Virus record (IMG/VR): IMGVR_UViG_3300025276_000024
Span: 50,830-114,829 of that record
DNA length: 64,000 nucleotides
Origin: a virus
Reading direction: 5' to 3' (one strand)
Of the stretch, positions 1 to 64,000 are shown piece after piece. The notes beneath the pieces are model-generated. The model did not search any database. It was not told where the DNA came from and worked only from the letters and a program-made list of their open reading frames with translations. The translations under genes and the position numbers were made by a program. How positions within the stretch are numbered: position 1 is the first letter of the stretch; each line of letters begins with the position of its first letter.

Positions 1-1
1 C

Positions 2-1519
2 CCTGATGAAACTCAACAAAAAGATTTATTGGGTAATATTATACAAACAGAAACTGAAAAGCAAATCAATAAGGCAAATGCACCAAGTGGATTATCAGAT
101 GTTTCTGCTAAATTAATAGAACAATGGAAAGCTGGTTCTGCTGCTACAAAAGCATATATTGAAAGTATATTAAAACAACAGGGAAAAACTATACCAGCTG
201 AAGAAGAAGTTGAAGAAGAAGTTGAAGTAGAGGTAGAAAAAGAAGAAGTATTAAGAAATGGTGGTTCATTACCAAGAGCTCAGTATAGTTTTCCAGATGG
301 TCCAGGTAGCTATGATGGTAGCTATGGTGGTGGTAAATATACTTTTCCGGATGGGTTTGACTCTAGCACAATGGACTTTAGTAATTACTTTAAACAATTT
401 CAAACAACTGATTATAATAGAGATACTCGTAATGCAGCAGATGCTGTTTTACAATCAGCAAATCCTACATTAGGGCCTACTCCACTACAACAGCAAACCA
501 ATCAAATGATGCAGAACTTAGCATCAGGACCACAAAATGTTAGCACTAAGGCAAAAGAAGAAAAAGGATTAGTAGAAGAAGTAAAACCTGAAACTGCAGA
601 AGATCTTTACAAAAAAATAGATCAAGGAAGTTTAGATGTAAACTATGGTGGTGTTGGTGGATTTATTGATAGAGTTAAAAATGGCAAAGTTGCAACAGCT
701 TTTGGAGATGTAAGTGATTTTCTTGTAAAAGGTGCAGGTGTAGTTAATGATTATTTTGATGAAGTAGAGCAAGAAGAAGCTATGCAAGATATGAGAGTTG
801 GTTTGTCTGCTGATAATATATATGGAACTAAGACAGATGCATTTAATAAAAGAGGTACCTTTGATATTAATACTGGGATAATGGGTAGTGAAGGTGATGC
901 TACTACAGGATTATATATGAGCAAAAAAGGTGGGGGTGTTAATAACCCAGGCTTTAAAGCATTGCCACCAGAAGCGCAACATAACATACTTAAGTTTATG
1001 CAAAATGCAGGTGAGATAGTTGAAGTTCCTGCCGAGGAAGAGCAATTAACTGTAGCACAAGATACGTTACAACCACTGCCAAAAGAATTTAGAGAAAGTG
1101 AACTAGGAAAACAACTTTATAATTTAAGTCAACCATCACAAGAAGAAGTAATGTCTGTATGGGATCAAGCTAAAAATATTGATTCAATAGGTACCGGTTT
1201 AGATTTCTTTTCAGAAGTATCTAAAAAAGATTTACAACGCCTTTTACAAGAAGCTCAAATAGAAAAGCAAGATGTAAGAGATTATGTTTATGATCAACCT
1301 TTTTATCAAGATGCTAGTGGAGTAAGTAAATTTGGAATTAGATCAGCAATGAAAATTAAAGGATTAAAAAAAGGGGGAGAAGCTGCGTACTTAGCAAATA
1401 GAGATAGAGTTATAAAAAGAGAAATGGCTAAAGCACAAGGTGGTGGTGAAATAGTACAAGTAGATTCAAGAATGTTGGCAAAATTAATTGCAGCTGGAGC
1501 TGACATAGAAAAATTATAA
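2..1519 (+). CDS. Virion-associated/cargo protein, 5'-truncated at window edge
   Basis: Frame is open from position 2 upstream of the TTG at 29; Cys-free, acidic; repeated xxGG motifs (LRNGG, SKKGG, LKKGG, AQGGG); first gene of the giant-protein block. Confidence 0.6.
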   Translation, partial: PDETQQKDLLGNIIQTETEKQINKANAPSGLSDVSAKLIEQWKAGSAATKAYIESILKQQGKTIPAEEEVEEEVEVEVEKEEVLRNGGSLPRAQYSFPDGPGSYDGSYGGGKYTFPDGFDSSTMDFSNYFKQFQTTDYNRDTRNAADAVLQSANPTLGPTPLQQQTNQMMQNLASGPQNVSTKAKEEKGLVEEVKPETAEDLYKKIDQGSLDVNYGGVGGFIDRVKNGKVATAFGDVSDFLVKGAGVVNDYFDEVEQEEAMQDMRVGLSADNIYGTKTDAFNKRGTFDINTGIMGSEGDATTGLYMSKKGGGVNNPGFKALPPEAQHNILKFMQNAGEIVEVPAEEEQLTVAQDTLQPLPKEFRESELGKQLYNLSQPSQEEVMSVWDQAKNIDSIGTGLDFFSEVSKKDLQRLLQEAQIEKQDVRDYVYDQPFYQDASGVSKFGIRSAMKIKGLKKGGEAAYLANRDRVIKREMAKAQGGGEIVQVDSRMLAKLIAAGADIEKL

Positions 1520-1521
1520 TT

Positions 1522-4515
1522 ATGGCAAAAATTAAAATAAATAAATTACCACAAGGTTTTAGTATCCGTAATGGAAATGTTGTAGAAGACAATACTATGA
1601 AAGATGGTGGAATGACTACAGGTGATCAAGCTGATTATGGTTTGGTTACAACTCCACAGGCATACTATGGTGAGACTAATTTTAACAATTCACAAGATGA
1701 ATCAGTTAGATACAGTTTATCAAGTGTACCTAGAGAAGATGCAAATATAGAAGCAGAAGGTGGAGAAACAGTATTAACTGATTTGAATAATGATGGTACA
1801 TTTGGTTTATATGACATACAAGGTCCTAGGCATGGAAGTGGTGGTGTTCCAATGTTTTTGCCTGATCAATCATTTATTTTTTCTGATACTAGAAAACTAA
1901 AGTTTACTAAAGATGAAATGAATGAGTTTAATGTAGGAGGTAGTAAGAAAACCCCTGCTAAAATATCTAAGAAATTTGGACTGCAAGATTATTATGCTGA
2001 ATTAGATTCACAATATGCTGATAACATATCTGCAACAAGTGCAGAGTTAATGTTAAAGAAAAACATGAATGATTTATCTAAATTAGCATTTGTACAAGAA
2101 GCTAAAAAAGATTTTTCTGATGGTGTACCTTTAGCATCACATCCTTATTTAGTTTCTATAGGGGAAGACCCAATAGAGTTTACAGCTAAAGTAGAAGAAA
2201 TATCAAGGAAAGAAGCAGAGGCCAAAGCACTAGCAGCATTACCCATTGAGCAACAGCAACAGATAATGATGATGCAACAAATGATGGCTCAACAAGAACA
2301 ACAACAGGGTATGCAACCACAAGGTATGCAACAGCAAATGCCACAACAAGGTATGCCTTCACCTATGGAAGAATTTATGCCTCAAGTAGGTGAGCCAGGT
2401 TTAGCTATGGAAAACAATGCTATGTTAGGAACTGCAATGTTTGGTTCTGAGTTAGGAGATTTCTTAACTAAAGCACAAGGGGGTGAGGAAATAGTATATG
2501 AGACAGTAGATACTGGAGATACTAATGATGGAGGTGTAACAACAGTTAATGATGGGTTTGGTTCATATTACGTACCTCCAACTAGTGCCGCTGAAGAAGG
2601 TAAGTATTATCTAAATAAAAACACTGGTCAAGGTTATCAATTTACAAATGGAAAGTATGTTGAAGTAGAACAGGTTACTCTTGATAGTGACAATAAAGTA
2701 GTCAGACCTCAAGTAGAAGTAGAAGAAACTTCTGAGGAAGTTGCATCAGGACCCACTAATGACGTTGCTGTGGAAGCTGTAACAACAGATAAAACTGTAG
2801 AGGCTACTGATAAACAAGTAGAAACTGTTGTTGATTCTGGGGGTAACAAAAACCCTTATAAAGCAGGAAGTGAAAAAGCTATAAAGTTTGATAAATTTAT
2901 TGCTGATGGATATACTCCTACTATAGTAAAAGATGGTAAGAAGAGTAAAATATCTTTTGTACGTGAGGCAAAAGATGGTAGAACAATAAAAGGAGCTACT
3001 GAGGTTCAGGTATTTGATCAAGATAAAATAAAGGGTGCAGGTGGTTTAGGTGATACATATACTCCTGATATTAGAGCTCAAGAAGAATTAAATAATGATC
3101 CTGATGTTGGTGATGTAGCTACATTTATATCTGGTAAGTTTTCTGGTAATAAATTACCTGACACACAATCAAGGAATACTGATGGTTTTGGATATGGTTC
3201 AGATATGTTTTCTAGTGAAGAATCTGAAGAAGATTTTTATTACAGAAATCAGACTGTTATAGATGAATTAAAAGCAGATGGTGTTGACTTCCAGTTTAAC
3301 ATGGATATGAAAGATCCAAACTATGATGCAAATTGGAGAGGCTTTCAAAACAAGTATGAAGAGAAAAGAAAAGAATACTTTGAGAAAAAAAATGTTCAAT
3401 ATATACCATACTTCTTTACAGATGAAGTATTACAAGAAAGACTTAAAAATGATCCTGATACTTATGATACAGATGGAGATGGTAAGTTAGATAAAGAATG
3501 GAAAAAAAGAAGGTTTGATGGTAAGAGAGGTGGTTATACTGTAAATGCTCCTGGGTTTGATATGAATTATCAAGCAAGAGATGAGCAGTTTATGGAACTT
3601 GATGAAGAACCACCAGAAACCAAAATACCACCAGTAGTCAAACCACCACCAAAAAAAGAATGGTGGAAACAAGATCAAAATAATATTCAAGCTTTAAATA
3701 ATATTGATGATGAATTGTACCTGCCTTGGGCACCACAATTAGAAGATCAAAAAATTGATTATGTTTTGGATGATTATACAGGCCGTGTTAATGCTAACCT
3801 TGCAAGTCAAAATACTATGGCTCAAGCATTAGGGGCATATGGTCCACAAGCTATTGCAAGAAGTAATATTCAAGGAAAAACTTTAGATGCTAATGCAAAA
3901 GCTATAAATCAAGTAAATCAAAACAATGTTAAAACAATGAATAGAGTAGCAACTATGCAACCTCAACTTGATATGAAAGTTGATATGGCAAACAATGCTA
4001 CAAATAAACAACTGTATGATGATACTACAGTAGCTCTTCAAAATGCTAATAACTTTGATAATTGGAAGACTGGTAAAATGAATGATTTATATAATGCTGG
4101 AATAACCAATGCAGCAAATACTTATAATATGAATCAGCTATATGATTATTATAATGTAAATACACTAAAAGGTGGGGATGTTGAATTTGGCCCTAATGGT
4201 AAAAAATTAATGAAAGATTCTTCTGGTAACTCAGCTCAGCAAAATATTGAGAATTACCAAGAGCTCCAAAAACTAATGGGTAAAGATGAAAAAGGTAATC
4301 AACAGCAAGTTCCTGAATGGTTATTTAATCAAACTTATGGTACTACTCCACCAAATGCAAGTAGAACAAATGGTCAAAATGAATTATTAAATAATTCAGG
4401 AGTAACTGGATATGACGCAGCTGGTAATAAAGTTGGTGGAGCAAGAAAAGGAAAAGAAATAAAGAAGTTATCAAAGTGGGCAGTACCTTTTTACAGTGGT
4501 AAAATGGGATTATAA
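1522..4515 (+). CDS. crAss-like structural/cargo protein (997 aa) with N-terminal EAEGGE...GPxHxxGGV domain
   Basis: NIEAEGGETVL...GPRHGSGGVPMFLPDQSFIFSD resembles a conserved domain of crAss-like virion proteins; Q/M-rich low-complexity tract; Cys-free. Confidence 0.6.
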   Translation: MAKIKINKLPQGFSIRNGNVVEDNTMKDGGMTTGDQADYGLVTTPQAYYGETNFNNSQDESVRYSLSSVPREDANIEAEGGETVLTDLNNDGTFGLYDIQGPRHGSGGVPMFLPDQSFIFSDTRKLKFTKDEMNEFNVGGSKKTPAKISKKFGLQDYYAELDSQYADNISATSAELMLKKNMNDLSKLAFVQEAKKDFSDGVPLASHPYLVSIGEDPIEFTAKVEEISRKEAEAKALAALPIEQQQQIMMMQQMMAQQEQQQGMQPQGMQQQMPQQGMPSPMEEFMPQVGEPGLAMENNAMLGTAMFGSELGDFLTKAQGGEEIVYETVDTGDTNDGGVTTVNDGFGSYYVPPTSAAEEGKYYLNKNTGQGYQFTNGKYVEVEQVTLDSDNKVVRPQVEVEETSEEVASGPTNDVAVEAVTTDKTVEATDKQVETVVDSGGNKNPYKAGSEKAIKFDKFIADGYTPTIVKDGKKSKISFVREAKDGRTIKGATEVQVFDQDKIKGAGGLGDTYTPDIRAQEELNNDPDVGDVATFISGKFSGNKLPDTQSRNTDGFGYGSDMFSSEESEEDFYYRNQTVIDELKADGVDFQFNMDMKDPNYDANWRGFQNKYEEKRKEYFEKKNVQYIPYFFTDEVLQERLKNDPDTYDTDGDGKLDKEWKKRRFDGKRGGYTVNAPGFDMNYQARDEQFMELDEEPPETKIPPVVKPPPKKEWWKQDQNNIQALNNIDDELYLPWAPQLEDQKIDYVLDDYTGRVNANLASQNTMAQALGAYGPQAIARSNIQGKTLDANAKAINQVNQNNVKTMNRVATMQPQLDMKVDMANNATNKQLYDDTTVALQNANNFDNWKTGKMNDLYNAGITNAANTYNMNQLYDYYNVNTLKGGDVEFGPNGKKLMKDSSGNSAQQNIENYQELQKLMGKDEKGNQQQVPEWLFNQTYGTTPPNASRTNGQNELLNNSGVTGYDAAGNKVGGARKGKEIKKLSKWAVPFYSGKMGL

Positions 4516-4574
4516 ACTTAAAGGGTTTATATAAAACACTTTGTAAACTTATATAATTATATTAATTTTACATT

Positions 4575-7500
4575 ATGGCAACATACGTTAAAGGAGTAGA
4601 AACATACTTACCAGATATTAAACCGTTTACACCGGATTATAAATTCTTGTCTGCAGTTTTAGAGACTAGAACAGATAAGTATGATAGAAACTATAAAGCT
4701 ACAAATGACTTATATAATAAAGTTGTTTATGCAGACTTAGCAAGAGAAGATACTAAAGAAAGAAGGGATCAATATGCAGAACAAATTGCTCCTAACATTG
4801 AACAAATATCAGGATTAGATTTATCATTGCAATCAAATGTTGATGCAGCTAAAGGTGTGTTTGCCCCTTTCTATGACGATGATATGACTGTAAGAGATAT
4901 GGTATATACCTCAAGGTTTAGAGACCAGAATAGGCAAGCACAGAACTTATTAAATTCTCCTGACCAAACTGTACAAGATCAGTATTGGGAAGTTGGTAAA
5001 CGAGCTATGCAATATCAAATGGATGAGTTTATTAATGCTGATCCAGATAAAGCTATGTCTATGAGGTTACCAGAGTTTGTTCCTCAAGCTAACTTATTTA
5101 AGATGAGTCAACAGTTGTTAGAAAACATGGACCCACCTCTTAAAATGAAGATGGATAGATTTGCTAAAGTTGCAAATCCTAATTTTAATCCAAATCAAGA
5201 TGTATCAAAATCAAACCCAAAAGAAATAGCAAATACTGATTGGGTTATTACTGAGCAAAATGGTTCTTTAGTAACTGGTGCTGCATTACAAACAATACGA
5301 GCAAGTTTAATTGATAATGCTGGAGTACAAAAAGCATATCAGACTGAGGCTTATGTAAAAAGTATGGACTGGGCTACACAAGCTGTAGAAAGCGGAAGTG
5401 CAGGTTCACTTGCTAATGGTCAAGAAATGTGGGCAACTGAAACTGTTAGAAGAATAGAAGCAGTAAATCAATATAAATTAAATAATGATTTAAAGAGTTT
5501 AGAAAAAGCAGAAAAAGCTGCAGTAACATGGGCAAATTATAAAGGTGGTAAAGGTCTTGTACCTGGTAGTCAATTAGATAACTTAGATAAAGAACAATTA
5601 TCTGATATAGAAAAATATAAATTAGATATTGAAGCTAAGAAAAGAATAGCTAATGAGGCCGTATTACCTTCTCCAACAAATCAGAACCTATTAAATAAAG
5701 CATATAGTTTATATATGCAAAGCAATATTTTAAATGATATGCAAGAGTCTGCACAATCATGGAGTGCTAGAGACTACATATATGAAATGAATCCTAATGA
5801 GTTTGCTCTTAAAGAAAAACAGTTTAAGTACAACATGGCTGAAATTTCAGCACGTAGTACTAATGCTTTTAATCAAGCAAAGTATAATGCAGATAGAAAA
5901 GATAATAATACTTTATTAGATAAAGGCTACCAATATGATGACGCAGGTAATTTGGTGAAAATGCCTTGGGCTGAAGGTGGTGGTGGAGCAAATAGTGGTT
6001 TAGGAGCTTTCCTTAATCAAGGAGGAGTAACTATTGGTGATGCTAATACAATTGAAGGAGCGGTAGATAAGGACGGAGATGTTTCTCCAAATTCAGATAT
6101 TATGGAAACAGCTAAAGCTGACCATGGTCTTCATATGCAAAATGTAGGTAGAGAGCAAATTTCTATGTTGTTAGGTTCAACGGGACAAGTGGGTATGTTA
6201 CAACAGCTTAATCCTAAAGGAAATACTGGTGATGATAATCAAAGGTTTAGAATTAATTTAGGAGGTAGAGAAGTTGTAGGTGATTTACAGGAAATAAGAA
6301 AAGAACTTTCACAACCTATGAATAGAGATGGTTCCGGTGGTTTAAAATATCTTAATGATATTAAAAACTTGTATACAGAGCAACAACTTCTTTTTAATGA
6401 TACAAGACAAGTAACTAAAGATAATATAGAAACTACACAAGGTGATGCTAATCAAAGGACACAATATGATGATCTATATGATTTGATGTCAGGACCTAAT
6501 GGTACTAATATAAAAATGAAAGCTGGTGATGTATTTATAAAAGAAGCATATAAGACATATAAACAAGCCTTTGATCAAAATCAAATATTAGAAACAGCAA
6601 GAAAAGATAGTGACATAAGAGGGTTTATGGATGCAGGAATGCCAACTCTTTTTGCTGAAGGATCAAACATGCCTTACAGTCTAAAAGAATATCAAGATGC
6701 AGTTATAGAAGGAGTTAAAAACGGTACTATAAAAAACTATGATGAATGGGGATGGGATATTGGTACAAGTGAAAGAAACTATTTAATTCCACTAAGGGAA
6801 AAGGTACAAGGGAAACCAAGTACTAGTATTTCACCAACAACTGGTGTAGTTACCACATCAGATGGTTCATATATGAGAGATGTATTTGAAGCAGATGGTG
6901 TTACTCCAGTAATGACTGTAGATGTCAGAGCTATTAGAGCTGAGGCAAAACAAGTATATGATGAATTAAAGACTAATCTTAATGCTGCACTTACAGATCA
7001 AAAAGATGCTAATACAAATTCAGCTTCTTTTAATTCTATTAAGTATGGTATAGAGGGTGGATACGCAGATGTCATTAGTAATTTTACATATAACTATACT
7101 GTTAATCCGTTATCACGGGATGCTGATAGTGAAAATGAAGTTATCAATTTTGTAGGACAAATGAGAGATATGGATTCTAAAGGTTTACCATATGGAATAG
7201 GCGTAGGTAAATTAGGTAATGTAGGTGAGTTAACAGAAAAAGATCCATTAGCTATTAAGGTTAGGGATAGATTGATGAAAGATCTTCAAACTTGGATTAA
7301 TAACCCTAAGAGATCTAACACTGCAGCAATTGCTCCTATATTTAATTTAGCTTACAAGCCTGTTTTTGGTAGAGCAAAAGAAGCTAATAAAGTTCATGCT
7401 GGTTATGAAGTTGGTAATATAGATGCTTGGCTTGCATCATATGTAAAAGGCGGAGTCAATGATGAGTATGGTGTATTTTCCAGGGATGATTTAAAAAGGC

Positions 7501-7946
7501 TTAAGGGTATTGGTGATGATAATGAAGGTTCAGGTATATTTGTTGTATTTGATCAAGAGTATGATTTAAATACTAAAGCTAAAAAGAATGATTATTATTC
7601 TAGTACTGAAGTAGATATATTAAGTGGAGATGATAGTGGCTATGCTGACTACAAAGTTCCTAATGATAATGGTATAACACCAACTGCTGAGTTTAGAGTT
7701 ATTAAAAATGGTACTGGTGATTATTCAGTTCAATATTCTGTCAATACATATAATCCAAAACCTGCAGATCCAGACTTAGCAGCAAACTGGTCAGAATATA
7801 CTCAAGAGACGGGAACAGTACCTATGGACTTTAAACATGGACTACGTGGTATAGATGTACAAGTTCAAAATTATCTCTTTGAATATAGAAATACTAGAGA
7901 TAATAATCAGCGCCTAAGACAAAAAGATGAGGCTATTAATAAATAA
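4575..7946 (+). CDS. Putative virion cargo/ejection protein (1123 aa)
   Basis: Long Cys-free ORF directly upstream of the vRNAP gene; N-terminus MATYVKG...PFTPDYKFL typical of this crAss-like gene position. Confidence 0.55.
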   Translation: MATYVKGVETYLPDIKPFTPDYKFLSAVLETRTDKYDRNYKATNDLYNKVVYADLAREDTKERRDQYAEQIAPNIEQISGLDLSLQSNVDAAKGVFAPFYDDDMTVRDMVYTSRFRDQNRQAQNLLNSPDQTVQDQYWEVGKRAMQYQMDEFINADPDKAMSMRLPEFVPQANLFKMSQQLLENMDPPLKMKMDRFAKVANPNFNPNQDVSKSNPKEIANTDWVITEQNGSLVTGAALQTIRASLIDNAGVQKAYQTEAYVKSMDWATQAVESGSAGSLANGQEMWATETVRRIEAVNQYKLNNDLKSLEKAEKAAVTWANYKGGKGLVPGSQLDNLDKEQLSDIEKYKLDIEAKKRIANEAVLPSPTNQNLLNKAYSLYMQSNILNDMQESAQSWSARDYIYEMNPNEFALKEKQFKYNMAEISARSTNAFNQAKYNADRKDNNTLLDKGYQYDDAGNLVKMPWAEGGGGANSGLGAFLNQGGVTIGDANTIEGAVDKDGDVSPNSDIMETAKADHGLHMQNVGREQISMLLGSTGQVGMLQQLNPKGNTGDDNQRFRINLGGREVVGDLQEIRKELSQPMNRDGSGGLKYLNDIKNLYTEQQLLFNDTRQVTKDNIETTQGDANQRTQYDDLYDLMSGPNGTNIKMKAGDVFIKEAYKTYKQAFDQNQILETARKDSDIRGFMDAGMPTLFAEGSNMPYSLKEYQDAVIEGVKNGTIKNYDEWGWDIGTSERNYLIPLREKVQGKPSTSISPTTGVVTTSDGSYMRDVFEADGVTPVMTVDVRAIRAEAKQVYDELKTNLNAALTDQKDANTNSASFNSIKYGIEGGYADVISNFTYNYTVNPLSRDADSENEVINFVGQMRDMDSKGLPYGIGVGKLGNVGELTEKDPLAIKVRDRLMKDLQTWINNPKRSNTAAIAPIFNLAYKPVFGRAKEANKVHAGYEVGNIDAWLASYVKGGVNDEYGVFSRDDLKRLKGIGDDNEGSGIFVVFDQEYDLNTKAKKNDYYSSTEVDILSGDDSGYADYKVPNDNGITPTAEFRVIKNGTGDYSVQYSVNTYNPKPADPDLAANWSEYTQETGTVPMDFKHGLRGIDVQVQNYLFEYRNTRDNNQRLRQKDEAINK

Positions 7947-7957
7947 ATCAACATTAG

Positions 7958-10900
7958 ATGGAAAACGAATCTAAAGGCCCTTTATCAGAGGAAATAGTAT
8001 CACAACAAAGACCTGCCCCAAGTATTATACCTGAAGGGCAGTTCCGCTTTGAACCAATTGCTGATTTGTTTGAAACTCCTGAAACTAACTTTAATGATCT
8101 ATTAATGAGTGGACCATTAGCTGCTGATGAAATATCAGGTGTTAATGAATATAAAGCTGATATAGATAAGTATGGTATAAGTGCTATGGCTTCTTTAGGT
8201 GTAGGTGTTCCAAGTTTTGCAACTGATACATATAATCCAATTGCTCAGGATCAACCTGATAAGAGTACATTTTCTAAAATGCAAGAGCTTTCTACTCTGC
8301 CAAATGCACCCGTGTCTACTAATAGATTAGCTCCTGTGTTTTCAGGAATGAGACAAACTCAATTTTTGAGATATTATAATCATCCTGAATTTGATAAGTT
8401 AGGTTTTTCACCATATGCAAATATGGAGAACTTTTATAATGAGAATTCTACTATATGGGATGATATGGAAAGAATGAGAGGACAATGGTTTTCTCTAGCC
8501 GGTACTGGATTAAATTCTGTATATGGATCACTTACAAGTGGTACTGATTACCTAGAACCAGACTTAGCTTCTGCTTCAGAATTTGAAGATATAATGGCAA
8601 TCTCTTCTTCTACTAGAGGTGGAGTAGGTGGTTTCATTAATAACTTAGCTGCTAACTCTGCATACACAGGGGGTATACTTGCATCAATAGCAATTGAAGA
8701 AGTAATACTTGCAGGAGCAGCAGCATTACAAGGTGGTATGAATCCTGTTTCTGATGCAGCTCTTATAGCAAGAACCGCTAAGAATACAGTAACAGGTACA
8801 AAAGCTCTTTATAGTTTTACAAAATTATTTGAGAGAACAAGAAAGATATTACAAAAAGCTAAAGAATTAGAAACAGCAAGAGATTTTTTTACTGCTGTAA
8901 AATCAGGAGGTAAAATGTCACTTAATCTATTAGGTAAAGGATTTACACCTAATACAGTAAAGGCATTTAGAAATATTAAGACTGCTGAAAATGCTGGTCA
9001 GAATATGTCTAATCTAGCTAAGATGTCTACTAAGTTTGGTGGATTTTATAGAGACCTTAGAGCAGTTAATTTAGCAATGGCTGAATCTAAACTTGAAGCA
9101 GGAATGGTTTACAACCAGGTAATGAGACAAGGTTTAACAGAGGCATCTAATAAAAATATGGGTAAAGGACCCGGAGAAGATTTTGAAGGAGATATAGCCA
9201 ATGCAGCAAACAATGCATCATTCAAAGCTATGTTAGCTAATGCACCTTTAATTTATGCAAGTAACTGGTTTGTTATTGGTAATGCATTAGGTGGTTTTCA
9301 AAGAGGAATACAAAGAACATTAGGTAATACATTTCAAAAAGGTTTTGCTAAAAATATAGTTAATACTGCAGGTAAGAAAGTAGTAAACTCTGCTGGTGAA
9401 TTAATTAAAAGCCCATTTAAATATGTAGGCAATAGCTTTTCAAACATGTGGGGTAAGGTTAAAGCTGGTGGCTTTAAAGGTCTTACCGGTGCAGGTAGTA
9501 TAGCAATGCTTGATTATTTTGCTGCTAACGTTGCAGAAGGTATACAAGAGATTGGACAGGAAGCTATCTCAGCAGCAACTGTAGGTTACTATACTGAAAT
9601 ACTAGATAATCCTGCACAAGGAGGTATTGATTTAAGAAATCAAATGATAATGTCTGCAATGGGTGATCAGTTTTCTGCTGAAGGAGCCAATGTATTTTTA
9701 TCTGGTTTTCTTATGGGTGGATTAGTATCTGGTCCACAAAAATTATTCTTTCAAGGTGTACCTTCTATATATAATTATGGGCTTCAGCAAGCTGGTATTG
9801 GTTTAGCATCTAAGTCTCAAAAAGAAGCATACGCAGAATACAAGAAGAACAGAGAGGAAATGATTGATGAGGTTGTGAAATCTTATAATAAATCATGGGA
9901 TACTCAAGCATATGACCCTTCAGACTTATTTGATCTTACAAGAATGAACTTTATGGTTCAAAAGGAAGCAGCAGAAAGTATCAGAAAGAATGTATTTAGC
10001 CAAGACAGGTTCGGTGTTATAGATGCAAAAGATGCATCTAAATTTTCACAGTATAATTATATGTTTGCTACAGGAGGATCAGCTAATTTTAAAAATCAAT
10101 TACAAGGATTTCTAGAATTATCAGATGAAGAACTCATACAAGCATTTCCTAATGTATCTAAACAAGATAAACAATCTGGAAAGTTAAGAGAACGTATTAC
10201 TAGTATGATGACTAGTATGGATAAAATTGAAGATTCCTATAATAGGAATAAAGATAAAAATGTAAACCCATTTAATAAAAATAAGTACAATAGAAAGACT
10301 CAAGAAACAGAATATATTGCTGAAGCATTAAATCAATATGCATATGATCATGTGCGTTATTTACAAATGTTTACTGAGAACGGTTTTAACAGAGCGTTAG
10401 AAAGAGCAGATGGTATTTATTCTATATTAGAATCTGAACCATTATTTAAAGGCATGTCTGCTAATGATATAACAGTTTTACTAGACTCAGATTCAATAGA
10501 GAAAGAAATATCAATGCTTCAACAACAAATTGCAGCTACTGAAGGTGCTGACAAAGGTCTTGGAGAAAGCAATAAAACCAAAAGACAAAAAATTAAAAGG
10601 TTGACAGCAATGTATAAGATTGTTACTGACCCACAAAATAGATTTAAGAATGGAACCTTTAAAAGAAATAAACTTTTAAAAGGAAAACTAAGAAGTGAAT
10701 TTAAAAATTATGTAAGATTCATGGCATCTAGTAAAGGTGAATTTGTATCTGAAGATAAAATAGATACAGCACTTGAACAGATAGTTGATTATGGTGCTCT
10801 TAAAGGTAGAGCAAGGGTATATGATAAAGCCATTCAGTATTTACAGAATCCTGAAAAGTTTGCTGAGATACAACAAAGACAGTATGAAGTAAATAAAGTT

Positions 10901-13900
10901 ATATATGGTAAGAGAGCTGAGATTACTAGAAGATCTGTAGAGAAGTATACAGAAGTAGTTGAAGCCAATGAGTTTGTAAACCAATTGGCTAAAGAAGGAA
11001 TATTTGCTGACATTGGTGAAATGGAAATGTTTTTAAAAACAGGAAATATTAATTTCTTACAAACATTTTATGATGATAATGGTTTGATAAATCCTGCTGT
11101 GCATGAAATTAAACATGGCATGATTCAAAGGCTAATTGGAGATTGGAAAAGTACTAGAAAAGATGTTAAGCCAGAAGAAGAAAAATCTGAGGAAGAGGCA
11201 GCTGTAGAACAAACAGAAGACTCAAGAAATAAATTAGATACACTATTAGATAAAGCAGGTATTACAATTGATATTGATACTACAACTAATAGCCCATTAG
11301 TTGTTAAAGCATTAAAGAAAAACTATGCTTTATATAGAGCTAGACAAACTAGACTAGGTCTACCTATTTTAGATAGTGTTGAATGGGCTAATTCAGCTGA
11401 AGCATTAGATGTTAGGAATACAGTAAATGCACTAAAAAGAATTTGGGCATCAGGTGAGGCATCTGTGAATAGTGCAGATGGAACTTTAATATTTAATAAT
11501 CCAAAAGAGTCAGATATAATTAATGGTGATATTGGATTTGAGGAATTTTTACAAGATTCAGAAGTTTTAATTAATAATCCTTTGGTTCAAAGTGTTTTAA
11601 ATCAAAGTACATTAGATCTATCTAATATAGTTTCAATGGCTGAAACAGAGTTAGAAGAAGGTGAATCTTTACCAGATACTCCACAAAGACAATTCTATAA
11701 AGGAGGCCTTGCTGGAGATATATATAAAATAACAACTTTTGATAAAACTAATAACACTACAGATGTATCATATCAAATTTTAGATAAATCAGGTAACCCA
11801 TTATCAAAAGAGTATTTAGATTTTCTAGATGACAACTTTGCATCTGTACAGGGTACTTTTCTAGAGAAAGAAGCACAGATAGCAAAAGATGCATTAGATG
11901 CCTTAGATGAGACTATGCCAGATACAACAGAGTTTTCTTTTGATGGTGTTGGTGGTTTAACATATGGTCAGCCTGTCTATAAAGGAAGTGTTAAATATAT
12001 AGTAGTTCAGAAGCCTCAGTATTCAAATAGATTTGGAGATAACCAAAAACTTAAAGTTATTAAAGAGTCTGAAAATGTTGGACCAATATCAGAAAGAAAG
12101 TTTGAATTTATTGAACAAGGTGATTTTGCTAACAACTTTACTGTTGAAGAAACAACGTTTAATTTATTACCTGATTCTGTTACTAAGATTCAAATAAAAG
12201 ATCTAACAACTTTATATCCTCATACAAACTATACTGAGCTAGGTGCTGGAGAAAATTCAATAGCAAGGGAAAGTGCTATACGTAGTGATAACCTAAAGGC
12301 TAAAGATAGATTTAATATGATATTGTCTGAACTAAGCCCTAGTGAAATTGAAGGTTTAGAATTTGTGGTGTCATTAGATCCTAATGGAGGTAATGTAAGG
12401 GGAGCTTATACAGCAAAAAATAGAGATGGTAAAATATATAAAGAAGCAAATCCATTAATTGATGCACGTACTAGTAAGTATATTATAGGTGTGAGAATTG
12501 CTAATCCAAAATTAAGGGCTGATATAAACAATAAGCTTATTGATAGTGGGATGGAAATTTCTAATAGCCCAGAAGAAGTATTTGCATATTTAAATAATGA
12601 AGCTTTTATAATTAGAGATCAACGTACAGGAAAAGAAATTGATCCTAGATCAATGAATAATGAGCAAGCAAGTAATGTTATATTACAACCAAATAAAAAC
12701 TTGACACTTGAAGAAAAACAAGCGGCTCTTAGCAAAGTACAAAATGACTTTGCATTAAATGCATTAATAGTTCAATCATTTGATAAACTAGATATAGGTA
12801 GTACACCTCAATACTTTGTAGCAGGTAGTAAAGAATTACCTTTTACAATTGACCTTACAGCTGGGGGTGGTAAAGTTGCTTATGCAAAATCAAGAGAAAG
12901 GGTTTATCCTATTCCAATGGATGCATTACAATATGATACAGCAGACAGTGAAGGTAATTTATTTGTTTTTAATTTAAAATATAATAAAGAAACAGGGCAA
13001 AGAGACTATGACTTTACTACAAATCTAAAAGGTGCTGAGAGAGATGCACTTGAAGATGCTGTTGAGTTACAACTTAAAAAGCAAAATCAATGGGATAATC
13101 TATTACGTGCTGGTAAAGGTACTGATAGATATCTTGCTATGGTTAGATTACCTAATGGTACATTTGCCAAAGTAAATCTAAAGCCTACTGTATATACTAC
13201 TGAAGAACTAGATGCTAAACAAGTAGAAGTAGTAGAGGCAGCTAAGAGAATTGGTGCTATTAAAAGTATGGAAAAAAGCATTGAAGAAGCAGTAAAATAC
13301 AATGCAGAATTACAAGACTCATTATTTTTAAGTAGCAAGCCTGGTAATTTAATTGAACTTAATGTGGGTCCTGATGGGTCCATCTTTCTTTCTTTAGATA
13401 ATACAAATACTAAAACTTCTTTTAATATAGGTTTAACCCCAGAAGAAGTTAATGCAACAGATAGATCTGCTAAAGATGTAATTAATGATTTAGTTGAAAA
13501 ATTTAATCTTGATACTGATGGTGGTGGAAGAGTAGAGAAGCTAAGTGCAGAATTAAAAAGTGGCAATTTTAGAAGATCTTTCCCTACAGATACAGATCCA
13601 CAAACAATATATGATAATGCAGTTACAGAAGTATTACCTGAAGTTGTTGAAGCTCAAACTGTTGAAGTATCTGCATCATCAGATGCAATACAACTTTCAC
13701 GTGATATTGCTTTTATTCCTTCTAATGATAAAAGCAAAAAGGTAGAAGAAGAAGGTGAACTTGGTAGAGAAAGACCTACGGCTGAGGAAGATGTTGATAG
13801 TGTAGCTTATATGGAAGATGCAGAGTTTGAGGAAAAACTAGCTAATGTATCACAAGCTGGTATAGGTGATATGCAAAAACATATTGATCACATCACAAAT

Positions 13901-16900
13901 AAGATTTTAAGGAATGAGGGAGAACTGAATGAGCGTGAATTGGAATTAATGAAAGAACCATTTATATCTCAATCAGTTAATCTTGGTGTTGCTACTATGG
14001 GAGGACCAGGTGCATTAGCATCTGCAGATAGTGTTGAAGCAGGAATTGAGACTAGATTAGATAAAGTAAATGCAGAGTTGAATTCTTTAAGAGCTGAACT
14101 TGAGAAAGGTTTATCTAAAAAAGAAAAAATAAAAGCTGTTAGATCAAGTGAAAAATATAAAAAATTATTAGCAGAGAAAAAGAAACTTGAAAAAGGAGCT
14201 AATAAACTTATAGAAGTAACAACAAATAGAGGCCGTATTGAAGACTATAATAAGTTTTTAGATTGGGCTGCTGATAATTTACCAGAAGTAATAGGTATAG
14301 CTAACCTAACAACCCTTGCTAATAATGGAATCTCTGAAGGATATCAAAGAGTAGGTGCTTTTGTAATGAACCTTGATAGAATTGCAAATGGTATAAATAT
14401 AAACGGTACTTTATATACAAGTGAAAATAGTCCATACAAATATCATGAAGCCTTTCATGGTGTATTTAGAATGGTGCTTAGTCAAGAAGAAATAAATAAG
14501 TATAGAAAAATAGCTAAGTCAGAGTTAAAAGCCAAATACGGAAGTACATATAAAACACAATTAGAAAGGTTTAGAAATTCAGCTGAAGCATATCAAGAAA
14601 TGACTGCTCTTGAATTAGAAAATGAATTTGCTGAAGAATATTTGGCAGATGAGTTTGATAACTTTAAAATGAAACCAAGCAGTAGTAAAACAAATGCAGA
14701 TGTTAAGAATTTATTTACTAGAATTATAGAGTGGATTAAATCTGTATTTGGAAAATATTCTGCTAATGAGTTGAATACTTTATTTGAAAACATTGATGCT
14801 GGTAAATATAAAAATGCTGTTATACAAGCAAATGAGTTTACTCAATTAGATACAAGCTTAAGCGGATCTATTAGTGTAGCAAATGCAACAGTAAGATATG
14901 GTTCTGCATCTAAAGTTGTAGCTGAAGGTGAGCCAGCTGGTCAGCTATATGTTGACACAGATGTAATAGATCCTTTAATTAGATCTATGGCTGGTATGTT
15001 TGTTAATAGAGTAAATAAACTTTCTTTAAAAGAACAATCATATAACCCAACTGAAATATATAATGATCTAGAAATTGACTTTATGCTTATGCTTGATCCA
15101 GCAGCAGCAATTAATTCTAGCTTCACTGGAGCTAAAAGAAAATATCTTGAACAATTAGATCAAGCATTTATTAACTATCCAGAAGATATCAAAAAAGAAG
15201 TATTTAATTTAATTAATATTATATCTGATATGGATCAGTCTAATGCTCTTATAGTTGAGAACATTGAAGATGCTACCGGATTAAGATCTACAAGTGAATT
15301 TAATAAAGATGCGGCAGAGATAGGGGGATATAATTCATTATCATTTAAGGTAAGATCATATATTGCTACTACTACGTTGGTTGGAACAGACTTTTTTGGT
15401 AAGACAGAATTAACAGAAGGAGAACCATTAATTGTACCAGTTAAGTTTAATGAAGCATATAATAGTATATTAAAATCTGTGTCAAATGAAAGTGACCCAG
15501 TTACTATGCTAAAAAGAATGTTTTCATATTCAAGATTAAACCCACAAGGAAAAGCAGTAGTAGATAAACTATTTAATGATACAGGATTAAGTATAGAAAA
15601 ATTAATGACTGAAGATCCATTTAAAGATTTAAAAGATGGATCATTATTAATTTCTATGCTAAAAGGATTTGAAAATTACAAAGTAGATTATATATTTAAT
15701 GAAAGGGATTCAAATGGTAACCTATTAATATATACTGCTTCAGAACGTGATGACATTAATTCACAATTAGATGAGTGGGCTCAGGCATTTATAACTAAAC
15801 AAAAGCTTGCGCTATCAGATCCTAAGAGGGTAAAAGACTTCTTAAGATTAACAAAGAATATGAAAGAAGTAATGACTTCATATCCAGAAGATACATCAAC
15901 AATAATTGGAGTGTCAAGAGAGTTTTCTCAAAAGATGTTTGATCTAATAGGTATTAGATTAAGTCCAAATTATATTGCGTTTAGTATTGCTTCTGCTAAA
16001 ACAGAATCTGACCTAGAAAACAGTCCAGAACTAGGTGCATTAAAGCAAGGGTATTCAGACTCTACTCCACTTTCAAATGAGCTTCTAGATCAATTATATA
16101 CTGGTTTTAAAAACAATGTAAACATATTCTCTAAGAAAGAAGATGGTATGGCATCTAGGTTAACTACATTAAGTATTAACAACGCTACATTTGATGAAAC
16201 TATTGGTGCATCAACATTTGTTAATCCTAATGGTGATGTAGTATATGCACATCAATTACCAACATATCATTTAAAAGCAATACAAGCATTAAACACATCA
16301 GTTAAAAGAGATCAATTAATGCAAGATGAGTATTTAAAAAACAATTACTTACTTAATAATGAAGCCTTTAATGAATTGGCAAATCAAAATAGAATAAAGG
16401 TTATTAGAATTGCTGGTAGTAAGCTTAAAAATCAAATTGAAACTAATGATGATAGTCAAACTACAGAAGATATACTAAATGAATCTATATCTAAAAATAA
16501 ATCAACACAAAGTTTTGGTGAGTTTACCCCTCAAGAGTTTGCTATATCTTTAATAAACAACTACACTGCTAACTTTAATAGAAGAAGTGGTAAAGTAGAA
16601 ACTGTAGTGGGCTTAGGTAAACAAGACATTGCACTAGCACCTGTGTTTCTTAGAGTAATGGAAGCAGCAAATACAGGAGATTTAACATCATTGCCTATTA
16701 TTAAAGCTGTGTCAATTAAAGCTGATGGTAGTATTAATTTAACTCCTCAAGCTATAAATGTTTTTATGGATTCTATCTCAGCTGAGTTTGAAAGAATAAA
16801 CAGAGAAACAATTGAATATCAAAAATCTACTGGTGAAATAGAAGGGTTTAATGACTCATTAGAAGGTAGAGCATTTTCATTTACTAATAACGAAATGCTT

Positions 16901-19900
16901 ATTTCTGGATCATTGCAAGAATCATTAATAAACATTGCAATGCAGTCTGGTGCAAAGGAAGAAGTTATTAGTTTTGAAAAAGCTGTTTCTTTAGCACAGG
17001 GTGTTTCAATGGCGGGTATAAGAAGTGAGGTAACTAAATCATTAAATGAAAGCTTTAAAGAATTTGATACACTACTACAAGATTTAAAAGTAAAAGATAA
17101 TTTATCTAAACAAGTACTACAAGGTTTAACAATTGGAGAAGGAGTTGCAAGAACTTCTATTGAATTATCTGGATTAAAATTAAATTTAAATACCAACACA
17201 TCTCATAACCTACAACAAATATTTTTTAACAATTGGATAATTTCTAAGTCCATAAATGATTTACTATTGGGAGACCAAGCCGTATCATTAAAAGATATGG
17301 TTGATAGAGTTAAGAGAGCTAAGCTTCAGAATGCTGCATATTACAGTGCTTCTAGTAAAGTTGTAGATCCGTCTAAGGGTATATTTCATGAAAGTACTAA
17401 TTTTGATATGTTTAGTTTTCAAGAACCAAAGGCTAAATCTTCATTAACAAATAATAATATAGATCTAGCTGATGCTCAAGCATACATAACTACTAAAGGA
17501 GTACGTTATGCTACGTTTGCATTTGGAAGATTGAGTCCTGCAATGTCAAACATGTTAGATGATATTGATGTTGGTAATCCTATTGATGCTGATAGAGCAT
17601 ATGGGACAGAAGAAAATACAATTAATTTATCTGAACAACAAGACTTTATAAATTCTAAGAAGTATGTATATATGGATGGTAAGACAGCTATTAAAATGTC
17701 TGTTACTGTCTTAACTAAAGAGTATACATCAAATTATAATGACAATCTTGGTAAGTGGGAAGCAAAACCTAACATGGTTGAGCTACATTATTTACGTGAG
17801 CAAATGGAAGCCAATGAGGAAAAGAATCAAAACTTTGCTATGGCCGCTCCATTATCTGCAATAAAGATGATGAAGCAATCAGTTAATAGACTTAATCCAG
17901 AGTCTGGTAAATTTGATAAGACAAGAGATTTAACATCTATTAATCTAGATACATCTTACCTAGGGCTACAAGTTATTAATCCATCTAACAAGAAGATTGT
18001 AACTGATATGTCACAAATAAAAGAGCTTATTACAAGTGAACAAGATGATAATGTAGAGGTTGAAGGCATGGTAGATGAAAATGGTGAAACAATGAATGTA
18101 GGTGCTCTTAAAGTTGCCTATAACAAAGCAGTATCTGAAAGAGTTACATTAAAATATAAGAACAAAAGAAATTTAATATTCTCATTTGATACAGCACTGG
18201 ATGAATTTGAATTATCTAAAGAAGCTGGAGCTATTACACCAAATCTAGCTGCCTTTTTACTTGAAGCACAAACATCATTACAGGCATCAGGAGTAAGTTC
18301 AAATTTATTAGAGTTCTTTTCTTTAGAAGACGGAGCACAAAAATATAATTTAAATAGTCCGGTGACTGCTAAGAGGTTTGAGTCATTATTTTTAACATAC
18401 TTTAGTAAAGGCACCTTAAGAGAAAAAGTACCTGGAGATGCGTTTGCACTTGTATCATCATTTGGTCACAAAGTTTACAGACGTGTATTTGAAATTAAAG
18501 ATGGTGTACCAATTAGATCTGAAATAGTAAGAGAGAGCTCAATGAAAGGTGTAACACCTGAAGTAAGCATAGATGATTTACTACAAAGTGCTATACCTGC
18601 AGAAGGAGTAATTGTTCTTGATGATCTGCGTACTGGAGTTATGGAATATAAAAATGGTAAACCAACTGGCTTAAGATATAGTGAGGTTATTATGCCTCCT
18701 ATGGACAAAAACATAATGAGCCTTATATATAATAGTGAAAATGCATCTATCCCAGATGCAATATCTAAAATGTTTGGTGTGCGTATTCCAACTCAAGATA
18801 AACATTCAGCTGTAAATATGAAAGTGGTAGACTTTATGCCTGTGTATTATGGTTCTTCAGCTATATTTCCTAAAGAGTTAGTAGAAATATCTGGAGCAGA
18901 TTTTGATATTGATAAAGTGTATGCTCTTATGAAGGAGTATTACTTAGATAGTAATAAAAACTTTGTAGAGTATGGTGCTGGTAATTCATATTTTGAATAT
19001 GTAAAATATATGAATAGGCAAGTTAAGCAAGCTGGTAACCCAATTAGAACTGCCTCTGACTTATATAAAGATGAAGTTCTTTCTATCAGAATAGATAATG
19101 CTTTAACTGATTCTGAAAAAAATAGACTTACTGATGCCAATGGTATAAATAAAATAAGTGAGGAAGCTCTAAGAGCTATGTTAGTATTAGGTCTCCCTGC
19201 TACACAAGCACAGTTTAAAAGCTATGTTGAAAAAAACGGAACACCTAATGAGGCTGTATTAAACAACAGAATTGTAGATCTGAGATATGCATTAGCTGGG
19301 AATAGAGGTATGACTGGTTCTGAATTATCTGTTTTAAATGATGGTCAATTAAAATATGATTTACCTATTGCATATCAATCTGCTGATTTAGCTGTACTAG
19401 AAGATTTATTTAAAAGATTTTCAAGTACTGATTCTGGTATGGAACTATTTCAAAATAGAGTTGACTCATCAGTTGATGTAGATAATCTTACTGGTATGAT
19501 CAAAGCTTTTGAAGCTAATAAAGGTGCAGCAATTGGTGCTATTGTAAAACCAAATTTATATTTAAGTTTGCTTAGAGAGTATAAAATAAAATTAAAATCT
19601 CCTATAAAATTTAATAATAACACCTATGATGGCTTTACTCAAAATGAAATAGATGGGGTTAGAATTCAGGATATTGTTTCTTCTCTAATTACAATGGAAA
19701 CAGATAATGCTAAAGAACGTTTAATATCTAAGTTAGGTTTAAATATACAAGCTGTAGGTATAGCAGGTAATATGTTATCACTTGGAGTTAGTCTAGACAC
19801 AACAATTCTTTTATTGAATTCAGCTGAGGTACGTGATTTATTTGCTCTTGCATTAAATAAAGATGATCAATTTGATCCAAGCTTAAATACATTATTAAAA

Positions 19901-21877
19901 CAAAGAATTGCACAATTAAGTAAAAACATTACAGATCAAAAAACCAAAGGTAATAAACCTACTTTTGTTAGACTAACAGATGAGTTTTTAAAGACTGCTG
20001 TAGATAGTACTGAAGACCTTACTGATAATGAAAGAATACAAATTTTATATCTATTTAAGAAGTTCAATGATCTTAAAACTTATACATCAAAAATGGGATC
20101 TGTTACTGCTCTTACAAAAGGCCTGCCTCAAAATATTCCTGCTGTAAAGAAAACTATACAAGATCTACAAGAATTGTTTGATAAGAAAACAGCCTTGATG
20201 AACTTATCTCCATTGTATAAAAGTAAAACATGGCAAAGCACATACTTAAAAATATTTAGTCAAATTTATTCTGACTTATTGCCAAACACTCTTTTAACAA
20301 TGAGCTCAGAGTTTGCTAGTGTTTTAGATCCAGTATATAGCGGTATGAATACTGATGACAGAGGTTTTGATAATGAAACAAGAAATGTTATTGAACAAGA
20401 TCTACTATCATATCTAACTATTAAGTCTTATCAAAAATTACTTAATAACAGTTCTGGTAATTCATCTGTAGAGAATACATTAATTTATCCAGGCCCTGTT
20501 GGAGCAACTGACTTGTCATTGATTAAAAAAATAAATGATTATCAGTTAGTAAGGGAAGAACAAGATTTAGAGTCTAATTACTTTTTAGATTCTTTTATAG
20601 GTACTAACTATGCCGGTACAGCAAGTAATAAAACAGGTCTAAACTTAGTAGTAGCAGATACATGGAGAAGACTCAACTCTGCTAATAAAATTGATTTACA
20701 AACTTCCTTTGCAAGGTTGTATGGTTCAATTGAAACAAGGGAATTAGCTGAGGATGTACTACATTACATGATGGTTAAAGATGGTCTACAACTTAAGTAT
20801 GGTACTTTAATGTCAGCAATGAGTCCATTTGTAATGAATAAGTATTTGACTAATGTTGCATCTGTAGAAAAAGCATTAAAAGGACAACTTGATTTTGAAA
20901 AAGTATTTGGTCTATCTAAACAAGAAGTAATGTCTGAGTTTAAGTATGGGTATCTACAATCTAATGTAGTAGGTCCATTATTACATACATATGATGCATC
21001 AGCTTTACAAGATGGCTTTGTTTGGGATCCAACAACTATACCTAATAAATTTACAGTTACTTCAGATGACTATCATGGAAAAGAGTTTATTAGAATTAAG
21101 AGTGAAAGAAATGGATTTTCAGGAATTGCTTATTACACTACATTCAGACTTCTAGAACAGGAACAAGAGAATGTATATGAATATGTAGAGATTTCATCTA
21201 TGGGATCTAATCAACAATTTGGAGGTGGCTTTGTAGGAGGTCCTAGATTAACATATCAACAAACCAGAAACCTAGGTAGAGGCACTCAACAAAATGACTA
21301 CCCGGCTAATGCATATGAATTGTCTAAGGATGAACTTCTAGAAGACTATTCACAAGTTGATGGTAAACCTGTAGGTACAGGTGTTGGTATTGTAGATACA
21401 AATCTTGAGAAAAAGCAGGAGATTACTGAAGCATTAAATTCTGAATCAGCAATTATAAATCAAACAAATGATAGCGTAAGTGTTAAGGTTGACGAAGATG
21501 CCAAAGAAGTAAATATTAGTAAGGAGCAGTTAATGCTGCAGGAGCTCTCTAAGAATCAAAAAAGTTTTATCTTTGATGAGAATGGTAATTCAATTATAGA
21601 GGATACTGATCAGTCTCTTCCTGAACAGACAGAAGAAGAACAACAGGAAACAGAAGAACTAAATGAAGGATTAAAAGATTCTGTAGAAGATGCTGAGGCA
21701 AGTATATTAGAAGAATGGTGGAGTAAGAATATAGTAGGTAATCCTGCAGCAATAGAAGCTTTAAGGGTTGATGGTATACAGAGTATAGATGATGCAAAAC
21801 TTTTATATGGGGATATGTTTTCTCAATCAGAAGATGGACAACAACAATTGATAGATAGACTTAAATGTCTTATATAA
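7958..21877 (+). CDS. Giant virion RNA polymerase protein (4639 aa): hydrophobic N-terminal region, zincin domain, crAss-type double-psi-barrel RNAP
   Basis: Catalytic GADFDIDK (D3648 at 18899) preceded by RIPTQDKHS; HEAFH zincin motif at 14444-14458 followed by EEYLADEF; Gly/Ala-rich hydrophobic segments in the first ~600 aa. Confidence 0.88.
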   Translation: MENESKGPLSEEIVSQQRPAPSIIPEGQFRFEPIADLFETPETNFNDLLMSGPLAADEISGVNEYKADIDKYGISAMASLGVGVPSFATDTYNPIAQDQPDKSTFSKMQELSTLPNAPVSTNRLAPVFSGMRQTQFLRYYNHPEFDKLGFSPYANMENFYNENSTIWDDMERMRGQWFSLAGTGLNSVYGSLTSGTDYLEPDLASASEFEDIMAISSSTRGGVGGFINNLAANSAYTGGILASIAIEEVILAGAAALQGGMNPVSDAALIARTAKNTVTGTKALYSFTKLFERTRKILQKAKELETARDFFTAVKSGGKMSLNLLGKGFTPNTVKAFRNIKTAENAGQNMSNLAKMSTKFGGFYRDLRAVNLAMAESKLEAGMVYNQVMRQGLTEASNKNMGKGPGEDFEGDIANAANNASFKAMLANAPLIYASNWFVIGNALGGFQRGIQRTLGNTFQKGFAKNIVNTAGKKVVNSAGELIKSPFKYVGNSFSNMWGKVKAGGFKGLTGAGSIAMLDYFAANVAEGIQEIGQEAISAATVGYYTEILDNPAQGGIDLRNQMIMSAMGDQFSAEGANVFLSGFLMGGLVSGPQKLFFQGVPSIYNYGLQQAGIGLASKSQKEAYAEYKKNREEMIDEVVKSYNKSWDTQAYDPSDLFDLTRMNFMVQKEAAESIRKNVFSQDRFGVIDAKDASKFSQYNYMFATGGSANFKNQLQGFLELSDEELIQAFPNVSKQDKQSGKLRERITSMMTSMDKIEDSYNRNKDKNVNPFNKNKYNRKTQETEYIAEALNQYAYDHVRYLQMFTENGFNRALERADGIYSILESEPLFKGMSANDITVLLDSDSIEKEISMLQQQIAATEGADKGLGESNKTKRQKIKRLTAMYKIVTDPQNRFKNGTFKRNKLLKGKLRSEFKNYVRFMASSKGEFVSEDKIDTALEQIVDYGALKGRARVYDKAIQYLQNPEKFAEIQQRQYEVNKVIYGKRAEITRRSVEKYTEVVEANEFVNQLAKEGIFADIGEMEMFLKTGNINFLQTFYDDNGLINPAVHEIKHGMIQRLIGDWKSTRKDVKPEEEKSEEEAAVEQTEDSRNKLDTLLDKAGITIDIDTTTNSPLVVKALKKNYALYRARQTRLGLPILDSVEWANSAEALDVRNTVNALKRIWASGEASVNSADGTLIFNNPKESDIINGDIGFEEFLQDSEVLINNPLVQSVLNQSTLDLSNIVSMAETELEEGESLPDTPQRQFYKGGLAGDIYKITTFDKTNNTTDVSYQILDKSGNPLSKEYLDFLDDNFASVQGTFLEKEAQIAKDALDALDETMPDTTEFSFDGVGGLTYGQPVYKGSVKYIVVQKPQYSNRFGDNQKLKVIKESENVGPISERKFEFIEQGDFANNFTVEETTFNLLPDSVTKIQIKDLTTLYPHTNYTELGAGENSIARESAIRSDNLKAKDRFNMILSELSPSEIEGLEFVVSLDPNGGNVRGAYTAKNRDGKIYKEANPLIDARTSKYIIGVRIANPKLRADINNKLIDSGMEISNSPEEVFAYLNNEAFIIRDQRTGKEIDPRSMNNEQASNVILQPNKNLTLEEKQAALSKVQNDFALNALIVQSFDKLDIGSTPQYFVAGSKELPFTIDLTAGGGKVAYAKSRERVYPIPMDALQYDTADSEGNLFVFNLKYNKETGQRDYDFTTNLKGAERDALEDAVELQLKKQNQWDNLLRAGKGTDRYLAMVRLPNGTFAKVNLKPTVYTTEELDAKQVEVVEAAKRIGAIKSMEKSIEEAVKYNAELQDSLFLSSKPGNLIELNVGPDGSIFLSLDNTNTKTSFNIGLTPEEVNATDRSAKDVINDLVEKFNLDTDGGGRVEKLSAELKSGNFRRSFPTDTDPQTIYDNAVTEVLPEVVEAQTVEVSASSDAIQLSRDIAFIPSNDKSKKVEEEGELGRERPTAEEDVDSVAYMEDAEFEEKLANVSQAGIGDMQKHIDHITNKILRNEGELNERELELMKEPFISQSVNLGVATMGGPGALASADSVEAGIETRLDKVNAELNSLRAELEKGLSKKEKIKAVRSSEKYKKLLAEKKKLEKGANKLIEVTTNRGRIEDYNKFLDWAADNLPEVIGIANLTTLANNGISEGYQRVGAFVMNLDRIANGININGTLYTSENSPYKYHEAFHGVFRMVLSQEEINKYRKIAKSELKAKYGSTYKTQLERFRNSAEAYQEMTALELENEFAEEYLADEFDNFKMKPSSSKTNADVKNLFTRIIEWIKSVFGKYSANELNTLFENIDAGKYKNAVIQANEFTQLDTSLSGSISVANATVRYGSASKVVAEGEPAGQLYVDTDVIDPLIRSMAGMFVNRVNKLSLKEQSYNPTEIYNDLEIDFMLMLDPAAAINSSFTGAKRKYLEQLDQAFINYPEDIKKEVFNLINIISDMDQSNALIVENIEDATGLRSTSEFNKDAAEIGGYNSLSFKVRSYIATTTLVGTDFFGKTELTEGEPLIVPVKFNEAYNSILKSVSNESDPVTMLKRMFSYSRLNPQGKAVVDKLFNDTGLSIEKLMTEDPFKDLKDGSLLISMLKGFENYKVDYIFNERDSNGNLLIYTASERDDINSQLDEWAQAFITKQKLALSDPKRVKDFLRLTKNMKEVMTSYPEDTSTIIGVSREFSQKMFDLIGIRLSPNYIAFSIASAKTESDLENSPELGALKQGYSDSTPLSNELLDQLYTGFKNNVNIFSKKEDGMASRLTTLSINNATFDETIGASTFVNPNGDVVYAHQLPTYHLKAIQALNTSVKRDQLMQDEYLKNNYLLNNEAFNELANQNRIKVIRIAGSKLKNQIETNDDSQTTEDILNESISKNKSTQSFGEFTPQEFAISLINNYTANFNRRSGKVETVVGLGKQDIALAPVFLRVMEAANTGDLTSLPIIKAVSIKADGSINLTPQAINVFMDSISAEFERINRETIEYQKSTGEIEGFNDSLEGRAFSFTNNEMLISGSLQESLINIAMQSGAKEEVISFEKAVSLAQGVSMAGIRSEVTKSLNESFKEFDTLLQDLKVKDNLSKQVLQGLTIGEGVARTSIELSGLKLNLNTNTSHNLQQIFFNNWIISKSINDLLLGDQAVSLKDMVDRVKRAKLQNAAYYSASSKVVDPSKGIFHESTNFDMFSFQEPKAKSSLTNNNIDLADAQAYITTKGVRYATFAFGRLSPAMSNMLDDIDVGNPIDADRAYGTEENTINLSEQQDFINSKKYVYMDGKTAIKMSVTVLTKEYTSNYNDNLGKWEAKPNMVELHYLREQMEANEEKNQNFAMAAPLSAIKMMKQSVNRLNPESGKFDKTRDLTSINLDTSYLGLQVINPSNKKIVTDMSQIKELITSEQDDNVEVEGMVDENGETMNVGALKVAYNKAVSERVTLKYKNKRNLIFSFDTALDEFELSKEAGAITPNLAAFLLEAQTSLQASGVSSNLLEFFSLEDGAQKYNLNSPVTAKRFESLFLTYFSKGTLREKVPGDAFALVSSFGHKVYRRVFEIKDGVPIRSEIVRESSMKGVTPEVSIDDLLQSAIPAEGVIVLDDLRTGVMEYKNGKPTGLRYSEVIMPPMDKNIMSLIYNSENASIPDAISKMFGVRIPTQDKHSAVNMKVVDFMPVYYGSSAIFPKELVEISGADFDIDKVYALMKEYYLDSNKNFVEYGAGNSYFEYVKYMNRQVKQAGNPIRTASDLYKDEVLSIRIDNALTDSEKNRLTDANGINKISEEALRAMLVLGLPATQAQFKSYVEKNGTPNEAVLNNRIVDLRYALAGNRGMTGSELSVLNDGQLKYDLPIAYQSADLAVLEDLFKRFSSTDSGMELFQNRVDSSVDVDNLTGMIKAFEANKGAAIGAIVKPNLYLSLLREYKIKLKSPIKFNNNTYDGFTQNEIDGVRIQDIVSSLITMETDNAKERLISKLGLNIQAVGIAGNMLSLGVSLDTTILLLNSAEVRDLFALALNKDDQFDPSLNTLLKQRIAQLSKNITDQKTKGNKPTFVRLTDEFLKTAVDSTEDLTDNERIQILYLFKKFNDLKTYTSKMGSVTALTKGLPQNIPAVKKTIQDLQELFDKKTALMNLSPLYKSKTWQSTYLKIFSQIYSDLLPNTLLTMSSEFASVLDPVYSGMNTDDRGFDNETRNVIEQDLLSYLTIKSYQKLLNNSSGNSSVENTLIYPGPVGATDLSLIKKINDYQLVREEQDLESNYFLDSFIGTNYAGTASNKTGLNLVVADTWRRLNSANKIDLQTSFARLYGSIETRELAEDVLHYMMVKDGLQLKYGTLMSAMSPFVMNKYLTNVASVEKALKGQLDFEKVFGLSKQEVMSEFKYGYLQSNVVGPLLHTYDASALQDGFVWDPTTIPNKFTVTSDDYHGKEFIRIKSERNGFSGIAYYTTFRLLEQEQENVYEYVEISSMGSNQQFGGGFVGGPRLTYQQTRNLGRGTQQNDYPANAYELSKDELLEDYSQVDGKPVGTGVGIVDTNLEKKQEITEALNSESAIINQTNDSVSVKVDEDAKEVNISKEQLMLQELSKNQKSFIFDENGNSIIEDTDQSLPEQTEEEQQETEELNEGLKDSVEDAEASILEEWWSKNIVGNPAAIEALRVDGIQSIDDAKLLYGDMFSQSEDGQQQLIDRLKCLI

Positions 21878-21891
21878 TTAAAAAATAGAAA

Positions 21892-24800
21892 ATGGCTACA
21901 TGTTATAATAAAAATGATGCAGGGTATAAAGCATTAAGGACACAATATAATTCAGATGTTGAAACATCTCAGGTCATTAATAACTGGCAGCTTCTTAATG
22001 ACTCTAAAGTTTTTCCTAGTGTTGTTCAAGCACAGACTATGGTTAAGGATCAAAATATTGTTTTTTCTCTGAAACAGAAAAGATTTGGAGAAAGTGTAAT
22101 TGATAACCTGAGAAGAGAGAGAATAGGTAGTAATCTTAACGGGCAATTTTTAATTAATAATTCTAATCCTGCCACACAATCTTATGATGAAGCATTTTTA
22201 CAAAGCAATCTAAAAAGATTTAATAGATATTTAGAAATTAATAATATCCCTGCTGAGTCATTTTCTGTTACAAGAACTCCAAAGAGTTATAAGATAGAAG
22301 CAGTTAATGATCTATTTAGTTCAAGAGATATATTAGAAAAATCTAGATCATGGGATACTAACAGATCTAGAGCAGTTGTAATGCATCTTAAAAGAATGTT
22401 CCCACAAGTAAAGGTAAAGATGTTATCTGTAGGTCAAGCTAAAATAATGTTTGAGTCATTACCAAAGTGGAGAAAAAATAATGTAGGGTTTGATCAAGTG
22501 AATTCTTTTTATATGGATGGCACAGCATATCTAATAAAAGGAAGAGTCACTGATGAAATAGCAATTGAAGAAATACTGCATCCATTTACTGATGCAATAA
22601 AAATGGAAAATGAAGAACTATTTAATAACTTATTAGATGAAGCAGTTAATAATTTTCCAGAGTTAACTCAGCAAATTGAAGCAGCATATAATAATAAAAA
22701 ATTCAGTGATACTGAAAGAGATCTTGAGATTGTAACACAAGCACTAGCAAGACACTTCAAAAAAGAATATGAAACAACACCTACTACAAACTTTTTAGCA
22801 AAAGTTAAAGAGGTTCTAGAGTGGTTTAAAACTGTTATAGAAAATTTAAACAAGTATTTAACTGGTAGACCTCTTCCTGTTTCAGCAATTAAAGCAGGAA
22901 CAAATCTAAGTGATATTGCAAAATTACTTAATACAGAAGGCATACAGTTTAAATTAGAAAAAAGAGTAGATGGTAAAGTTAGATATAGTTTAACTCCAGC
23001 AAAGGAAGCACAAGTAAGACAAGCATTAGCTGTAGCTAATGATGTTCAAAGACCTCTTATACTACAACTATTTAATGTAGCTCAACTAGAGGATGGTACT
23101 TTAGTTGACTCTCTCTCAGTATCAGTAAAGAATGCTGCAGCAGGTGATTCAATAGTTACACTTAATAAAGAAAATCATACATACATAAATTCAAAGGATA
23201 AAAATAAAGTATATACATCTGTAACTACTGCTATTAAAGGAAAGTTATCTCCTGAAAAGCAAGTTGAGCATCAGATCAATCTAGATATTGGTAATGAGGT
23301 AGATACTTTATTAGATGGTGTTATTGCAAATTTATCTTTTGAGGATTCATTAGCAGCTGTTGAAACCAATAATCTATCAAGAGAAGATATGCAGAAGACC
23401 TTTAATACTTTGGGAAGTATTATGGATAGTATAAGAATGAAAGGTGCTATTGTGTTATCTCAAGTTGTTTTATTTGATGAAGCATCTAAAATGGCAGGTA
23501 CTGCTGATATTTTTATCATTGACCAAAATGGTAAGGTAAATATCATGGACCTTAAAACAACTAAGAATGAACTTAGTAAAGAAGTAGCTCTTAATGATGC
23601 TAAAGGAAAACGTACAGTAAATCAATATAAAGGAAGAGAATATAAATTAGATAAAGACAGTAAGTTGTTAGCTCAATACGATAAGGCAGGTAAGTTGATA
23701 AGTGAAGGTGTTAATAAGCCAGGTACTTTAGAAGAACTTAAAGCACTTACAACAGAAACTCAACATAACTTACAGGTAAATCTATACAGAAGAATGGCAG
23801 AAAACATGGGGTATGAAGTATCCTATGATGAGTGGTCTACATCTACTATACATTTTAAAGTTAATATATCAGGTAAAGGTATTGATCAGGTATATGAGGG
23901 AGGTATAGATTTTGATAGATGGGTGCCTCACCCGGTAAGTCAGAACCTACCTTTAGTAGATAAAATAGTACCAGAAGCATTAAACTCATATCAAAAAAGT
24001 AAATTAGACCAACAACAAGAGGGTGCTTATAATAAATTCTGGAATGGTAAAGATCAAACAGAGACTACTAATGATGATGACAGAAGTAAAGCAGAAAATT
24101 ATGATGAGTATAATGCAGCTGCAGGATTACTAAACACTTATCAAAAAGCATTAATTGCTAAGAGAGATATGATTCCTTTACTGAAATCTAATATCTACAT
24201 GCAATCTACTAAAGATAAAGAAATTGATCAGATATCAAAAACTATTGCATATATAAACATTGCAATGGGAGATGGTGTTAAACAACAATCCACTGCATTG
24301 TCAGAGGTATTGCAAGATGCGCTTGAACAGATTAAAGACTTTCAAAATTTTATACAGGATCCTAAAAATATTAACTCACCAGAGTATGTATCATATGTAT
24401 TAAACTTTGATAAGTACATGAAGACTTTTGATGGGTTATATATAGTAAAAAATACTAAAGGATTAAATGCAACCCAACAAAGACTAATTTTATCTCTGCA
24501 AACACAACTAAATAATTTAAGTGGAGCAGGAACAGACACCGGTGGTATAGTTGGAATTGCACTTAAAGATTATGTTAAAGAACAAGTAAGACTTAAATCT
24601 AATAATGATTATGGTGGAGAAGGAAGCTACTTTACTGAAGCTGATTTAAACCTTCTACTGGAGAAAGCACAGGACATTAGTGATACGGAATATCAAACTA
24701 AAGATATGGCCACTTCTCCTGATGTACTTTTAGCAACAATGGATAAAATTAGAAAAGCACAAAATCAAAAGTTGCTTGATAGAATAGCTCAAAGAGAATC

Positions 24801-27738
24801 ATTAATTAGAGCAGCTGGTCAAAAGCTTCTAAAGTTATCTCCAGAAAGCAAACTAGAAGACTTGTATGATTTTATGTTAGAGTTTGATGCTGATGGTGTT
24901 TTCAATGGACAGTATGTAACTAAAATTGGTCAAAGATACTGGGATGAATATAATAAAGTTAGAGATCCTTTATATGACAATGAGGGAACACCTTATCAAT
25001 ATAGACCTATTTATGATACAGAACAAGCACAAAAGACTGAGCAAGGTAGGAAAGATTTAGAATACAATATAGATTTGGCAGGTAAGAAAAGAGCCTTTGG
25101 TGATTTCTTTATGGCAGAAACAAAGAGAGAGGATGGATCATTAGGCAAAGGAGATAAACATGAATACACTCAGGAGTTTAAAGATGCAAGAGATAAGTTT
25201 GAAGTATGGAAGCCAGGATCAGAAAGTAGTTATAGAGGATTTTGGGAAAAGAAAGCAGGTATAAAAGCAGGAGAGTATGCTGCATATCAAGCTAGATATT
25301 ACGAAGGGATACAATATACTAAAGCAGTTAGAGTTGATGGTGTAGCTACTGGAGCAATAATACAAGAACGACAGGGTTTTATGGTTCCTAAAGTTGAATA
25401 CAGAACAGTAAGAGAAATTTCTGGGTCAGGTATAAACTTCCGTAGTGATAAATATGATGCTATATTGTCAGGTAACGATGCTAAATCAGTAGCAGAAAGA
25501 GAGTTCTATAATCTGTATATTGATATGTTTGAGAATGACCTACTGAAAAAGATTCCAATTGGTCAAGCTGCAAATATGTTAGGCAGAGTACCTTTAGTAC
25601 AGAATAAATTATTAGATGAGGTAACTGAAAGGGGGTCCTTCTTTACTAAGGTCTGGGCTAAAACAGTGAGTAGTAAAGCATTTAATATGTTTAAGCAAAC
25701 GTCTACTCAAAAGAATGTTATACTAGATAACAATGGTTATATTATAGACCAGATGCCAGTATATTATACCGGGAGAGCTAAGATAGATAGTGACATGGCT
25801 GACTTAGAAAAAGAGATCAGTGCATTAAATGCTTCTTATAAAATAAACAAAATCACTGCTGATGAATATAAAACTAAAATTGCTGCTTTAAATGGTAAAA
25901 TGACTAGGCTACGAGCTACACCAAGTAGAGGTCAAATAAGTAAGGATATGGCATCAAGTCTTTTGAAGTTTAGTGCAATGGCAGAAAACTATGAGACTAT
26001 GGGTGCAATTGATGATACATTAAAAGCCTTTGTTAAAGTAATAGAAAAAAGAACTTATACTCCGGCTAAAGGAATGAAGCTAAAGTTATCATCTACATCC
26101 AAAGGTGAAACACAAGAAGACATTGGAACTAAAGCAAATACATCTACACAGGAAAAAAATACTGTCAGGAGAGCTAAGAAGTTTATGTCAATGATACACT
26201 ATGATAATGAAATGATAACCAAAGGTGCAGTAGATAAAATTGCAGATGGTCTAATTCAATTGTCTTCTTTATCTTATGTAGCATTTAACCCTTTTGGTAA
26301 CTTTAATAACTACTTGATTGGTAGATTAAACAATAATATTGAAGCAATTGGTGGTAGATTTTATTCTCAAAAAGCATTTAAAAGAGCAACTTGGGAGTTT
26401 AACAAAAGAGCTCTTCCAGGTTTAGTACAAAGAACTGCCCACGGTGGTGCAGAAAGTCTTTTAGATGTAGTTACATTAGGTATTATACCTGGCTTAGATA
26501 AAGCTGATTATAATAAAAAATTACCTAATAGTAAATATGAAGCTTTTGTTGATATGTTTAGAATGATGGACAACATGTCTGATTTACGTGAGCAAAGTAT
26601 TGTAACAGAGGATGGTAAGAGTTGGTTTGATAAAGCTACAGAGTGGGGTTACATCATGCAAGATGCTGCTGAGTACAATTCACAAACTAAGGTAGGTATG
26701 GCTATTCTAATGGATACGTTTGTAAAAAACACAAAGACAGGGGATAAGCTATCAATGTTTGATGCATTTGAATATGATACTGTAACTCATACAAATAAAT
26801 TAAAAGAGGGATATGACGTTGTTATAAAAAGAAATGGACAAGAAGTGCCATATAGTGATGAGTTTAGATATGAAATTAGAAATGAAATTAGAGAAGTAAA
26901 TAAACAAATTCATGGTAACTATGCTAAGGAAGACAGGATGGTATTACAATCTCATACTCTTGGTAATCTAGCTGTTCAGTTTAAGAAATGGTTGGCCCCT
27001 GCTATTAGAGCAAGATATCAAAGAGAATATTTTGATCAGAATCTTGGTTGGATGGAAGGTAGATATAGATCTGCTTTATCATTTATAAACTATGCTAGAA
27101 AGGAAGTTGTACAAGGTAATCTAGACTTTAAAAATATGGGTAAAAAATACTTAGATGCCCAGGTTAATTTTTATAGCAATGATAAATTTGGTGTAGATAG
27201 AGAATATGGTAAGGGAGGAAACATGGATCAAAGAGCAAAAAATAAATTGTTTGGTTTTTATAGATCTATGGGTGACTTAGGTATTATGTTTAGTACATTA
27301 TTTATATCTATGTTATTTGATGATATACTTTCTGGAGATGATGATGATAGTGATACTACTAAACGATTTAAAAACTTAACTAGATATCAAGCAGACAGAG
27401 TTTATAAAGAGCTTGTATTATTTATGCCATCATTTGCAGGGTTTAAACAAGTAGAGCAAATGTTTAACTCTCCAGTTGCTGCTTCACGTTCAGTAAGTGA
27501 ACTGTCTGAGCTTATGGAAATGTTCTTTATAGGAGGGTTTAAATATTCTATGGCAAGAGTAACAGGAAATCTAGAAGGACCTGATGGTTTTTATGGGAAT
27601 TCAAATTATGTATATCAAAGAGGTAATAGAAAGGGAGAGTTAAAGTTATATAAAAACTTTAAAGATGTATTTCCTATTGTTTATTCAATACAGAAGTGGG
27701 ACTCTTATCTTAAGAATAGTGATTTCTATATTAAATAG
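21892..27738 (+). CDS. Giant cargo protein (1948 aa) with degenerate zincin-like and PD-(D/E)xK nuclease domains
   Basis: IEEILHPF (HExxH-like, first His lost) at 22567-22581; GTADIFII...MDLKT...QVNLY nuclease motifs at about 23497-23790; hydrophobic segment near the C-terminus. Confidence 0.7.
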   Translation: MATCYNKNDAGYKALRTQYNSDVETSQVINNWQLLNDSKVFPSVVQAQTMVKDQNIVFSLKQKRFGESVIDNLRRERIGSNLNGQFLINNSNPATQSYDEAFLQSNLKRFNRYLEINNIPAESFSVTRTPKSYKIEAVNDLFSSRDILEKSRSWDTNRSRAVVMHLKRMFPQVKVKMLSVGQAKIMFESLPKWRKNNVGFDQVNSFYMDGTAYLIKGRVTDEIAIEEILHPFTDAIKMENEELFNNLLDEAVNNFPELTQQIEAAYNNKKFSDTERDLEIVTQALARHFKKEYETTPTTNFLAKVKEVLEWFKTVIENLNKYLTGRPLPVSAIKAGTNLSDIAKLLNTEGIQFKLEKRVDGKVRYSLTPAKEAQVRQALAVANDVQRPLILQLFNVAQLEDGTLVDSLSVSVKNAAAGDSIVTLNKENHTYINSKDKNKVYTSVTTAIKGKLSPEKQVEHQINLDIGNEVDTLLDGVIANLSFEDSLAAVETNNLSREDMQKTFNTLGSIMDSIRMKGAIVLSQVVLFDEASKMAGTADIFIIDQNGKVNIMDLKTTKNELSKEVALNDAKGKRTVNQYKGREYKLDKDSKLLAQYDKAGKLISEGVNKPGTLEELKALTTETQHNLQVNLYRRMAENMGYEVSYDEWSTSTIHFKVNISGKGIDQVYEGGIDFDRWVPHPVSQNLPLVDKIVPEALNSYQKSKLDQQQEGAYNKFWNGKDQTETTNDDDRSKAENYDEYNAAAGLLNTYQKALIAKRDMIPLLKSNIYMQSTKDKEIDQISKTIAYINIAMGDGVKQQSTALSEVLQDALEQIKDFQNFIQDPKNINSPEYVSYVLNFDKYMKTFDGLYIVKNTKGLNATQQRLILSLQTQLNNLSGAGTDTGGIVGIALKDYVKEQVRLKSNNDYGGEGSYFTEADLNLLLEKAQDISDTEYQTKDMATSPDVLLATMDKIRKAQNQKLLDRIAQRESLIRAAGQKLLKLSPESKLEDLYDFMLEFDADGVFNGQYVTKIGQRYWDEYNKVRDPLYDNEGTPYQYRPIYDTEQAQKTEQGRKDLEYNIDLAGKKRAFGDFFMAETKREDGSLGKGDKHEYTQEFKDARDKFEVWKPGSESSYRGFWEKKAGIKAGEYAAYQARYYEGIQYTKAVRVDGVATGAIIQERQGFMVPKVEYRTVREISGSGINFRSDKYDAILSGNDAKSVAEREFYNLYIDMFENDLLKKIPIGQAANMLGRVPLVQNKLLDEVTERGSFFTKVWAKTVSSKAFNMFKQTSTQKNVILDNNGYIIDQMPVYYTGRAKIDSDMADLEKEISALNASYKINKITADEYKTKIAALNGKMTRLRATPSRGQISKDMASSLLKFSAMAENYETMGAIDDTLKAFVKVIEKRTYTPAKGMKLKLSSTSKGETQEDIGTKANTSTQEKNTVRRAKKFMSMIHYDNEMITKGAVDKIADGLIQLSSLSYVAFNPFGNFNNYLIGRLNNNIEAIGGRFYSQKAFKRATWEFNKRALPGLVQRTAHGGAESLLDVVTLGIIPGLDKADYNKKLPNSKYEAFVDMFRMMDNMSDLREQSIVTEDGKSWFDKATEWGYIMQDAAEYNSQTKVGMAILMDTFVKNTKTGDKLSMFDAFEYDTVTHTNKLKEGYDVVIKRNGQEVPYSDEFRYEIRNEIREVNKQIHGNYAKEDRMVLQSHTLGNLAVQFKKWLAPAIRARYQREYFDQNLGWMEGRYRSALSFINYARKEVVQGNLDFKNMGKKYLDAQVNFYSNDKFGVDREYGKGGNMDQRAKNKLFGFYRSMGDLGIMFSTLFISMLFDDILSGDDDDSDTTKRFKNLTRYQADRVYKELVLFMPSFAGFKQVEQMFNSPVAASRSVSELSELMEMFFIGGFKYSMARVTGNLEGPDGFYGNSNYVYQRGNRKGELKLYKNFKDVFPIVYSIQKWDSYLKNSDFYIK

Positions 27739-27833
27739 GACAAATTTACAGGTTTAATTCTTTCAGTATTCATTTAGATATCTTATATTATAGTATAAAC
27801 CAGCAGTACCAGTGTTAAATTATACAATTATAT

Positions 27834-29078
27834 ATGAAAAAATATTTAAACTTACTGCTGTTATTTACATTCTTCTTTGTTTCTAATAGTATATACTCTC
27901 AATCAACTGAAGCGCCAGTAAAACAAAAATTCTTTAAAGGTTTATATGAAGACTTTTTAAAGTTTGGAACTATATACGGGGCGGGTGATTTAAACAATTC
28001 AATAGAAGCTGATGAGTCAACTTACTTTGTTAGAACAGGAGACGGTGACGGCTTATATGATATACCTGTTGTAGTAAATAACACACCTGACTATCCATTT
28101 GATTATAGAGTGGGTATTGGTATTAGAAAGCTAGCAAGGTTTAGCTATGAGAGAAAACCCAAAAACTTTTATGATGGTACAGAAGAACAGCTGGCATTTA
28201 GTGCCCCAACTTCTGCATTAAGAGGTTTAGAATATCAACTGCATTGGGAAAAGGAACGTTGGAGAGGAGAAGACTTTAAAAACCACAGGTTCTTTATAAA
28301 ACATACAGGCAAATATCATATAGTTAAAGTTGAGTCAAGAGAAGTAGGAAAGATAAATCTAGCCTATCAATCTGCTGAGGCAAGATTAAGACTACCTATA
28401 GGGGAGAAGTTTAGTATTTCTGCAGGTGCAATCTACCGTACTCATAACCGTGCTTATGGTTATAACCCAATTGAAATATGGTTAAATGAAACACAAATGT
28501 TTACTGATCCTAATACAGGTGAGGAATTTGAATTCCCAGTTAATCCTTGGTATACTTTAGGATTTGAATATGGATACACTGATCATTTTACTACATATAC
28601 AGATGCAAACACAGGAGAAGAGATACAAGACTGGATCTGGAAAGATGCAGATGGAAACATTGTAGCTTATTCTGACATTGACTTTAGAGAAGGTGTATTT
28701 ACAGATTTGATGAACCGCTTTAATAGGGAAGCTTTATCAGAGATACCTGGATTTGGTGAGATAGCACCAATAGTAGGAATGGACTTCTATCATTACAAAA
28801 GAAACTTTTGGTTACATGCATATGCTAACTACATACTACCATATCACAGATATTTAAAAGGTGATGAAGTTGTCTCTTATTTAAATAGAAACAACTGGGG
28901 TAAGGGAGGCTTAAAAGATGATGCAGGATTAGAACAGTGGGCAGACTATTCATTTGGTGCTGATTTGGGTTTTAAAATAAATAAAAACTTAGGTATATTC
29001 ATAGAAGGAGAATATTCTAAGATGTGGGATAGTGAATTATATCAGACTACACTTGGTCTTAATTATACATTTAGATAG
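27834..29078 (+). CDS. Exported protein, putative outer-membrane beta-barrel (414 aa)
   Basis: Sec signal MKKYLNLLLLFTFFFVSNSIYS/Q; alternating aromatic beta-strand patterns; C-terminal TTLGLNYTFR resembles a beta-signal. Confidence 0.6.
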   Translation: MKKYLNLLLLFTFFFVSNSIYSQSTEAPVKQKFFKGLYEDFLKFGTIYGAGDLNNSIEADESTYFVRTGDGDGLYDIPVVVNNTPDYPFDYRVGIGIRKLARFSYERKPKNFYDGTEEQLAFSAPTSALRGLEYQLHWEKERWRGEDFKNHRFFIKHTGKYHIVKVESREVGKINLAYQSAEARLRLPIGEKFSISAGAIYRTHNRAYGYNPIEIWLNETQMFTDPNTGEEFEFPVNPWYTLGFEYGYTDHFTTYTDANTGEEIQDWIWKDADGNIVAYSDIDFREGVFTDLMNRFNREALSEIPGFGEIAPIVGMDFYHYKRNFWLHAYANYILPYHRYLKGDEVVSYLNRNNWGKGGLKDDAGLEQWADYSFGADLGFKINKNLGIFIEGEYSKMWDSELYQTTLGLNYTFR

Positions 29079-29080
29079 AC

Positions 29081-29491
29081 ATGAAAAAATTATTAATTAT
29101 AGTATTAGCATTAACACTTACATCTTGTGGTAGCACATATAATCTCTCAACAGATTATAGAATTAAGAGTATACTAACTATAACTGAAAAAGGAGATACA
29201 CTTGCTGTACCAATTAGAGACTTTAAATTTAGAGTGCTTGATAGTAGAATATTACAGTTAATAGACCGCAATCAATTTAGATATAGACAAGACTGGCAAC
29301 GTTGGAATCCTTATCCTCTTCCATATATTAATAATAGGTCTTCAGTTATTCACGGTAATAACAACACTAGAGTGAGAGTAGAAAGAAATAATGTTAAACC
29401 GGTCAACACGCCTGTAATAATTAAGCCTTATAAGCCGTCTACCCCAATAAATGTAACACCAATTGTAAAACCTAATAAAAAAAGTAATTAA
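29081..29491 (+). CDS. Putative lipoprotein (136 aa)
   Basis: MKKLLIIVLALTLTS-C lipobox; Pro/Asn/Lys-rich tail. Confidence 0.65.
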   Translation: MKKLLIIVLALTLTSCGSTYNLSTDYRIKSILTITEKGDTLAVPIRDFKFRVLDSRILQLIDRNQFRYRQDWQRWNPYPLPYINNRSSVIHGNNNTRVRVERNNVKPVNTPVIIKPYKPSTPINVTPIVKPNKKSN

Positions 29492-29492
29492 A

Positions 29493-29780
29493 ATGGCAGA
29501 AGTACCTCAGATAGGAGAACAAACAAAAGTAACTTTAGATTTAAAAACAATTGGGATGATAGTGGGTTTTGTAATATCACTATCAACAATGTGGTTTACA
29601 TTAAAGGCAGATATAGCAACGGCTATGGAAAATCCAAAACCACCAATTGAAAGAGTGGAGTATGATCTTAAAGATGAACTTGTAAGACAAACCATAATGG
29701 AAACACAGGAAGACGTTGAGATGCTTCTTATGAAATTTGAAAAGATGGAAGAGAGAATCTATGAGTTAACCAAAAGATAA
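29493..29780 (+). CDS. Single-pass membrane protein with coiled-coil tail (95 aa)
   Basis: IGMIVGFVISLSTMWFTL hydrophobic helix followed by a charged heptad-like region. Confidence 0.6.
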   Translation: MAEVPQIGEQTKVTLDLKTIGMIVGFVISLSTMWFTLKADIATAMENPKPPIERVEYDLKDELVRQTIMETQEDVEMLLMKFEKMEERIYELTKR

Positions 29781-29784
29781 TATT

Positions 29785-30210
29785 ATGAAAAAGGATCTTC
29801 TGTTTGTTATAACGTTATTATTTACTACTACAATAACTATACAGGCTCAAGAATGGGTTACAGATCTAAACTATGCTGATAAAGTAACAGGTAGTTCAGC
29901 ATTTGATGATGACTTACATGAGATTATTGTTGTAGAGTTTTGGGCAAAGTTTAATGAACAAAATGCATTTCCTGATTGGAAAAAGTTAGATGATATAGAA
30001 GGTGTAACATACTATAGATGTGACATAGCTACATCACCTAACTTAAAAAAAGAACTAAGAATAAGAATGGCACCAACCTTATTGATTTATACAAAAGGTG
30101 AAGCTTTTATAAAGTTTAAGGCTAAGGCAGGATTAGATCTTTTGTGTCCTGTGGATTATCCTAAAATGATCAGAGCTATAGAAGTTGTCAGAAGAGAGTC
30201 ACAGTATTAA
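29785..30210 (+). CDS. Exported thioredoxin-fold protein lacking CxxC (141 aa)
   Basis: Signal peptide ending IQA/QE; IIVVEFWAKFN in place of VVDFWAxWCxxC; cis-Pro loop IRMAPTLLIY. Confidence 0.6.
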   Translation: MKKDLLFVITLLFTTTITIQAQEWVTDLNYADKVTGSSAFDDDLHEIIVVEFWAKFNEQNAFPDWKKLDDIEGVTYYRCDIATSPNLKKELRIRMAPTLLIYTKGEAFIKFKAKAGLDLLCPVDYPKMIRAIEVVRRESQY

Positions 30211-30253
30211 TAATACATGTTCAAGTTGTGCTAAACCCATGACTTATTATGGA

Positions 30254-30281
30254 GGCACCATCAAAGATGGGCCTTTTTTTT
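30254..30281 (+). terminator. Rho-independent terminator after the envelope cassette
   Basis: GGCACCATC-aaa-GATGGGCC stem (one bulge) followed by T8, between convergent genes. Confidence 0.6.
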
Positions 30282-30312
30282 ATTGTCATAACTGTGATGT
30301 TATAGAATTTAT

Positions 30313-31938
30313 TTACCCTTCACAACTAGAACACTCTAATATATCACGTGCAAAATCTTGAGCACTACTCTTACTAAACTGATAATATAAAGTCTTTACA
30401 CCTTCTTCCCAGGCGTACATATAAAGTTTATTTATATCTTTAGCTGAGACAGATGGATCTATCATCAAGTTTAATGATTGTGACTGATCAATATGCTTTT
30501 GTCTTTGAGCTGCTTGAAGAACAATCTCTTTTGGAGATATTTCAACAAAAGACTTAAACACTTCTTTAGTAGGGAAATCTAAATGTTGCACGCTACCATC
30601 TTTCTTTAGGATAGACTTCCAAGTCTTGTCTGTATTTAGACCATACTTCTCAAGCTCCTCTTCTAAAAACGGGTTCCTGTAGATAGTCTTAGACTTAGCA
30701 AGATCCTTAATAAAGTAGTTAGACTTGATAGGCTCTATACCCATAGACACAGCACCGTGTATAAATGAACTAGACTTAGTAGGAGCAATGGCCATAAGAG
30801 TAGTATTAGCATACCCTTCTCTAAGAGATGTGTACCCATACTCTTTATGCAGCTCTCTGGAAGCAATCTCACTTCTATCTTTAAGTGTTCTAAATATCTC
30901 ACTATTTAATCCTTTAGCTTGCAATGAGTCAAACTCAAGAAGCTTAGATTGAAATAAAGAATGGTATCCTAACACACCAAGACCAATTGCTCTATGCTTC
31001 TCAGCAAAGTTAAACGCTCTCTTCATGCCCGGCATAGTCTCAGACTTAATAATGAATTCATCCATTACTGCATTTAAGAAATACACATATGTTTCAATTG
31101 CATCAGTTTCTTTTATCTGGTCCCAATGTAATAGGTTAATAGAACCCAAGCAACATACAAAAGAATTATAACTATCAGTAGGAAGCTGGATCTCTGAACA
31201 TAAATTAGATGCTGTGATATCCATTCCAAGCTCTTTGTAAGGAGAGTTGTTATTAGAGTTATCTTTAAACATAATATAAGGAAATCCAAATTCACTTCTG
31301 TTCTGAATGATCTTGGCCCATACTTTACGTTTACCTTTATCTCCTTCTTTCATCTCATTCATCCATTGATCAGTAACTGTTACACCATACTGTAAATTTT
31401 GTATGGGGTTACCTTCTGTACCAATATCTAAGAACTCTAAGATATCTGCATGCTCAACTGGTAGGTATACTGCACAAGCACCACGTCTTGCTTCAGATTG
31501 CTTACAAACATCTACTACAGTATCATACATTCTAGCATAATGAATAGGACCATCTGCATGACCTCCAGTAGAAATCTCAGTTCCTCTAGGCCTAATATTA
31601 CCCAAATAGGCGCTTGTACCCCCACCATATTTACTCATCATACCTATCTCACGTGCAGCATTTAAAATACTATCTAGGTTATCATCTACATTAGATCCAT
31701 AACAACTAATTGGCAGACCCTTTTGTTTACCAAAATTAATCCATACAGGAGTAGACAAAGAGTAAAATCCTTTTGTCATATAATCCTCAAACTTTTCTGC
31801 AAAGCCTTTTATATTTAAATATTTTTCTGCCTTAATAGCAATATCTTTTATTCTTTGCTCAGGTGTTTCTGTAATATATCCTCTTGATAAGAAGGTTCTG
31901 CTATCTTCATTAAGCCAGTAATATTTTTTGTATTCCAT
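30313..31938 (-). CDS. nrdA: Ribonucleotide reductase class I alpha subunit, short form without ATP-cone (start likely ATG 31938)
   Basis: PISC, SNLCSEI (thiyl Cys), CCLGSIN, APTKSSS, TLYYQ tyrosine dyad, C-terminal CSSCEG. Confidence 0.95.
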   Translation of the reverse strand: MEYKKYYWLNEDSRTFLSRGYITETPEQRIKDIAIKAEKYLNIKGFAEKFEDYMTKGFYSLSTPVWINFGKQKGLPISCYGSNVDDNLDSILNAAREIGMMSKYGGGTSAYLGNIRPRGTEISTGGHADGPIHYARMYDTVVDVCKQSEARRGACAVYLPVEHADILEFLDIGTEGNPIQNLQYGVTVTDQWMNEMKEGDKGKRKVWAKIIQNRSEFGFPYIMFKDNSNNNSPYKELGMDITASNLCSEIQLPTDSYNSFVCCLGSINLLHWDQIKETDAIETYVYFLNAVMDEFIIKSETMPGMKRAFNFAEKHRAIGLGVLGYHSLFQSKLLEFDSLQAKGLNSEIFRTLKDRSEIASRELHKEYGYTSLREGYANTTLMAIAPTKSSSFIHGAVSMGIEPIKSNYFIKDLAKSKTIYRNPFLEEELEKYGLNTDKTWKSILKKDGSVQHLDFPTKEVFKSFVEISPKEIVLQAAQRQKHIDQSQSLNLMIDPSVSAKDINKLYMYAWEEGVKTLYYQFSKSSAQDFARDILECSSCEG

Positions 31939-31948
31939 GTTTGGTTTT

Positions 31949-32929
31949 TTAGAAGAGATCATCTTCAGTTATACTTTTACTTTTTTTATTATAGTCTACG
32001 CTTTTTTTGTAGAAGAAATCACCTTCTTTAGTTCCAGTAATTTCAATGTCAAACCACTCAGTTGATTTTAATAATTCTTGGTCAACTTTAAAGATGCTTT
32101 TCATGCCTATCTTTTCCAATGAGTTGTTAAATCTGTTTTTTATAAAATGACGTATAGTCTCTTTAGGCAAGAAACTTAATTCACCTTGTTCAAATATCCA
32201 GTCTAAAATACCACACTCTGCTTCATATGCTTTTCTACATGCAGAATCAATGAGCTCTTCAAATTCAGAATCAAACCACTCAGGATTTTCTTTTTTAATA
32301 ATATTTATAATTTCAGCACCAAAGTTTCCATGTATTTCTTCTTCCTTACTAGTAGCCTCAACAACATTAGATATACCTTTAAGTACATTTTTTTCTTTGT
32401 TAAAACTCATCATAATTAAGAACTGGCTAAATAAACTTACGTGCTCTATAAATAAAGAAAACAATAGTACGGACTTGGTATACATTTTATTGTCTCTAGA
32501 ACGTGTACCATCTAGGTATTTCTTTAGGTACTTAAGTCTACCGGCAATGGCAGGAACTTCAACAACTGATTCAAATTCTTTCTCTAAACCTAAGATCCTC
32601 AACAACCTAGCATAAGCATCTTTGTGTCTCACTTCTGATTCAGCAAAGGTAAAACCAACATCTCCAACTTCTGTAATTGGCATACGTTTATATAAATCTC
32701 CCCAAAAAGTTTTTACATTTACTTCTATTTGTGCAATAGCAAGCATAGTCTTTTTAATGACATCTTTTTCTTCATTTGATATAGTGATTTTAAAATCTTG
32801 TATATCTTCTGTAAAGTTAAATTCAGTATCAATCCAGTAAGAATGTCTAATTGCGTCTTTATAAGCTAATAGTTGTGGGTACTCATAAGGCAATATATTT
32901 ACCCGTGGTTTGAAGATGTCTTTATTCAT
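31949..32929 (-). CDS. nrdB: Ribonucleotide reductase class I beta subunit, class Id (NrdBi)-like
   Basis: Ligands E69, E99, H102, E162, E197, H200; Y106; K73; C-terminal DFFYKKSVDY. Confidence 0.93.
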   Translation of the reverse strand: MNKDIFKPRVNILPYEYPQLLAYKDAIRHSYWIDTEFNFTEDIQDFKITISNEEKDVIKKTMLAIAQIEVNVKTFWGDLYKRMPITEVGDVGFTFAESEVRHKDAYARLLRILGLEKEFESVVEVPAIAGRLKYLKKYLDGTRSRDNKMYTKSVLLFSLFIEHVSLFSQFLIMMSFNKEKNVLKGISNVVEATSKEEEIHGNFGAEIINIIKKENPEWFDSEFEELIDSACRKAYEAECGILDWIFEQGELSFLPKETIRHFIKNRFNNSLEKIGMKSIFKVDQELLKSTEWFDIEITGTKEGDFFYKKSVDYNKKSKSITEDDLF

Positions 32930-33069
32930 AAGATTAAGTTAAGGATTAAAAAGCCCCATCCTTCATAAAGAAAAATGCGGCTACGTGATGTATTTAATTT
33001 ACTAAATGCAGCTGATATATGAAAGACTTTTCTAAGTTTTGTTTTAGTTTTATCTTTCAGCAGATTTGA

Positions 33070-33077
33070 CAAAGATA
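33070..33077 (-). promoter_or_regulatory. Bacteroidota-type -7 promoter element (TATCTTTG) upstream of nrdB
   Basis: Matches TAnnTTTG on the minus strand in the divergent intergenic region. Confidence 0.5.
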
Positions 33078-33156
33078 ATATTTATATATCTTAATCAGTT
33101 GTATAAGTGACACAAAATTTGTATATTATTCATATAGCACTTTTAAAAAACAAACT

Positions 33157-33411
33157 ATGTTTAAAAAAATTATACATGTTCTCTGGACCTATAGCCTTCA
33201 GGATTACTGGAGAGCTGTTTGGTCAAGGACTTCAATTGATGAGAAAGCAGAAGCTACTCTAGTTGAAATAGTTAAGCGTTATAAACTTACAGCTGATGAA
33301 TTAGCTGATGTTGGTAAAGCAATTAAAGCTGTGGGAACTCAATTAGGACATGTCCCTAAAGCAGTTGCAGGCAAAACAAGAAAAGGCAGAAAGAAAAAGG
33401 AAATGAAATGA
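33157..33411 (+). CDS. Hypothetical protein with basic C-terminus
   Basis: ATG after A-rich leader; stop overlaps next start (ATGA). Confidence 0.6.
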   Translation: MFKKIIHVLWTYSLQDYWRAVWSRTSIDEKAEATLVEIVKRYKLTADELADVGKAIKAVGTQLGHVPKAVAGKTRKGRKKKEMK

Positions 33412-33509
33412 AAAATATTTGTTTACTTATACAATGGATAACAAGAGGTAAAGTCTGTTTAGGACATTGCCGTAAAGGAATTTGTAACAAAACCAAAAGC
33501 AATATATAA
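33408..33509 (+). CDS. Unannotated Cys-rich micro-ORF (33 aa, MKNICLLIQWITRGKVCLGHCRKGICNKTKSNI)
   Basis: ATGA coupling to the upstream gene; next ATG follows 1 nt after the stop. Confidence 0.5.
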   Translation: MKNICLLIQWITRGKVCLGHCRKGICNKTKSNI

Positions 33510-33510
33510 A

Positions 33511-33657
33511 ATGGGAGATTGGCAATTAGAAATAGCTTTTCATTGGCCACATGACAGATTTGCCCTAGGGTGGGATATCATGAGACCAGATAGTGAATAT
33601 GATTATTATACATTAAAATTATACTTATTCTTTGTAACATTTACATTGGATATTTAA
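33511..33657 (+). CDS. Unannotated small protein (48 aa, MGDWQLEIAFHWPHDRFALGWD...)
   Basis: Fills the gap exactly between tightly packed genes; aromatic beta-strand pattern. Confidence 0.55.
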   Translation: MGDWQLEIAFHWPHDRFALGWDIMRPDSEYDYYTLKLYLFFVTFTLDI

Positions 33658-33668
33658 AGCAAAAAGAA

Positions 33669-33914
33669 ATGGGTAAAAGTAGACCTAGCTTACCAAAGCA
33701 AAAGATTAGTAGACAGAAAAGCAAAATGCTTATGAGAACTGGTGGTGAACTGGAAGACATGATGCTTGGATCTGTTATAGAAAAGATGCGTAAAGGTGGA
33801 AAAGCCAAAAGAGTGGTTAAAGACTCAGAAACAGGTGGTGAAAGCATGCAAGAATATAATCTTGGTGGTGGCACCCACAATACGTATAGTGGTAAAAGCA
33901 AAAGAAAAAAATGA
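33669..33914 (+). CDS. Small basic protein with repeated xxGG motifs
   Basis: MRTGG, MRKGG, SETGG, YNLGG. Confidence 0.65.
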   Translation: MGKSRPSLPKQKISRQKSKMLMRTGGELEDMMLGSVIEKMRKGGKAKRVVKDSETGGESMQEYNLGGGTHNTYSGKSKRKK

Positions 33915-35101
33915 ATATTTTAACTGACATATTAAGTTTAATAAGACAAGGCAAGTATTCTAAAGTTGCTGAAAAAGATGATGTCTTAGTATTAGGTAAA
34001 TGGAATGAGACACCTGATATGACTGGTGTAGCTTCTCCTATTCCTTATAAAGCAGTTAAGCTTATTAAGATTAGTGACTTTAAAATAGAAGGTAAGGGAT
34101 GTATTAATGCAAATACACCTTTAGCACCTAAAGGAGATACAGCAACAGTATATCAAAAAACTGTTAATGATGAAGATACAGGAGAGTGTACAGTATTTTT
34201 CCGTACTCTTAAATCTATGAGTACTAATTTAACATTAGCATTATCAGCAGATGATGATTATGTTGAGATAGATACATCAGGAGAACCAAATCTTGCAGCT
34301 AATGCAGGAACAGGAAAAGGTGTATGGAAAGACAAAGTTGGTGAGACACTCAATTTTAAATCACTAGTTGCAGGATCTAATATTACAATAGGAGAAAGTA
34401 CTAATGAAATAACTATTTCTGGAACTGGTAGTAGTTATGTTTTACCAGCAGCAACAGCAACTACACTTGGTGGAGTTGAGTTGTTTTCAAACACAGTACA
34501 ATTAGAAGCAGCAGAAGCAGTTTCAACAATTAAAGATAGAACATATGGGCTTCAATTTAATTCATCTGGTCAAGCAGTAGTAAATGTACCATGGATTACA
34601 AGTGGTGGAACCATGAGTCAGTTTTCTGTAAACTCTGATAGTGGAATAGGAGCAACAACAATAGTTAATAATGATATTCTTTATTTAAAAGGTGGAACTG
34701 GAATTAATACAGTAGGATCTTCTCCTGATACTGTAACTTTTAATTTGGATTTGGGTTATACTAAATATGTAGCTCTTATAACTCAGCAGTTTGGTAATGC
34801 TCCTACACAAATAATATTAGAAAATAATACAGGAAGAATTTTACAATGGACACATACTAGTCCTGGACAATATAGAGCTGTATGGAAAGATGTAAACAAC
34901 CCAGGTACTGATTTAGCTTTAGTTGATATAGATAAAGCAGCACTCAGTATAGCACAAACTTTTAAAAGTGGTGCCTGTGGAGCTAATATAGTTTCTAGTA
35001 GTGTTGCTAGTTTTAATGTTATGACATTTGAAATAAGTGGTGGTGGAGTTCTTGATACTCTACTTTTAAATACACTATTAGAAATAAAAATTTATTCATA
35101 A
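33911..35101 (+). CDS. Fibre/spike-like virion protein (396 aa), paralog of 36757..38991
   Basis: LNFKSLVAGSNITI and YVLPAATATTLGGV fibre-type motifs; N- and C-terminal similarity to the 744-aa protein. Confidence 0.6.
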   Translation: MNILTDILSLIRQGKYSKVAEKDDVLVLGKWNETPDMTGVASPIPYKAVKLIKISDFKIEGKGCINANTPLAPKGDTATVYQKTVNDEDTGECTVFFRTLKSMSTNLTLALSADDDYVEIDTSGEPNLAANAGTGKGVWKDKVGETLNFKSLVAGSNITIGESTNEITISGTGSSYVLPAATATTLGGVELFSNTVQLEAAEAVSTIKDRTYGLQFNSSGQAVVNVPWITSGGTMSQFSVNSDSGIGATTIVNNDILYLKGGTGINTVGSSPDTVTFNLDLGYTKYVALITQQFGNAPTQIILENNTGRILQWTHTSPGQYRAVWKDVNNPGTDLALVDIDKAALSIAQTFKSGACGANIVSSSVASFNVMTFEISGGGVLDTLLLNTLLEIKIYS

Positions 35102-35105
35102 AACT

Positions 35106-35507
35106 ATGCCAAACTTTATAACAAAATTATTTTCAAGCGGAGCAACTAAATTAGTTGAAGGAATAGGTGGTGTCTTAGATGAACTCATTACTTCTAAAGA
35201 TGAAAAGCTAGCAGCTGAATTAAAGATAAAAGAACTGATTGTAAAACATGAAGTTGAGATGGAAAAAGAAATCTCTTCTAGGTGGTCCTCAGACATGACT
35301 AGTGATAGCTGGTTGAGTAAGAATGTAAGACCTATGGTTCTTATATTTTTAGTTGTATCAACAGTGCTTTTAGTATTTATAGATGCAGGTGTAATAGAAT
35401 TTGAAGTAAAAGATACTTGGGTAGACTTATTACAATTAGTTTTAATAACAGTTATAGGTGCCTATTTTGGTGGACGTAGTATTGAAAAGGTAAAGAAAAC
35501 AAAATAA
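35106..35507 (+). CDS. Putative holin (3TM GTA-holin-like)
   Basis: RWxxDMxSDSWLSKNVRP motif followed by two hydrophobic helices and AYFGGRSIEK. Confidence 0.7.
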   Translation: MPNFITKLFSSGATKLVEGIGGVLDELITSKDEKLAAELKIKELIVKHEVEMEKEISSRWSSDMTSDSWLSKNVRPMVLIFLVVSTVLLVFIDAGVIEFEVKDTWVDLLQLVLITVIGAYFGGRSIEKVKKTK

Positions 35508-35812
35508 TGGCAAAGAAAAATATATCACAAAATAGAGAGCGCATGTATTCATATGCTAAGGGTGGTGGGCTTAAAGGTTTCAAGAACGGTGGAGATGTTT
35601 TACAGCAAGCACAATTAGCCGGTGCTGTAAAAGCAATTGTAAAAGGTGTTAAAAAAAGTGCAAAGAAAGTTATACCTAAAATAAAAAAGGTCATTACAGA
35701 CTTAAAAGGAACAACATATGACGAAGATATGTTAAAAAACACAGGATATGCTAGACAAGTAGATCTTGATAAAGCAATTAAAAACAGAAAAATAGGAACA
35801 GGATCAAATTAA
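35507..35812 (+). CDS. Small basic protein with xxGG motifs
   Basis: YAKGG, FKNGG, AQLAG; Lys-rich. Confidence 0.6.
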   Translation: MAKKNISQNRERMYSYAKGGGLKGFKNGGDVLQQAQLAGAVKAIVKGVKKSAKKVIPKIKKVITDLKGTTYDEDMLKNTGYARQVDLDKAIKNRKIGTGSN

Positions 35813-35836
35813 TATAAATATTAAAAATTAGAAATT

Positions 35837-36064
35837 ATGGCAAAAGAATATAAAGGTAGTTACACACAAGGAGGACCAACAAGTAAAAAAATGAATTATG
35901 GTGGAGGTTTTACTGATGGTGCAGGAGATGGTGATATTACACCAAAAGATGCAATGATGCAAATGGCCAAAGGTGGTGGTTTAATGGGCTTCATGGAAGG
36001 CGGATCAGTATTAGATCCTATGATGAAAATGACTTATGGTGGTACTAAAAATAAAAATAAGTAA
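35837..36064 (+). CDS. Small protein made largely of xxGG repeats
   Basis: YTQGG, MNYGG, MAKGG, FMEGG, MTYGG within 75 aa. Confidence 0.65.
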   Translation: MAKEYKGSYTQGGPTSKKMNYGGGFTDGAGDGDITPKDAMMQMAKGGGLMGFMEGGSVLDPMMKMTYGGTKNKNK

Positions 36065-36148
36065 ATGAAAAATAGAATAACTTGTCAGTGTGGAAATACA
36101 CAAGATCCAAATGGAAATTGTGATGGCTCACATTTACTCAAAAAATAA
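36065..36148 (+). CDS. Unannotated 27-aa CDGSH-type [2Fe-2S] peptide (MKNRITCQCGNTQDPNGNCDGSHLLKK)
   Basis: ATG directly after the previous TAA; CxC...CDGSH signature; stop 5 nt before the next ATG. Confidence 0.7.
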   Translation: MKNRITCQCGNTQDPNGNCDGSHLLKK

Positions 36149-36153
36149 GAATC

Positions 36154-36387
36154 ATGGCAAAAAAAATATCATTCCCTATGCAGGGAGAAAATTTTAAGAG
36201 AGCTACTACTAATGGTTACTTCAACCCTACTTCTATTCCACAAGCATTACAAAATGCTAAGAATAAGAAAGAAGTTGCAGCAAGACAAAAGTTAGCAAAA
36301 AAAACAAATTTAAATCCACCACAAAAGTCTACTAGAGCTGCTGAGCCAGTTCAATCTATGGCTTTTAAAAGTGGATATTGTAAATAG
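36154..36387 (+). CDS. Small basic hypothetical protein
   Basis: ORF in a tightly packed late-gene run. Confidence 0.55.
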   Translation: MAKKISFPMQGENFKRATTNGYFNPTSIPQALQNAKNKKEVAARQKLAKKTNLNPPQKSTRAAEPVQSMAFKSGYCK

Positions 36388-36401
36388 ATAAATAATAAAA
36401 C

Positions 36402-36746
36402 ATGGCAACATTAACAGCACAACAAATATCACAGTCAGGCTTAAAGCCTACTACAGTAACTCCAGCAGCCGCAGGAGATCAGCTAGCTAATACAGCTATA
36501 CAGTTTTTTCATCTTGAAAATGATGGAGCTGTTTCTGTTACAGCAACCGTAGTACCAGTAGTAAAAACAGTAATAGATCCCCAGTTGGGAACTTTAGTAA
36601 AAGAGAATGCTGTTTTAATATTAGCTGCAGGTGAAGAGGGTTTTTTAGGACCTTTTGAGGTTGATGCTTTTAATGACACTTCAGGAAATATAAAAATAAC
36701 ATGTACTGTACAGACAAACGTTAAGTTGTCTGCTTTGTACCTATAA
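36402..36746 (+). CDS. Putative small beta-rich structural protein (114 aa)
   Basis: Ala/Thr/Val-rich, beta-sandwich-like pattern; sits next to a fibre gene. Confidence 0.45.
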   Translation: MATLTAQQISQSGLKPTTVTPAAAGDQLANTAIQFFHLENDGAVSVTATVVPVVKTVIDPQLGTLVKENAVLILAAGEEGFLGPFEVDAFNDTSGNIKITCTVQTNVKLSALYL

Positions 36747-36756
36747 AAAAAAGAAA

Positions 36757-38991
36757 ATGAGCATATTTATACAAGAAGTATTAAACTTACTTCAAAGAAA
36801 GAAAGTTAAAACATCAATTAATCTAAAGACAGATTACTTTGAGTTTGGAAGAAAGCAGCAAAGCACACTTAATACTGGTACTTCTTATGTTCCATCTATG
36901 GAACCATTTGCTATAAAAGCTCAGGATTTTGTATGTACAGTTACCAAAGGTCTTACAAAGACCATTGATGGATCAGGTACAGTTGATGTCTTTCCTATAT
37001 TTGCTACTACAGATGGTGTTTGTAGTTTAAAAGCATTGAAAGATAGTGTTATGACAATGAATGCTAACACAGTAACTGTTAATGCTAGTAATAAATTTTC
37101 AGCTAACTGGATTATACTTGGTGATATTTTAGAAGCAAGTGGTTCAACAGGAACAAGTGGCCAAGTATTACAAGTATCTGCTGCCGGTAAACCAGAATGG
37201 GCTACAGCATCAGGTAGTGGTACTGTTAAAGGAACAGGTACTGCTAATAATATTGCAATGTGGATAGATGCTAACACAATAGGTGATGCAGCTAAAGTAC
37301 CAATGATTGAATCAACAGCTGATAGTAAGAGCTTTTTAACTATTGGTGATGATCCAGAAACACAAACTACAATAGTAAAATCTATTTTACAGCTTGCAGG
37401 TCCAGTTTTAGATAAGTCTGGTAATCTAGGTACAGTTGGTCAAGTTTTAAAAGCAGATGGTAGTAGTAATGTAGGCTGGGCAACTCCAAGTGCACTACAA
37501 ACATATAAATTAACAGGAGATGTATCTGGTAGTACTAATTTTGCTGTTTCTTTAACTGAAAGTCCAAGTGGTGATATAGATAAAGTAGTTCTTATTGCTG
37601 GTTCTAATATTACACTTACTGACGATGGCTCTAATGGAGTAACTATTGCTTCTACTGCTGGTGGCGGTGGTGGTGGAACAGTAACAGATTTTTCTTCAAC
37701 AGTAGCTGGAGATGCATTAGATGTAACTGTATCTACCTCAACAACTACACCTGCCGCAGCATTTACATGGGCAGGATCTGAAGGACAATATATAAATGGA
37801 TTAGGAAATTTAATAACATTTCCTTCTATACCAGCTGTTAATTTTGTAAGTCTTACAACAAACAATACAAGTGGTGTAGCCACATTAGCAGCAGGTGTTT
37901 TAAATATACCTAATTATGCTAATACAGAATATACTTTAACAGTAAATGATGCAGCAGATGGTATTGCAACACTTACTGGTACTGTTTTTAACATACCTAC
38001 ACCAACTATACCTTTCAAAACCTTAACAACAAACAATACATCAGGTGCAGCTACTTTAGCTGGTGGGGTTTTAAATATTCCAAACTATGCTGTAGGTGGA
38101 GGTGGAACTGTAACTTCAGTATCATCTACTTTTGCAGGAACAGCATTCACATCAGAGGTTACTAATGCTTCAACTACTCCCGCAATTGCAATCACTGCAA
38201 ACGGAGCAAGTACTGATTATGTAAATGGAGAAGGTAACTTTATAGCTTTAAGTACATTACCTCAAGGTAGTGTAACAAGTGTTGGATTAGCAATGCCAGC
38301 AGCTTTTGCAGTTGCAGATTCACCAATAACTGGAAGCGGAACAATAACAGTATCAGGAGCAGGAGCAACAACACAATATGTAGACGGAACTGGAGCATTA
38401 CAAACATTCCCAGCAATTCCAGCAGCATTTACTGGTTGGAAACTTAATGGTGATACAGGCTCTGCACAAGAGATTTTATCTGGTGAAACTGCATCAATAC
38501 TAGGGGGTGTTGGTATATCAACTACAGCAGCTCTTACAGATAAAGTAACAGTTGATTTAGATAATACAGCTGTAACGCCAGGTACTTATACTAATACGGA
38601 ATTAACCGTAGATCAACAAGGTAGAATAACAGATGCAAAAAGTGGAGATGCTTCTATACCATATTTAACTTATGTGGCTCTATGGAATGTTGTGAAAGGT
38701 GTTGGATTTACTATAAAGGTATTAGAAAACACTACCGGTTTAACTTTTGCATGGAGTGATAATAATTTAGGTACACTTAATATAACTCCAAGTGGAACAC
38801 TAGAAGGTTATGAAGAAGTATGGGTATTAGTTAATGGTTCATGTGGAACTAGAGAACTTCCAGCACAAGTCTTCTTTAAAGAAATAGTTGGAGGTAAAGT
38901 AGCCTTGGAAGTTTTAGATAAAGATTTTAATTTACAAAATTATGGTGTTAATGATGGTAACGTTGAATTAAGATACTATAAAGCTAAATAA
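36757..38991 (+). CDS. Fibre-like virion protein (744 aa) with internal repeats
   Basis: Gly/Thr/Ser-rich; repeats GTVTSV, GT(S/V)GQVL, LTTNNTSGxATLAxGVLNIPNYA, YxNGxGNxIxF; TVDQQGRIT fibre motif. Confidence 0.7.
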   Translation: MSIFIQEVLNLLQRKKVKTSINLKTDYFEFGRKQQSTLNTGTSYVPSMEPFAIKAQDFVCTVTKGLTKTIDGSGTVDVFPIFATTDGVCSLKALKDSVMTMNANTVTVNASNKFSANWIILGDILEASGSTGTSGQVLQVSAAGKPEWATASGSGTVKGTGTANNIAMWIDANTIGDAAKVPMIESTADSKSFLTIGDDPETQTTIVKSILQLAGPVLDKSGNLGTVGQVLKADGSSNVGWATPSALQTYKLTGDVSGSTNFAVSLTESPSGDIDKVVLIAGSNITLTDDGSNGVTIASTAGGGGGGTVTDFSSTVAGDALDVTVSTSTTTPAAAFTWAGSEGQYINGLGNLITFPSIPAVNFVSLTTNNTSGVATLAAGVLNIPNYANTEYTLTVNDAADGIATLTGTVFNIPTPTIPFKTLTTNNTSGAATLAGGVLNIPNYAVGGGGTVTSVSSTFAGTAFTSEVTNASTTPAIAITANGASTDYVNGEGNFIALSTLPQGSVTSVGLAMPAAFAVADSPITGSGTITVSGAGATTQYVDGTGALQTFPAIPAAFTGWKLNGDTGSAQEILSGETASILGGVGISTTAALTDKVTVDLDNTAVTPGTYTNTELTVDQQGRITDAKSGDASIPYLTYVALWNVVKGVGFTIKVLENTTGLTFAWSDNNLGTLNITPSGTLEGYEEVWVLVNGSCGTRELPAQVFFKEIVGGKVALEVLDKDFNLQNYGVNDGNVELRYYKAK
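37852..38090 (+). repeat. Intragenic tandem repeat unit (LTTNNTSGxATLAxGVLNIPNYA, about three degenerate copies)
   Basis: acaacaaacaataca...gcagcaggtgttttaaatatacctaattatgct versus acaacaaacaataca...gctggtggggttttaaatattccaaactatgct, with a degenerate copy between. Confidence 0.7.
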
Positions 38992-38994
38992 ACT

Positions 38995-39387
38995 TTATAT
39001 CTGATCATTGACATTACGATTTCTATTATACTGTTCAACTGCATAGTCTTTATAGTATTGTGAATCTTCATTAAGAGGTTTGTTTTCTTCTAATTCCTTT
39101 TGTAGGCAGGCAAGTGCACGCCAAGCTACTTTAGCAGTATGACGAATTCCATCCTCATCAACGGTCCCGGCATCAATAAGATGTCTAGTCAATGCATCAA
39201 AATCATCATTGGATTTATTACGATCCCAATGTAGTGGTTTATCAGGATGATGTTGTTTATTCCCTTGTAACGAAACACGTGCTATTTCCATTATAGCATC
39301 TGGGAAGTATTTTAGTACACCAGAAAATACTGGGGTATCTTTTCTATCTTTAGCTTTATTCATAAATATCCATTCTTTTTTTATCAT
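38995..39387 (-). CDS. dATP/dGTP diphosphohydrolase-like protein (DUF5664)
   Basis: FPDAIMEIARVSLQGNKQH...HW...DALTRHL...D.DGIRHTAKVAWRALA pattern. Confidence 0.75.
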   Translation of the reverse strand: MIKKEWIFMNKAKDRKDTPVFSGVLKYFPDAIMEIARVSLQGNKQHHPDKPLHWDRNKSNDDFDALTRHLIDAGTVDEDGIRHTAKVAWRALACLQKELEENKPLNEDSQYYKDYAVEQYNRNRNVNDQI

Positions 39388-39473
39388 TTTAATTTTGCAT
39401 TACAATTTAGACATTTTAATTTAGGTAAGAGGTTATGTACTCCACAAGCTTTACATTGTATGTGTTTTTCCAC
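39384..39473 (-). CDS. Unannotated 29-aa zinc-ribbon peptide (GTG start; MEKHIQCKACGVHNLLPKLKCLNCNAKLK)
   Basis: CxxC-x10-CxxC; stop overlaps the DUF5664 ATG (ATGA). Confidence 0.5.
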   Translation of the reverse strand: MEKHIQCKACGVHNLLPKLKCLNCNAKLK

Positions 39474-39589
39474 TTTGAATCTTTTTTATAAGGTTTATTT
39501 ATAAGGGGAGCCAGAACCCAAGAATACAAAAACTCAGGTCCCGGTTGGTTACTCCTTACTTATTTAAGTTGTTATGACTGCTTATATAT

Positions 39590-39626
39590 AAGAAAAAGAT
39601 AGCTAATAAGAATACTATAGCTATCT
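39590..39626 (-). terminator. Terminator after the DUF932 gene
   Basis: AGATAGCTA...TAGCTATCT inverted repeat followed by TTTTCTT on the minus strand. Confidence 0.5.
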
Positions 39627-40502
39627 TCACCAATCACTATCTAAAAATACATTTTCAATTAATTGTGTATCTGTAATGTCTTCATCAACTTCCACAACTT
39701 CAACTTCTGTCTCACTAGAAACTTTAGTTTTTTCATTCATTACTTTACCGTGTACAGTTGTACTTAGGCATTCAGCAACAATAAAATCATGAAAGTTTTG
39801 ACTATCAGATAACCAGTATCTTGGATGGGCCTTCTTTAAAGCATGTGTAACATGATTATAAAATGTCCAACAATTATCTGGATCAGTACCATAATGAAAA
39901 GATGGCTTTTCTAATTCAGCTTTAATAATAGATGTTTGTTGAGAATCAATAAGTTCTTCCTGGACAAACATTCTACCTACTAGTTCTGCTTGTTCTCTTT
40001 GTGTAAGTTCAACACACTTCATAGCATCTCTATCTTTCAGTATACGTTTATAATACTTCTCAGCATTTTTAACTTGATCTGAAATATTCATATGACAATC
40101 TAAATTAGCAGTGCCAGTATGCTTTCTTTTGAAATTCATCATGTCTCCGGCAATCATACCATTATAACATACTCTAACATAGGCCCCAATTGCGCATTGG
40201 AATTTAGCTAGTTTATTATATGAATTGGTCCAGGCAAACATCATACCCATTTCTGTTTCATTAATGATATTTTCATCATCACTTCTACTTGGATAGATAT
40301 GATATATACCCTGTGCAATCTGGGCATTCATGTTTGCTCTATATATTTCTCTTTGAACAGTAAATCCACTCTTCTTGAGTAGCTTTAAAGTATTGTCAAT
40401 CACTTCTTTATGAGTAACAACTGTATATGTCTTACCGTGATTTGGTAAGGGTGCATTTTCTAAATAAGACCTGGTGGTCTCTGATGGTTTTTTATGTCCC
40501 AT
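39627..40502 (-). CDS. DUF932-family protein
   Basis: TYTVVTHKEVI...NSYNK...GAYVRVCYNGM...KHTG...WTFYNHVTHALK pattern. Confidence 0.7.
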   Translation of the reverse strand: MGHKKPSETTRSYLENAPLPNHGKTYTVVTHKEVIDNTLKLLKKSGFTVQREIYRANMNAQIAQGIYHIYPSRSDDENIINETEMGMMFAWTNSYNKLAKFQCAIGAYVRVCYNGMIAGDMMNFKRKHTGTANLDCHMNISDQVKNAEKYYKRILKDRDAMKCVELTQREQAELVGRMFVQEELIDSQQTSIIKAELEKPSFHYGTDPDNCWTFYNHVTHALKKAHPRYWLSDSQNFHDFIVAECLSTTVHGKVMNEKTKVSSETEVEVVEVDEDITDTQLIENVFLDSDW

Positions 40503-40568
40503 ATTATAAACTTTTAAGGTGTAAATATAATAAATTAATCTGACACAGCAAATTTATTATAATAAAAA

Positions 40569-44196
<3,628 letters not shown>

Positions 44197-44220
44197 ATTT
44201 ATCTTCTAATTTTTATAGCC

Positions 44221-44250
44221 AAAAAAAGCCCAAATTAATGAGCTTTTTTT
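44221..44250. terminator. Bidirectional-type intrinsic terminator
   Basis: AAAAAAAGCCCA-aattaa-TGAGCTTTTTTT. Confidence 0.6.
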
Positions 44251-44273
44251 AAGTCAATAGAGTCAACCACGAA

Positions 44274-44696
44274 CTACTGACCTGGAACTATAAGGTTGGA
44301 TACTTTTGTTTCTTTTACATCAACTGCAAGATAAGCATCATAATCAAAATCCTTAGCATTTACTGCAAATGTATGAATGAATGAATCTATATCACTTTTA
44401 TCTGATAAATAGAATTCTGAAAATGTGTCTACTAATCTTCTTTCTTCTTTAACTGTTTTACCAGTCTGTTGATTAGGTTGTTTTAATCTAATAGGTTCTC
44501 CGTCATCATTCAATCTAGGAACCATGTGGTAAGATTGTTTCATAACCTTACTAATTACAGCTAAGATGCCTGACGCAGGGTCAAACATAGCTTCAACATA
44601 TGGTGAGTCAATGCTCACAGGAATTAACGTAAATGATTTAGCATTTCTAAATGTAGAATTTACTAACATCATATTTTGTCCAATTGGTTTTTGCAT
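44274..44696 (-). CDS. Hypothetical protein
   Basis: 140-aa ORF preceded by TATATTTG at 44721-44714. Confidence 0.65.
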   Translation of the reverse strand: MQKPIGQNMMLVNSTFRNAKSFTLIPVSIDSPYVEAMFDPASGILAVISKVMKQSYHMVPRLNDDGEPIRLKQPNQQTGKTVKEERRLVDTFSEFYLSDKSDIDSFIHTFAVNAKDFDYDAYLAVDVKETKVSNLIVPGQ

Positions 44697-44704
44697 AATG
44701 TATT

Positions 44705-45280
44705 TTATTTTGTCAAATATATGGAACTATTTTTTAATAATTGAGTGATAACGTGATTATTATCAATCAAAGTTTCTTTGTCAAGATCAGGTGGTGTACA
44801 TACTTCATATATATCAGCTATAAATTCTATATCTACACCTAGTTTTTCTGCATATTCTTCATGGACACCTTCAGGGGTCAAAAAGCCTTCTACATACTTA
44901 CTAATTTTATCTTGTTTACCAAAGAAATCTATTATACTGATCTTACTATCTAAACTGAATTGAGAATATTTACCATTGATAAACTTTTTCACATCAGATT
45001 TAAAAGAACTAAAATCATAAATAAATAACTGAGAGTTTTCACTTAACTGTATTGCATCTTCAAAGAAAGGATTACTTAACAAATTATCCTTAGCAAATTT
45101 ATCAAAGACTTTAGTCTTCTTGGTTTTATATTGACATAGAAACTTGTTGTCACTAGGTGAATAGACATTATCCCATGCCACATACGTTTGTATAGGGACA
45201 TGGGTAATACCTTTCCTAATCTTTAGTAAAGGATAAAGAAATACTTTGCTTTTTTGAAAATACTCTGTATAAACACCCAT
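44705..45280 (-). CDS. Hypothetical protein
   Basis: 191-aa ORF closely coupled to the upstream exonuclease gene. Confidence 0.65.
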   Translation of the reverse strand: MGVYTEYFQKSKVFLYPLLKIRKGITHVPIQTYVAWDNVYSPSDNKFLCQYKTKKTKVFDKFAKDNLLSNPFFEDAIQLSENSQLFIYDFSSFKSDVKKFINGKYSQFSLDSKISIIDFFGKQDKISKYVEGFLTPEGVHEEYAEKLGVDIEFIADIYEVCTPPDLDKETLIDNNHVITQLLKNSSIYLTK

Positions 45281-45281
45281 A

Positions 45282-46271
45282 CTATAATTTAACCTTTTTC
45301 ACTAGTAATTCATAAGGCAATGAATAGTTTTTCTCTGTATAATGATAATTTGCAGTCTTTAATACACCACCTAAACCTTCCGCCCAGTTAGACATAGATT
45401 CTTGTGAAACATCAAATACATAAACTTGATTATATTTATCAATAACAATAAACTTAAACTCTATAGTATAATCATCTCTATCATCTCCAAGAGAATCATA
45501 TACCATTTTAGAATATATAGCCGCTTGTAACCAATAGTTATAAAAATCAACACTTTCAGCAAATTTATCTACTGTTTTACCTGATGTTTTCAAGTCACAA
45601 ATTGTAACTGTCTTTGTCTCAGTGTCAACTGTATAATAATCAACATAACCATGTAGACCAAAAGCAAATGTATCTAAATCAGATTTAAGATACTGTTCTG
45701 CATATGTAGTTATTGGATCTAAATCAAAGTCAGTTTGCTCATTTTTAAATAGCTTCATGACCTCTTCATTAGATTTAATTACCTCAGCTTTAGCTGTACA
45801 ATCTAATAAAGTATCTTGGTTAATAACATCTATAGAAGTGTTAGATAAAAATTCCCAATAAGGTTCATTATCTAATGTTCTAACTTTAGCTATTCTAGCC
45901 TCATCTGCTTTTAGAGATTGATATAAATTAAACTCTATTAAAGAGTCAAGTATTACTTTGTCATCTACATCAGCAAGCTTTACAGCTTTAGTATGCAATG
46001 ACATGTTTTTTAGTATCTTTCTAACACTATCTGATGGTGCTTTACCGGGTACTACGTTAAACTTATCATTTAAGTTCTCAGGTTCAAACACTAAACAATG
46101 TACAAGTTTACCTTCTACTAAATGTTTATCAGTTCTGATCTCACGATCTTGTAATATATAGTCCTTATAAAATAAGGATGGTGAAAACAATAATTTATTA
46201 AGGGAAGAATAGCTAAATGCAAATTTCTTGTTTGCATAAAACGTTTCTTCCCTTTGGAGATTTCTATTCAT
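45282..46271 (-). CDS. PD-(D/E)xK exonuclease (RecB/Cas4-like)
   Basis: FSYSSLN, GKLVH, HGYVD...ICDLKTS, YWLQAAIY. Confidence 0.85.
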   Translation of the reverse strand: MNRNLQREETFYANKKFAFSYSSLNKLLFSPSLFYKDYILQDREIRTDKHLVEGKLVHCLVFEPENLNDKFNVVPGKAPSDSVRKILKNMSLHTKAVKLADVDDKVILDSLIEFNLYQSLKADEARIAKVRTLDNEPYWEFLSNTSIDVINQDTLLDCTAKAEVIKSNEEVMKLFKNEQTDFDLDPITTYAEQYLKSDLDTFAFGLHGYVDYYTVDTETKTVTICDLKTSGKTVDKFAESVDFYNYWLQAAIYSKMVYDSLGDDRDDYTIEFKFIVIDKYNQVYVFDVSQESMSNWAEGLGGVLKTANYHYTEKNYSLPYELLVKKVKL

Positions 46272-47406
46272 TTACTATCATTTTATTAGTTAGTTCTTCA
46301 TTAATATATAATGAATCTAAGTCTACTTTAAAGACTTGAGCTTCTGGGCCAACTGAACTATTAAGAAATGTTGAATGAAGCTTTTCCCGTGTGGTATCTA
46401 CAGCAAATTTAGTTAATTTTCTATCAGCGGCCAAAAGGTTTAAGTAATTATTAAATGAATAAATGGTCTGACTAGTGTGGTTACCTTCATATTTTCTCAT
46501 TCTTTTTCTAAAAGCTTTTACATTAACTGTATTCCAATTAGTAGTATTTTTCATCCAATCAAAATTCCAATAATATATACCAGAAACTACATCAAAAGAC
46601 TTATCAATATTACAATTAGCTAGCATCTCTAATGCAAGAGATCTATTTTCTATATCACTACTCATAATCATTTTTTCAACTTCAGCTAATTTATCAGATT
46701 CAAGTACAGCAAGATCCTCATCTATTAGATTACATACATTTGTATCAAGTATAAGTGTAGAATTAATATTTGTTAATCTAGCATAATTTGCAAAGTTTTC
46801 AGGTGTTAAAACAAAATCATGGTTTGGTCTGTCACGTAAATTTGTATCTAAATAGTTTTGTATAATATCATGATACTTTTCTACTGCAGCACTAGCATTC
46901 CAATTTTTATTATTCTTGAATAAGACTACTGAGTTTCTATCTGCTTGAGTCATAAAGTCTCTTAGGACAATTAAAGCTGATTCAGATAATAAATCTAAGT
47001 CTTTTAAATGCTTAAATATATTATAGTTCTCTATAAAACTTATTGAAGAATTCCATTCTCTAAGGATAAGCTTATCAAAAAATCTCATAGATACTATATG
47101 TATATCAGCTTTATTAGGATCTCTAATAACTTTACATTTATATTTATCTTTCAGTAAATCTACCTTTTGTCTAGGTAAATCTAATTTTGGATATCTATAT
47201 ACTTTTTTATCTTGAAAGTCTGTTTTATCAGTTAATGTAGGAATACCCAAATGTTTTAAATCATCCGTTGTAACTTCCCAACCATTACCTACAAACAGAT
47301 GCATATTATCACTTAAACTCCAAGTGATTGCATCTCCCATAAGTTGACCATTAGCATCTATATGTTTATCCTCTATGTTAATCTGTATTTGATATTTCTT
47401 TTTCAT
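46264..47406 (-). CDS. MoxR/vWA-associated protein A with BRCT-like segment
   Basis: KVYRYPKLDLPRQKVDLLKDKYKCKVIRDPNKADIHIV; similar to the adjacent 359-aa protein. Confidence 0.55.
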   Translation of the reverse strand: MKKKYQIQINIEDKHIDANGQLMGDAITWSLSDNMHLFVGNGWEVTTDDLKHLGIPTLTDKTDFQDKKVYRYPKLDLPRQKVDLLKDKYKCKVIRDPNKADIHIVSMRFFDKLILREWNSSISFIENYNIFKHLKDLDLLSESALIVLRDFMTQADRNSVVLFKNNKNWNASAAVEKYHDIIQNYLDTNLRDRPNHDFVLTPENFANYARLTNINSTLILDTNVCNLIDEDLAVLESDKLAEVEKMIMSSDIENRSLALEMLANCNIDKSFDVVSGIYYWNFDWMKNTTNWNTVNVKAFRKRMRKYEGNHTSQTIYSFNNYLNLLAADRKLTKFAVDTTREKLHSTFLNSSVGPEAQVFKVDLDSLYINEELTNKMIVNE

Positions 47407-48457
47407 TGGTTTTTTTTAAATATTGTTGATATTCTTTTTTCACAGCTACTTTAAATGTATAAAGATCTCTGTTATGAATGCTTATCTCTCTTCTTACTAT
47501 AGGTTCTAGATATCTGAATGTTGTTTTACACAACTTATCATTTTCTTCTAACCATAATATCATATCCTGTGCACTCTTCCGGTTAAAACTTTCAAAATTA
47601 GAAGCTTCAATCCAGTACTTAAGATCTTTATCTCTAGCATCTGCATAGGTTATACTACTACAATCTTGTGCAAATTGCCACAGTAAATGATAGTTTGTTT
47701 TATAATCTATAGTAGGAACAACTTTAAGAGCTACAGCTGAATCTTCACTATAACGTGAGGAATCCAATTGAACTTTAAGATCTGCTAGCAATTGTTCATC
47801 AAGAACCATTTTGCTAGCTGAACTATGTAACACGGTCTCTGGGTCAACAACACTTAAATCTGTTGTATCTATAAGATGTGCTAAGTTTAGTGCCATACCT
47901 GTGATCATCCATACATCATATACACTGCTTTCTATATCTAAATCATAGTATCTTACTTTATCTGTTAACCTGTTGGTTATTAAAGTTGGGATACCTGAGT
48001 TATAAATTGCCATTTCCATAGGATGAGTAGCTGATTCTCTACCTTCAGTAGTTTCATAATTCCATAACTTTGCCATCATAAGAGTACTAGGTATATTATC
48101 CCCATTACTTATCTTATCATGTGGCGTTATATCATCATGACCTATAACTAAGTCTGCTAATTCAAAATCATTAGTCACAGTTATACTATGCTCTTTAAGA
48201 GCTGCTTTTAACCTATCTTGTGATACACTACACTTAGGTAATATAAAAGCTTTCTTTTTAGTTCTAAAAGTTTGGTCATCTTCTGTAGGGACTGTTAATA
48301 TACTGTGTATTTTTTCATATGTTGTTTGATCTTCAGTGCATAATACTTTAGATACCTCACTTGAACTAGAGATGACACCATTCATGGTATCATTCTCTAA
48401 TCCAAAATGAGCTAAAGCATCAGCATTGTAATCTTGATATACTGATTTGTTTGCCAT
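47378..48457 (-). CDS. MoxR/vWA-associated protein B, paralog of 46264..47406
   Basis: KAFILPKCSVSQDRLKAALKEHSITVTNDFELADLVIG. Confidence 0.55.
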   Translation of the reverse strand: MANKSVYQDYNADALAHFGLENDTMNGVISSSSEVSKVLCTEDQTTYEKIHSILTVPTEDDQTFRTKKKAFILPKCSVSQDRLKAALKEHSITVTNDFELADLVIGHDDITPHDKISNGDNIPSTLMMAKLWNYETTEGRESATHPMEMAIYNSGIPTLITNRLTDKVRYYDLDIESSVYDVWMITGMALNLAHLIDTTDLSVVDPETVLHSSASKMVLDEQLLADLKVQLDSSRYSEDSAVALKVVPTIDYKTNYHLLWQFAQDCSSITYADARDKDLKYWIEASNFESFNRKSAQDMILWLEENDKLCKTTFRYLEPIVRREISIHNRDLYTFKVAVKKEYQQYLKKTNEKEISNTD

Positions 48458-48458
48458 T

Positions 48459-49730
48459 CTATTTCATTGTCATTTTAATGATTTCTGGTATCATCATTAG
48501 TTTATTAAACTTCTTCTTGTTACCATTAAAAATTGTACGTACAACTAAATACTTTAGATCATTAGTAAAATAATCTTCAGTACATAAAGCTTTAAGTCTG
48601 TCAGTAACTTTCTGACCAACTGTATTTTCATGAGAATATACAACAGCATAATTACCCAGTCTAGTTGCTAAAGTTGCTGCAATATCAGCACGGTACGTAT
48701 CATCTTTTCCTATACATCCTCTTAGTTCACCAAGAATGTAAGCCTGGTTATCATGTGTCAACAAATCTTTAGGTGTAACAAGCTTATCTAGCTTATTATT
48801 AATAAAGGTTGTAAACATAGAAGCAAAAGCATCACCAACACTACCTTCTCCAATCATCTGAATCATGCTTAGATTATCTTCAAAAGAATCAAAGCTAGAT
48901 ATAGAGTTAAAGAATGTTGTAATTGATCTTGCATTAGTTTCTTGAGTAACTAGTTCTGGATGAAGCAACAGGAAATTAATACATCTAGTATCTATTCCTG
49001 CACCCTCAGCCCATTGTGCCCATACATTAACATCAAACTTAAGATTAGCAGTTACATATCTAGTCTTCTGTGCACTATCTACACTGTTAACCATATAGTC
49101 ACCATTATCTGGGTTAGCTGTTAAAATTATGTGCCAGTCTTTTGGTAATGACCATGAAATATAAGTTTGTCTATCTATCAATTCCATAACTGCTTGGATA
49201 AATCTTGTATCAGCACGGTTCCAGTCATCTAGTAATAAGATACCACCGGCCTTTGCATCAGCAATCCATTCAGGTGCACAATAAGACATTCTATTTTTAC
49301 CAGTCATCTTAAATCCTTGTTTAAGATATTCTTGCACTGCAAGTTCATCAACCCATTGGCCAACTTTCTTTATGACTGGTTGTCCAATAATTGCTAGACT
49401 ATTACCGGCAGCTCTTTGAGCAGCAGTAACCATAGTTATATCATCAATCTTTTTAGCAGGCATACTTTTTTCTTTATACATCTGGAATTGACGTACAGGG
49501 AAACCTACTAAGTCACCTAGTTCTTCTATCTGTGCTAAATTAAGTTTTACAAACTTTAGTTTATTATCTTGAGCCAGCTCAACTATGGTAGATGTTTTAC
49601 CAATACCTGATTCTCCTACAACTTCTACTGATACAGGGCTTTTCCCCGCTTCTTGTAGAAATCTATTATTTGTGATTATGTGATTTACAAAACCTTTTAA
49701 CTCTGTTACATTTAAATTTACTTGTGCCAT
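48459..49730 (-). CDS. MoxR-like AAA+ ATPase
   Basis: Walker A GESGIGKT, EELGDLVGFP, Walker B ILLLDDWNRA, LTANP, DSAQKTR. Confidence 0.85.
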   Translation of the reverse strand: MAQVNLNVTELKGFVNHIITNNRFLQEAGKSPVSVEVVGESGIGKTSTIVELAQDNKLKFVKLNLAQIEELGDLVGFPVRQFQMYKEKSMPAKKIDDITMVTAAQRAAGNSLAIIGQPVIKKVGQWVDELAVQEYLKQGFKMTGKNRMSYCAPEWIADAKAGGILLLDDWNRADTRFIQAVMELIDRQTYISWSLPKDWHIILTANPDNGDYMVNSVDSAQKTRYVTANLKFDVNVWAQWAEGAGIDTRCINFLLLHPELVTQETNARSITTFFNSISSFDSFEDNLSMIQMIGEGSVGDAFASMFTTFINNKLDKLVTPKDLLTHDNQAYILGELRGCIGKDDTYRADIAATLATRLGNYAVVYSHENTVGQKVTDRLKALCTEDYFTNDLKYLVVRTIFNGNKKKFNKLMMIPEIIKMTMK

Positions 49731-49736
49731 TTTCTA

Positions 49737-50900
49737 TTAATTTAATTTTATTACTTGTCCTGGTAACTCATCATTCATATCAGAAATACTGCTTAAACAC
49801 CATAAGGTATTCTTTGGGCAGTTCTCTGGAGAATATGCTTCACCATCTGTTAAATATACAAGAGCTGTATAAACTCCTTTCTTTTCATTAAAATGATCTA
49901 TTACTGGTTGAAAACTAGTTCCACCACGACCATGTATTTCCCAATCATGTTTTGGATTAAACTCCTTCACACTTTTGAGTTGTGTATCACACTGTGCTAC
50001 TGTAATTTTATGGCCAGTCTTAACCATGTGTGCTAATTCATTAAAGAATTCTTTTAGCTCATCATTATTTACAGATCCACTTGTGTCAACACCAACTAGG
50101 ATATGATTCTTAAATTTAATTTTAAGGCCAGGATTGGCAGCATATCTTTTGTTGTATTTACGTCTCAGCTTTTTAGTATATACTATAGAAGAATTACCAA
50201 CAAATCTTTTTAGGTAACCTTTCCAGTCAAACTTAGCTGGTTCTATATGAGTAAGCCTATGTATAAGCTCTGCTAATTCTCCTGGAATACTTCCTGACTT
50301 CTTAACTGTTTGTTCTGCAGTGTCCTTTAACTGATGCTCAATTTGTTTTTGCATTAGTTTTTTGTCTGCTTCAGGTAACTCATCAAACTCATTCCAAGTA
50401 CTATGACAATGTTGGCTATTACCATCCATAGTGTCCATTAAGCTATCTAATGATGGGCAACTCCCATCTTCTTGTGCTTGTTCCAAAAGTTCATAATACT
50501 TTTTAGTACCTGCTTTGGTAGGAAGATTTAATTCAGGAAAACTACTTAACAACAATCCACCTGTAGGTAGCTTGCTTTCCAGTATGTACTGGTTGATCTC
50601 TAGATCTGCAGCTATATTAAATAACTTATGATCTGCATATAGGTCCCTTAAAATAAGATGTCCAAAAGCTATATGTAATAACTCATGCTTTATTAAGCCA
50701 AATCTATGATCTTCACTTAGATCACTATAGAATTGTGGATTTATAGTTAATTGCATACCAATACCGTGCTTGCTTACACCTGCTGTAGGTATACGCTCAC
50801 TGTATTGTTTATTTATGCCAATTAAAAAGAGCCCGTAAAAGGGCTCTGAAAATATTAAACTTTTGGTTGTTCTTGCAACCTGATCTTGAATGTTTATCAT
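49737..50900 (-). CDS. Metallopeptidase-like + vWA domain protein (DUF2201-type)
   Basis: HELLH zincin and NIAADLEIN; MIDAS DTSGS, GRGGTSF, LTDG. Confidence 0.85.
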   Translation of the reverse strand: MINIQDQVARTTKSLIFSEPFYGLFLIGINKQYSERIPTAGVSKHGIGMQLTINPQFYSDLSEDHRFGLIKHELLHIAFGHLILRDLYADHKLFNIAADLEINQYILESKLPTGGLLLSSFPELNLPTKAGTKKYYELLEQAQEDGSCPSLDSLMDTMDGNSQHCHSTWNEFDELPEADKKLMQKQIEHQLKDTAEQTVKKSGSIPGELAELIHRLTHIEPAKFDWKGYLKRFVGNSSIVYTKKLRRKYNKRYAANPGLKIKFKNHILVGVDTSGSVNNDELKEFFNELAHMVKTGHKITVAQCDTQLKSVKEFNPKHDWEIHGRGGTSFQPVIDHFNEKKGVYTALVYLTDGEAYSPENCPKNTLWCLSSISDMNDELPGQVIKLN

Positions 50901-51199
50901 CTCTTCATAATTTTATCTAGTATTGTTTTGTATATAGAATGCATTGTTTGCTCTTCTATGTATATATATAGTTGTTGTTTTCCAATTAGTGGAATTTCTT
51001 TAAATAATACTGCATCTGCAAACTTTTTTCTATTCTTAAACATTAAAGCTTTATGCATTAACAAATCTGTAGTATCATCTTGATAATTACCTTTATAAAT
51101 TTCCCAAGCTAATTCTTGATCTTCTTTAAGACCTTGAAACATCTCTTTTAATTTAAAAAATTCATCAATAGTAATTACTTTGAGATCAGTTCTATCCAT
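50897..51199 (-). CDS. Small helical protein of the MoxR/vWA module
   Basis: VITIDEFFKLKEMFQGLKEDQELAWEI resembles a segment of the two downstream paralogs. Confidence 0.55.
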   Translation of the reverse strand: MDRTDLKVITIDEFFKLKEMFQGLKEDQELAWEIYKGNYQDDTTDLLMHKALMFKNRKKFADAVLFKEIPLIGKQQLYIYIEEQTMHSIYKTILDKIMKR

Positions 51200-51552
51200 A
51201 CCCCTGGGTTTTCTTTACTATATTTATATTTTTCAAATCCGGGTATAATAAACTCAGCATTATCATCTTCAATCCATCCATATTTAACCATATCATCTTG
51301 TACAGTCTGTGCAGGATTTATGTAGTCAAACTTATGACGGCTGCCTCTAATAAACTCAAACGTTATTTTAACTGGTAACTTATGTTTTTCTAACTCTGTT
51401 TTAAAGTCTTCAGCATAACTAAGATATATATCTTTAGTTGCTTTTCTATAAGTCATCACGGCCTTACTTGCTATAAAGTATTTACCTGTCCAACGTCTAC
51501 CATTCTTACTAGAAGGAACGTTACCTGGTATCCACCATTTTTTATTTTCCAT
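51175..51552 (-). CDS. RusA-like Holliday junction resolvase
   Basis: IPGNVPSSKN...FDYINPAQTVQDDM...IEDDNA. Confidence 0.65.
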   Translation of the reverse strand: MENKKWWIPGNVPSSKNGRRWTGKYFIASKAVMTYRKATKDIYLSYAEDFKTELEKHKLPVKITFEFIRGSRHKFDYINPAQTVQDDMVKYGWIEDDNAEFIIPGFEKYKYSKENPGVWIELISK

Positions 51553-51553
51553 A

Positions 51554-52531
51554 TTATTTATTTAATGTTTCTTTTAATAAAGGTTTAAGCATTGCATGTA
51601 ATTTATCAAATCCTATTTCTTTCATAGCATCTGATATGTCTTTGCATATAGTTGGTACAAATCCATAGATATTATATGTTTTTGCATACATATCTACAGC
51701 ATGTCTACCGGCATCATCATTATCAAAAAGAGTTATTACTTTTTTGTATTTCTTCTTCAGGTGCTCTACTATGTGAGGTTTAATCATAGTATTCTCTGAG
51801 TCAGGACTAATAACTTCTATATTATATCCCATACTCTTCAGACACATAGCATCTTTAAGTGATGAACAAATAACTAAATACGGTTCAGTATATTGTAACT
51901 GATCTTTACCTTGTAAATATGACTTAGCTTTATAAAACTTGTACTTCTTACTAAAAGGTTGGTACATTTTATATACATCATCATTTTTATCAAAATATCC
52001 ATAACACCACTTACTACCTATAGTAAGCTTGTTTATCTCTCCCGCCTCTTCTTTGACTAAATTATAATAATCAATTGGTTTAACGTTGTACTCACTTAGC
52101 ATAGTCTTACCTATTCTAAATGATAACCAAAACTTTCTATCTTCAGTTGTCCACTGCCTTTCTTTAATGAAATCAATTTCCCATTTATTCTGAGGCTGAA
52201 ATTTTTGTTGTACATATTCAGATGATCTAACATGTTTGTTATAATCAGATACCATTCTTGTCATGGCACCATGAAAATCCATATTAAACATCACTTTTAC
52301 TAAGTCTATTTTATTACCACTTCTGCCTGTTGAAAAGTCTTTAAACTTATACTGCATAATAGATTTATCTACATATATGCAAAAACTAGGAGTACGTTCA
52401 TTAGGATTAAATATAGATTTAATCTTTATGTCTTGACCCGTTAGTTGTTCAGGAAGATCTAAGTAGTATTGAAAAACCCAAGTGCTTGGTACATCTTGTC
52501 CTTCTGCTACAATGTTTTTAGTGTTAAACAT
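51554..52531 (-). CDS. DnaG-type primase with degenerate zinc-binding domain
   Basis: SIFNPNERTPSF...KDFSTG; Toprim ICSSLKDAMCL and LFDNDDAG. Confidence 0.8.
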   Translation of the reverse strand: MFNTKNIVAEGQDVPSTWVFQYYLDLPEQLTGQDIKIKSIFNPNERTPSFCIYVDKSIMQYKFKDFSTGRSGNKIDLVKVMFNMDFHGAMTRMVSDYNKHVRSSEYVQQKFQPQNKWEIDFIKERQWTTEDRKFWLSFRIGKTMLSEYNVKPIDYYNLVKEEAGEINKLTIGSKWCYGYFDKNDDVYKMYQPFSKKYKFYKAKSYLQGKDQLQYTEPYLVICSSLKDAMCLKSMGYNIEVISPDSENTMIKPHIVEHLKKKYKKVITLFDNDDAGRHAVDMYAKTYNIYGFVPTICKDISDAMKEIGFDKLHAMLKPLLKETLNK

Positions 52532-52536
52532 AAAAT

Positions 52537-52544
52537 CAAAGATA
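52537..52544 (-). promoter_or_regulatory. Bacteroidota-type -7 element (TATCTTTG) just upstream of the primase gene
   Basis: TAnnTTTG match directly downstream of a terminator. Confidence 0.45.
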
Positions 52545-52546
52545 TT

Positions 52547-52578
52547 AAAAAAAAAGGGCCCAGCATTACACTGAGCCC
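52547..52578 (-). terminator. Intrinsic terminator after the SSB-like gene
   Basis: GGGCTCAG-tgtaatg-CTGGGCCC followed by T9 on the minus strand. Confidence 0.75.
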
Positions 52579-52600
52579 AATTTTCACAATTAACTAACTA

Positions 52601-53275
52601 CTACAATTCAAAGTCAGATCCTGCTGCAGGAGCTGGCTCAAAATTACTTGCAGGTGTTGATTCCTTTTTAATCATAGGTCTGAAATGATTGGTATCATTT
52701 TTATCAAACTCAGTTAAATTAGAATTCTCTGCATCTAGAGCTTCTAGAGGCACACCCATTCTATTTCTCTTTGGTAAAAATAAGTCATTGTTTACATAAC
52801 CTTCTTTGTTTTCCCATTCACGTGCACCCAAACATGCATTAATGTATCCTGTTTGAGAACAGATTTTTGCAGCCTTTAACATAAAGTCTTCAATTGTTCC
52901 TGCCTCAATAGCATCAAGTTCATCTCTCTTTCCTACAACTTCAGATAAGAAAACCATAGCTTTCAACACTTCTGTGTCTCTGCTGATTTCATTACCATTG
53001 TTTAGTGTAGCATCTTTAAATGGATACGGAGAGAATCTTACTCTGCCTACCTGGCCTTCATAACGTGGCCCATTAGGATTATTTACATCTTTTAGGAAAC
53101 CATTAAATTCACCTTCAACAGGCTCACCTTCAATGTGCAATGTGATGTTGTAAGCATCAGCATCATATGGAGTTTGATCAAATGTAATTGAATTGATCAT
53201 TACTTTTTGATTTCCTGTTCCAATTACTGGTTTTGTTCCACCTGTTCCGGCAGACATGTCTTTAGTACTTAACAT
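52601..53275 (-). CDS. Putative single-stranded DNA-binding protein
   Basis: Lies between the Sak4-like ATPase and the primase; flexible tail ending SDFEL. Confidence 0.5.
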   Translation of the reverse strand: MLSTKDMSAGTGGTKPVIGTGNQKVMINSITFDQTPYDADAYNITLHIEGEPVEGEFNGFLKDVNNPNGPRYEGQVGRVRFSPYPFKDATLNNGNEISRDTEVLKAMVFLSEVVGKRDELDAIEAGTIEDFMLKAAKICSQTGYINACLGAREWENKEGYVNNDLFLPKRNRMGVPLEALDAENSNLTEFDKNDTNHFRPMIKKESTPASNFEPAPAAGSDFEL

Positions 53276-53304
53276 AATTTTTGATTTTTTTTATTAATAA
53301 TTAA

Positions 53305-53988
53305 TTATTTGTTGTATGCATTGATACAACTGGTTACAAACTGTAGGTCATTGTCAATAAATTTATTTTCAAACATACCCATTGGTGATTTACATGTGTT
53401 CTCACCATTGTTTTGGGTCTCAAAACCATAGACAAGTTCACCATCATCATTTTTATTTACTTTTCCAAATAAAACAATAGAGAATAGGCCTTCTAAAGTT
53501 AAAGTGTTGTCAATCATTTTTCCAACAGTTTTAGCTTTAATCTTTCTATTTCCATTAATATCAGTTGAATCTTCTGAGTGAGTTAAGAAAATGATAGTCA
53601 AGTCTTCTCTTAGATCTTTAGGTAGCTTAGCAACTTGTGCTAAGTTAGCTGCAATCTGAGTAAACTTTTCATAACCTTTTTCATTAGCTCTATCAAAATA
53701 TTCAAAAGAACTCATATATTGCCAATCATCAACTACAATAGTTTTGATATGGCTCATTTTGTCATTTACATGACGCATTGCCTTAATAATACCTGGTGCA
53801 GTTGCAGCAGATGTTAAGTTACCTTTGGGGTTTTCTTTTGTTATCTGAGTATACTTACTCTTCCAACCCTTAAAAGGTAGAGGCTTGTTTGCTATGTTTA
53901 TAATGAAAGTCTCTTTTGGATCTAATGTCCTGATTGAGGTAGACTTTCCTGTACCTGAATCTGCAATTACTAATACGCTGTTTGCCAT
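53305..53988 (-). CDS. AAA_24/Sak4-like ATPase (recombination)
   Basis: ADSGTGKSTS, IVVDDWQY, FLTH, CKSPMGMF. Confidence 0.75.
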   Translation of the reverse strand: MANSVLVIADSGTGKSTSIRTLDPKETFIINIANKPLPFKGWKSKYTQITKENPKGNLTSAATAPGIIKAMRHVNDKMSHIKTIVVDDWQYMSSFEYFDRANEKGYEKFTQIAANLAQVAKLPKDLREDLTIIFLTHSEDSTDINGNRKIKAKTVGKMIDNTLTLEGLFSIVLFGKVNKNDDGELVYGFETQNNGENTCKSPMGMFENKFIDNDLQFVTSCINAYNK

Positions 53989-53990
53989 GT

Positions 53991-54557
53991 TTATTTAATT
54001 AATTTATTGATTACTTTGGTTAATGTTATTAATGTTTGATTTATATCTTCCAACTTGTCAACCAGTGCTGTAGGACTGTTTGCATCAGGGTTAGGTAAAT
54101 CAAATAATGTTTTAGTTACATCTGCTATAAACTTTGGTTTTTCTATTACAGACTCACCTGATCTAGAGGTTATATCATTTATAACTTTTAATTCACTAAC
54201 CGGTATAAGATGTCTTTGAAACCCTGAACTAGATGTTACTAACTCATATTCTGATTTCCAATGAGGATTACATTTATGTAAATATAATGTTCTTTTTGGG
54301 TCTTCAGTGTCATAGTCAATAGATACAAACTCTGTGTAAATATCTTTATCTTTTTCAAGCTCACTAGGAAAGAATGATACATGTAGATCATCTTTACCTT
54401 TTGGTCTATAAGCCATCTTTGGTATATATAGAGCATTTACATTACCACTTTTTTGGAAATAATCTTCATGCTCTTCTTTTAATTTGTTTACTTTTTGTTT
54501 ACGTTCATCAGGAGTTAGTCCCATAATTTCTGTCTTTATTTTTTTAGTATTTATCAT
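53991..54557 (-). CDS. Hypothetical protein with C-terminal coiled coil
   Basis: 188-aa ORF overlapping the helicase stop. Confidence 0.6.
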   Translation of the reverse strand: MINTKKIKTEIMGLTPDERKQKVNKLKEEHEDYFQKSGNVNALYIPKMAYRPKGKDDLHVSFFPSELEKDKDIYTEFVSIDYDTEDPKRTLYLHKCNPHWKSEYELVTSSSGFQRHLIPVSELKVINDITSRSGESVIEKPKFIADVTKTLFDLPNPDANSPTALVDKLEDINQTLITLTKVINKLIK

Positions 54558-55510
54558 CTACGTTCTTGTTGTGCAGGTGTTGCCATTTCTGCAATTTGCA
54601 TTTTCTCAAATTCTGCTTTGAAAAAACTCATTCTTGCATCACCGTTTCTAGCTTTTAGGAAATGTAGCACAAGAGTTCTATCATTTTCTATAAGATATCT
54701 ATCAGGGCCATAGAATCTAATCTTTTGTTTAGCTGGCCTATTGATACCTATCAACATATCTGCATGTTGTAGCATAGCATCTGATCCAAATATATCTGAC
54801 TCAAGAATATAATTACCATACTTGCCATCAATTGCTCTGTCAGGGTTATCAATATTTCTATTGAGTTGTGATAGTGCAATAAATAAACAAGGATAGTCAC
54901 GCTTACATTGTGTAAAGAATTCACCTAGTTCAAATAACATATCTAATGAATTGTTTTGATAGGGTGCTCTCTTTACAAGCATAGTGTGATCTAATGTAAT
55001 AATTGTTTTCTTTCCTTGATGTTTAACCATGTAAGCGTCAACTTGCTCACGCATTTGATTTACTGTCAAGGGTGTTGATATAATGTCAACAGGATACTTT
55101 ACTCTTTCCTTTGCATACTGGTGACAATTGTTAAGTGTCTCTGTACTTAATACAGATCCTGCGCTACATAGTTCTTTATATGTTTTTCCTGTTATAGAAC
55201 TAAATTCTCTAATAGCTGATGTTCTACCAACCATCTCAAACTGAAATTCTAAAACTCTAAAGTCATCATTAGGATTAAGCATAAAAGACTCACGTATAAT
55301 TTGATCTTTAATCAAAGTTTTACCTGAACCTGGTCTACCACCAATAACAGTCAGTGTGTTCCATTCTAAGCCATCAGTAGCTGCATCATTAAACTTAGGC
55401 CATGGAGTATATATAGATTTCTCTTCTCCTGTTGACCTAGCATACATATATTTTAGTGCATCATTGAAGGCTGTGTATTGGCCCACCCATGCTGGTGTTG
55501 GTTTACCCAT
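54554..55510 (-). CDS. DnaB-like SF4 replicative helicase (no N-terminal domain)
   Basis: GRPGSGKT, FQFEM, TLDH, LSQLNR, SDIFGSD, KARNG. Confidence 0.88.
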   Translation of the reverse strand: MGKPTPAWVGQYTAFNDALKYMYARSTGEEKSIYTPWPKFNDAATDGLEWNTLTVIGGRPGSGKTLIKDQIIRESFMLNPNDDFRVLEFQFEMVGRTSAIREFSSITGKTYKELCSAGSVLSTETLNNCHQYAKERVKYPVDIISTPLTVNQMREQVDAYMVKHQGKKTIITLDHTMLVKRAPYQNNSLDMLFELGEFFTQCKRDYPCLFIALSQLNRNIDNPDRAIDGKYGNYILESDIFGSDAMLQHADMLIGINRPAKQKIRFYGPDRYLIENDRTLVLHFLKARNGDARMSFFKAEFEKMQIAEMATPAQQERR

Positions 55511-55527
55511 ATTTTTTAATTAATTAA

Positions 55528-56118
55528 TTATACTACGTTTTCTTTAAAGTGATCTTCTTCTGTGCTTACACCTTCTACTATCATATCACAATAGTCTGCC
55601 AATGTAGAATGTTTAACTCTATGCTTATCTTGCTTACATATGAAGTACTGACTTGTCTGCATATACAGGTAATCAGCATCTCTGTACTCATTAACGTACA
55701 TTTTAGAGGCCTTAATGACATCTTCCCATGTATATTCATATGTTTCAAAGAACCATCTAAATGCTTCTCCTAAAGCTTTGACATTATTTCTTGCTGGTTT
55801 ACCACTTGGTAGTTTTCTAGCAGGAAATATCTCTCTATATGCATTTATTTTTTCTACAAAGTTTTTACCCATTAGTTGGATATCAGTTTTCTTTTTAGCT
55901 TTAATAAAATAACTATCTAGAGTTGCACATATAACTAAAGCCTGTGCTGTCATAATATATTGACCATCTTTTAATTCAAGAAAGCCTTTCTTTACCAGTG
56001 AGTCTCTATCTTTAGCTACTGCTTCCGGTAATGAGATCCTTTGCTTCATGCCAAATAGGATCAAGCTTTGGTTTGGTGTCAGGTTTGCTTTTAGTATTTT
56101 CTGGAACAGTTCCCACAT
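55528..56118 (-). CDS. Putative replication-initiation/helicase-loader protein
   Basis: Winged-helix-like N-terminus (LVKKGFL); YREIFPARKLPSGK; immediately upstream of the helicase. Confidence 0.4.
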   Translation of the reverse strand: MWELFQKILKANLTPNQSLILFGMKQRISLPEAVAKDRDSLVKKGFLELKDGQYIMTAQALVICATLDSYFIKAKKKTDIQLMGKNFVEKINAYREIFPARKLPSGKPARNNVKALGEAFRWFFETYEYTWEDVIKASKMYVNEYRDADYLYMQTSQYFICKQDKHRVKHSTLADYCDMIVEGVSTEEDHFKENVV

Positions 56119-56545
56119 AAGTTTCTAAGTGTTTTATAATGTTATTATATGCATCAACTACATGCTGATCTTTTGTAAAGAATCCATTCTCCATCATCTT
56201 ACATGAATTTATTACAGTTGCATGGTTGCGTTTAAGGTATTTACCTATACTTGATTTAGAATGACCTTCTTTATGAGCCATATATGACATAAGCTGCACA
56301 TAAACTAAATAATCCCTTAGCCTATTTCTATTCTGTAATGATTTAACATTTGAATAAATTGGGTGTGCTTCATGCAATGCAATTAATGCAGCTTCATGAA
56401 ATACACCTATAGGAACCTTCTTATCTTTTTCTGAAGGGGTGTAAATATACAACTTTACATTAAAAGTTTTATAAAAAGTTCTTTTAAATTGAGCTATAGT
56501 TTCTTGTTTGTCTAGTTTAACGTCAAGTTCTTGAATATCAGACAT
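56012..56545 (-). CDS. DnaA C-terminal (domain IV)-like HTH protein
   Basis: SKSSIGKYLKRNHATVINSC resembles DnaA SLxxIGxxFGxRDHTTVxHA. Confidence 0.65.
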   Translation of the reverse strand: MSDIQELDVKLDKQETIAQFKRTFYKTFNVKLYIYTPSEKDKKVPIGVFHEAALIALHEAHPIYSNVKSLQNRNRLRDYLVYVQLMSYMAHKEGHSKSSIGKYLKRNHATVINSCKMMENGFFTKDQHVVDAYNNIIKHLETYVGTVPENTKSKPDTKPKLDPIWHEAKDLITGSSS

Positions 56546-56582
56546 TTATATTAATTTTAAAGGTTTATAAAGGTAACAAATA

Positions 56583-57293
56583 TTACCAATTTATACAAGT
56601 TTTTTCTTGATTTTCTAACATAGAATTGGCTTTGTTAAATACGTCATTGCAATTCCATTCACCACCTCTATATGCGGCAGATGCAGGATGAGAACACTTT
56701 AAAATTTTGCAATCTGGAAGTAATGTTTGCCACTGTTCAGCTTTCTTACCCATCAATATAAAAACAGTATTCTTATTATGCCTATTTATATTTTCAAATA
56801 CATATTCTGTAAAGCTTTTCCATATACCATAATGTGAACCTATCTTATTAACTTCACAAGTAAATGCTGTATTAATTAGTAATACACCTTGATTAGACCA
56901 ACGTCTTAAATCACATTCTTCTGGTGTATATATAACTTTACCTGTGTCAGTATAATTACCTATAGTTTGTTTAAGAATATATTGCAGGGATTTTTCTGCT
57001 TTCTCTTTTCTACTACAACTAAATGCTATTCCATCAGCAACTCCTAGTTGTGGATATGGGTCTTGTCCTACAATAACAACTTTCATTTTGTCATAAGGAC
57101 ATTCATAAAACCCGTTAAATACATCTTTAAATCTAGGTGTAAAACGTTTGCCGTTTTCTACATGTTCTATCAATGTATTCATTATATGATCAAAGCTTAA
57201 ACCATTTACATATGGTGAAAGCATACGCCCCCATCCGCTTTGTTCTAATTTATCATTTAAATTATCTCTTAAGATATTTATGTCTATTTCCAT
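56583..57293 (-). CDS. ung: Uracil-DNA glycosylase family 1
   Basis: VVIVGQDPY, GIAFS, WSNQGVLLIN, SHPASA. Confidence 0.92.
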   Translation of the reverse strand: MEIDINILRDNLNDKLEQSGWGRMLSPYVNGLSFDHIMNTLIEHVENGKRFTPRFKDVFNGFYECPYDKMKVVIVGQDPYPQLGVADGIAFSCSRKEKAEKSLQYILKQTIGNYTDTGKVIYTPEECDLRRWSNQGVLLINTAFTCEVNKIGSHYGIWKSFTEYVFENINRHNKNTVFILMGKKAEQWQTLLPDCKILKCSHPASAAYRGGEWNCNDVFNKANSMLENQEKTCINW

Positions 57294-57312
57294 TTTATTT
57301 AGTAATTTATAG

Positions 57313-57320
57313 TATATTTG
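57313..57320 (+). promoter_or_regulatory. Bacteroidota-type -7 element (TATATTTG)
   Basis: 15 nt upstream of ATG 57336 of the only + strand gene in this block. Confidence 0.5.
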
Positions 57321-57335
57321 TTAAAACTTTTTATT

Positions 57336-57785
57336 ATGTCTGATACCCGCAAAAGAAACGTAACCACGTATGATTATGAAAAGAATCTTACTGATTTAAC
57401 AGTAAATCCATCATTTATTAATGGATTAGAAACTGTTACATCACTGTATATTCTTAATAGCAGTGAAGAAGACCAGTTAAAGGTTCCTGATGCTATGCAA
57501 AAATTTATTAAAATTGCTAATCATAATCCTGAATCAGGTGAATTACCTAAAGTTGAATTAGATAATTATGAGCAATCATTGTATATTTTGTTTTCTTTGA
57601 CTAATTATTTCAAATATGAAGCAGAAAAACAAGGTATTGCTACAACCAAAGAAGTAGAAATTAATACTGATGATCTAGAAACCATGCAAAAGGCACTTAG
57701 TGAAGCATCTGATAATGGTAATCTTATGGAAACCATGCAGGAACTTGCTAAAACATTTGGTGATTCTATTAAGCCGTCATCTTAA
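57336..57785 (+). CDS. Hypothetical protein (start likely ATG 57336)
   Basis: In frame with the 57318 ORF; opposite strand to its neighbours. Confidence 0.6.
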   Translation: MSDTRKRNVTTYDYEKNLTDLTVNPSFINGLETVTSLYILNSSEEDQLKVPDAMQKFIKIANHNPESGELPKVELDNYEQSLYILFSLTNYFKYEAEKQGIATTKEVEINTDDLETMQKALSEASDNGNLMETMQELAKTFGDSIKPSS

Positions 57786-58160
57786 CTGCATACCATTAAA
57801 GTCACCTATTTCCACGCAAGATTGTATTGCTAAATTCAATTCATCCTTATCACAGTCTGCAAAAGATTTACAATACTCTTGTTTATCTTTTACAAAACAT
57901 AATCCTGAAGATCTTTTCACTTGTATTTTGGCTTCTTCAAAGGTGTAACCAATTTCTTGTGCTATTTCTCTAATCATTGCATGTAAGCGTGCTAGCTGTG
58001 GATTACTACCCTTTGCACCACTTACACCAATGAATATTTCTAATTTAGAGTTGTCTTCTAATTGCTCAAAAAACTTTCTATACTTAGTTCCCATTGCTTT
58101 AATGGGGAAATGTAGCTGACCATCTTTTACAGATGCTTTTATATATAAGTTATCTTTCAT
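57777..58160 (-). CDS. NinB/YbcN-like protein
   Basis: KGSNPQLARLHAMIREIAQEIGYTFEEAKIQVK...KSFADCDKDEL pattern. Confidence 0.55.
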   Translation of the reverse strand: MKDNLYIKASVKDGQLHFPIKAMGTKYRKFFEQLEDNSKLEIFIGVSGAKGSNPQLARLHAMIREIAQEIGYTFEEAKIQVKRSSGLCFVKDKQEYCKSFADCDKDELNLAIQSCVEIGDFNGMQLR

Positions 58161-58300
58161 AAGCTTATTATATTATAGATGCTAAGAACAAGTGCAAATA
58201 CTAAACCTGCAATTATTGTCCAAAAACATCCTCTGTAAGTTTTTTCCATTTTTTCAGGAGATCTACCTTGATTACTCCTGTATTGTCTATGTTTTTTCAT
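58157..58300 (-). CDS. Unannotated small membrane protein (47 aa, MKKHRQYRSNQGRSPEK...)
   Basis: Basic N-terminus plus C-terminal TM helix; ATGA overlap with the downstream gene. Confidence 0.55.
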   Translation of the reverse strand: MKKHRQYRSNQGRSPEKMEKTYRGCFWTIIAGLVFALVLSIYNIISL

Positions 58301-58442
58301 CTGTTTTCCTTTTTATTGGTGTAAATAATAAGTAATTAGGATCATGTGGATCTAATTCAACACCATAAACGCTGACCCAATGGCCTTCATCTAATATGTA
58401 TTTTGTTCCCCCTATGATTTTGGTTTCTGGATTATTCTTCAT
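58287..58442 (-). CDS. Unannotated small protein (51 aa, MKNNPETKIIGGTKYILDEGHWVS...)
   Basis: Overlaps both neighbours by a few codons and fills the gap. Confidence 0.45.
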   Translation of the reverse strand: MKNNPETKIIGGTKYILDEGHWVSVYGVELDPHDPNYLLFTPIKRKTDEKT

Positions 58443-58683
58443 GATCTTCTAGTATTTTATCTTCTATGTTATCTTCTATTAAATTTTGTACATCTACTGA
58501 TATAATATTACCTAGTCTATCAGTAGCACTATACCATACATGGTATATATCTACACTTGGTCCTGTTCCTGGAGTACCTGGATCACCATTAGGTTCTGTC
58601 CAAACTTCTGGTTCTCCTGGATCATAAGCATATTCTACTAGAACTGTTTCTCCTGAATCTGTTGTATATTCTGTTTCTCTCAT
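58432..58683 (-). CDS. Hypothetical acidic protein
   Basis: YDPGEPEVWTEPNGDPGTPG motif; packed gene run. Confidence 0.6.
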   Translation of the reverse strand: MRETEYTTDSGETVLVEYAYDPGEPEVWTEPNGDPGTPGTGPSVDIYHVWYSATDRLGNIISVDVQNLIEDNIEDKILEDHEE

Positions 58684-58934
58684 AAGAATCTTAATGCACC
58701 TCCATCAACGTAAACAAACTCTTGAGCACATTCAGTACACTTAGCATTTGATTCATTACGTAATAATGTAGGCATGTTACAGTTAGGACAAGGAGTATCT
58801 CCTTCTTCTATATATTCTTCTATTGCTTGTCTAGCATAGCTGTGAATCATAGAGTCATGAACACCTTTGTAAAAAGTGTTGTCTGCCTCCATTTCATTTT
58901 GTTGCTCAATAAAGAGCTCTTTCATTCTTCCCAT
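58680..58934 (-). CDS. Zinc-ribbon protein
   Basis: CPNC...CTEC. Confidence 0.65.
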   Translation of the reverse strand: MGRMKELFIEQQNEMEADNTFYKGVHDSMIHSYARQAIEEYIEEGDTPCPNCNMPTLLRNESNAKCTECAQEFVYVDGGALRFL

Positions 58935-58938
58935 AATG

Positions 58939-60063
58939 TTATTTTTTTAGTGGATTATAGTAATTAATTTTAGTGTTATCAAACCCCTTAACTGCATCAG
59001 CTACCCATTTCTCATCTTGTGTACCTTTGTACATAAGTATGTGACAAGTTGCTGTCTCAGTTGGATTTAATCTTAGTAATCTTCCTATTCTTTGTGCTGT
59101 TTTTCTTTCATTACCATATGCATGCATAATGATACCTGCTTTTAGGTTAGGTATTGTAACACCTTCTGATAATTGCAACACACAGGATAACTTATCAATC
59201 CGTCCATCAGAGAATAACTCTAGGTTTTCCTCTGACTTTGGATTATTAGAATGATAACTTTGCTTGCATATTCTGTCTGCTTGTTTCTGGGTATTAGCAA
59301 ATACAATACATTTAGTACTGACATTGTTAAGTATACCTTTGACATAGCTCTCTTTACTTGCATAATCCATCAAAGCTCTCATACGCATAATTCTTCCAAA
59401 CTGTATTTGTTTGTCTGTATTAGCTTGTGCTAGTCTGTTGGTTACATAGTCATAATCCTTTTTTTCTGATGTATACCAGAATCCTCCTGCTTTGTTTTTC
59501 TTCTTTAAAGAAGGTAACTTAGACAGTTCTAATTCATGTATAACAATCTTATAATCATTTAGTATATTTGAATCAGTTGCATCATCCGTAGTAAATGTAA
59601 ATTTAATAGGACAATACTTGTGAACCATCATACCTTTTTCAGTATTGTTATTTTTTGGTGGTGTACCTGTTAATCCTAAGATCTTACCAACAAATGGACC
59701 CAAGAATAGCTCATGTGAATATTTAAGAGAGTGACACTCATCTAAATATACTATATCATAATCATTAGGATCTTTCTTTTTAAGAGATAAGTATGTAGTA
59801 AAAGTAATATGCTTAAGAAGGGAACTTAATCCCATTTTATCTAGTTCATCAATCCAAGATTGAGTAACTGAATGTTTTGGTACAACTACCAAGACTTCTA
59901 TAAGTTGGTTAAAGTTTTTTTGCAGGTGTTGTATTGCTATTCTTGTTTTACCTACACCCATAGATATACCTAAACCACATCTTTTATGTTTTGCTGCTAT
60001 TGTTAATGCATCTAACTGAACTATATCTCTAGTGGAAATATTTTCAGTAGTATTGTTTGCCAT
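58939..60063 (-). CDS. Superfamily 2 DExH helicase
   Basis: MGVGKT, LDECH, GLTGTP, QRIGRLLR. Confidence 0.88.
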   Translation of the reverse strand: MANNTTENISTRDIVQLDALTIAAKHKRCGLGISMGVGKTRIAIQHLQKNFNQLIEVLVVVPKHSVTQSWIDELDKMGLSSLLKHITFTTYLSLKKKDPNDYDIVYLDECHSLKYSHELFLGPFVGKILGLTGTPPKNNNTEKGMMVHKYCPIKFTFTTDDATDSNILNDYKIVIHELELSKLPSLKKKNKAGGFWYTSEKKDYDYVTNRLAQANTDKQIQFGRIMRMRALMDYASKESYVKGILNNVSTKCIVFANTQKQADRICKQSYHSNNPKSEENLELFSDGRIDKLSCVLQLSEGVTIPNLKAGIIMHAYGNERKTAQRIGRLLRLNPTETATCHILMYKGTQDEKWVADAVKGFDNTKINYYNPLKK

Positions 60064-60137
60064 AATATAATTGTTATTGATAAGATTAATGTCCAGGCTA
60101 ATATTTTAACTAACCTATCCTTGTTATGTTGCTTCAT
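60021..60137 (-). CDS. Unannotated small TM protein (38 aa)
   Basis: MKQHNKDRLVKILAWTLILSITIILWQTILLKIFPLEI; overlaps the helicase 5' end. Confidence 0.4.
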   Translation of the reverse strand: MKQHNKDRLVKILAWTLILSITIILWQTILLKIFPLEI

Positions 60138-60151
60138 AATAAATTTATTAG

Positions 60152-60225
60152 TGATTCTGCTAGGATTTGAACCTAGAACCTACAGCTTAGAAGGCTGTTG
60201 CTCTATCCAGTTGAGCTACAGAACC
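60152..60225 (-). tRNA. tRNA-Arg (anticodon TCT), CCA not encoded
   Basis: GGTTCTG/CAGAATC acceptor stem, D arm GCTCAACTGGATAGAGC, anticodon arm ACAGC-CTTCTAA-GCTGT, T arm CTAGG-TTCAAAT-CCTAG. Confidence 0.93.
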
Positions 60226-60231
60226 ATATAA

Positions 60232-60501
60232 CTATGATCTTGAGCCTGAAAATCCTAATTCATAAGATTCTTCTGGGTGTTCTTCTATCCACATGTGACA
60301 GTTTCTACAAACAGGTAGCCATGTAGTAGTATCTAAATGATACACTCCACGACCATGTTTGTGATGAATATCAGTAGCTTGCACAGAACATCTATGGATC
60401 TTTGCATGACATACTGGTTTGTCTGTCAAATACTGCCTACGCAATTTGCTATAGGCTGTATTTAACTTAGACATTTTACTTGAGACTTTTTTAATTGCCA
60501 T
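60232..60501 (-). CDS. Small HNH-like protein (start likely ATG 60501)
   Basis: CHAKIHRC...DIHHKHGRG...WLPVCRNCH. Confidence 0.7.
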   Translation of the reverse strand: MAIKKVSSKMSKLNTAYSKLRRQYLTDKPVCHAKIHRCSVQATDIHHKHGRGVYHLDTTTWLPVCRNCHMWIEEHPEESYELGFSGSRS

Positions 60502-61018
60502 TTGGTTTAATAGTAAAAAAGTTATTAGGCAAGAGACCAACTGACATAAACTTAAGTATTAGATCTTCATAATCAATACCCAAATCTTTAAATGTCATTG
60601 TATTCTTGTAATCATCTAAAGTTTCCTCAGCAGGTATATTTGCAAGAAATAATGCAAGAGGGCTGTGAGGAAAAGTTTTCTTAAGATACGTATTTATTTG
60701 CTTATTGCAAAGTGTTTGTTTCCAAGCATTGATTTCTCTTTGCCCACGTTTCCATACTTTAGTTATACGTCTTCTTTTATCCCAATGTAGTTTAGTAACT
60801 TCTTCAGGTTTATAAACCTTGAGGCCATGCAACACACGTTTAAACAAAAAATGTTGATATGGATTAAGTTTATTGTACTCAAAAGAGTTAATAAGAGATG
60901 GAGGATGAAGCTGGTATTCAGCTAATAATCCTAAGTACTGATAACGTTCAATGCGTTTACTTAGTATTAATTCATTCTCATTTGTTTTTAATTTTGAAAT
61001 TTGTTCATTAGATAGCAT
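60491..61018 (-). CDS. Hypothetical protein
   Basis: 175-aa ORF in the early block. Confidence 0.65.
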   Translation of the reverse strand: MLSNEQISKLKTNENELILSKRIERYQYLGLLAEYQLHPPSLINSFEYNKLNPYQHFLFKRVLHGLKVYKPEEVTKLHWDKRRRITKVWKRGQREINAWKQTLCNKQINTYLKKTFPHSPLALFLANIPAEETLDDYKNTMTFKDLGIDYEDLILKFMSVGLLPNNFFTIKPNGN

Positions 61019-61065
61019 ACTTGTTTGATTTTTTAGTTATAAATTTAGTAAGAGATATGTTATAT

Positions 61066-61091
61066 AGGCTGAGGTTTTTACACCCCAGCCT
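61066..61091 (-). terminator. Stem-loop downstream of 61105..61686
   Basis: AGGCTGGGGTG-taaa-AACCTCAGCCT on the minus strand; no clear U tract. Confidence 0.45.
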
Positions 61092-61104
61092 CATAACTGT
61101 TTAA

Positions 61105-61686
61105 TTAAAGATCAAAAGTCTCCTCTTCAAGGATTTCTTCTTCTTCTTGTTCAACTGTATCTTCTACATCTTCTATGACATCTTCAACTACTTCATCAGT
61201 AGTCTCCGTTTTTAAATCAAAAGCTTCAGCTGTTGTACCTTTCTTGAATTTAACTGACTCAAGTTCAGTACTATTTGCTGCACGGATTGCATCACCATTA
61301 TTGTGAGCTACTAAAGTATCTAATGCATCTACATCATAAGTATACTCAGTTTTCCTATAAATAGGTTGTCCGTCTAGACAGCATATAATTCCAGTATCAC
61401 CTGCATATTTCAGGTCTCTATCTGGATTTGTATTATTAAAAGGCTCTAATGACTCTATTGCTATGATTTTACCAGGTAAAGTTTTACCTAAATTTTTAGC
61501 ATAAGCTGTTAGTTGCTCTGTTTGGCCCATAATTAAAGTTGTAAGGTTTCTTGGCTTTAACCAGCCACCTTTGCCAATTGATACGTCTTTGTATCCTAAT
61601 CTAATGTATCCAAATTCTGGATTGTTCTTGCTTAAGCGCACAACATTTCCCATGTCATCCGCTAGGACTTCTACTTTTTTTTGCAT
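61105..61686 (-). CDS. Hypothetical protein with long acidic tail
   Basis: 193 aa; ends EEEEEILEEETFDL. Confidence 0.65.
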   Translation of the reverse strand: MQKKVEVLADDMGNVVRLSKNNPEFGYIRLGYKDVSIGKGGWLKPRNLTTLIMGQTEQLTAYAKNLGKTLPGKIIAIESLEPFNNTNPDRDLKYAGDTGIICCLDGQPIYRKTEYTYDVDALDTLVAHNNGDAIRAANSTELESVKFKKGTTAEAFDLKTETTDEVVEDVIEDVEDTVEQEEEEILEEETFDL

Positions 61687-61731
61687 TTTTAATAAAGTTT
61701 AAATGATTAATAAAATAATTGTGTGTGATGA

Positions 61732-62007
61732 TTAACTATCATCTGAGTGAAAATACGGGTCTTCCAGTTTTTCATAAGCTTCAATTTCATCAAGGGCTGG
61801 TTCATACTCATCAATTTCTTCTTCTGATGATGATGATTCTTCTGCTTTCCCTGTGTTTCTTGCAAACTTATTATACCATGGATCTACCACTTCCTTTGTA
61901 TAAGCTGAGCTAAGGCCATTCAAGTCATTGTACTCTTCATCTGAAAGTGAAAGGTACTGTTCAAGTGAACACTCTATGATCCTGCCATTTGGTAGTTGTA
62001 TTATCAT
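61732..62007 (-). CDS. Small acidic hypothetical protein
   Basis: MIIQLPNGRIIECSLEQYL; promoter-like sequence upstream. Confidence 0.6.
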   Translation of the reverse strand: MIIQLPNGRIIECSLEQYLSLSDEEYNDLNGLSSAYTKEVVDPWYNKFARNTGKAEESSSSEEEIDEYEPALDEIEAYEKLEDPYFHSDDS

Positions 62008-62026
62008 TATCTTATTAAATGTTTAT

Positions 62027-62058
62027 CAAAGATAATAATATAACTTAACCTGTGTCAA
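62027..62058 (-). promoter_or_regulatory. Promoter: TTGACA element plus TATCTTTG -7 element
   Basis: Minus strand reads TTGACACAGGTTAAGTTATATTATTATCTTTG. Confidence 0.55.
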
Positions 62059-62117
62059 GATAACAGAGTGAATTTAGGTCTTACTCAAAAATAAAAAGCA
62101 TAAATATAGCTAACGCA

Positions 62118-62369
62118 TCATAATATGGTCAACTTATTACCTATTCTTTTTATGTATTTATATGATTTTAGTTCTTTTATCCATCTTTTAACAGATGATT
62201 GACTTGAGCCAGTGTCATCAGCTAATGTACTTATAGATGGCCAACAAAGTCTATTTTTATTTGCATAGCAACATAATACTGCATACAACCCCTTAGCTTG
62301 TACTGATAGTTCAGGATCTGTGCATACTTTGTGCTTTACTATACCAAATCTACTTGATTTCCTGTACAT
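62118..62369 (-). CDS. Winged HTH protein (HTH_36-like)
   Basis: LSVQAKGLYAVL...CWPSISTLADDTGSSQSSVKRWIKEL. Confidence 0.8.
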   Translation of the reverse strand: MYRKSSRFGIVKHKVCTDPELSVQAKGLYAVLCCYANKNRLCWPSISTLADDTGSSQSSVKRWIKELKSYKYIKRIGNKLTIL

Positions 62370-62562
62370 GATTCTTTAATAACATAAGCATGGCCATTGA
62401 TTCATTAACCTCATTGGATAATTCATCACTGTTCATCTTATATTTATCATTCATATACCTGCCAAAGGATATACTCTTACCATCAGCACTTTTAAGAGCA
62501 TTGTCCATTAATCTCCAAGAATTCTGTTCTGCTTGTAGCAGTTCCATTGATATTTTAGCCAT
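62350..62562 (-). CDS. Hypothetical protein
   Basis: 70-aa ORF in a packed run. Confidence 0.55.
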   Translation of the reverse strand: MAKISMELLQAEQNSWRLMDNALKSADGKSISFGRYMNDKYKMNSDELSNEVNESMAMLMLLKNHVQEIK

Positions 62563-63088
62563 TGTTTTCTAATTTTAGTTCAGTTTGATACTCTTCTTTA
62601 AGAAAGGGTATAAATCTTCTATTTATATATGTTGCATGTAAAGGACTTACATTAGTTTCATAATGTTTCAGTGTTTTGTTTTCATCATGATACATTAAGT
62701 TAACCTTTATTTGTGCATGAAATGGATTATATGGATCATTTGTACTCCATGATGTGTCATCTATAACACGTGCATATACATAATATTCATTGTGTTTATC
62801 TCCTTTACCCAAAAGACCCATGTCTTCCAGAACATCTAGTTCAAATTCACTACCCTCATGATATGATGGTGGTATCATTTTTACATAATCTCCAATTTTA
62901 GTAGGAACAAAGGTTTTATCAGTTAACATAAGATGAGCTACAGACTCTAAAGCAGACTCAGAAAGCTCTCTATATATTATATCTTTTATTGCAGATAGAT
63001 TCTTGTCCTGTCTTACAGAACGACTATCAAATATGTTTTCTAAGATACCCTCAAGTATCTCTCCTTGTACGTTATATTGTTTTGCCAT
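62555..63088 (-). CDS. Hypothetical protein (start likely ATG 63088)
   Basis: The upstream 19 codons coincide with a hairpin, so MAKQYNVQ is the preferred start. Confidence 0.6.
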   Translation of the reverse strand: MAKQYNVQGEILEGILENIFDSRSVRQDKNLSAIKDIIYRELSESALESVAHLMLTDKTFVPTKIGDYVKMIPPSYHEGSEFELDVLEDMGLLGKGDKHNEYYVYARVIDDTSWSTNDPYNPFHAQIKVNLMYHDENKTLKHYETNVSPLHATYINRRFIPFLKEEYQTELKLENNG

Positions 63089-63238
63089 TGATTTTATATT
63101 ATAACCATAGACTATACTGCAAACAAGTATGAAATGTAACAGCATAGTCTACGATTGGATTAAGGACACAGCCTAACTACACTAGTATTATTATAGTATA
63201 TAATTACTGGTGTTGTTAGTGGTCCATATGTGAGCCTT

Positions 63239-63550
63239 TTAAAGTCTTCTTTGGAAAATTAATACTATAAACGGTAGCTTAACTTCCCAATGGTGAGCTA
63301 CTTTCTCTACGTCAAGACCAATACCAGGTCTAGAGTTTATCTTAATACGAGGTATTAGGAAAACCCTGCTCATATTAACTGACCAGAAGATAGCATTAAC
63401 AAATGATAGCACGGTCATAATAAGAAATCCTGTTGTTAATATTGGTTCTACCGGTTGATATACTAATAGATTAACGACTACAATAGTCATAAGTACAGGT
63501 ACAACAACTACAAATAGTAGTTTGATTAGATATTTGAATAGGTATTTCAT
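63239..63550 (-). CDS. Membrane protein with two TM helices
   Basis: LLFVVVVPVLMTIVVVNLLV and FLIMTVLSFVNAIFW. Confidence 0.6.
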   Translation of the reverse strand: MKYLFKYLIKLLFVVVVPVLMTIVVVNLLVYQPVEPILTTGFLIMTVLSFVNAIFWSVNMSRVFLIPRIKINSRPGIGLDVEKVAHHWEVKLPFIVLIFQRRL

Positions 63551-63717
63551 GATAGTTTATGGTTTAAGTGATTAATGATTAATACATCTTGACATGTATA
63601 TGAATATTTTCTATACTTTCTCATCTTCTTACATCCACGTCTAGAGGATCCACAAGATTGAAGCATTGGTCCTCCAACGAAGAGGAATAACATAAGGTAA
63701 AGGAATTTCTTTTTCAT
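63547..63717 (-). CDS. Unannotated small lipoprotein (56 aa)
   Basis: MKKKFLYLMLFLFVGGPMLQS-C lipobox; ATGA overlap with the downstream gene. Confidence 0.55.
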   Translation of the reverse strand: MKKKFLYLMLFLFVGGPMLQSCGSSRRGCKKMRKYRKYSYTCQDVLIINHLNHKLS

Positions 63718-64000
63718 AACGATTTAGTTTTACTGATTAATTTTCTTTCTTTGATTCTATATAACACTGCTTTAATTAGTGATAGACACTAGAGTGATCA
63801 ATCCCTAGTGTCATTGTAGTCATAAGATATACCGCCAAGTGTTACTACTTAAACCAAACCTTGGCACGGTGTAATAAATGAGTTTAGATTACTGTAAGTT
63901 CTCTCTTACGCCAACAGCTTATTGGATAGACTCAACCATATTTAGAGTGGTATTTAATCCGTTGCCACTATTAATTAAAGGGTGTGCTGTTACACACACC

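What the first reader, a model, noticed from the sequence alone, without database searches (positions are those of the whole stretch)
21866..21903. Only two cysteines in about 9,200 aa of cargo proteins, at the abutting C- and N-termini of the two giant proteins
Seen (by eye): the five ORFs from 2 to 27738 contain no Cys except C4637 of the vRNAP protein (...RLKCLI*) and C4 of the next protein (MATCYNK...), encoded 35 nt apart. Known: injected proteins such as N4 vRNAP avoid Cys. Inference: the two retained terminal Cys form an inter-chain disulfide that links the cargo proteins head-to-tail, so they are packaged or ejected as one chain and released on reduction in the host cytoplasm. This would be a redox-controlled ejection linker.
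Basis: partly seen in the sequence, partly recalled or inferred. Interest (0 to 1): 0.82.

Follow-up and report, generated by a model that had tools for sequence, protein, structure and literature searches.

The report
Terminal cysteine pair tethering phage cargo
Two giant proteins that this marine crAss-like phage packs and probably injects, one carrying its RNA polymerase, have no cysteine except one at each of the two ends that face each other. Relatives keep such a pair wherever the genes are separate and lack it where they are fused, which points to an untested disulfide bond that ties the proteins end to end.

Summary
The five ORFs (9,212 aa in the window; 9,596 aa with the full first ORF) hold two Cys: C4637 of the 4,639-aa protein A (RLKCLI*) and C4 of the next protein B (MATCYNK). 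About 94 would be expected.

It is not chance. All 116 A-like homologs have a Cys in the last 12 residues, and in 112 it is their only Cys. Of 96 B-like representatives, 93 have a Cys at position 3-5.

A is a fusion of crAss001 gp47-like and gp50-like (RNA polymerase, DFDID) modules; B is gp49-like. In phi14:2, crAss001, p-crAssphage, IAS virus, Fpv1 and others, a Cys pair sits at every gp47|gp50|gp49 junction that is a gene break. It is absent where the genes are fused.

There is a structural precedent. Cyanophage A4 has the same signature (gp27 sole Cys at -3, gp26 sole Cys at 5), and cryo-EM shows these two as a disulfide.

Best reading: a head-to-tail disulfide between A and B (confidence 0.62). 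Ejection as one chain and release by reduction remain inference. No paper in the searched library describes this for crAss-like phages. This scan has noted the same rule on at least 73 other genomes.

The parts
21866..21868 (+). TGT codon of Cys4637, third residue from the C-terminus of protein A and its only Cys
   Evidence: It is the only invariant column in the alignment of the last 140 residues of 25 relatives. A terminal Cys is present in 116/116 A-like homologs.
21901..21903 (+). TGT codon of Cys4 of protein B, its only Cys
   Evidence: It is invariant in alignment A2. A Cys at position 3-5 occurs in 93/96 full-length-like B/gp49-like representatives.
7958..21877 (+). Gene A, 4,639 aa: a collinear fusion of a gp47-like module and a gp50-like virion RNA polymerase module
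   Evidence: BLASTP: A 2162-2287 matches crAss001 gp47 2156-2293 (E 1e-9); A 3336-3661 matches gp50 1237-1496 (E 2e-16); A 3599-3961 matches phi14:2 gp66 1313-1657 (E 2e-8).
14444..14458 (+). HEAFH zincin-type motif at A residue 2163, in the gp47-like module
   Evidence: It aligns with YHEAFH of crAss001 gp47. The p-crAssphage homolog is annotated 'fused to zincin protease'.
18899..18913 (+). DFDID catalytic motif of the virion RNA polymerase, A residues 3648-3652
   Evidence: The motif is shown to be essential in phi14:2 gp66 (bioRxiv 10.1101/2020.03.07.982082).
21455..21697 (+). Acidic, poorly conserved, low-confidence linker (A about 4500-4580) before the C-terminal helical tip
   Evidence: Alignment A1. 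AlphaFold2 block pLDDT is 44-58.
21698..21874 (+). Small C-terminal helical tip of A. Its last helix (A about 4625-4638; 21830-21871) carries Cys4637
   Evidence: AlphaFold2 on alignment A1: residues 81-140 have block pLDDT 73-84, and helix 126-139 contains C138.
21892..27738 (+). Gene B, 1,948 aa, gp49-like RNA-polymerase-associated cargo protein
   Evidence: BLASTP: B 1338-1746 matches crAss001 gp49 805-1194 (E 1e-27). tblastn hits to 'putative RNA-polymerase subunit' of gut crAss phages.
21892..22311 (+). N-terminal domain of B (residues 1-140): an extended arm (residues 1-9) with Cys4, then a well-folded mostly helical domain
   Evidence: AlphaFold2 on alignment A2: mean pLDDT 88; residues 1-9 are coil with block pLDDT 75. 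Invariant residues are M1 A2 C4 N6 N8 L15 I29 Q33 P42.
2..7946 (+). Three upstream Cys-free ORFs (2-1519, part of an 889-aa ORF; 1522-4515; 4575-7946), presumed further cargo proteins
   Evidence: Zero Cys each. They lie just upstream of the RNAP-associated genes, as gp45/gp46 do in crAss001. No family hit in Pfam or PHROGs. The cargo role is inferred from position.

Best explanation
Protein A (gp47-like plus gp50-like RNA polymerase) and protein B (gp49-like) are Cys-purged virion cargo proteins. Each keeps one Cys: A on its C-terminal helix, B on its N-terminal arm. In the oxidised virion these two Cys form an inter-chain disulfide, so the C-terminus of A is joined covalently to the N-terminus of B. 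The result is an almost linear thread of about 6,600 residues. It is the same unit that other crAss-like phages encode as one, two or three polypeptides. Cys is purged everywhere else so that no wrong cross-links form in proteins that must pass the tail channel partly unfolded. The proposed consequence is that the partners stay together in fixed order inside the capsid and perhaps during ejection, and that the link is cut by reduction in the host cytoplasm. Shown here: the Cys pattern, its conservation, and its covariation with gene fusion state. Shown in another phage (A4): the same signature is a disulfide in the virion. Inferred: the bond in this phage, single-thread ejection, and reductive release.
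For: 1. The pattern in the window: 2 Cys in 9,212 aa (9,596 aa with the full first ORF), both at the A|B junction, against about 94-98 expected.
2. Junctions fetched with patterns that did not include the termini, together with those, all show one Cys at -2 to -4 of A and one at position 3-4 of B. This holds down to 28-30% identity.
3. All 116 A-like proteins have a Cys in the last 12 residues. In 112 it is the only Cys in roughly 4,600 aa (2,589-5,993). None has a Cys in the first 12 residues.
4. Of 96 B-like representatives (50% identity clusters), 93 have a Cys at position 3-5, and in 66 it is the sole Cys. None has a Cys in the last 12 residues. This asymmetry fits one link at the A|B junction with free outer ends.
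5. Fusion states covary with the pairs.
   - Three separate genes: phi14:2 has gp67 with its only Cys as the last residue, gp66 with only C3 and C2179 of 2,180, and gp65 with only C3. The same terminal cysteines occur in crAss001, cr128_1, cr85_1, IAS virus and Bajarodcaudo virus, some with a few internal Cys as well. In cr126_1 the gp50-like and gp49-like ends obey too; its gp47-like gene was not in the stretch fetched.
   - gp47+gp50 fused: the window, cr1_1 and Fpv1 have only the distal pair.
   - gp50+gp49 fused: p-crAssphage has only the proximal pair and no C-terminal Cys.
   - All three fused: P0243 has no terminal Cys.
   - Of 120 unfused gp50-like proteins, 119 have both terminal Cys.
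6. Precedent: in cyanophage A4, gp27 has a sole Cys at -3 and gp26 a sole Cys at 5. Cryo-EM shows the C-terminal helix of gp27 docked in gp26 and joined by the disulfide Cys1715-Cys5 (PMC12002296).
7. The models put A's Cys on a terminal helix behind a disordered linker and B's Cys on an exposed N-terminal arm.
8. Disulfides do exist in crassvirus virions: they are seen in the tail and portal-vertex proteins of crAss001 (PMC10172136).
Against: No direct observation of the bond exists for this phage or for any crAss-like phage. Virions assemble in a reducing cytoplasm, so the bond could form only after packaging or lysis; it therefore cannot by itself explain co-packaging. Gut crassviruses keep the terminal Cys although their habitat is anoxic, where disulfides are less secure. 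In A4 the bond sits in a folded pentameric pre-ejectosome, which argues for structural stabilisation rather than threading. Recombinant phi14:2 gp66 is active alone, so the link is not needed for catalysis. Three of the 96 B-like representatives lack the N-terminal Cys. One is explained as a triple fusion. The other two (P0149, P0234) could not be placed in genomic context.
Confidence: 0.62

Rival explanations
1. The two Cys do form the A-B disulfide, but its role is purely structural. It would lock a folded cargo or pre-ejectosome assembly inside the capsid, as in cyanophage A4. It would not be a threading linker or a redox-timed release device.
For: In A4 the bond stabilises a helix-in-cleft contact within a pentameric ring above the portal. 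Both termini here are predicted to be folded elements, a helical tip and an N-terminal domain.
Against: In crAss001 the RNAP-associated cargo gave no ordered density. The cysteines lie within a few residues of the chain ends across the group (N-terminal Cys at 3-5, C-terminal Cys at -1 to -12). That placement is what a near-linear concatenation needs, but a structural clamp does not require it. The equivalence with peptide bonds in fused lineages suggests that chain continuity matters.
Confidence: 0.2
2. Each terminal Cys binds something other than the neighbouring cargo protein. Candidates are another virion protein (portal, inner capsid), a second copy of the same protein (A-A or B-B dimers), or a shared metal ion.
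For: The sequence alone cannot name the partner. crAss001 tail and portal-vertex proteins use several disulfides. In p-crAssphage the 857-aa gp47 has a lone Cys at -2 with no obvious facing partner.
Against: The number and placement of terminal Cys always match the gene breaks: four with three genes, two with two genes, none in the triple fusion. They are never on the outer ends (0/116 A-like N-termini, 0/96 B-like C-termini). One Cys per partner and very few His make a Zn site unlikely. Tail-to-tail or head-to-head homodimers would give branched chains that suit a narrow channel poorly.
Confidence: 0.1
3. There is no covalent chemistry. The Cys would be conserved as part of a terminal recognition, processing or packaging signal, or simply tolerated at chain ends where the Cys purge is relaxed.
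For: The neighbouring residues are also conserved within the marine clade (MA-x-C-x-N-x-N; [IL]K-x-C-[ILN]-L).
Against: Across the group only the Cys is conserved (MACK, MSKRC, MAKKC, MSCG, MACT...TIC*...QECK*...LRCNS*). Mere tolerance would give sporadic Cys, not near-universal ones, and would not exclude the outer termini. The A4 signature is a real bond. A DNA-level motif is not supported: ATGTYTTATA occurs 38 times against 35.5 expected.
Confidence: 0.06

Closest known systems
Cyanopodophage A4 (Anabaena phage A-4L) pre-ejectosome, gp27-gp26 disulfide Cys1715-Cys5 (PNAS 2025, PMC12002296)
   Same: The two genes are adjacent and in the same order. The upstream ejection protein has its only Cys at -3 on a C-terminal helix, and the downstream one has its only Cys at position 5. 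The bond is seen by cryo-EM in the virion. The window shows Cys at -3 and at 4, a predicted C-terminal helix and an N-terminal arm.
   Different: BLASTP finds no sequence similarity. The A4 proteins are smaller (1,717 and 1,114 aa), carry no RNA polymerase, and form an ordered pentameric ring. The paper reports the bond in passing as a stabiliser. It does not describe a conserved rule, covariation with gene fusion, or a threading or release role.
RNA-polymerase cargo block of cultured crassviruses: phi14:2 gp67-gp66-gp65 and crAss001 gp47-gp50-gp49
   Same: The modules are homologous and have the same order. The virion location of the cultured phages' proteins is shown by mass spectrometry. 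They follow the same terminal-Cys rule.
   Different: Here the first two modules are fused into one 4,639-aa protein, so only one Cys pair remains. The preprint on phi14:2 gp66 and the crAss001 atlas do not mention these cysteines. The final Nature version of the phi14:2 paper could not be read.
Cys suppression in ejection proteins of Schitoviridae (N4 gp50, DEV gp71-73) and T7 gp15/gp16
   Same: There is a strong purge of Cys from injected proteins: 0.00075% in gp71 homologs against 0.865% genome-wide (PMC11445570). T7 gp15 and gp16 have none.
   Different: The N4-like vRNAP is a single chain and keeps no Cys at all. No conserved terminal pairs are described there. The retained pairs are what sets the crAss-like case apart.

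Membership tests
Crassvirales-type RNAP cargo block (gp47/gp50/gp49-like) | Giant protein with the DFDxD catalytic motif of the two-barrel virion RNA polymerase | tested here: met
   GADFDIDK at A 3648 aligns with gp50 SGSDFDVDK. There is also a BLASTP match to phi14:2 gp66.
Crassvirales-type RNAP cargo block (gp47/gp50/gp49-like) | gp47-like module with a zincin HExxH motif, and a gp49-like partner encoded next to the polymerase | tested here: met
   A 2162-2287 matches gp47 (E 1e-9, YHEAFH). B 1338-1746 matches gp49 (E 1e-27).
Crassvirales-type RNAP cargo block (gp47/gp50/gp49-like) | The proteins are present in the virion and delivered to the host | not testable with these tools
   Shown only for phi14:2 and crAss001 homologs.
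A4-type disulfide between consecutive ejection proteins | Sole (or nearly sole) Cys within a few residues of the C-terminus of the upstream protein and at position 3-5 of the downstream one, with adjacent genes | tested here: met
A4-type disulfide between consecutive ejection proteins | C-terminal helix of the upstream protein docks on the downstream protein | tested here: inconclusive
   A terminal helix carrying the Cys is predicted. The single complex prediction gave no verdict.
A4-type disulfide between consecutive ejection proteins | An S-S bond is present in the mature virion | not testable with these tools
   This needs non-reducing gels, cross-link mass spectrometry or cryo-EM.
Cys-suppressed phage ejection proteins | Cys frequency far below the rest of the proteome | tested here: met
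   0.02% against 1.02%.
CaaX-type C-terminal prenylation signal | Cys exactly fourth from the end, followed by two aliphatic residues, plus a prenyltransferase in the host | tested here: not met
   The Cys is at -3 here and ranges from -1 to -12 in homologs.
Split intein (protein trans-splicing) | An N-intein of about 100 aa starting with Cys at the end of the first protein, and a C-intein ending in HN followed by Cys/Ser/Thr in the second | tested here: not met
   Only 2 residues follow A's Cys and only 3 precede B's. There are no intein hits in Pfam.

The most novel reading that the evidence does not exclude
Across crAss-like phages the three RNA-polymerase cargo proteins act as one thread of about 6,000-6,600 residues. 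Its internal joints can be either peptide bonds or terminal disulfides, so gene fission and fusion are nearly neutral. The disulfide joints survive the oxidising periplasm and are cut by the host's cytoplasmic thiol systems. That would give ordered, stoichiometric delivery followed by redox-timed release of the polymerase and its partners.
Probability: 0.35. Interest if true: 0.85.

Novelty: new variant of a known kind. Interest (0 to 1): 0.72.

Why it matters
Crassviruses are the most abundant phages of the human gut. How they store and inject about 700 kDa of protein, including their polymerase, is unresolved. [quoted passage not shown]

A simple, strictly conserved sequence rule predicts which ends touch (gp47 C-terminus to gp50 N-terminus, gp50 C-terminus to gp49 N-terminus). 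That turns the question into a one-day experiment on cultured phi14:2 or crAss001: reducing against non-reducing gels, or cross-link mass spectrometry.

The rule would also explain why these genes are found fused or split in every combination, and it gives annotators a marker for cargo-gene boundaries. If redox-timed release holds, it would be a new way for a virus to time the activation of injected enzymes.

Tried and rejected
- **Complex prediction.** A residues 4574-4639 were folded with B residues 1-140, using my own alignments. The result was no verdict (score 0.17, mark 0.32). It counts neither for nor against binding.
- **Fold search.** Foldseek of the B N-terminal model against the PDB found nothing at E <= 0.001.
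- **Family searches.** Pfam and PHROGs on the five ORFs gave no significant family.
- **DNA-level explanation.** Both Cys codons sit in ATGT..TATAA-like strings, but ATGTYTTATA with one mismatch occurs 38 times against 35.5 expected. Rejected. All 24 distinct junction DNAs use TGT for both Cys, which is uninformative in AT-rich genomes.
- **Read-through or frameshift fusion of A and B.** The two frames differ, and the gap varies from 2 to 15 nt among relatives. Rejected.
- **Apparent new split of A (P0127, Cys at position 4).** The 100%-matching viral contig carries one continuous ORF with a single Cys. It is a gene-calling or assembly artefact.
- **'Shorter' homolog search.** It returned mostly contig-end fragments.
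- **Context of the exceptions P0149 and P0243.** No relative was found in viral contigs, and only a partial metagenome contig turned up.
- **Other dead ends.** Megablast against phages found no near relative. p-crAssphage is not held under NC_024711; BK010471 was used instead. The final Nature version of the phi14:2 paper is not held.
- **Other chemistries.** CaaX prenylation, a split intein, native chemical ligation and a Zn clasp were considered and rejected on the position and number of the Cys.

Full report
**What the window is.** The window is the last 64 kb of a 114,829-bp IMG/VR virus record with 32% G+C. It encodes ribonucleotide reductase, a family-A DNA polymerase, GroEL and helicases on the minus strand. 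A run of very large genes lies on the plus strand. Megablast finds no near relative among cultured phages.

**The observation.** The ORFs at 2-1519, 1522-4515, 4575-7946, 7958-21877 (A, 4,639 aa) and 21892-27738 (B, 1,948 aa) total 9,212 aa and hold two Cys. These are A C4637 (TGT 21866-21868...DRLKCLI*) and B C4 (TGT 21901-21903, MATCYNK). In the whole genome the first ORF is 889 aa and also Cys-free. The remaining ORFs of the window carry 1.02% Cys. About 94-98 would therefore be expected, and the binomial P(<=2) is 9e-40. His is also low (0.43% against 1.8%). The phage is not generally poor in Cys: large ORFs upstream of the window have 34, 24 and 13 Cys.

**What the proteins are.** Pfam and PHROGs give nothing, but pairwise BLASTP does.
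- A 2162-2287 matches crAss001 gp47 2156-2293 (E 1e-9), including YHEAFH.
- A 3336-3661 matches gp50 1237-1496 (E 2e-16), including the catalytic G-x-DFD-x-DK.
- A 3599-3961 matches the phi14:2 gp66 polymerase.
- B 1338-1746 matches gp49 805-1194 (E 1e-27).

So A is a collinear fusion of the gp47-like and gp50-like modules, and B is gp49-like. The homologs in phi14:2 and crAss001 are virion proteins by mass spectrometry. gp66 is the RNA polymerase that transcribes the early genes.

**Conservation in close and distant relatives.** Two scans of IMG/VR fetched 59 loci. The second scan used patterns that do not include the termini. Every junction shows one Cys at -2 to -4 of the A homolog and one at position 3-4 of the B homolog, down to 28-30% identity.

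A search of the large protein collection gave 116 A-like proteins of 2,589-5,993 aa. All have a Cys in the last 12 residues. In 112 it is the only Cys. None has a Cys in the first 12 residues. In total there are 124 Cys in 533,213 residues.

A full HMMER scan with the conserved part of B gave 96 full-length-like representatives at the 50% cluster level. Of these, 93 have a Cys at position 3, 4 or 5, and in 66 it is the sole Cys. None has a Cys in the last 12 residues. In the alignment of the last 140 residues of A-like proteins, the Cys is the only invariant column.

**Covariation with gene architecture.** This is the strongest argument. The table lists where terminal Cys occur in each fusion state.

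| Fusion state | Examples | Terminal Cys |
|---|---|---|
| Three separate genes | phi14:2 | gp67 only Cys is its last residue; gp66 only C3 and C2179 of 2,180; gp65 only C3 |
| Three separate genes | crAss001, cr128_1, cr85_1, IAS virus, Bajarodcaudo virus | Same four terminal Cys, sometimes with a few internal ones |
| Three separate genes (gp47-like gene not in the stretch fetched) | cr126_1 | gp50-like C5 and last residue; gp49-like C4; five and two internal Cys |
| gp47+gp50 fused | window clade, cr1_1, Flavobacterium phage Fpv1 | Only the distal pair |
| gp50+gp49 fused | p-crAssphage (4,070-aa protein) | Cys at -2 of the zincin protein and C3 of the fusion; no C-terminal Cys |
| All three fused | P0243 (4,452 aa) | None |

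Among 120 unfused gp50-like proteins of gut phages, 119 have both terminal Cys. The exception is an N-terminally truncated fragment. So a Cys pair marks each joint of the gp47|gp50|gp49 series that is not a peptide bond, and the outer ends are never tipped. This favours pairing of facing ends over independent roles for each Cys.

**Precedent.** A lead from earlier notes of this scan pointed to cyanopodophage A4, and I checked it myself. [quoted passage not shown] In the A-4L genome, gp27 (1,717 aa) has a single Cys at -3 and gp26 (1,114 aa) a single Cys at 5. Neither resembles the crAss proteins by BLASTP. The window's signature is thus the same as one that has been seen as a real bond.

**Local structure.** AlphaFold2 with my alignments gives two pictures. 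The last 140 residues of A form an acidic low-confidence linker followed by a small helical tip, and the final helix of that tip carries the Cys. The first 140 residues of B form a confident domain (pLDDT 88), preceded by an extended arm of nine residues that carries Cys4. Both Cys are therefore plausibly accessible.

**Background from the literature.**
- Cys suppression in injected proteins is documented for N4-like phages. It has been attributed to passage through the periplasm, which contains proteins that catalyse disulfide-bond formation (PMC11445570).
- T7 gp15 and gp16 have no Cys.
- crAss001 virions contain disulfides in tail and portal-vertex proteins. Its cargo proteins must partly unfold to pass constrictions under 50 Å (PMC10172136).
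- None of these papers, nor the 2026 N4 paper that discusses crassvirus cargo, mentions terminal cysteines in crassvirus cargo. Full-text searches found no such description.

**Mechanism proposed.** A and B dock through A's terminal helix and B's N-terminal domain. After lysis, in oxic water, the two thiols oxidise to a disulfide. Because both Cys lie within four residues of the chain ends, the product is nearly linear and could pass a narrow channel with only a tiny branch. The link would resist the oxidising periplasm and be cut by thioredoxin-type systems in the cytoplasm.

Only the sequence pattern and its evolution are shown here. The bond, the single-thread ejection and the reductive release are inferred. 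A purely structural clamp inside the capsid, as in A4, is the main alternative.

**Caveats.**
- Assembly takes place in a reducing cytoplasm.
- Gut phages live without oxygen yet keep the pairs.

**Standing.** The scan has recorded this same rule on at least 73 other genomes. I reached the fusion-state argument independently before that look-up. The A4 precedent came from those notes and was then verified.

The phenomenon is real, strongly conserved and readily testable. It is not categorically new, since one such bond has been seen in another phage. It is undescribed for crAss-like phages in the literature I could search.

Noticed in passing
window 2-27738: His is depleted about four-fold in the five cargo ORFs (0.43% against 1.8% in the other ORFs), alongside the Cys purge. 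No explanation was tested.
   Followed up: no
window 27834-30210: A four-gene cassette lies directly downstream of B: a beta-barrel-like protein with a signal peptide, a lipoprotein, a small protein, and a 141-aa secreted thioredoxin-fold protein (PF00085, E 5e-6) with no CxxC. The first two genes are also found downstream of B in relatives (L068, L070).
   Followed up: partly
P0032-P0035, P0044, P0051, P0059, P0063, P0082, P0083, P0089, P0113, P0114 (A-like homologs): Some A-like giant cargo proteins carry inserted PF13532 (AlkB-type dioxygenase), PF08719 and PF25176 domains. This suggests that extra enzymes ride along inside the injected protein.
   Followed up: no
L062:9455-17638 (Bajarodcaudo virus 1): The gp50-like polymerase gene is interrupted inside the catalytic DFD|VDK motif by an endonuclease gene. 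The two halves would rejoin to the canonical motif and carry no Cys at the break. This looks like an intron or homing element rather than a true protein split.
   Followed up: partly
L064, L078, L062 (gut gp50-like proteins): Several gut-phage gp50-like proteins share two internal Cys exactly 73 residues apart near the catalytic region (1366/1439, 1331/1404, 1341/1414). Gut phages in general tolerate more internal Cys than the aquatic ones, which have none.
   Followed up: no
L079:5588-8161 (p-crAssphage gp47, 857 aa): This protein has a single Cys at -2 (...GKQSCR*), with no facing N-terminal Cys on the next gene product. It is a possible further tether of unknown partner.
   Followed up: no
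window 11102-11116: A has a second HExxH string (HEIKH at residue 1049) besides the gp47-aligned HEAFH. Its significance is unknown.
   Followed up: no
G000:C1:31679-44297 (upstream of the window): Large ORFs just before the Cys-free block are Cys-rich: 738 aa with 24 Cys, 186 aa with 13 Cys, and 2,062 aa with 34 Cys. Cys content therefore differs sharply between neighbouring blocks of large ORFs.
   Followed up: no
L084 (T7 gp14): T7 gp14 has one Cys at position 2 (MCW...), while gp15 and gp16 have none. There is no facing partner.
   Followed up: no

Follow-up and report, generated by a model that had tools for sequence, protein, structure and literature searches.

What does a MoxR-type AAA+ ATPase do in a phage when it is encoded beside a zincin-vWA protein, and what are the three further proteins that an uncultured marine phage encodes together with this pair? 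Phages are already known to carry the MoxR and zincin-vWA pair, which is unexplained. Iyer et al. (2021; PMC7824862) reported it for the group 2.2 jumbo phages and proposed a role in virion assembly, on the model of a MoxR-vWA pair that serves tail development in Acidianus two-tailed virus. The pair corresponds to PHROG 1297 and 1314 (COG0714 and COG3864) and is found in N4-like Schitoviridae, in Rak2-like and other jumbo phages and in cyanophage S-TIM5.

The window analyzed here, a stretch of 64,000 nt, holds the pair within a module of five minus-strand genes (46264–51199) in the following order: (i) a small 100-aa protein, (ii) the zincin-vWA protein, (iii) a MoxR-clade ATPase, (iv) protein B (359 aa) and (v) protein A (380 aa). 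A first-pass annotation made from the DNA letters had described these genes as overlapping or abutting in this order and as placed between a resolvase and an exonuclease. Both statements were borne out, the former by the ORF coordinates (overlaps of 4, 29 and 8 nt; gaps of 6 and 1 nt) and the latter by the RusA-like and PD-(D/E)XK genes that flank the module (Table 1). A Sak4-like annealase, a primase, a DnaB-like helicase and a polymerase are encoded nearby, as is GroEL; the module shares the strand and the cluster of the replication genes and lies away from the structural genes.

Table 1. Features of the module and of its two flanking genes, with window positions
Feature	Position	Strand	Basis
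RusA-like Holliday-junction resolvase, directly upstream	51175..51552	-	phrog_1682, E 1e-17
Small 100-aa helical protein, accessory	50897..51199	-	ORF; hhalign against deep A profile
Small protein residues 6-49, homologous to A 232-279 and B 217-262	51053..51184	-	profile alignments
Zincin metallopeptidase fused to vWA (DUF2201_N + DUF2201; COG3864-type), putative	49737..50900	-	Pfam, phrog_1314
HELLH zinc-binding/catalytic motif, residues 72-76	50673..50687	-	HExxH in 67/67 orthologs
MIDAS motif DTSGS, vWA residues 272-276	50073..50087	-	DxSxS in 67/67 orthologs
AAA+ ATPase, AAA_5 (midasin/MoxR) clade	48459..49730	-	phrog_1297, E 1e-34
Walker A GESGIGKT, residues 39-46	49593..49616	-	alignment with distant phage homologs
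Walker B ILLLDD, residues 164-169, then WNRA	49224..49241	-	alignments
B, acidic 359-aa protein, third component	47378..48457	-	AF2 model, pLDDT 80.9
B BRCT-like core, about residues 65-117	48107..48265	-	Foldseek, hhalign to A core
B ARM/HEAT-like repeats, residues 217-294, holding the motif noted earlier	47576..47809	-	VIA
A, 380 aa, fast-diverging paralog of B	46264..47406	-	AF2 model, pLDDT 88.6
A BRCT-like core, residues 63-117	47056..47220	-	VIA, Foldseek
A hypervariable insertion, residues 118-216	46759..47055	-	BRCT match span, entropy
A ARM/HEAT-like repeats, residues 232-308, holding the motif noted earlier	46483..46713	-	VIA, profile alignment
PD-(D/E)XK exonuclease, directly downstream	45282..46271	-	phrog_412, E 3e-18; Pfam PDDEXK_1 + DUF3799

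By its sequence the ATPase belongs to the midasin/MoxR (AAA_5) clade, and a hexameric ring with ATPase activity is predicted. A profile search of the PDB returned midasin AAA domains at 4e-30, MoxR (2r44) and NorQ each at 6e-4 and CbbQ at 2e-3, with ClpA/B at only about 1e-8; the Pfam scores lie below the gathering scores (AAA_5, 18.3 versus 22 bits; AAA_3, 15.6 versus 27 bits). Residues G39, G42, G44 and K45 of Walker A are invariant across distant phage homologs, as are A173, N206 and R224 in the homolog alignments, in which the xNRA motif, the sensor-1 Asn and the Arg finger were checked. A long insertion separates Walker A from Walker B. The catalytic Glu of Walker B is replaced by Asp in this clade; the corresponding residues are DE in S-TIM5, AD45-P2 and MinM2, and EE in the Moorella phage. 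A PADLOC search gave the ATPase a weak, sub-threshold DolB match at the P-loop (E 9e-4), whereas the other four proteins of the module matched no PADLOC model.

The zincin-vWA protein is a putative metallopeptidase with intact HExxH and MIDAS motifs, and its gene lies 6 nt from that of the ATPase. DUF2201_N and DUF2201 both scored above their Pfam gathering scores (63.2 versus 23.2 bits and 58.9 versus 26.4 bits), and the match to phrog_1314 reached E 2e-63. Across 33 orthologs H72, E73 and H76 and a downstream acidic residue, Glu101, are invariant, and the full MIDAS set (D272, S274, S276, T328 and D352) is likewise invariant among the orthologs. Relatives of this protein are present in 440 phage records; one is annotated gp25-like in its own record.

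Proteins A, B and the small protein matched no Pfam family at E ≤ 0.1, BRCT families included, and PHROG and NCBIfam were also empty for the small protein. The predicted models of A and B nevertheless show a BRCT-like fold followed by ARM/HEAT-like helices, and these predicted folds (Foldseek and VIA) uphold the earlier claim of a common BRCT-like segment. For A, the best VIA matches were BRCT domains of PARP1, PARP4, XRCC1, Sir4 and REV1 at Z 5.8–6.5, including 7scy_K (Z 6.5, rmsd 2.6, 77 aligned residues), 9dev_A (Z 6.4) and 3qvg_B (Z 6.3), and most of the 29 matches with Z of at least 5 were to BRCT domains; these fold calls, like those for B, rest on predicted models and on Z below 8. Foldseek gave local matches of A to 2le0 (probability 0.98) and of B to the PARP1 BRCT domain 2cok (probability 0.87). 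The ARM-like matches of A and B reached Z 4–5.5 over about 65–78 residues, which is below the noise level of the tool for helical folds; their targets included beta-catenin, STAG1, AP-4 and designed armadillo proteins, with STAG1, beta-catenin and the designed proteins among those matched by the B repeats. A and B also had PDB chains in common, which they matched over equivalent ranges.

Protein A is a mosaic by entropy, with residues 61–100 and 221–300 conserved and residues 1–60 and 101–220 hypervariable. Its BRCT matches span residues 63–231 with just 70–77 residues or so aligned, and the insertion at 118–216 (2.2–2.9 bits) may therefore split the BRCT-like fold. A further variable element is the C-terminus. 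The peptide (D/E)(D)LPF-COOH closes 55 of the 150 A-family cluster representatives, in which DDLPF follows a short acidic linker. Of the 2,474 distinct ORFs that these loci hold besides, those with this ending belong to a single further family. This is the extreme C-terminal peptide of bacterial SSB (DDDIPF / DDLPF), although it is carried here by a BRCT/ARM protein and not by an OB-fold SSB. The SSB-Ct hexapeptide is a known protein-docking hub (PMC5872125). The A of the window lacks this tip and ends in ...KMIVNE; its B ends in ...EISNTD.

How the three partners are related depended on the depth of the profiles. Pairwise BLAST aligned A with B over the BRCT-like stretch only and near noise (E 0.019), and gave no match of the small protein to either. 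Profiles of close relatives reached E 0.002–0.03 in the register of the alignment proposed earlier, and comparisons of the small protein by close-family profiles had probabilities of 6–14%. Once the A-family profile was deepened to 134 sequences (Neff 6.3), A 64–379 aligned with B 65–350, near full length, at 84% probability and E 7e-6, and the small protein 6–49 with A 232–279 at 84% probability and E 8e-6, as compared to E 0.07–0.9 for controls (reversed sequence and unrelated families) and 0.2–0.6 for reversed controls of the small-protein match. The small protein matched B at E 0.0014. In a set of only 134 sequences the B HMM retrieved divergent members of the A family at 1e-8, and the small-protein HMM retrieved one A ortholog family at 4e-4. 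Since the profile E-values beat the controls and the predicted folds bear out the BRCT-like segment, the similarity among the partners exceeds chance and reflects common descent. The HHalign comparison proposed in the first-pass annotation thus came out in its favor. Its helical motif fared partly so: the relatedness of all three proteins stood, whereas the motif is not free-standing and forms the opening ARM/HEAT-like repeat in a larger helical domain. On these alignments A and B are true paralogs. A is a duplicate of B that diverges far more quickly, and the 100-aa protein is a stand-alone mini-copy of the first repeat of A/B.

The linkage of these partners to the pair was examined in about 140 distinct (non-redundant) loci, from some 240 in all, of one marine viral clade. 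The core of vWA-peptidase, MoxR and B did not vary: B directly follows MoxR in 140 of 141 non-redundant loci, in most with a gap of 0–3 nt, and the vWA-peptidase lies ahead of MoxR, adjoining or within about 450 nt, in every non-redundant locus with enough upstream DNA. Protein A follows B in 104 of 122 loci, and the small protein precedes the vWA-peptidase in 103 of 142 non-redundant loci. A second lineage, whose MoxR is 68% identical, keeps the vWA-peptidase-MoxR-B block; there a DUF1064/endonuclease I-like resolvase replaces RusA, and a FEN-type 5'-3' exonuclease replaces the PD-(D/E)XK enzyme. One lineage has no A, and an unrelated Cys-rich protein occupies the position of its small protein. 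A and the small protein are accessory, and that lineage dispenses with both. The claimed linkage was thus kept in every relative found, the lineage with the 68% identical MoxR included, although as an invariant association it holds for B only. Beyond the clade, AD45-P2, Moorella phage MTATph1, MinM2 and S-TIM5 carry the pair with no A, B or small-protein homolog beside it, which indicates that the pair works without this family; the cultured crAss-like phage phi14:2 gave no match to the peptidase or the A family, an empty result that is not proof of absence.

These data lead us to propose, tentatively and at somewhat less than an even chance, that the vWA-peptidase, the ATPase and B form a three-part MoxR system within the replication/recombination block of the phage. 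A, B and the small protein may be the missing targeting subunits, or adaptors, of the pair. The ATPase ring would act on the vWA protein, whose MIDAS site would hold an acidic residue of the client; ATP-driven pulling would remodel the client and may pass it to the zincin site. B would be a fixed scaffold or adaptor that links the machine to its client or site of action. Docking on the conserved machinery could fall to the conserved BRCT core and first ARM repeats of A/B and to the repeat that makes up the small protein, and the hypervariable N-terminal beta domain, insertion and C-terminal tip of A could pick variable partners. The resolvase and exonuclease flanks are constant, even when swapped for unrelated families, and this suggests action on replication or recombination complexes. 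Several observations weigh against the proposal: the pair stands without the family in four other phages, one lineage does without A and the small protein, A has structural relatives in other phages, Walker B has Asp in place of Glu, the ARM-like matches fall below the noise level, and gene-wide positive selection was not found.

Such a three-part arrangement resembles the vWA-MoxR-VMAP ternary conflict systems of multicellular bacteria, for which the general MoxR-vWA logic has been set out (Kaur, Burroughs, Iyer and Aravind, 2020; PMC7159879), in that a vWA protein and a MoxR ATPase are joined by a third protein that is particular to each family and diversifies in part. Unlike those systems, the module is phage-encoded, its peptidase is fused to the vWA domain and its third component is BRCT-like and ARM-like; no VMAP domain was detected in A, B or the small protein (Pfam, E ≤ 0.1). 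Midasin/Rea1, the nearest solved relative of the ATPase by profile, shares the principle of an AAA ring with a MIDAS client grip; its AAA_5 ring and MIDAS domain strip Ubl-domain assembly factors from pre-60S particles. It is, however, one giant polypeptide of eukaryotes that lacks a protease, as opposed to separate small proteins and a zincin. In other phages, too, the pair consists of two adjoining proteins that share these domains and have both HExxH and MIDAS intact; to it the window adds the fixed B, its paralog and the mini-paralog, absent from the other phages examined, together with the long insertion and DD Walker B of its ATPase.

SprT/Spartan/Wss1 zincins act with p97/Cdc48 on DNA-protein crosslinks. 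They resemble the module in setting, which is replication, and in combining a zincin with an AAA+ unfoldase and with modules that target DNA or the replisome; there is also a weak SprT-family match around the HExxH (E 0.012, far below cut-off). Membership is unsupported by sequence. A bolder version of our proposal, which we consider decidedly unlikely, treats the BRCT-ARM proteins as exchangeable subunits that direct an ATP-driven, DNA-localized phage protease to its targets; this protease would be a functional analog of Spartan/Wss1-p97. B would anchor the machine at recombination or replication intermediates, and diversifying A paralogs, with variable domains and tips that include a mimic of the host SSB tail, would capture particular genome-maintenance or defense proteins of the host for removal or cleavage. 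If true, this DNA-localized protease would give the first functional handle on a MoxR/zincin-vWA pair carried in hundreds of phage records.

The reading that competes best with the three-part system, though we still think it rather unlikely, is that A, B and the small protein are themselves replication/recombination accessory proteins, namely a BRCT scaffold placed where DNA ends or is nicked, whose SSB-like tip recruits host or phage enzymes, working with the neighboring resolvase, exonuclease, Sak4-like annealase and polymerase, and that the MoxR pair is merely adjacent. The whole replication module is syntenic in the roughly 240 loci of this one clade, so adjacency may reflect module order and not function, and is weak evidence. 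The constant resolvase and exonuclease flanks, the nearby annealase, primase and DnaB-like helicase, the SSB tip in a third of A subfamilies, and a BRCT-like fold in A with a basic core (net +7) also fit this reading. Against it, B stays fixed to MoxR in both lineages while other neighbors change, and is strongly acidic (net −18), its BRCT region being neutral, unlike a DNA binder. The canonical BRCT phosphate-pocket motif (S/T-G after beta1, Lys in alpha2) is also not evident in the sequence: no S/T-G follows beta1 in A (YRYPKLDLPR) or B (FILPKCSVSQ), and A has conserved basic residues (R71, R79, K81, K86 and R95) instead.

A host-takeover or counter-defense device appears distinctly improbable. 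In that case the fast-evolving A and small protein would act as decoys or baits. A mimic of the SSB tip, for instance, could titrate repair or defense proteins of the host that bind SSB, whether or not these are then handed to the protease. Where MoxR is 92–95% identical, A is 52%, the small protein 51% and B 83% identical; the first two thus diverge 5–8 times faster than MoxR, and the tips of A are variable, with DDLPF among the variants. Yet gene-wide dN/dS is 0.27 for A, 0.23 for B and 0.20 for the small protein (0.05 for MoxR). These values lie below 1, with no gene-wide positive selection; they speak for purifying selection, and the three are therefore real, constrained genes. The partners match no PADLOC or anti-defense family, and the window's own A lacks the SSB tip.

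The virion-assembly proposal for the same domain pair in the group 2.2 jumbo phages, extended here so that particle maturation would involve A, B and the small protein as co-chaperones or clients, gains some weight from the neighboring GroEL gene. We rate it as highly improbable for this module, which shares its strand and cluster with the recombination and replication genes, lies outside the structural genes and is flanked by DNA enzymes in both lineages. Nor are virion clients what a BRCT fold or an SSB tip would suggest. Least credible of all is that the common motif is a generic ARM/HEAT signature and the small protein unrelated to A/B, for although the repeat pattern is low in information and the close-family and small-versus-B scores are modest, the deep A profile aligns the two in the register proposed earlier well beyond its reversed controls, and the small-protein HMM finds an A ortholog family.

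The BRCT-ARM partner family seems to be new. The A family comprises 689 clusters at 50% identity and the B family 650 protein-database clusters, and among the 120 listed for B none is named beyond 'hypothetical protein'. Structural relatives of A occur in other phages, one of which is named crAss-like.

The window covers the 3' portion of an IMG/VR virus record 114.8 kb in length. The DNA polymerase encoded there shares 31% identity with the polymerase of Cellulophaga phi14:2, a phage of the Crassvirales (one match among many). The five genes under study encode, in order of transcription, a small protein (100 amino acids), a zincin-vWA protein, a MoxR-type ATPase, and the proteins designated B (359 amino acids) and A (380 amino acids). 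The gene coordinates bear out the description of these genes in the first-pass annotation as overlapping or abutting. On the same strand, the module is preceded by genes for a DnaB-like helicase, a Sak4-like annealase, a 224-amino acid protein, a primase and a RusA-like resolvase, and it is followed by a PD-(D/E)XK exonuclease, two small genes, the DNA polymerase and GroEL. The presence of the annealing protein, the resolvase and the exonuclease indicates a recombination-dependent replication module. The polymerase ends in QLKLF in the window and in QLSLF in relatives (L171:13235-15145), and the latter indicates that a clamp-binding-like end is kept in at least one sublineage. Two giant open reading frames are encoded on the plus strand.

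Coordinates of the module, its surroundings and other features within the window
Feature	Coordinates	Strand	Remarks
Sak4-like ssDNA annealing protein	53305-53988	-	phrog_2872, E 4e-63
224-amino acid protein	52601-53275	-	upstream of primase
RusA-like resolvase	51175-51552	-	
Small protein	50897-51199	-	
Zincin-vWA protein	49737-50900	-	
ATPase	48459-49730	-	
ATPase, insertion between Walker motifs	approx. 49370-49490	-	
ATPase, Walker B	49224-49241	-	
B	47378-48457	-	
A	46264-47406	-	
PD-(D/E)XK exonuclease	45282-46271	-	
DNA polymerase	42205-44196	-	
GroEL-type chaperonin	40569-42203	-	phrog_5725, E 7e-175; directly downstream of DNA polymerase gene
Giant ORF	21892-27738	+	1,948 amino acids
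Giant ORF	7958-21877	+	4,639 amino acids

The zincin-vWA protein (387 amino acids) contains DUF2201_N and DUF2201 domains, both of which exceed the Pfam cut-offs, and the HELLH motif (residues 72–76), Glu101 and the MIDAS residues D272, S274, S276, T328 and D352 are invariant among its orthologs. It also matches phrog_1314 (2e-63), for which the PHROGs label, 'HNH endonuclease', is hard to square with the Pfam domains. The ATPase (423 amino acids) matches phrog_1297, and its Pfam AAA_5 score falls below the family cut-off. A small profile in which distant phage homologs were included matched midasin AAA domains (4e-30) and, more weakly, MoxR, NorQ, CbbQ and McrB, and the protein therefore belongs in the AAA_5/MoxR clade. 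Across this phage clade, Walker B has DD in place of DE. The region inserted between the two Walker motifs varies with lineage, with about 30 fewer residues in lineage 2, a second lineage with other flanking enzymes. Relatives of the zincin-vWA protein were found in 440 phage records, which range over N4-like phages, jumbo phages and cyanophages; in the four inspected neighborhoods with an annotated ATPase, the two genes are adjacent or a few genes apart. A MoxR and metallopeptidase-vWA pair has been described in group 2.2 jumbo phages, for which a role in virion assembly was guessed (Iyer et al., 2021; PMC7824862); hence, the ATPase/protease pair itself is not new. An experimentally established function of the pair was not found in the literature searched.

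Pairwise BLAST comparisons of A, B and the small protein gave results near noise. Alignments of the families from 80 close loci yielded weak profile-profile matches, which reproduced exactly the register of the helical motif that had been proposed as common to the three partners. With the A profile as query, an all-against-all HMMER search produced 689 clusters at 50% identity, and a deeper profile comprised 133 full-length representatives (Neff 6.3). With this deep profile, A 64–379 aligned with B 65–350 (84% probability, E 7e-6) and residues 6–49 of the small protein aligned with A 232–279 (84%, E 8e-6); controls with reversed alignments, or with the ATPase and the peptidase as unrelated families, gave E 0.07–0.9. 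The B HMM detected divergent A members directly (1e-8 to 1e-6 in a search of 134 sequences), and the deep A HMM detected B members (3e-7 in a search of 30 sequences). Judged against the controls, these matches identify A and B as paralogs, and the deep-profile alignments support the earlier claim that all three partners are related. The small protein most likely represents a free-standing copy of a single helical unit. No match to A, B or the small protein was obtained in Pfam, PHROGs, NCBIfam or PADLOC; among 50,697 phage records, a set from which near-identical entries may be absent, neither blastn with the region nor tblastn with A, B and two divergent A relatives gave a match. Single divergent proteins used as queries retrieved no related loci, and a highly diverse alignment contained no conserved stretch suitable for such a search.

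The AlphaFold2 models of A and B were confident (pLDDT 88.6 and 80.9, respectively). Among 48,161 PDB representatives, the best structural matches of A were BRCT domains, namely those of PARP1 (Z 6.5), PARP4 (6.4) and XRCC1 (6.3), followed by Sir4, REV1, MCPH1, TopBP1, BRCA1 and RFC1. These matches spanned residues 63–231 with about 70–77 residues aligned, and we read the model of A as a BRCT-like fold interrupted by an insert of roughly 100 residues. Local Foldseek matches to PARP BRCT domains had a probability of 0.98 for A and 0.87 for B, in line with the BRCT-like segment originally suspected in both proteins. Regions A 234–308 and B 217–294 matched ARM/HEAT repeat proteins with Z-scores of 4–5.5, values that, taken alone, do not rise above the tool's noise for helical folds; the weight of this match comes instead from the agreement between A and B, several of whose matches involve identical chains and ranges (9u9r_B, 9i8o_A, 8rbx_g and 7wns_A), and from its agreement with the sequence alignment. 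In the predicted models, the common helical motif would be the first of the ARM/HEAT-like repeats. Comparison of A with predicted viral structures gave four significant relatives, two from one phage and one from a crAss-like virus; the relatives in BFVD, with accessions A0A8S5QMV2, A0A8S5TL70, A0A8S5TKB2 and A0A6J5LXR8, include proteins of crAss-like virus ctYsL76 and Podoviridae sp. ctz6O13. Foldseek found no global match in the PDB; over the whole chain, A resembled clamp-loader subunits weakly (probability ≤0.12, TM about 0.12), a similarity dismissed as noise. The ESM Atlas model of A was poor (pLDDT 0.33) and gave no usable match.

The five genes diverge at different rates. Among loci with ATPases 92–95% identical, median identities were 88% (peptidase), 83% (B), 52% (A) and 51% (small protein). 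Within A, residues 61–100 (the BRCT core) and 221–300 (ARM-like) form conserved blocks, and residues 1–60 and 101–220 are hypervariable. The dN/dS values of close pairs were 0.27 for A, 0.23 for B, 0.20 for the small protein, 0.10 for the peptidase and 0.05 for the ATPase; by these values, A, B and the small protein are genuine genes on which purifying selection acts less strongly, and gene-wide positive selection was not found in these pairs.

About 240 loci were collected, and the counts that follow were made after duplicate removal. B lies directly 3' of the ATPase gene in 140 of 141 loci, the sole exception being a B fragmented into three ORFs on two contigs (L063:7277-8221 and L135:7060-8004), which is explained either by a pseudogene or by errors in sequencing. 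Wherever a locus has enough upstream DNA, the zincin-vWA gene lies 5' of the ATPase gene, and in 18 loci a spacer of about 400 nt separates the two (L007:5571-6001 and 17 others). A comes after B in 104/122 loci, and the peptidase has a small-family gene ahead of it in 103/142. Since most loci share the full module order of the window, linkage among them is by itself weak evidence. As the main rival reading, only somewhat less probable than the one favored below, A, B and the small protein might be independent replisome or recombination accessory proteins that are mere neighbors of the pair. A partial Mantel test controlling for MoxR does not discriminate, since all gene pairs correlate (r 0.17–0.62), and a complex prediction for A, the small protein and the vWA-peptidase scored 0.00 and was counted neither for nor against binding. 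Lineage 2, with an ATPase 68% identical to that of the window, is the more telling case. Its genes run primase, Mre11-like phosphoesterase, DUF1064/endonuclease I-like resolvase, a Cys-rich 86-amino acid protein, zincin-vWA protein, ATPase and B, followed by a FEN-type 5'-3' exonuclease, in most cases with no A in between. The zincin-vWA protein, the ATPase and B therefore constitute the invariant core, with A and the small protein as accessory members. The flanking of the block by a resolvase and an exonuclease persists though both enzymes are replaced by non-homologous ones. The conserved linkage to the pair that had been anticipated thus holds in the census and in lineage 2. The 86-amino acid protein (L168:3698-3958; homologs in L174-L212) is acidic and zinc-ribbon-like, its conserved Cys pairs numbering five or six; it was rejected as a homolog of the small protein, to which it is unrelated. 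In the pair carriers AD45-P2, Moorella MTATph1, MinM2 and S-TIM5, the neighboring genes have no similarity to A, B or the small protein, and Cellulophaga phage phi14:2, a single, weak data point, gave no match to the peptidase or the A family.

The first-pass annotation had envisaged a dedicated remodeling or proteolysis system with the partners as adaptors or substrates; its premises of relatedness and linkage stand, on the profiles and the locus census respectively. We tentatively favor B as a dedicated third subunit of the MoxR/zincin-vWA machine, in which the conserved BRCT/ARM surfaces would dock on conserved machinery, the variable parts of A would select partners, and the target would be replication or recombination complexes. 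Virion assembly, as guessed for jumbo phages, and counter-defence, as the annotation had also entertained, are less likely. The databases and literature searched contained neither the BRCT-ARM partner family with its fixed coupling to the pair nor a publication on third partners of the pair, BRCT-type or otherwise, in crAss-like phages; within that scope, the pair is known and the partner family is apparently new. The clade is abundant in marine metagenomes (>460 viral contigs and many Tara and JGI samples), and the family is thus ecologically widespread, though without a named relative in the searched databases. A clade with a fixed, structurally interpretable third subunit that pairs a BRCT-like domain with a helical-repeat one, and that in some paralogs also carries an SSB-type docking tip, would be useful because it yields testable guesses about the site of the machine (replication/recombination complexes) and its choice of clients.

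This tip, (D/E)(D)LPF-COOH after a short acidic linker, terminates 55 of the 150 cluster representatives of the A family and 12 of the 79 A copies in one locus set; the A protein of the window is without it. Bacterial SSB characteristically ends in this tip, which serves many genome-maintenance proteins as a docking peptide (PMC5872125). Among 2,474 other distinct ORFs of the loci, it occurs in only one other family, a lineage 2 protein of about 260 amino acids encoded directly upstream of the primase (L168:283-1074, tip (E/D)DLPF). The 224-amino acid protein upstream of the primase in the window has no family match, and an acidic-aromatic tail, G(D/S)DF(D/E)L, is conserved at the C-termini of its 186 homologs. 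It shows no pairwise similarity to its 263-amino acid positional counterpart in lineage 2, and a PDB match was not found; an identity as SSB was accordingly not assigned to either. These primase-proximal proteins may nevertheless be candidate phage single-strand-binding proteins with differing partner-docking tips.
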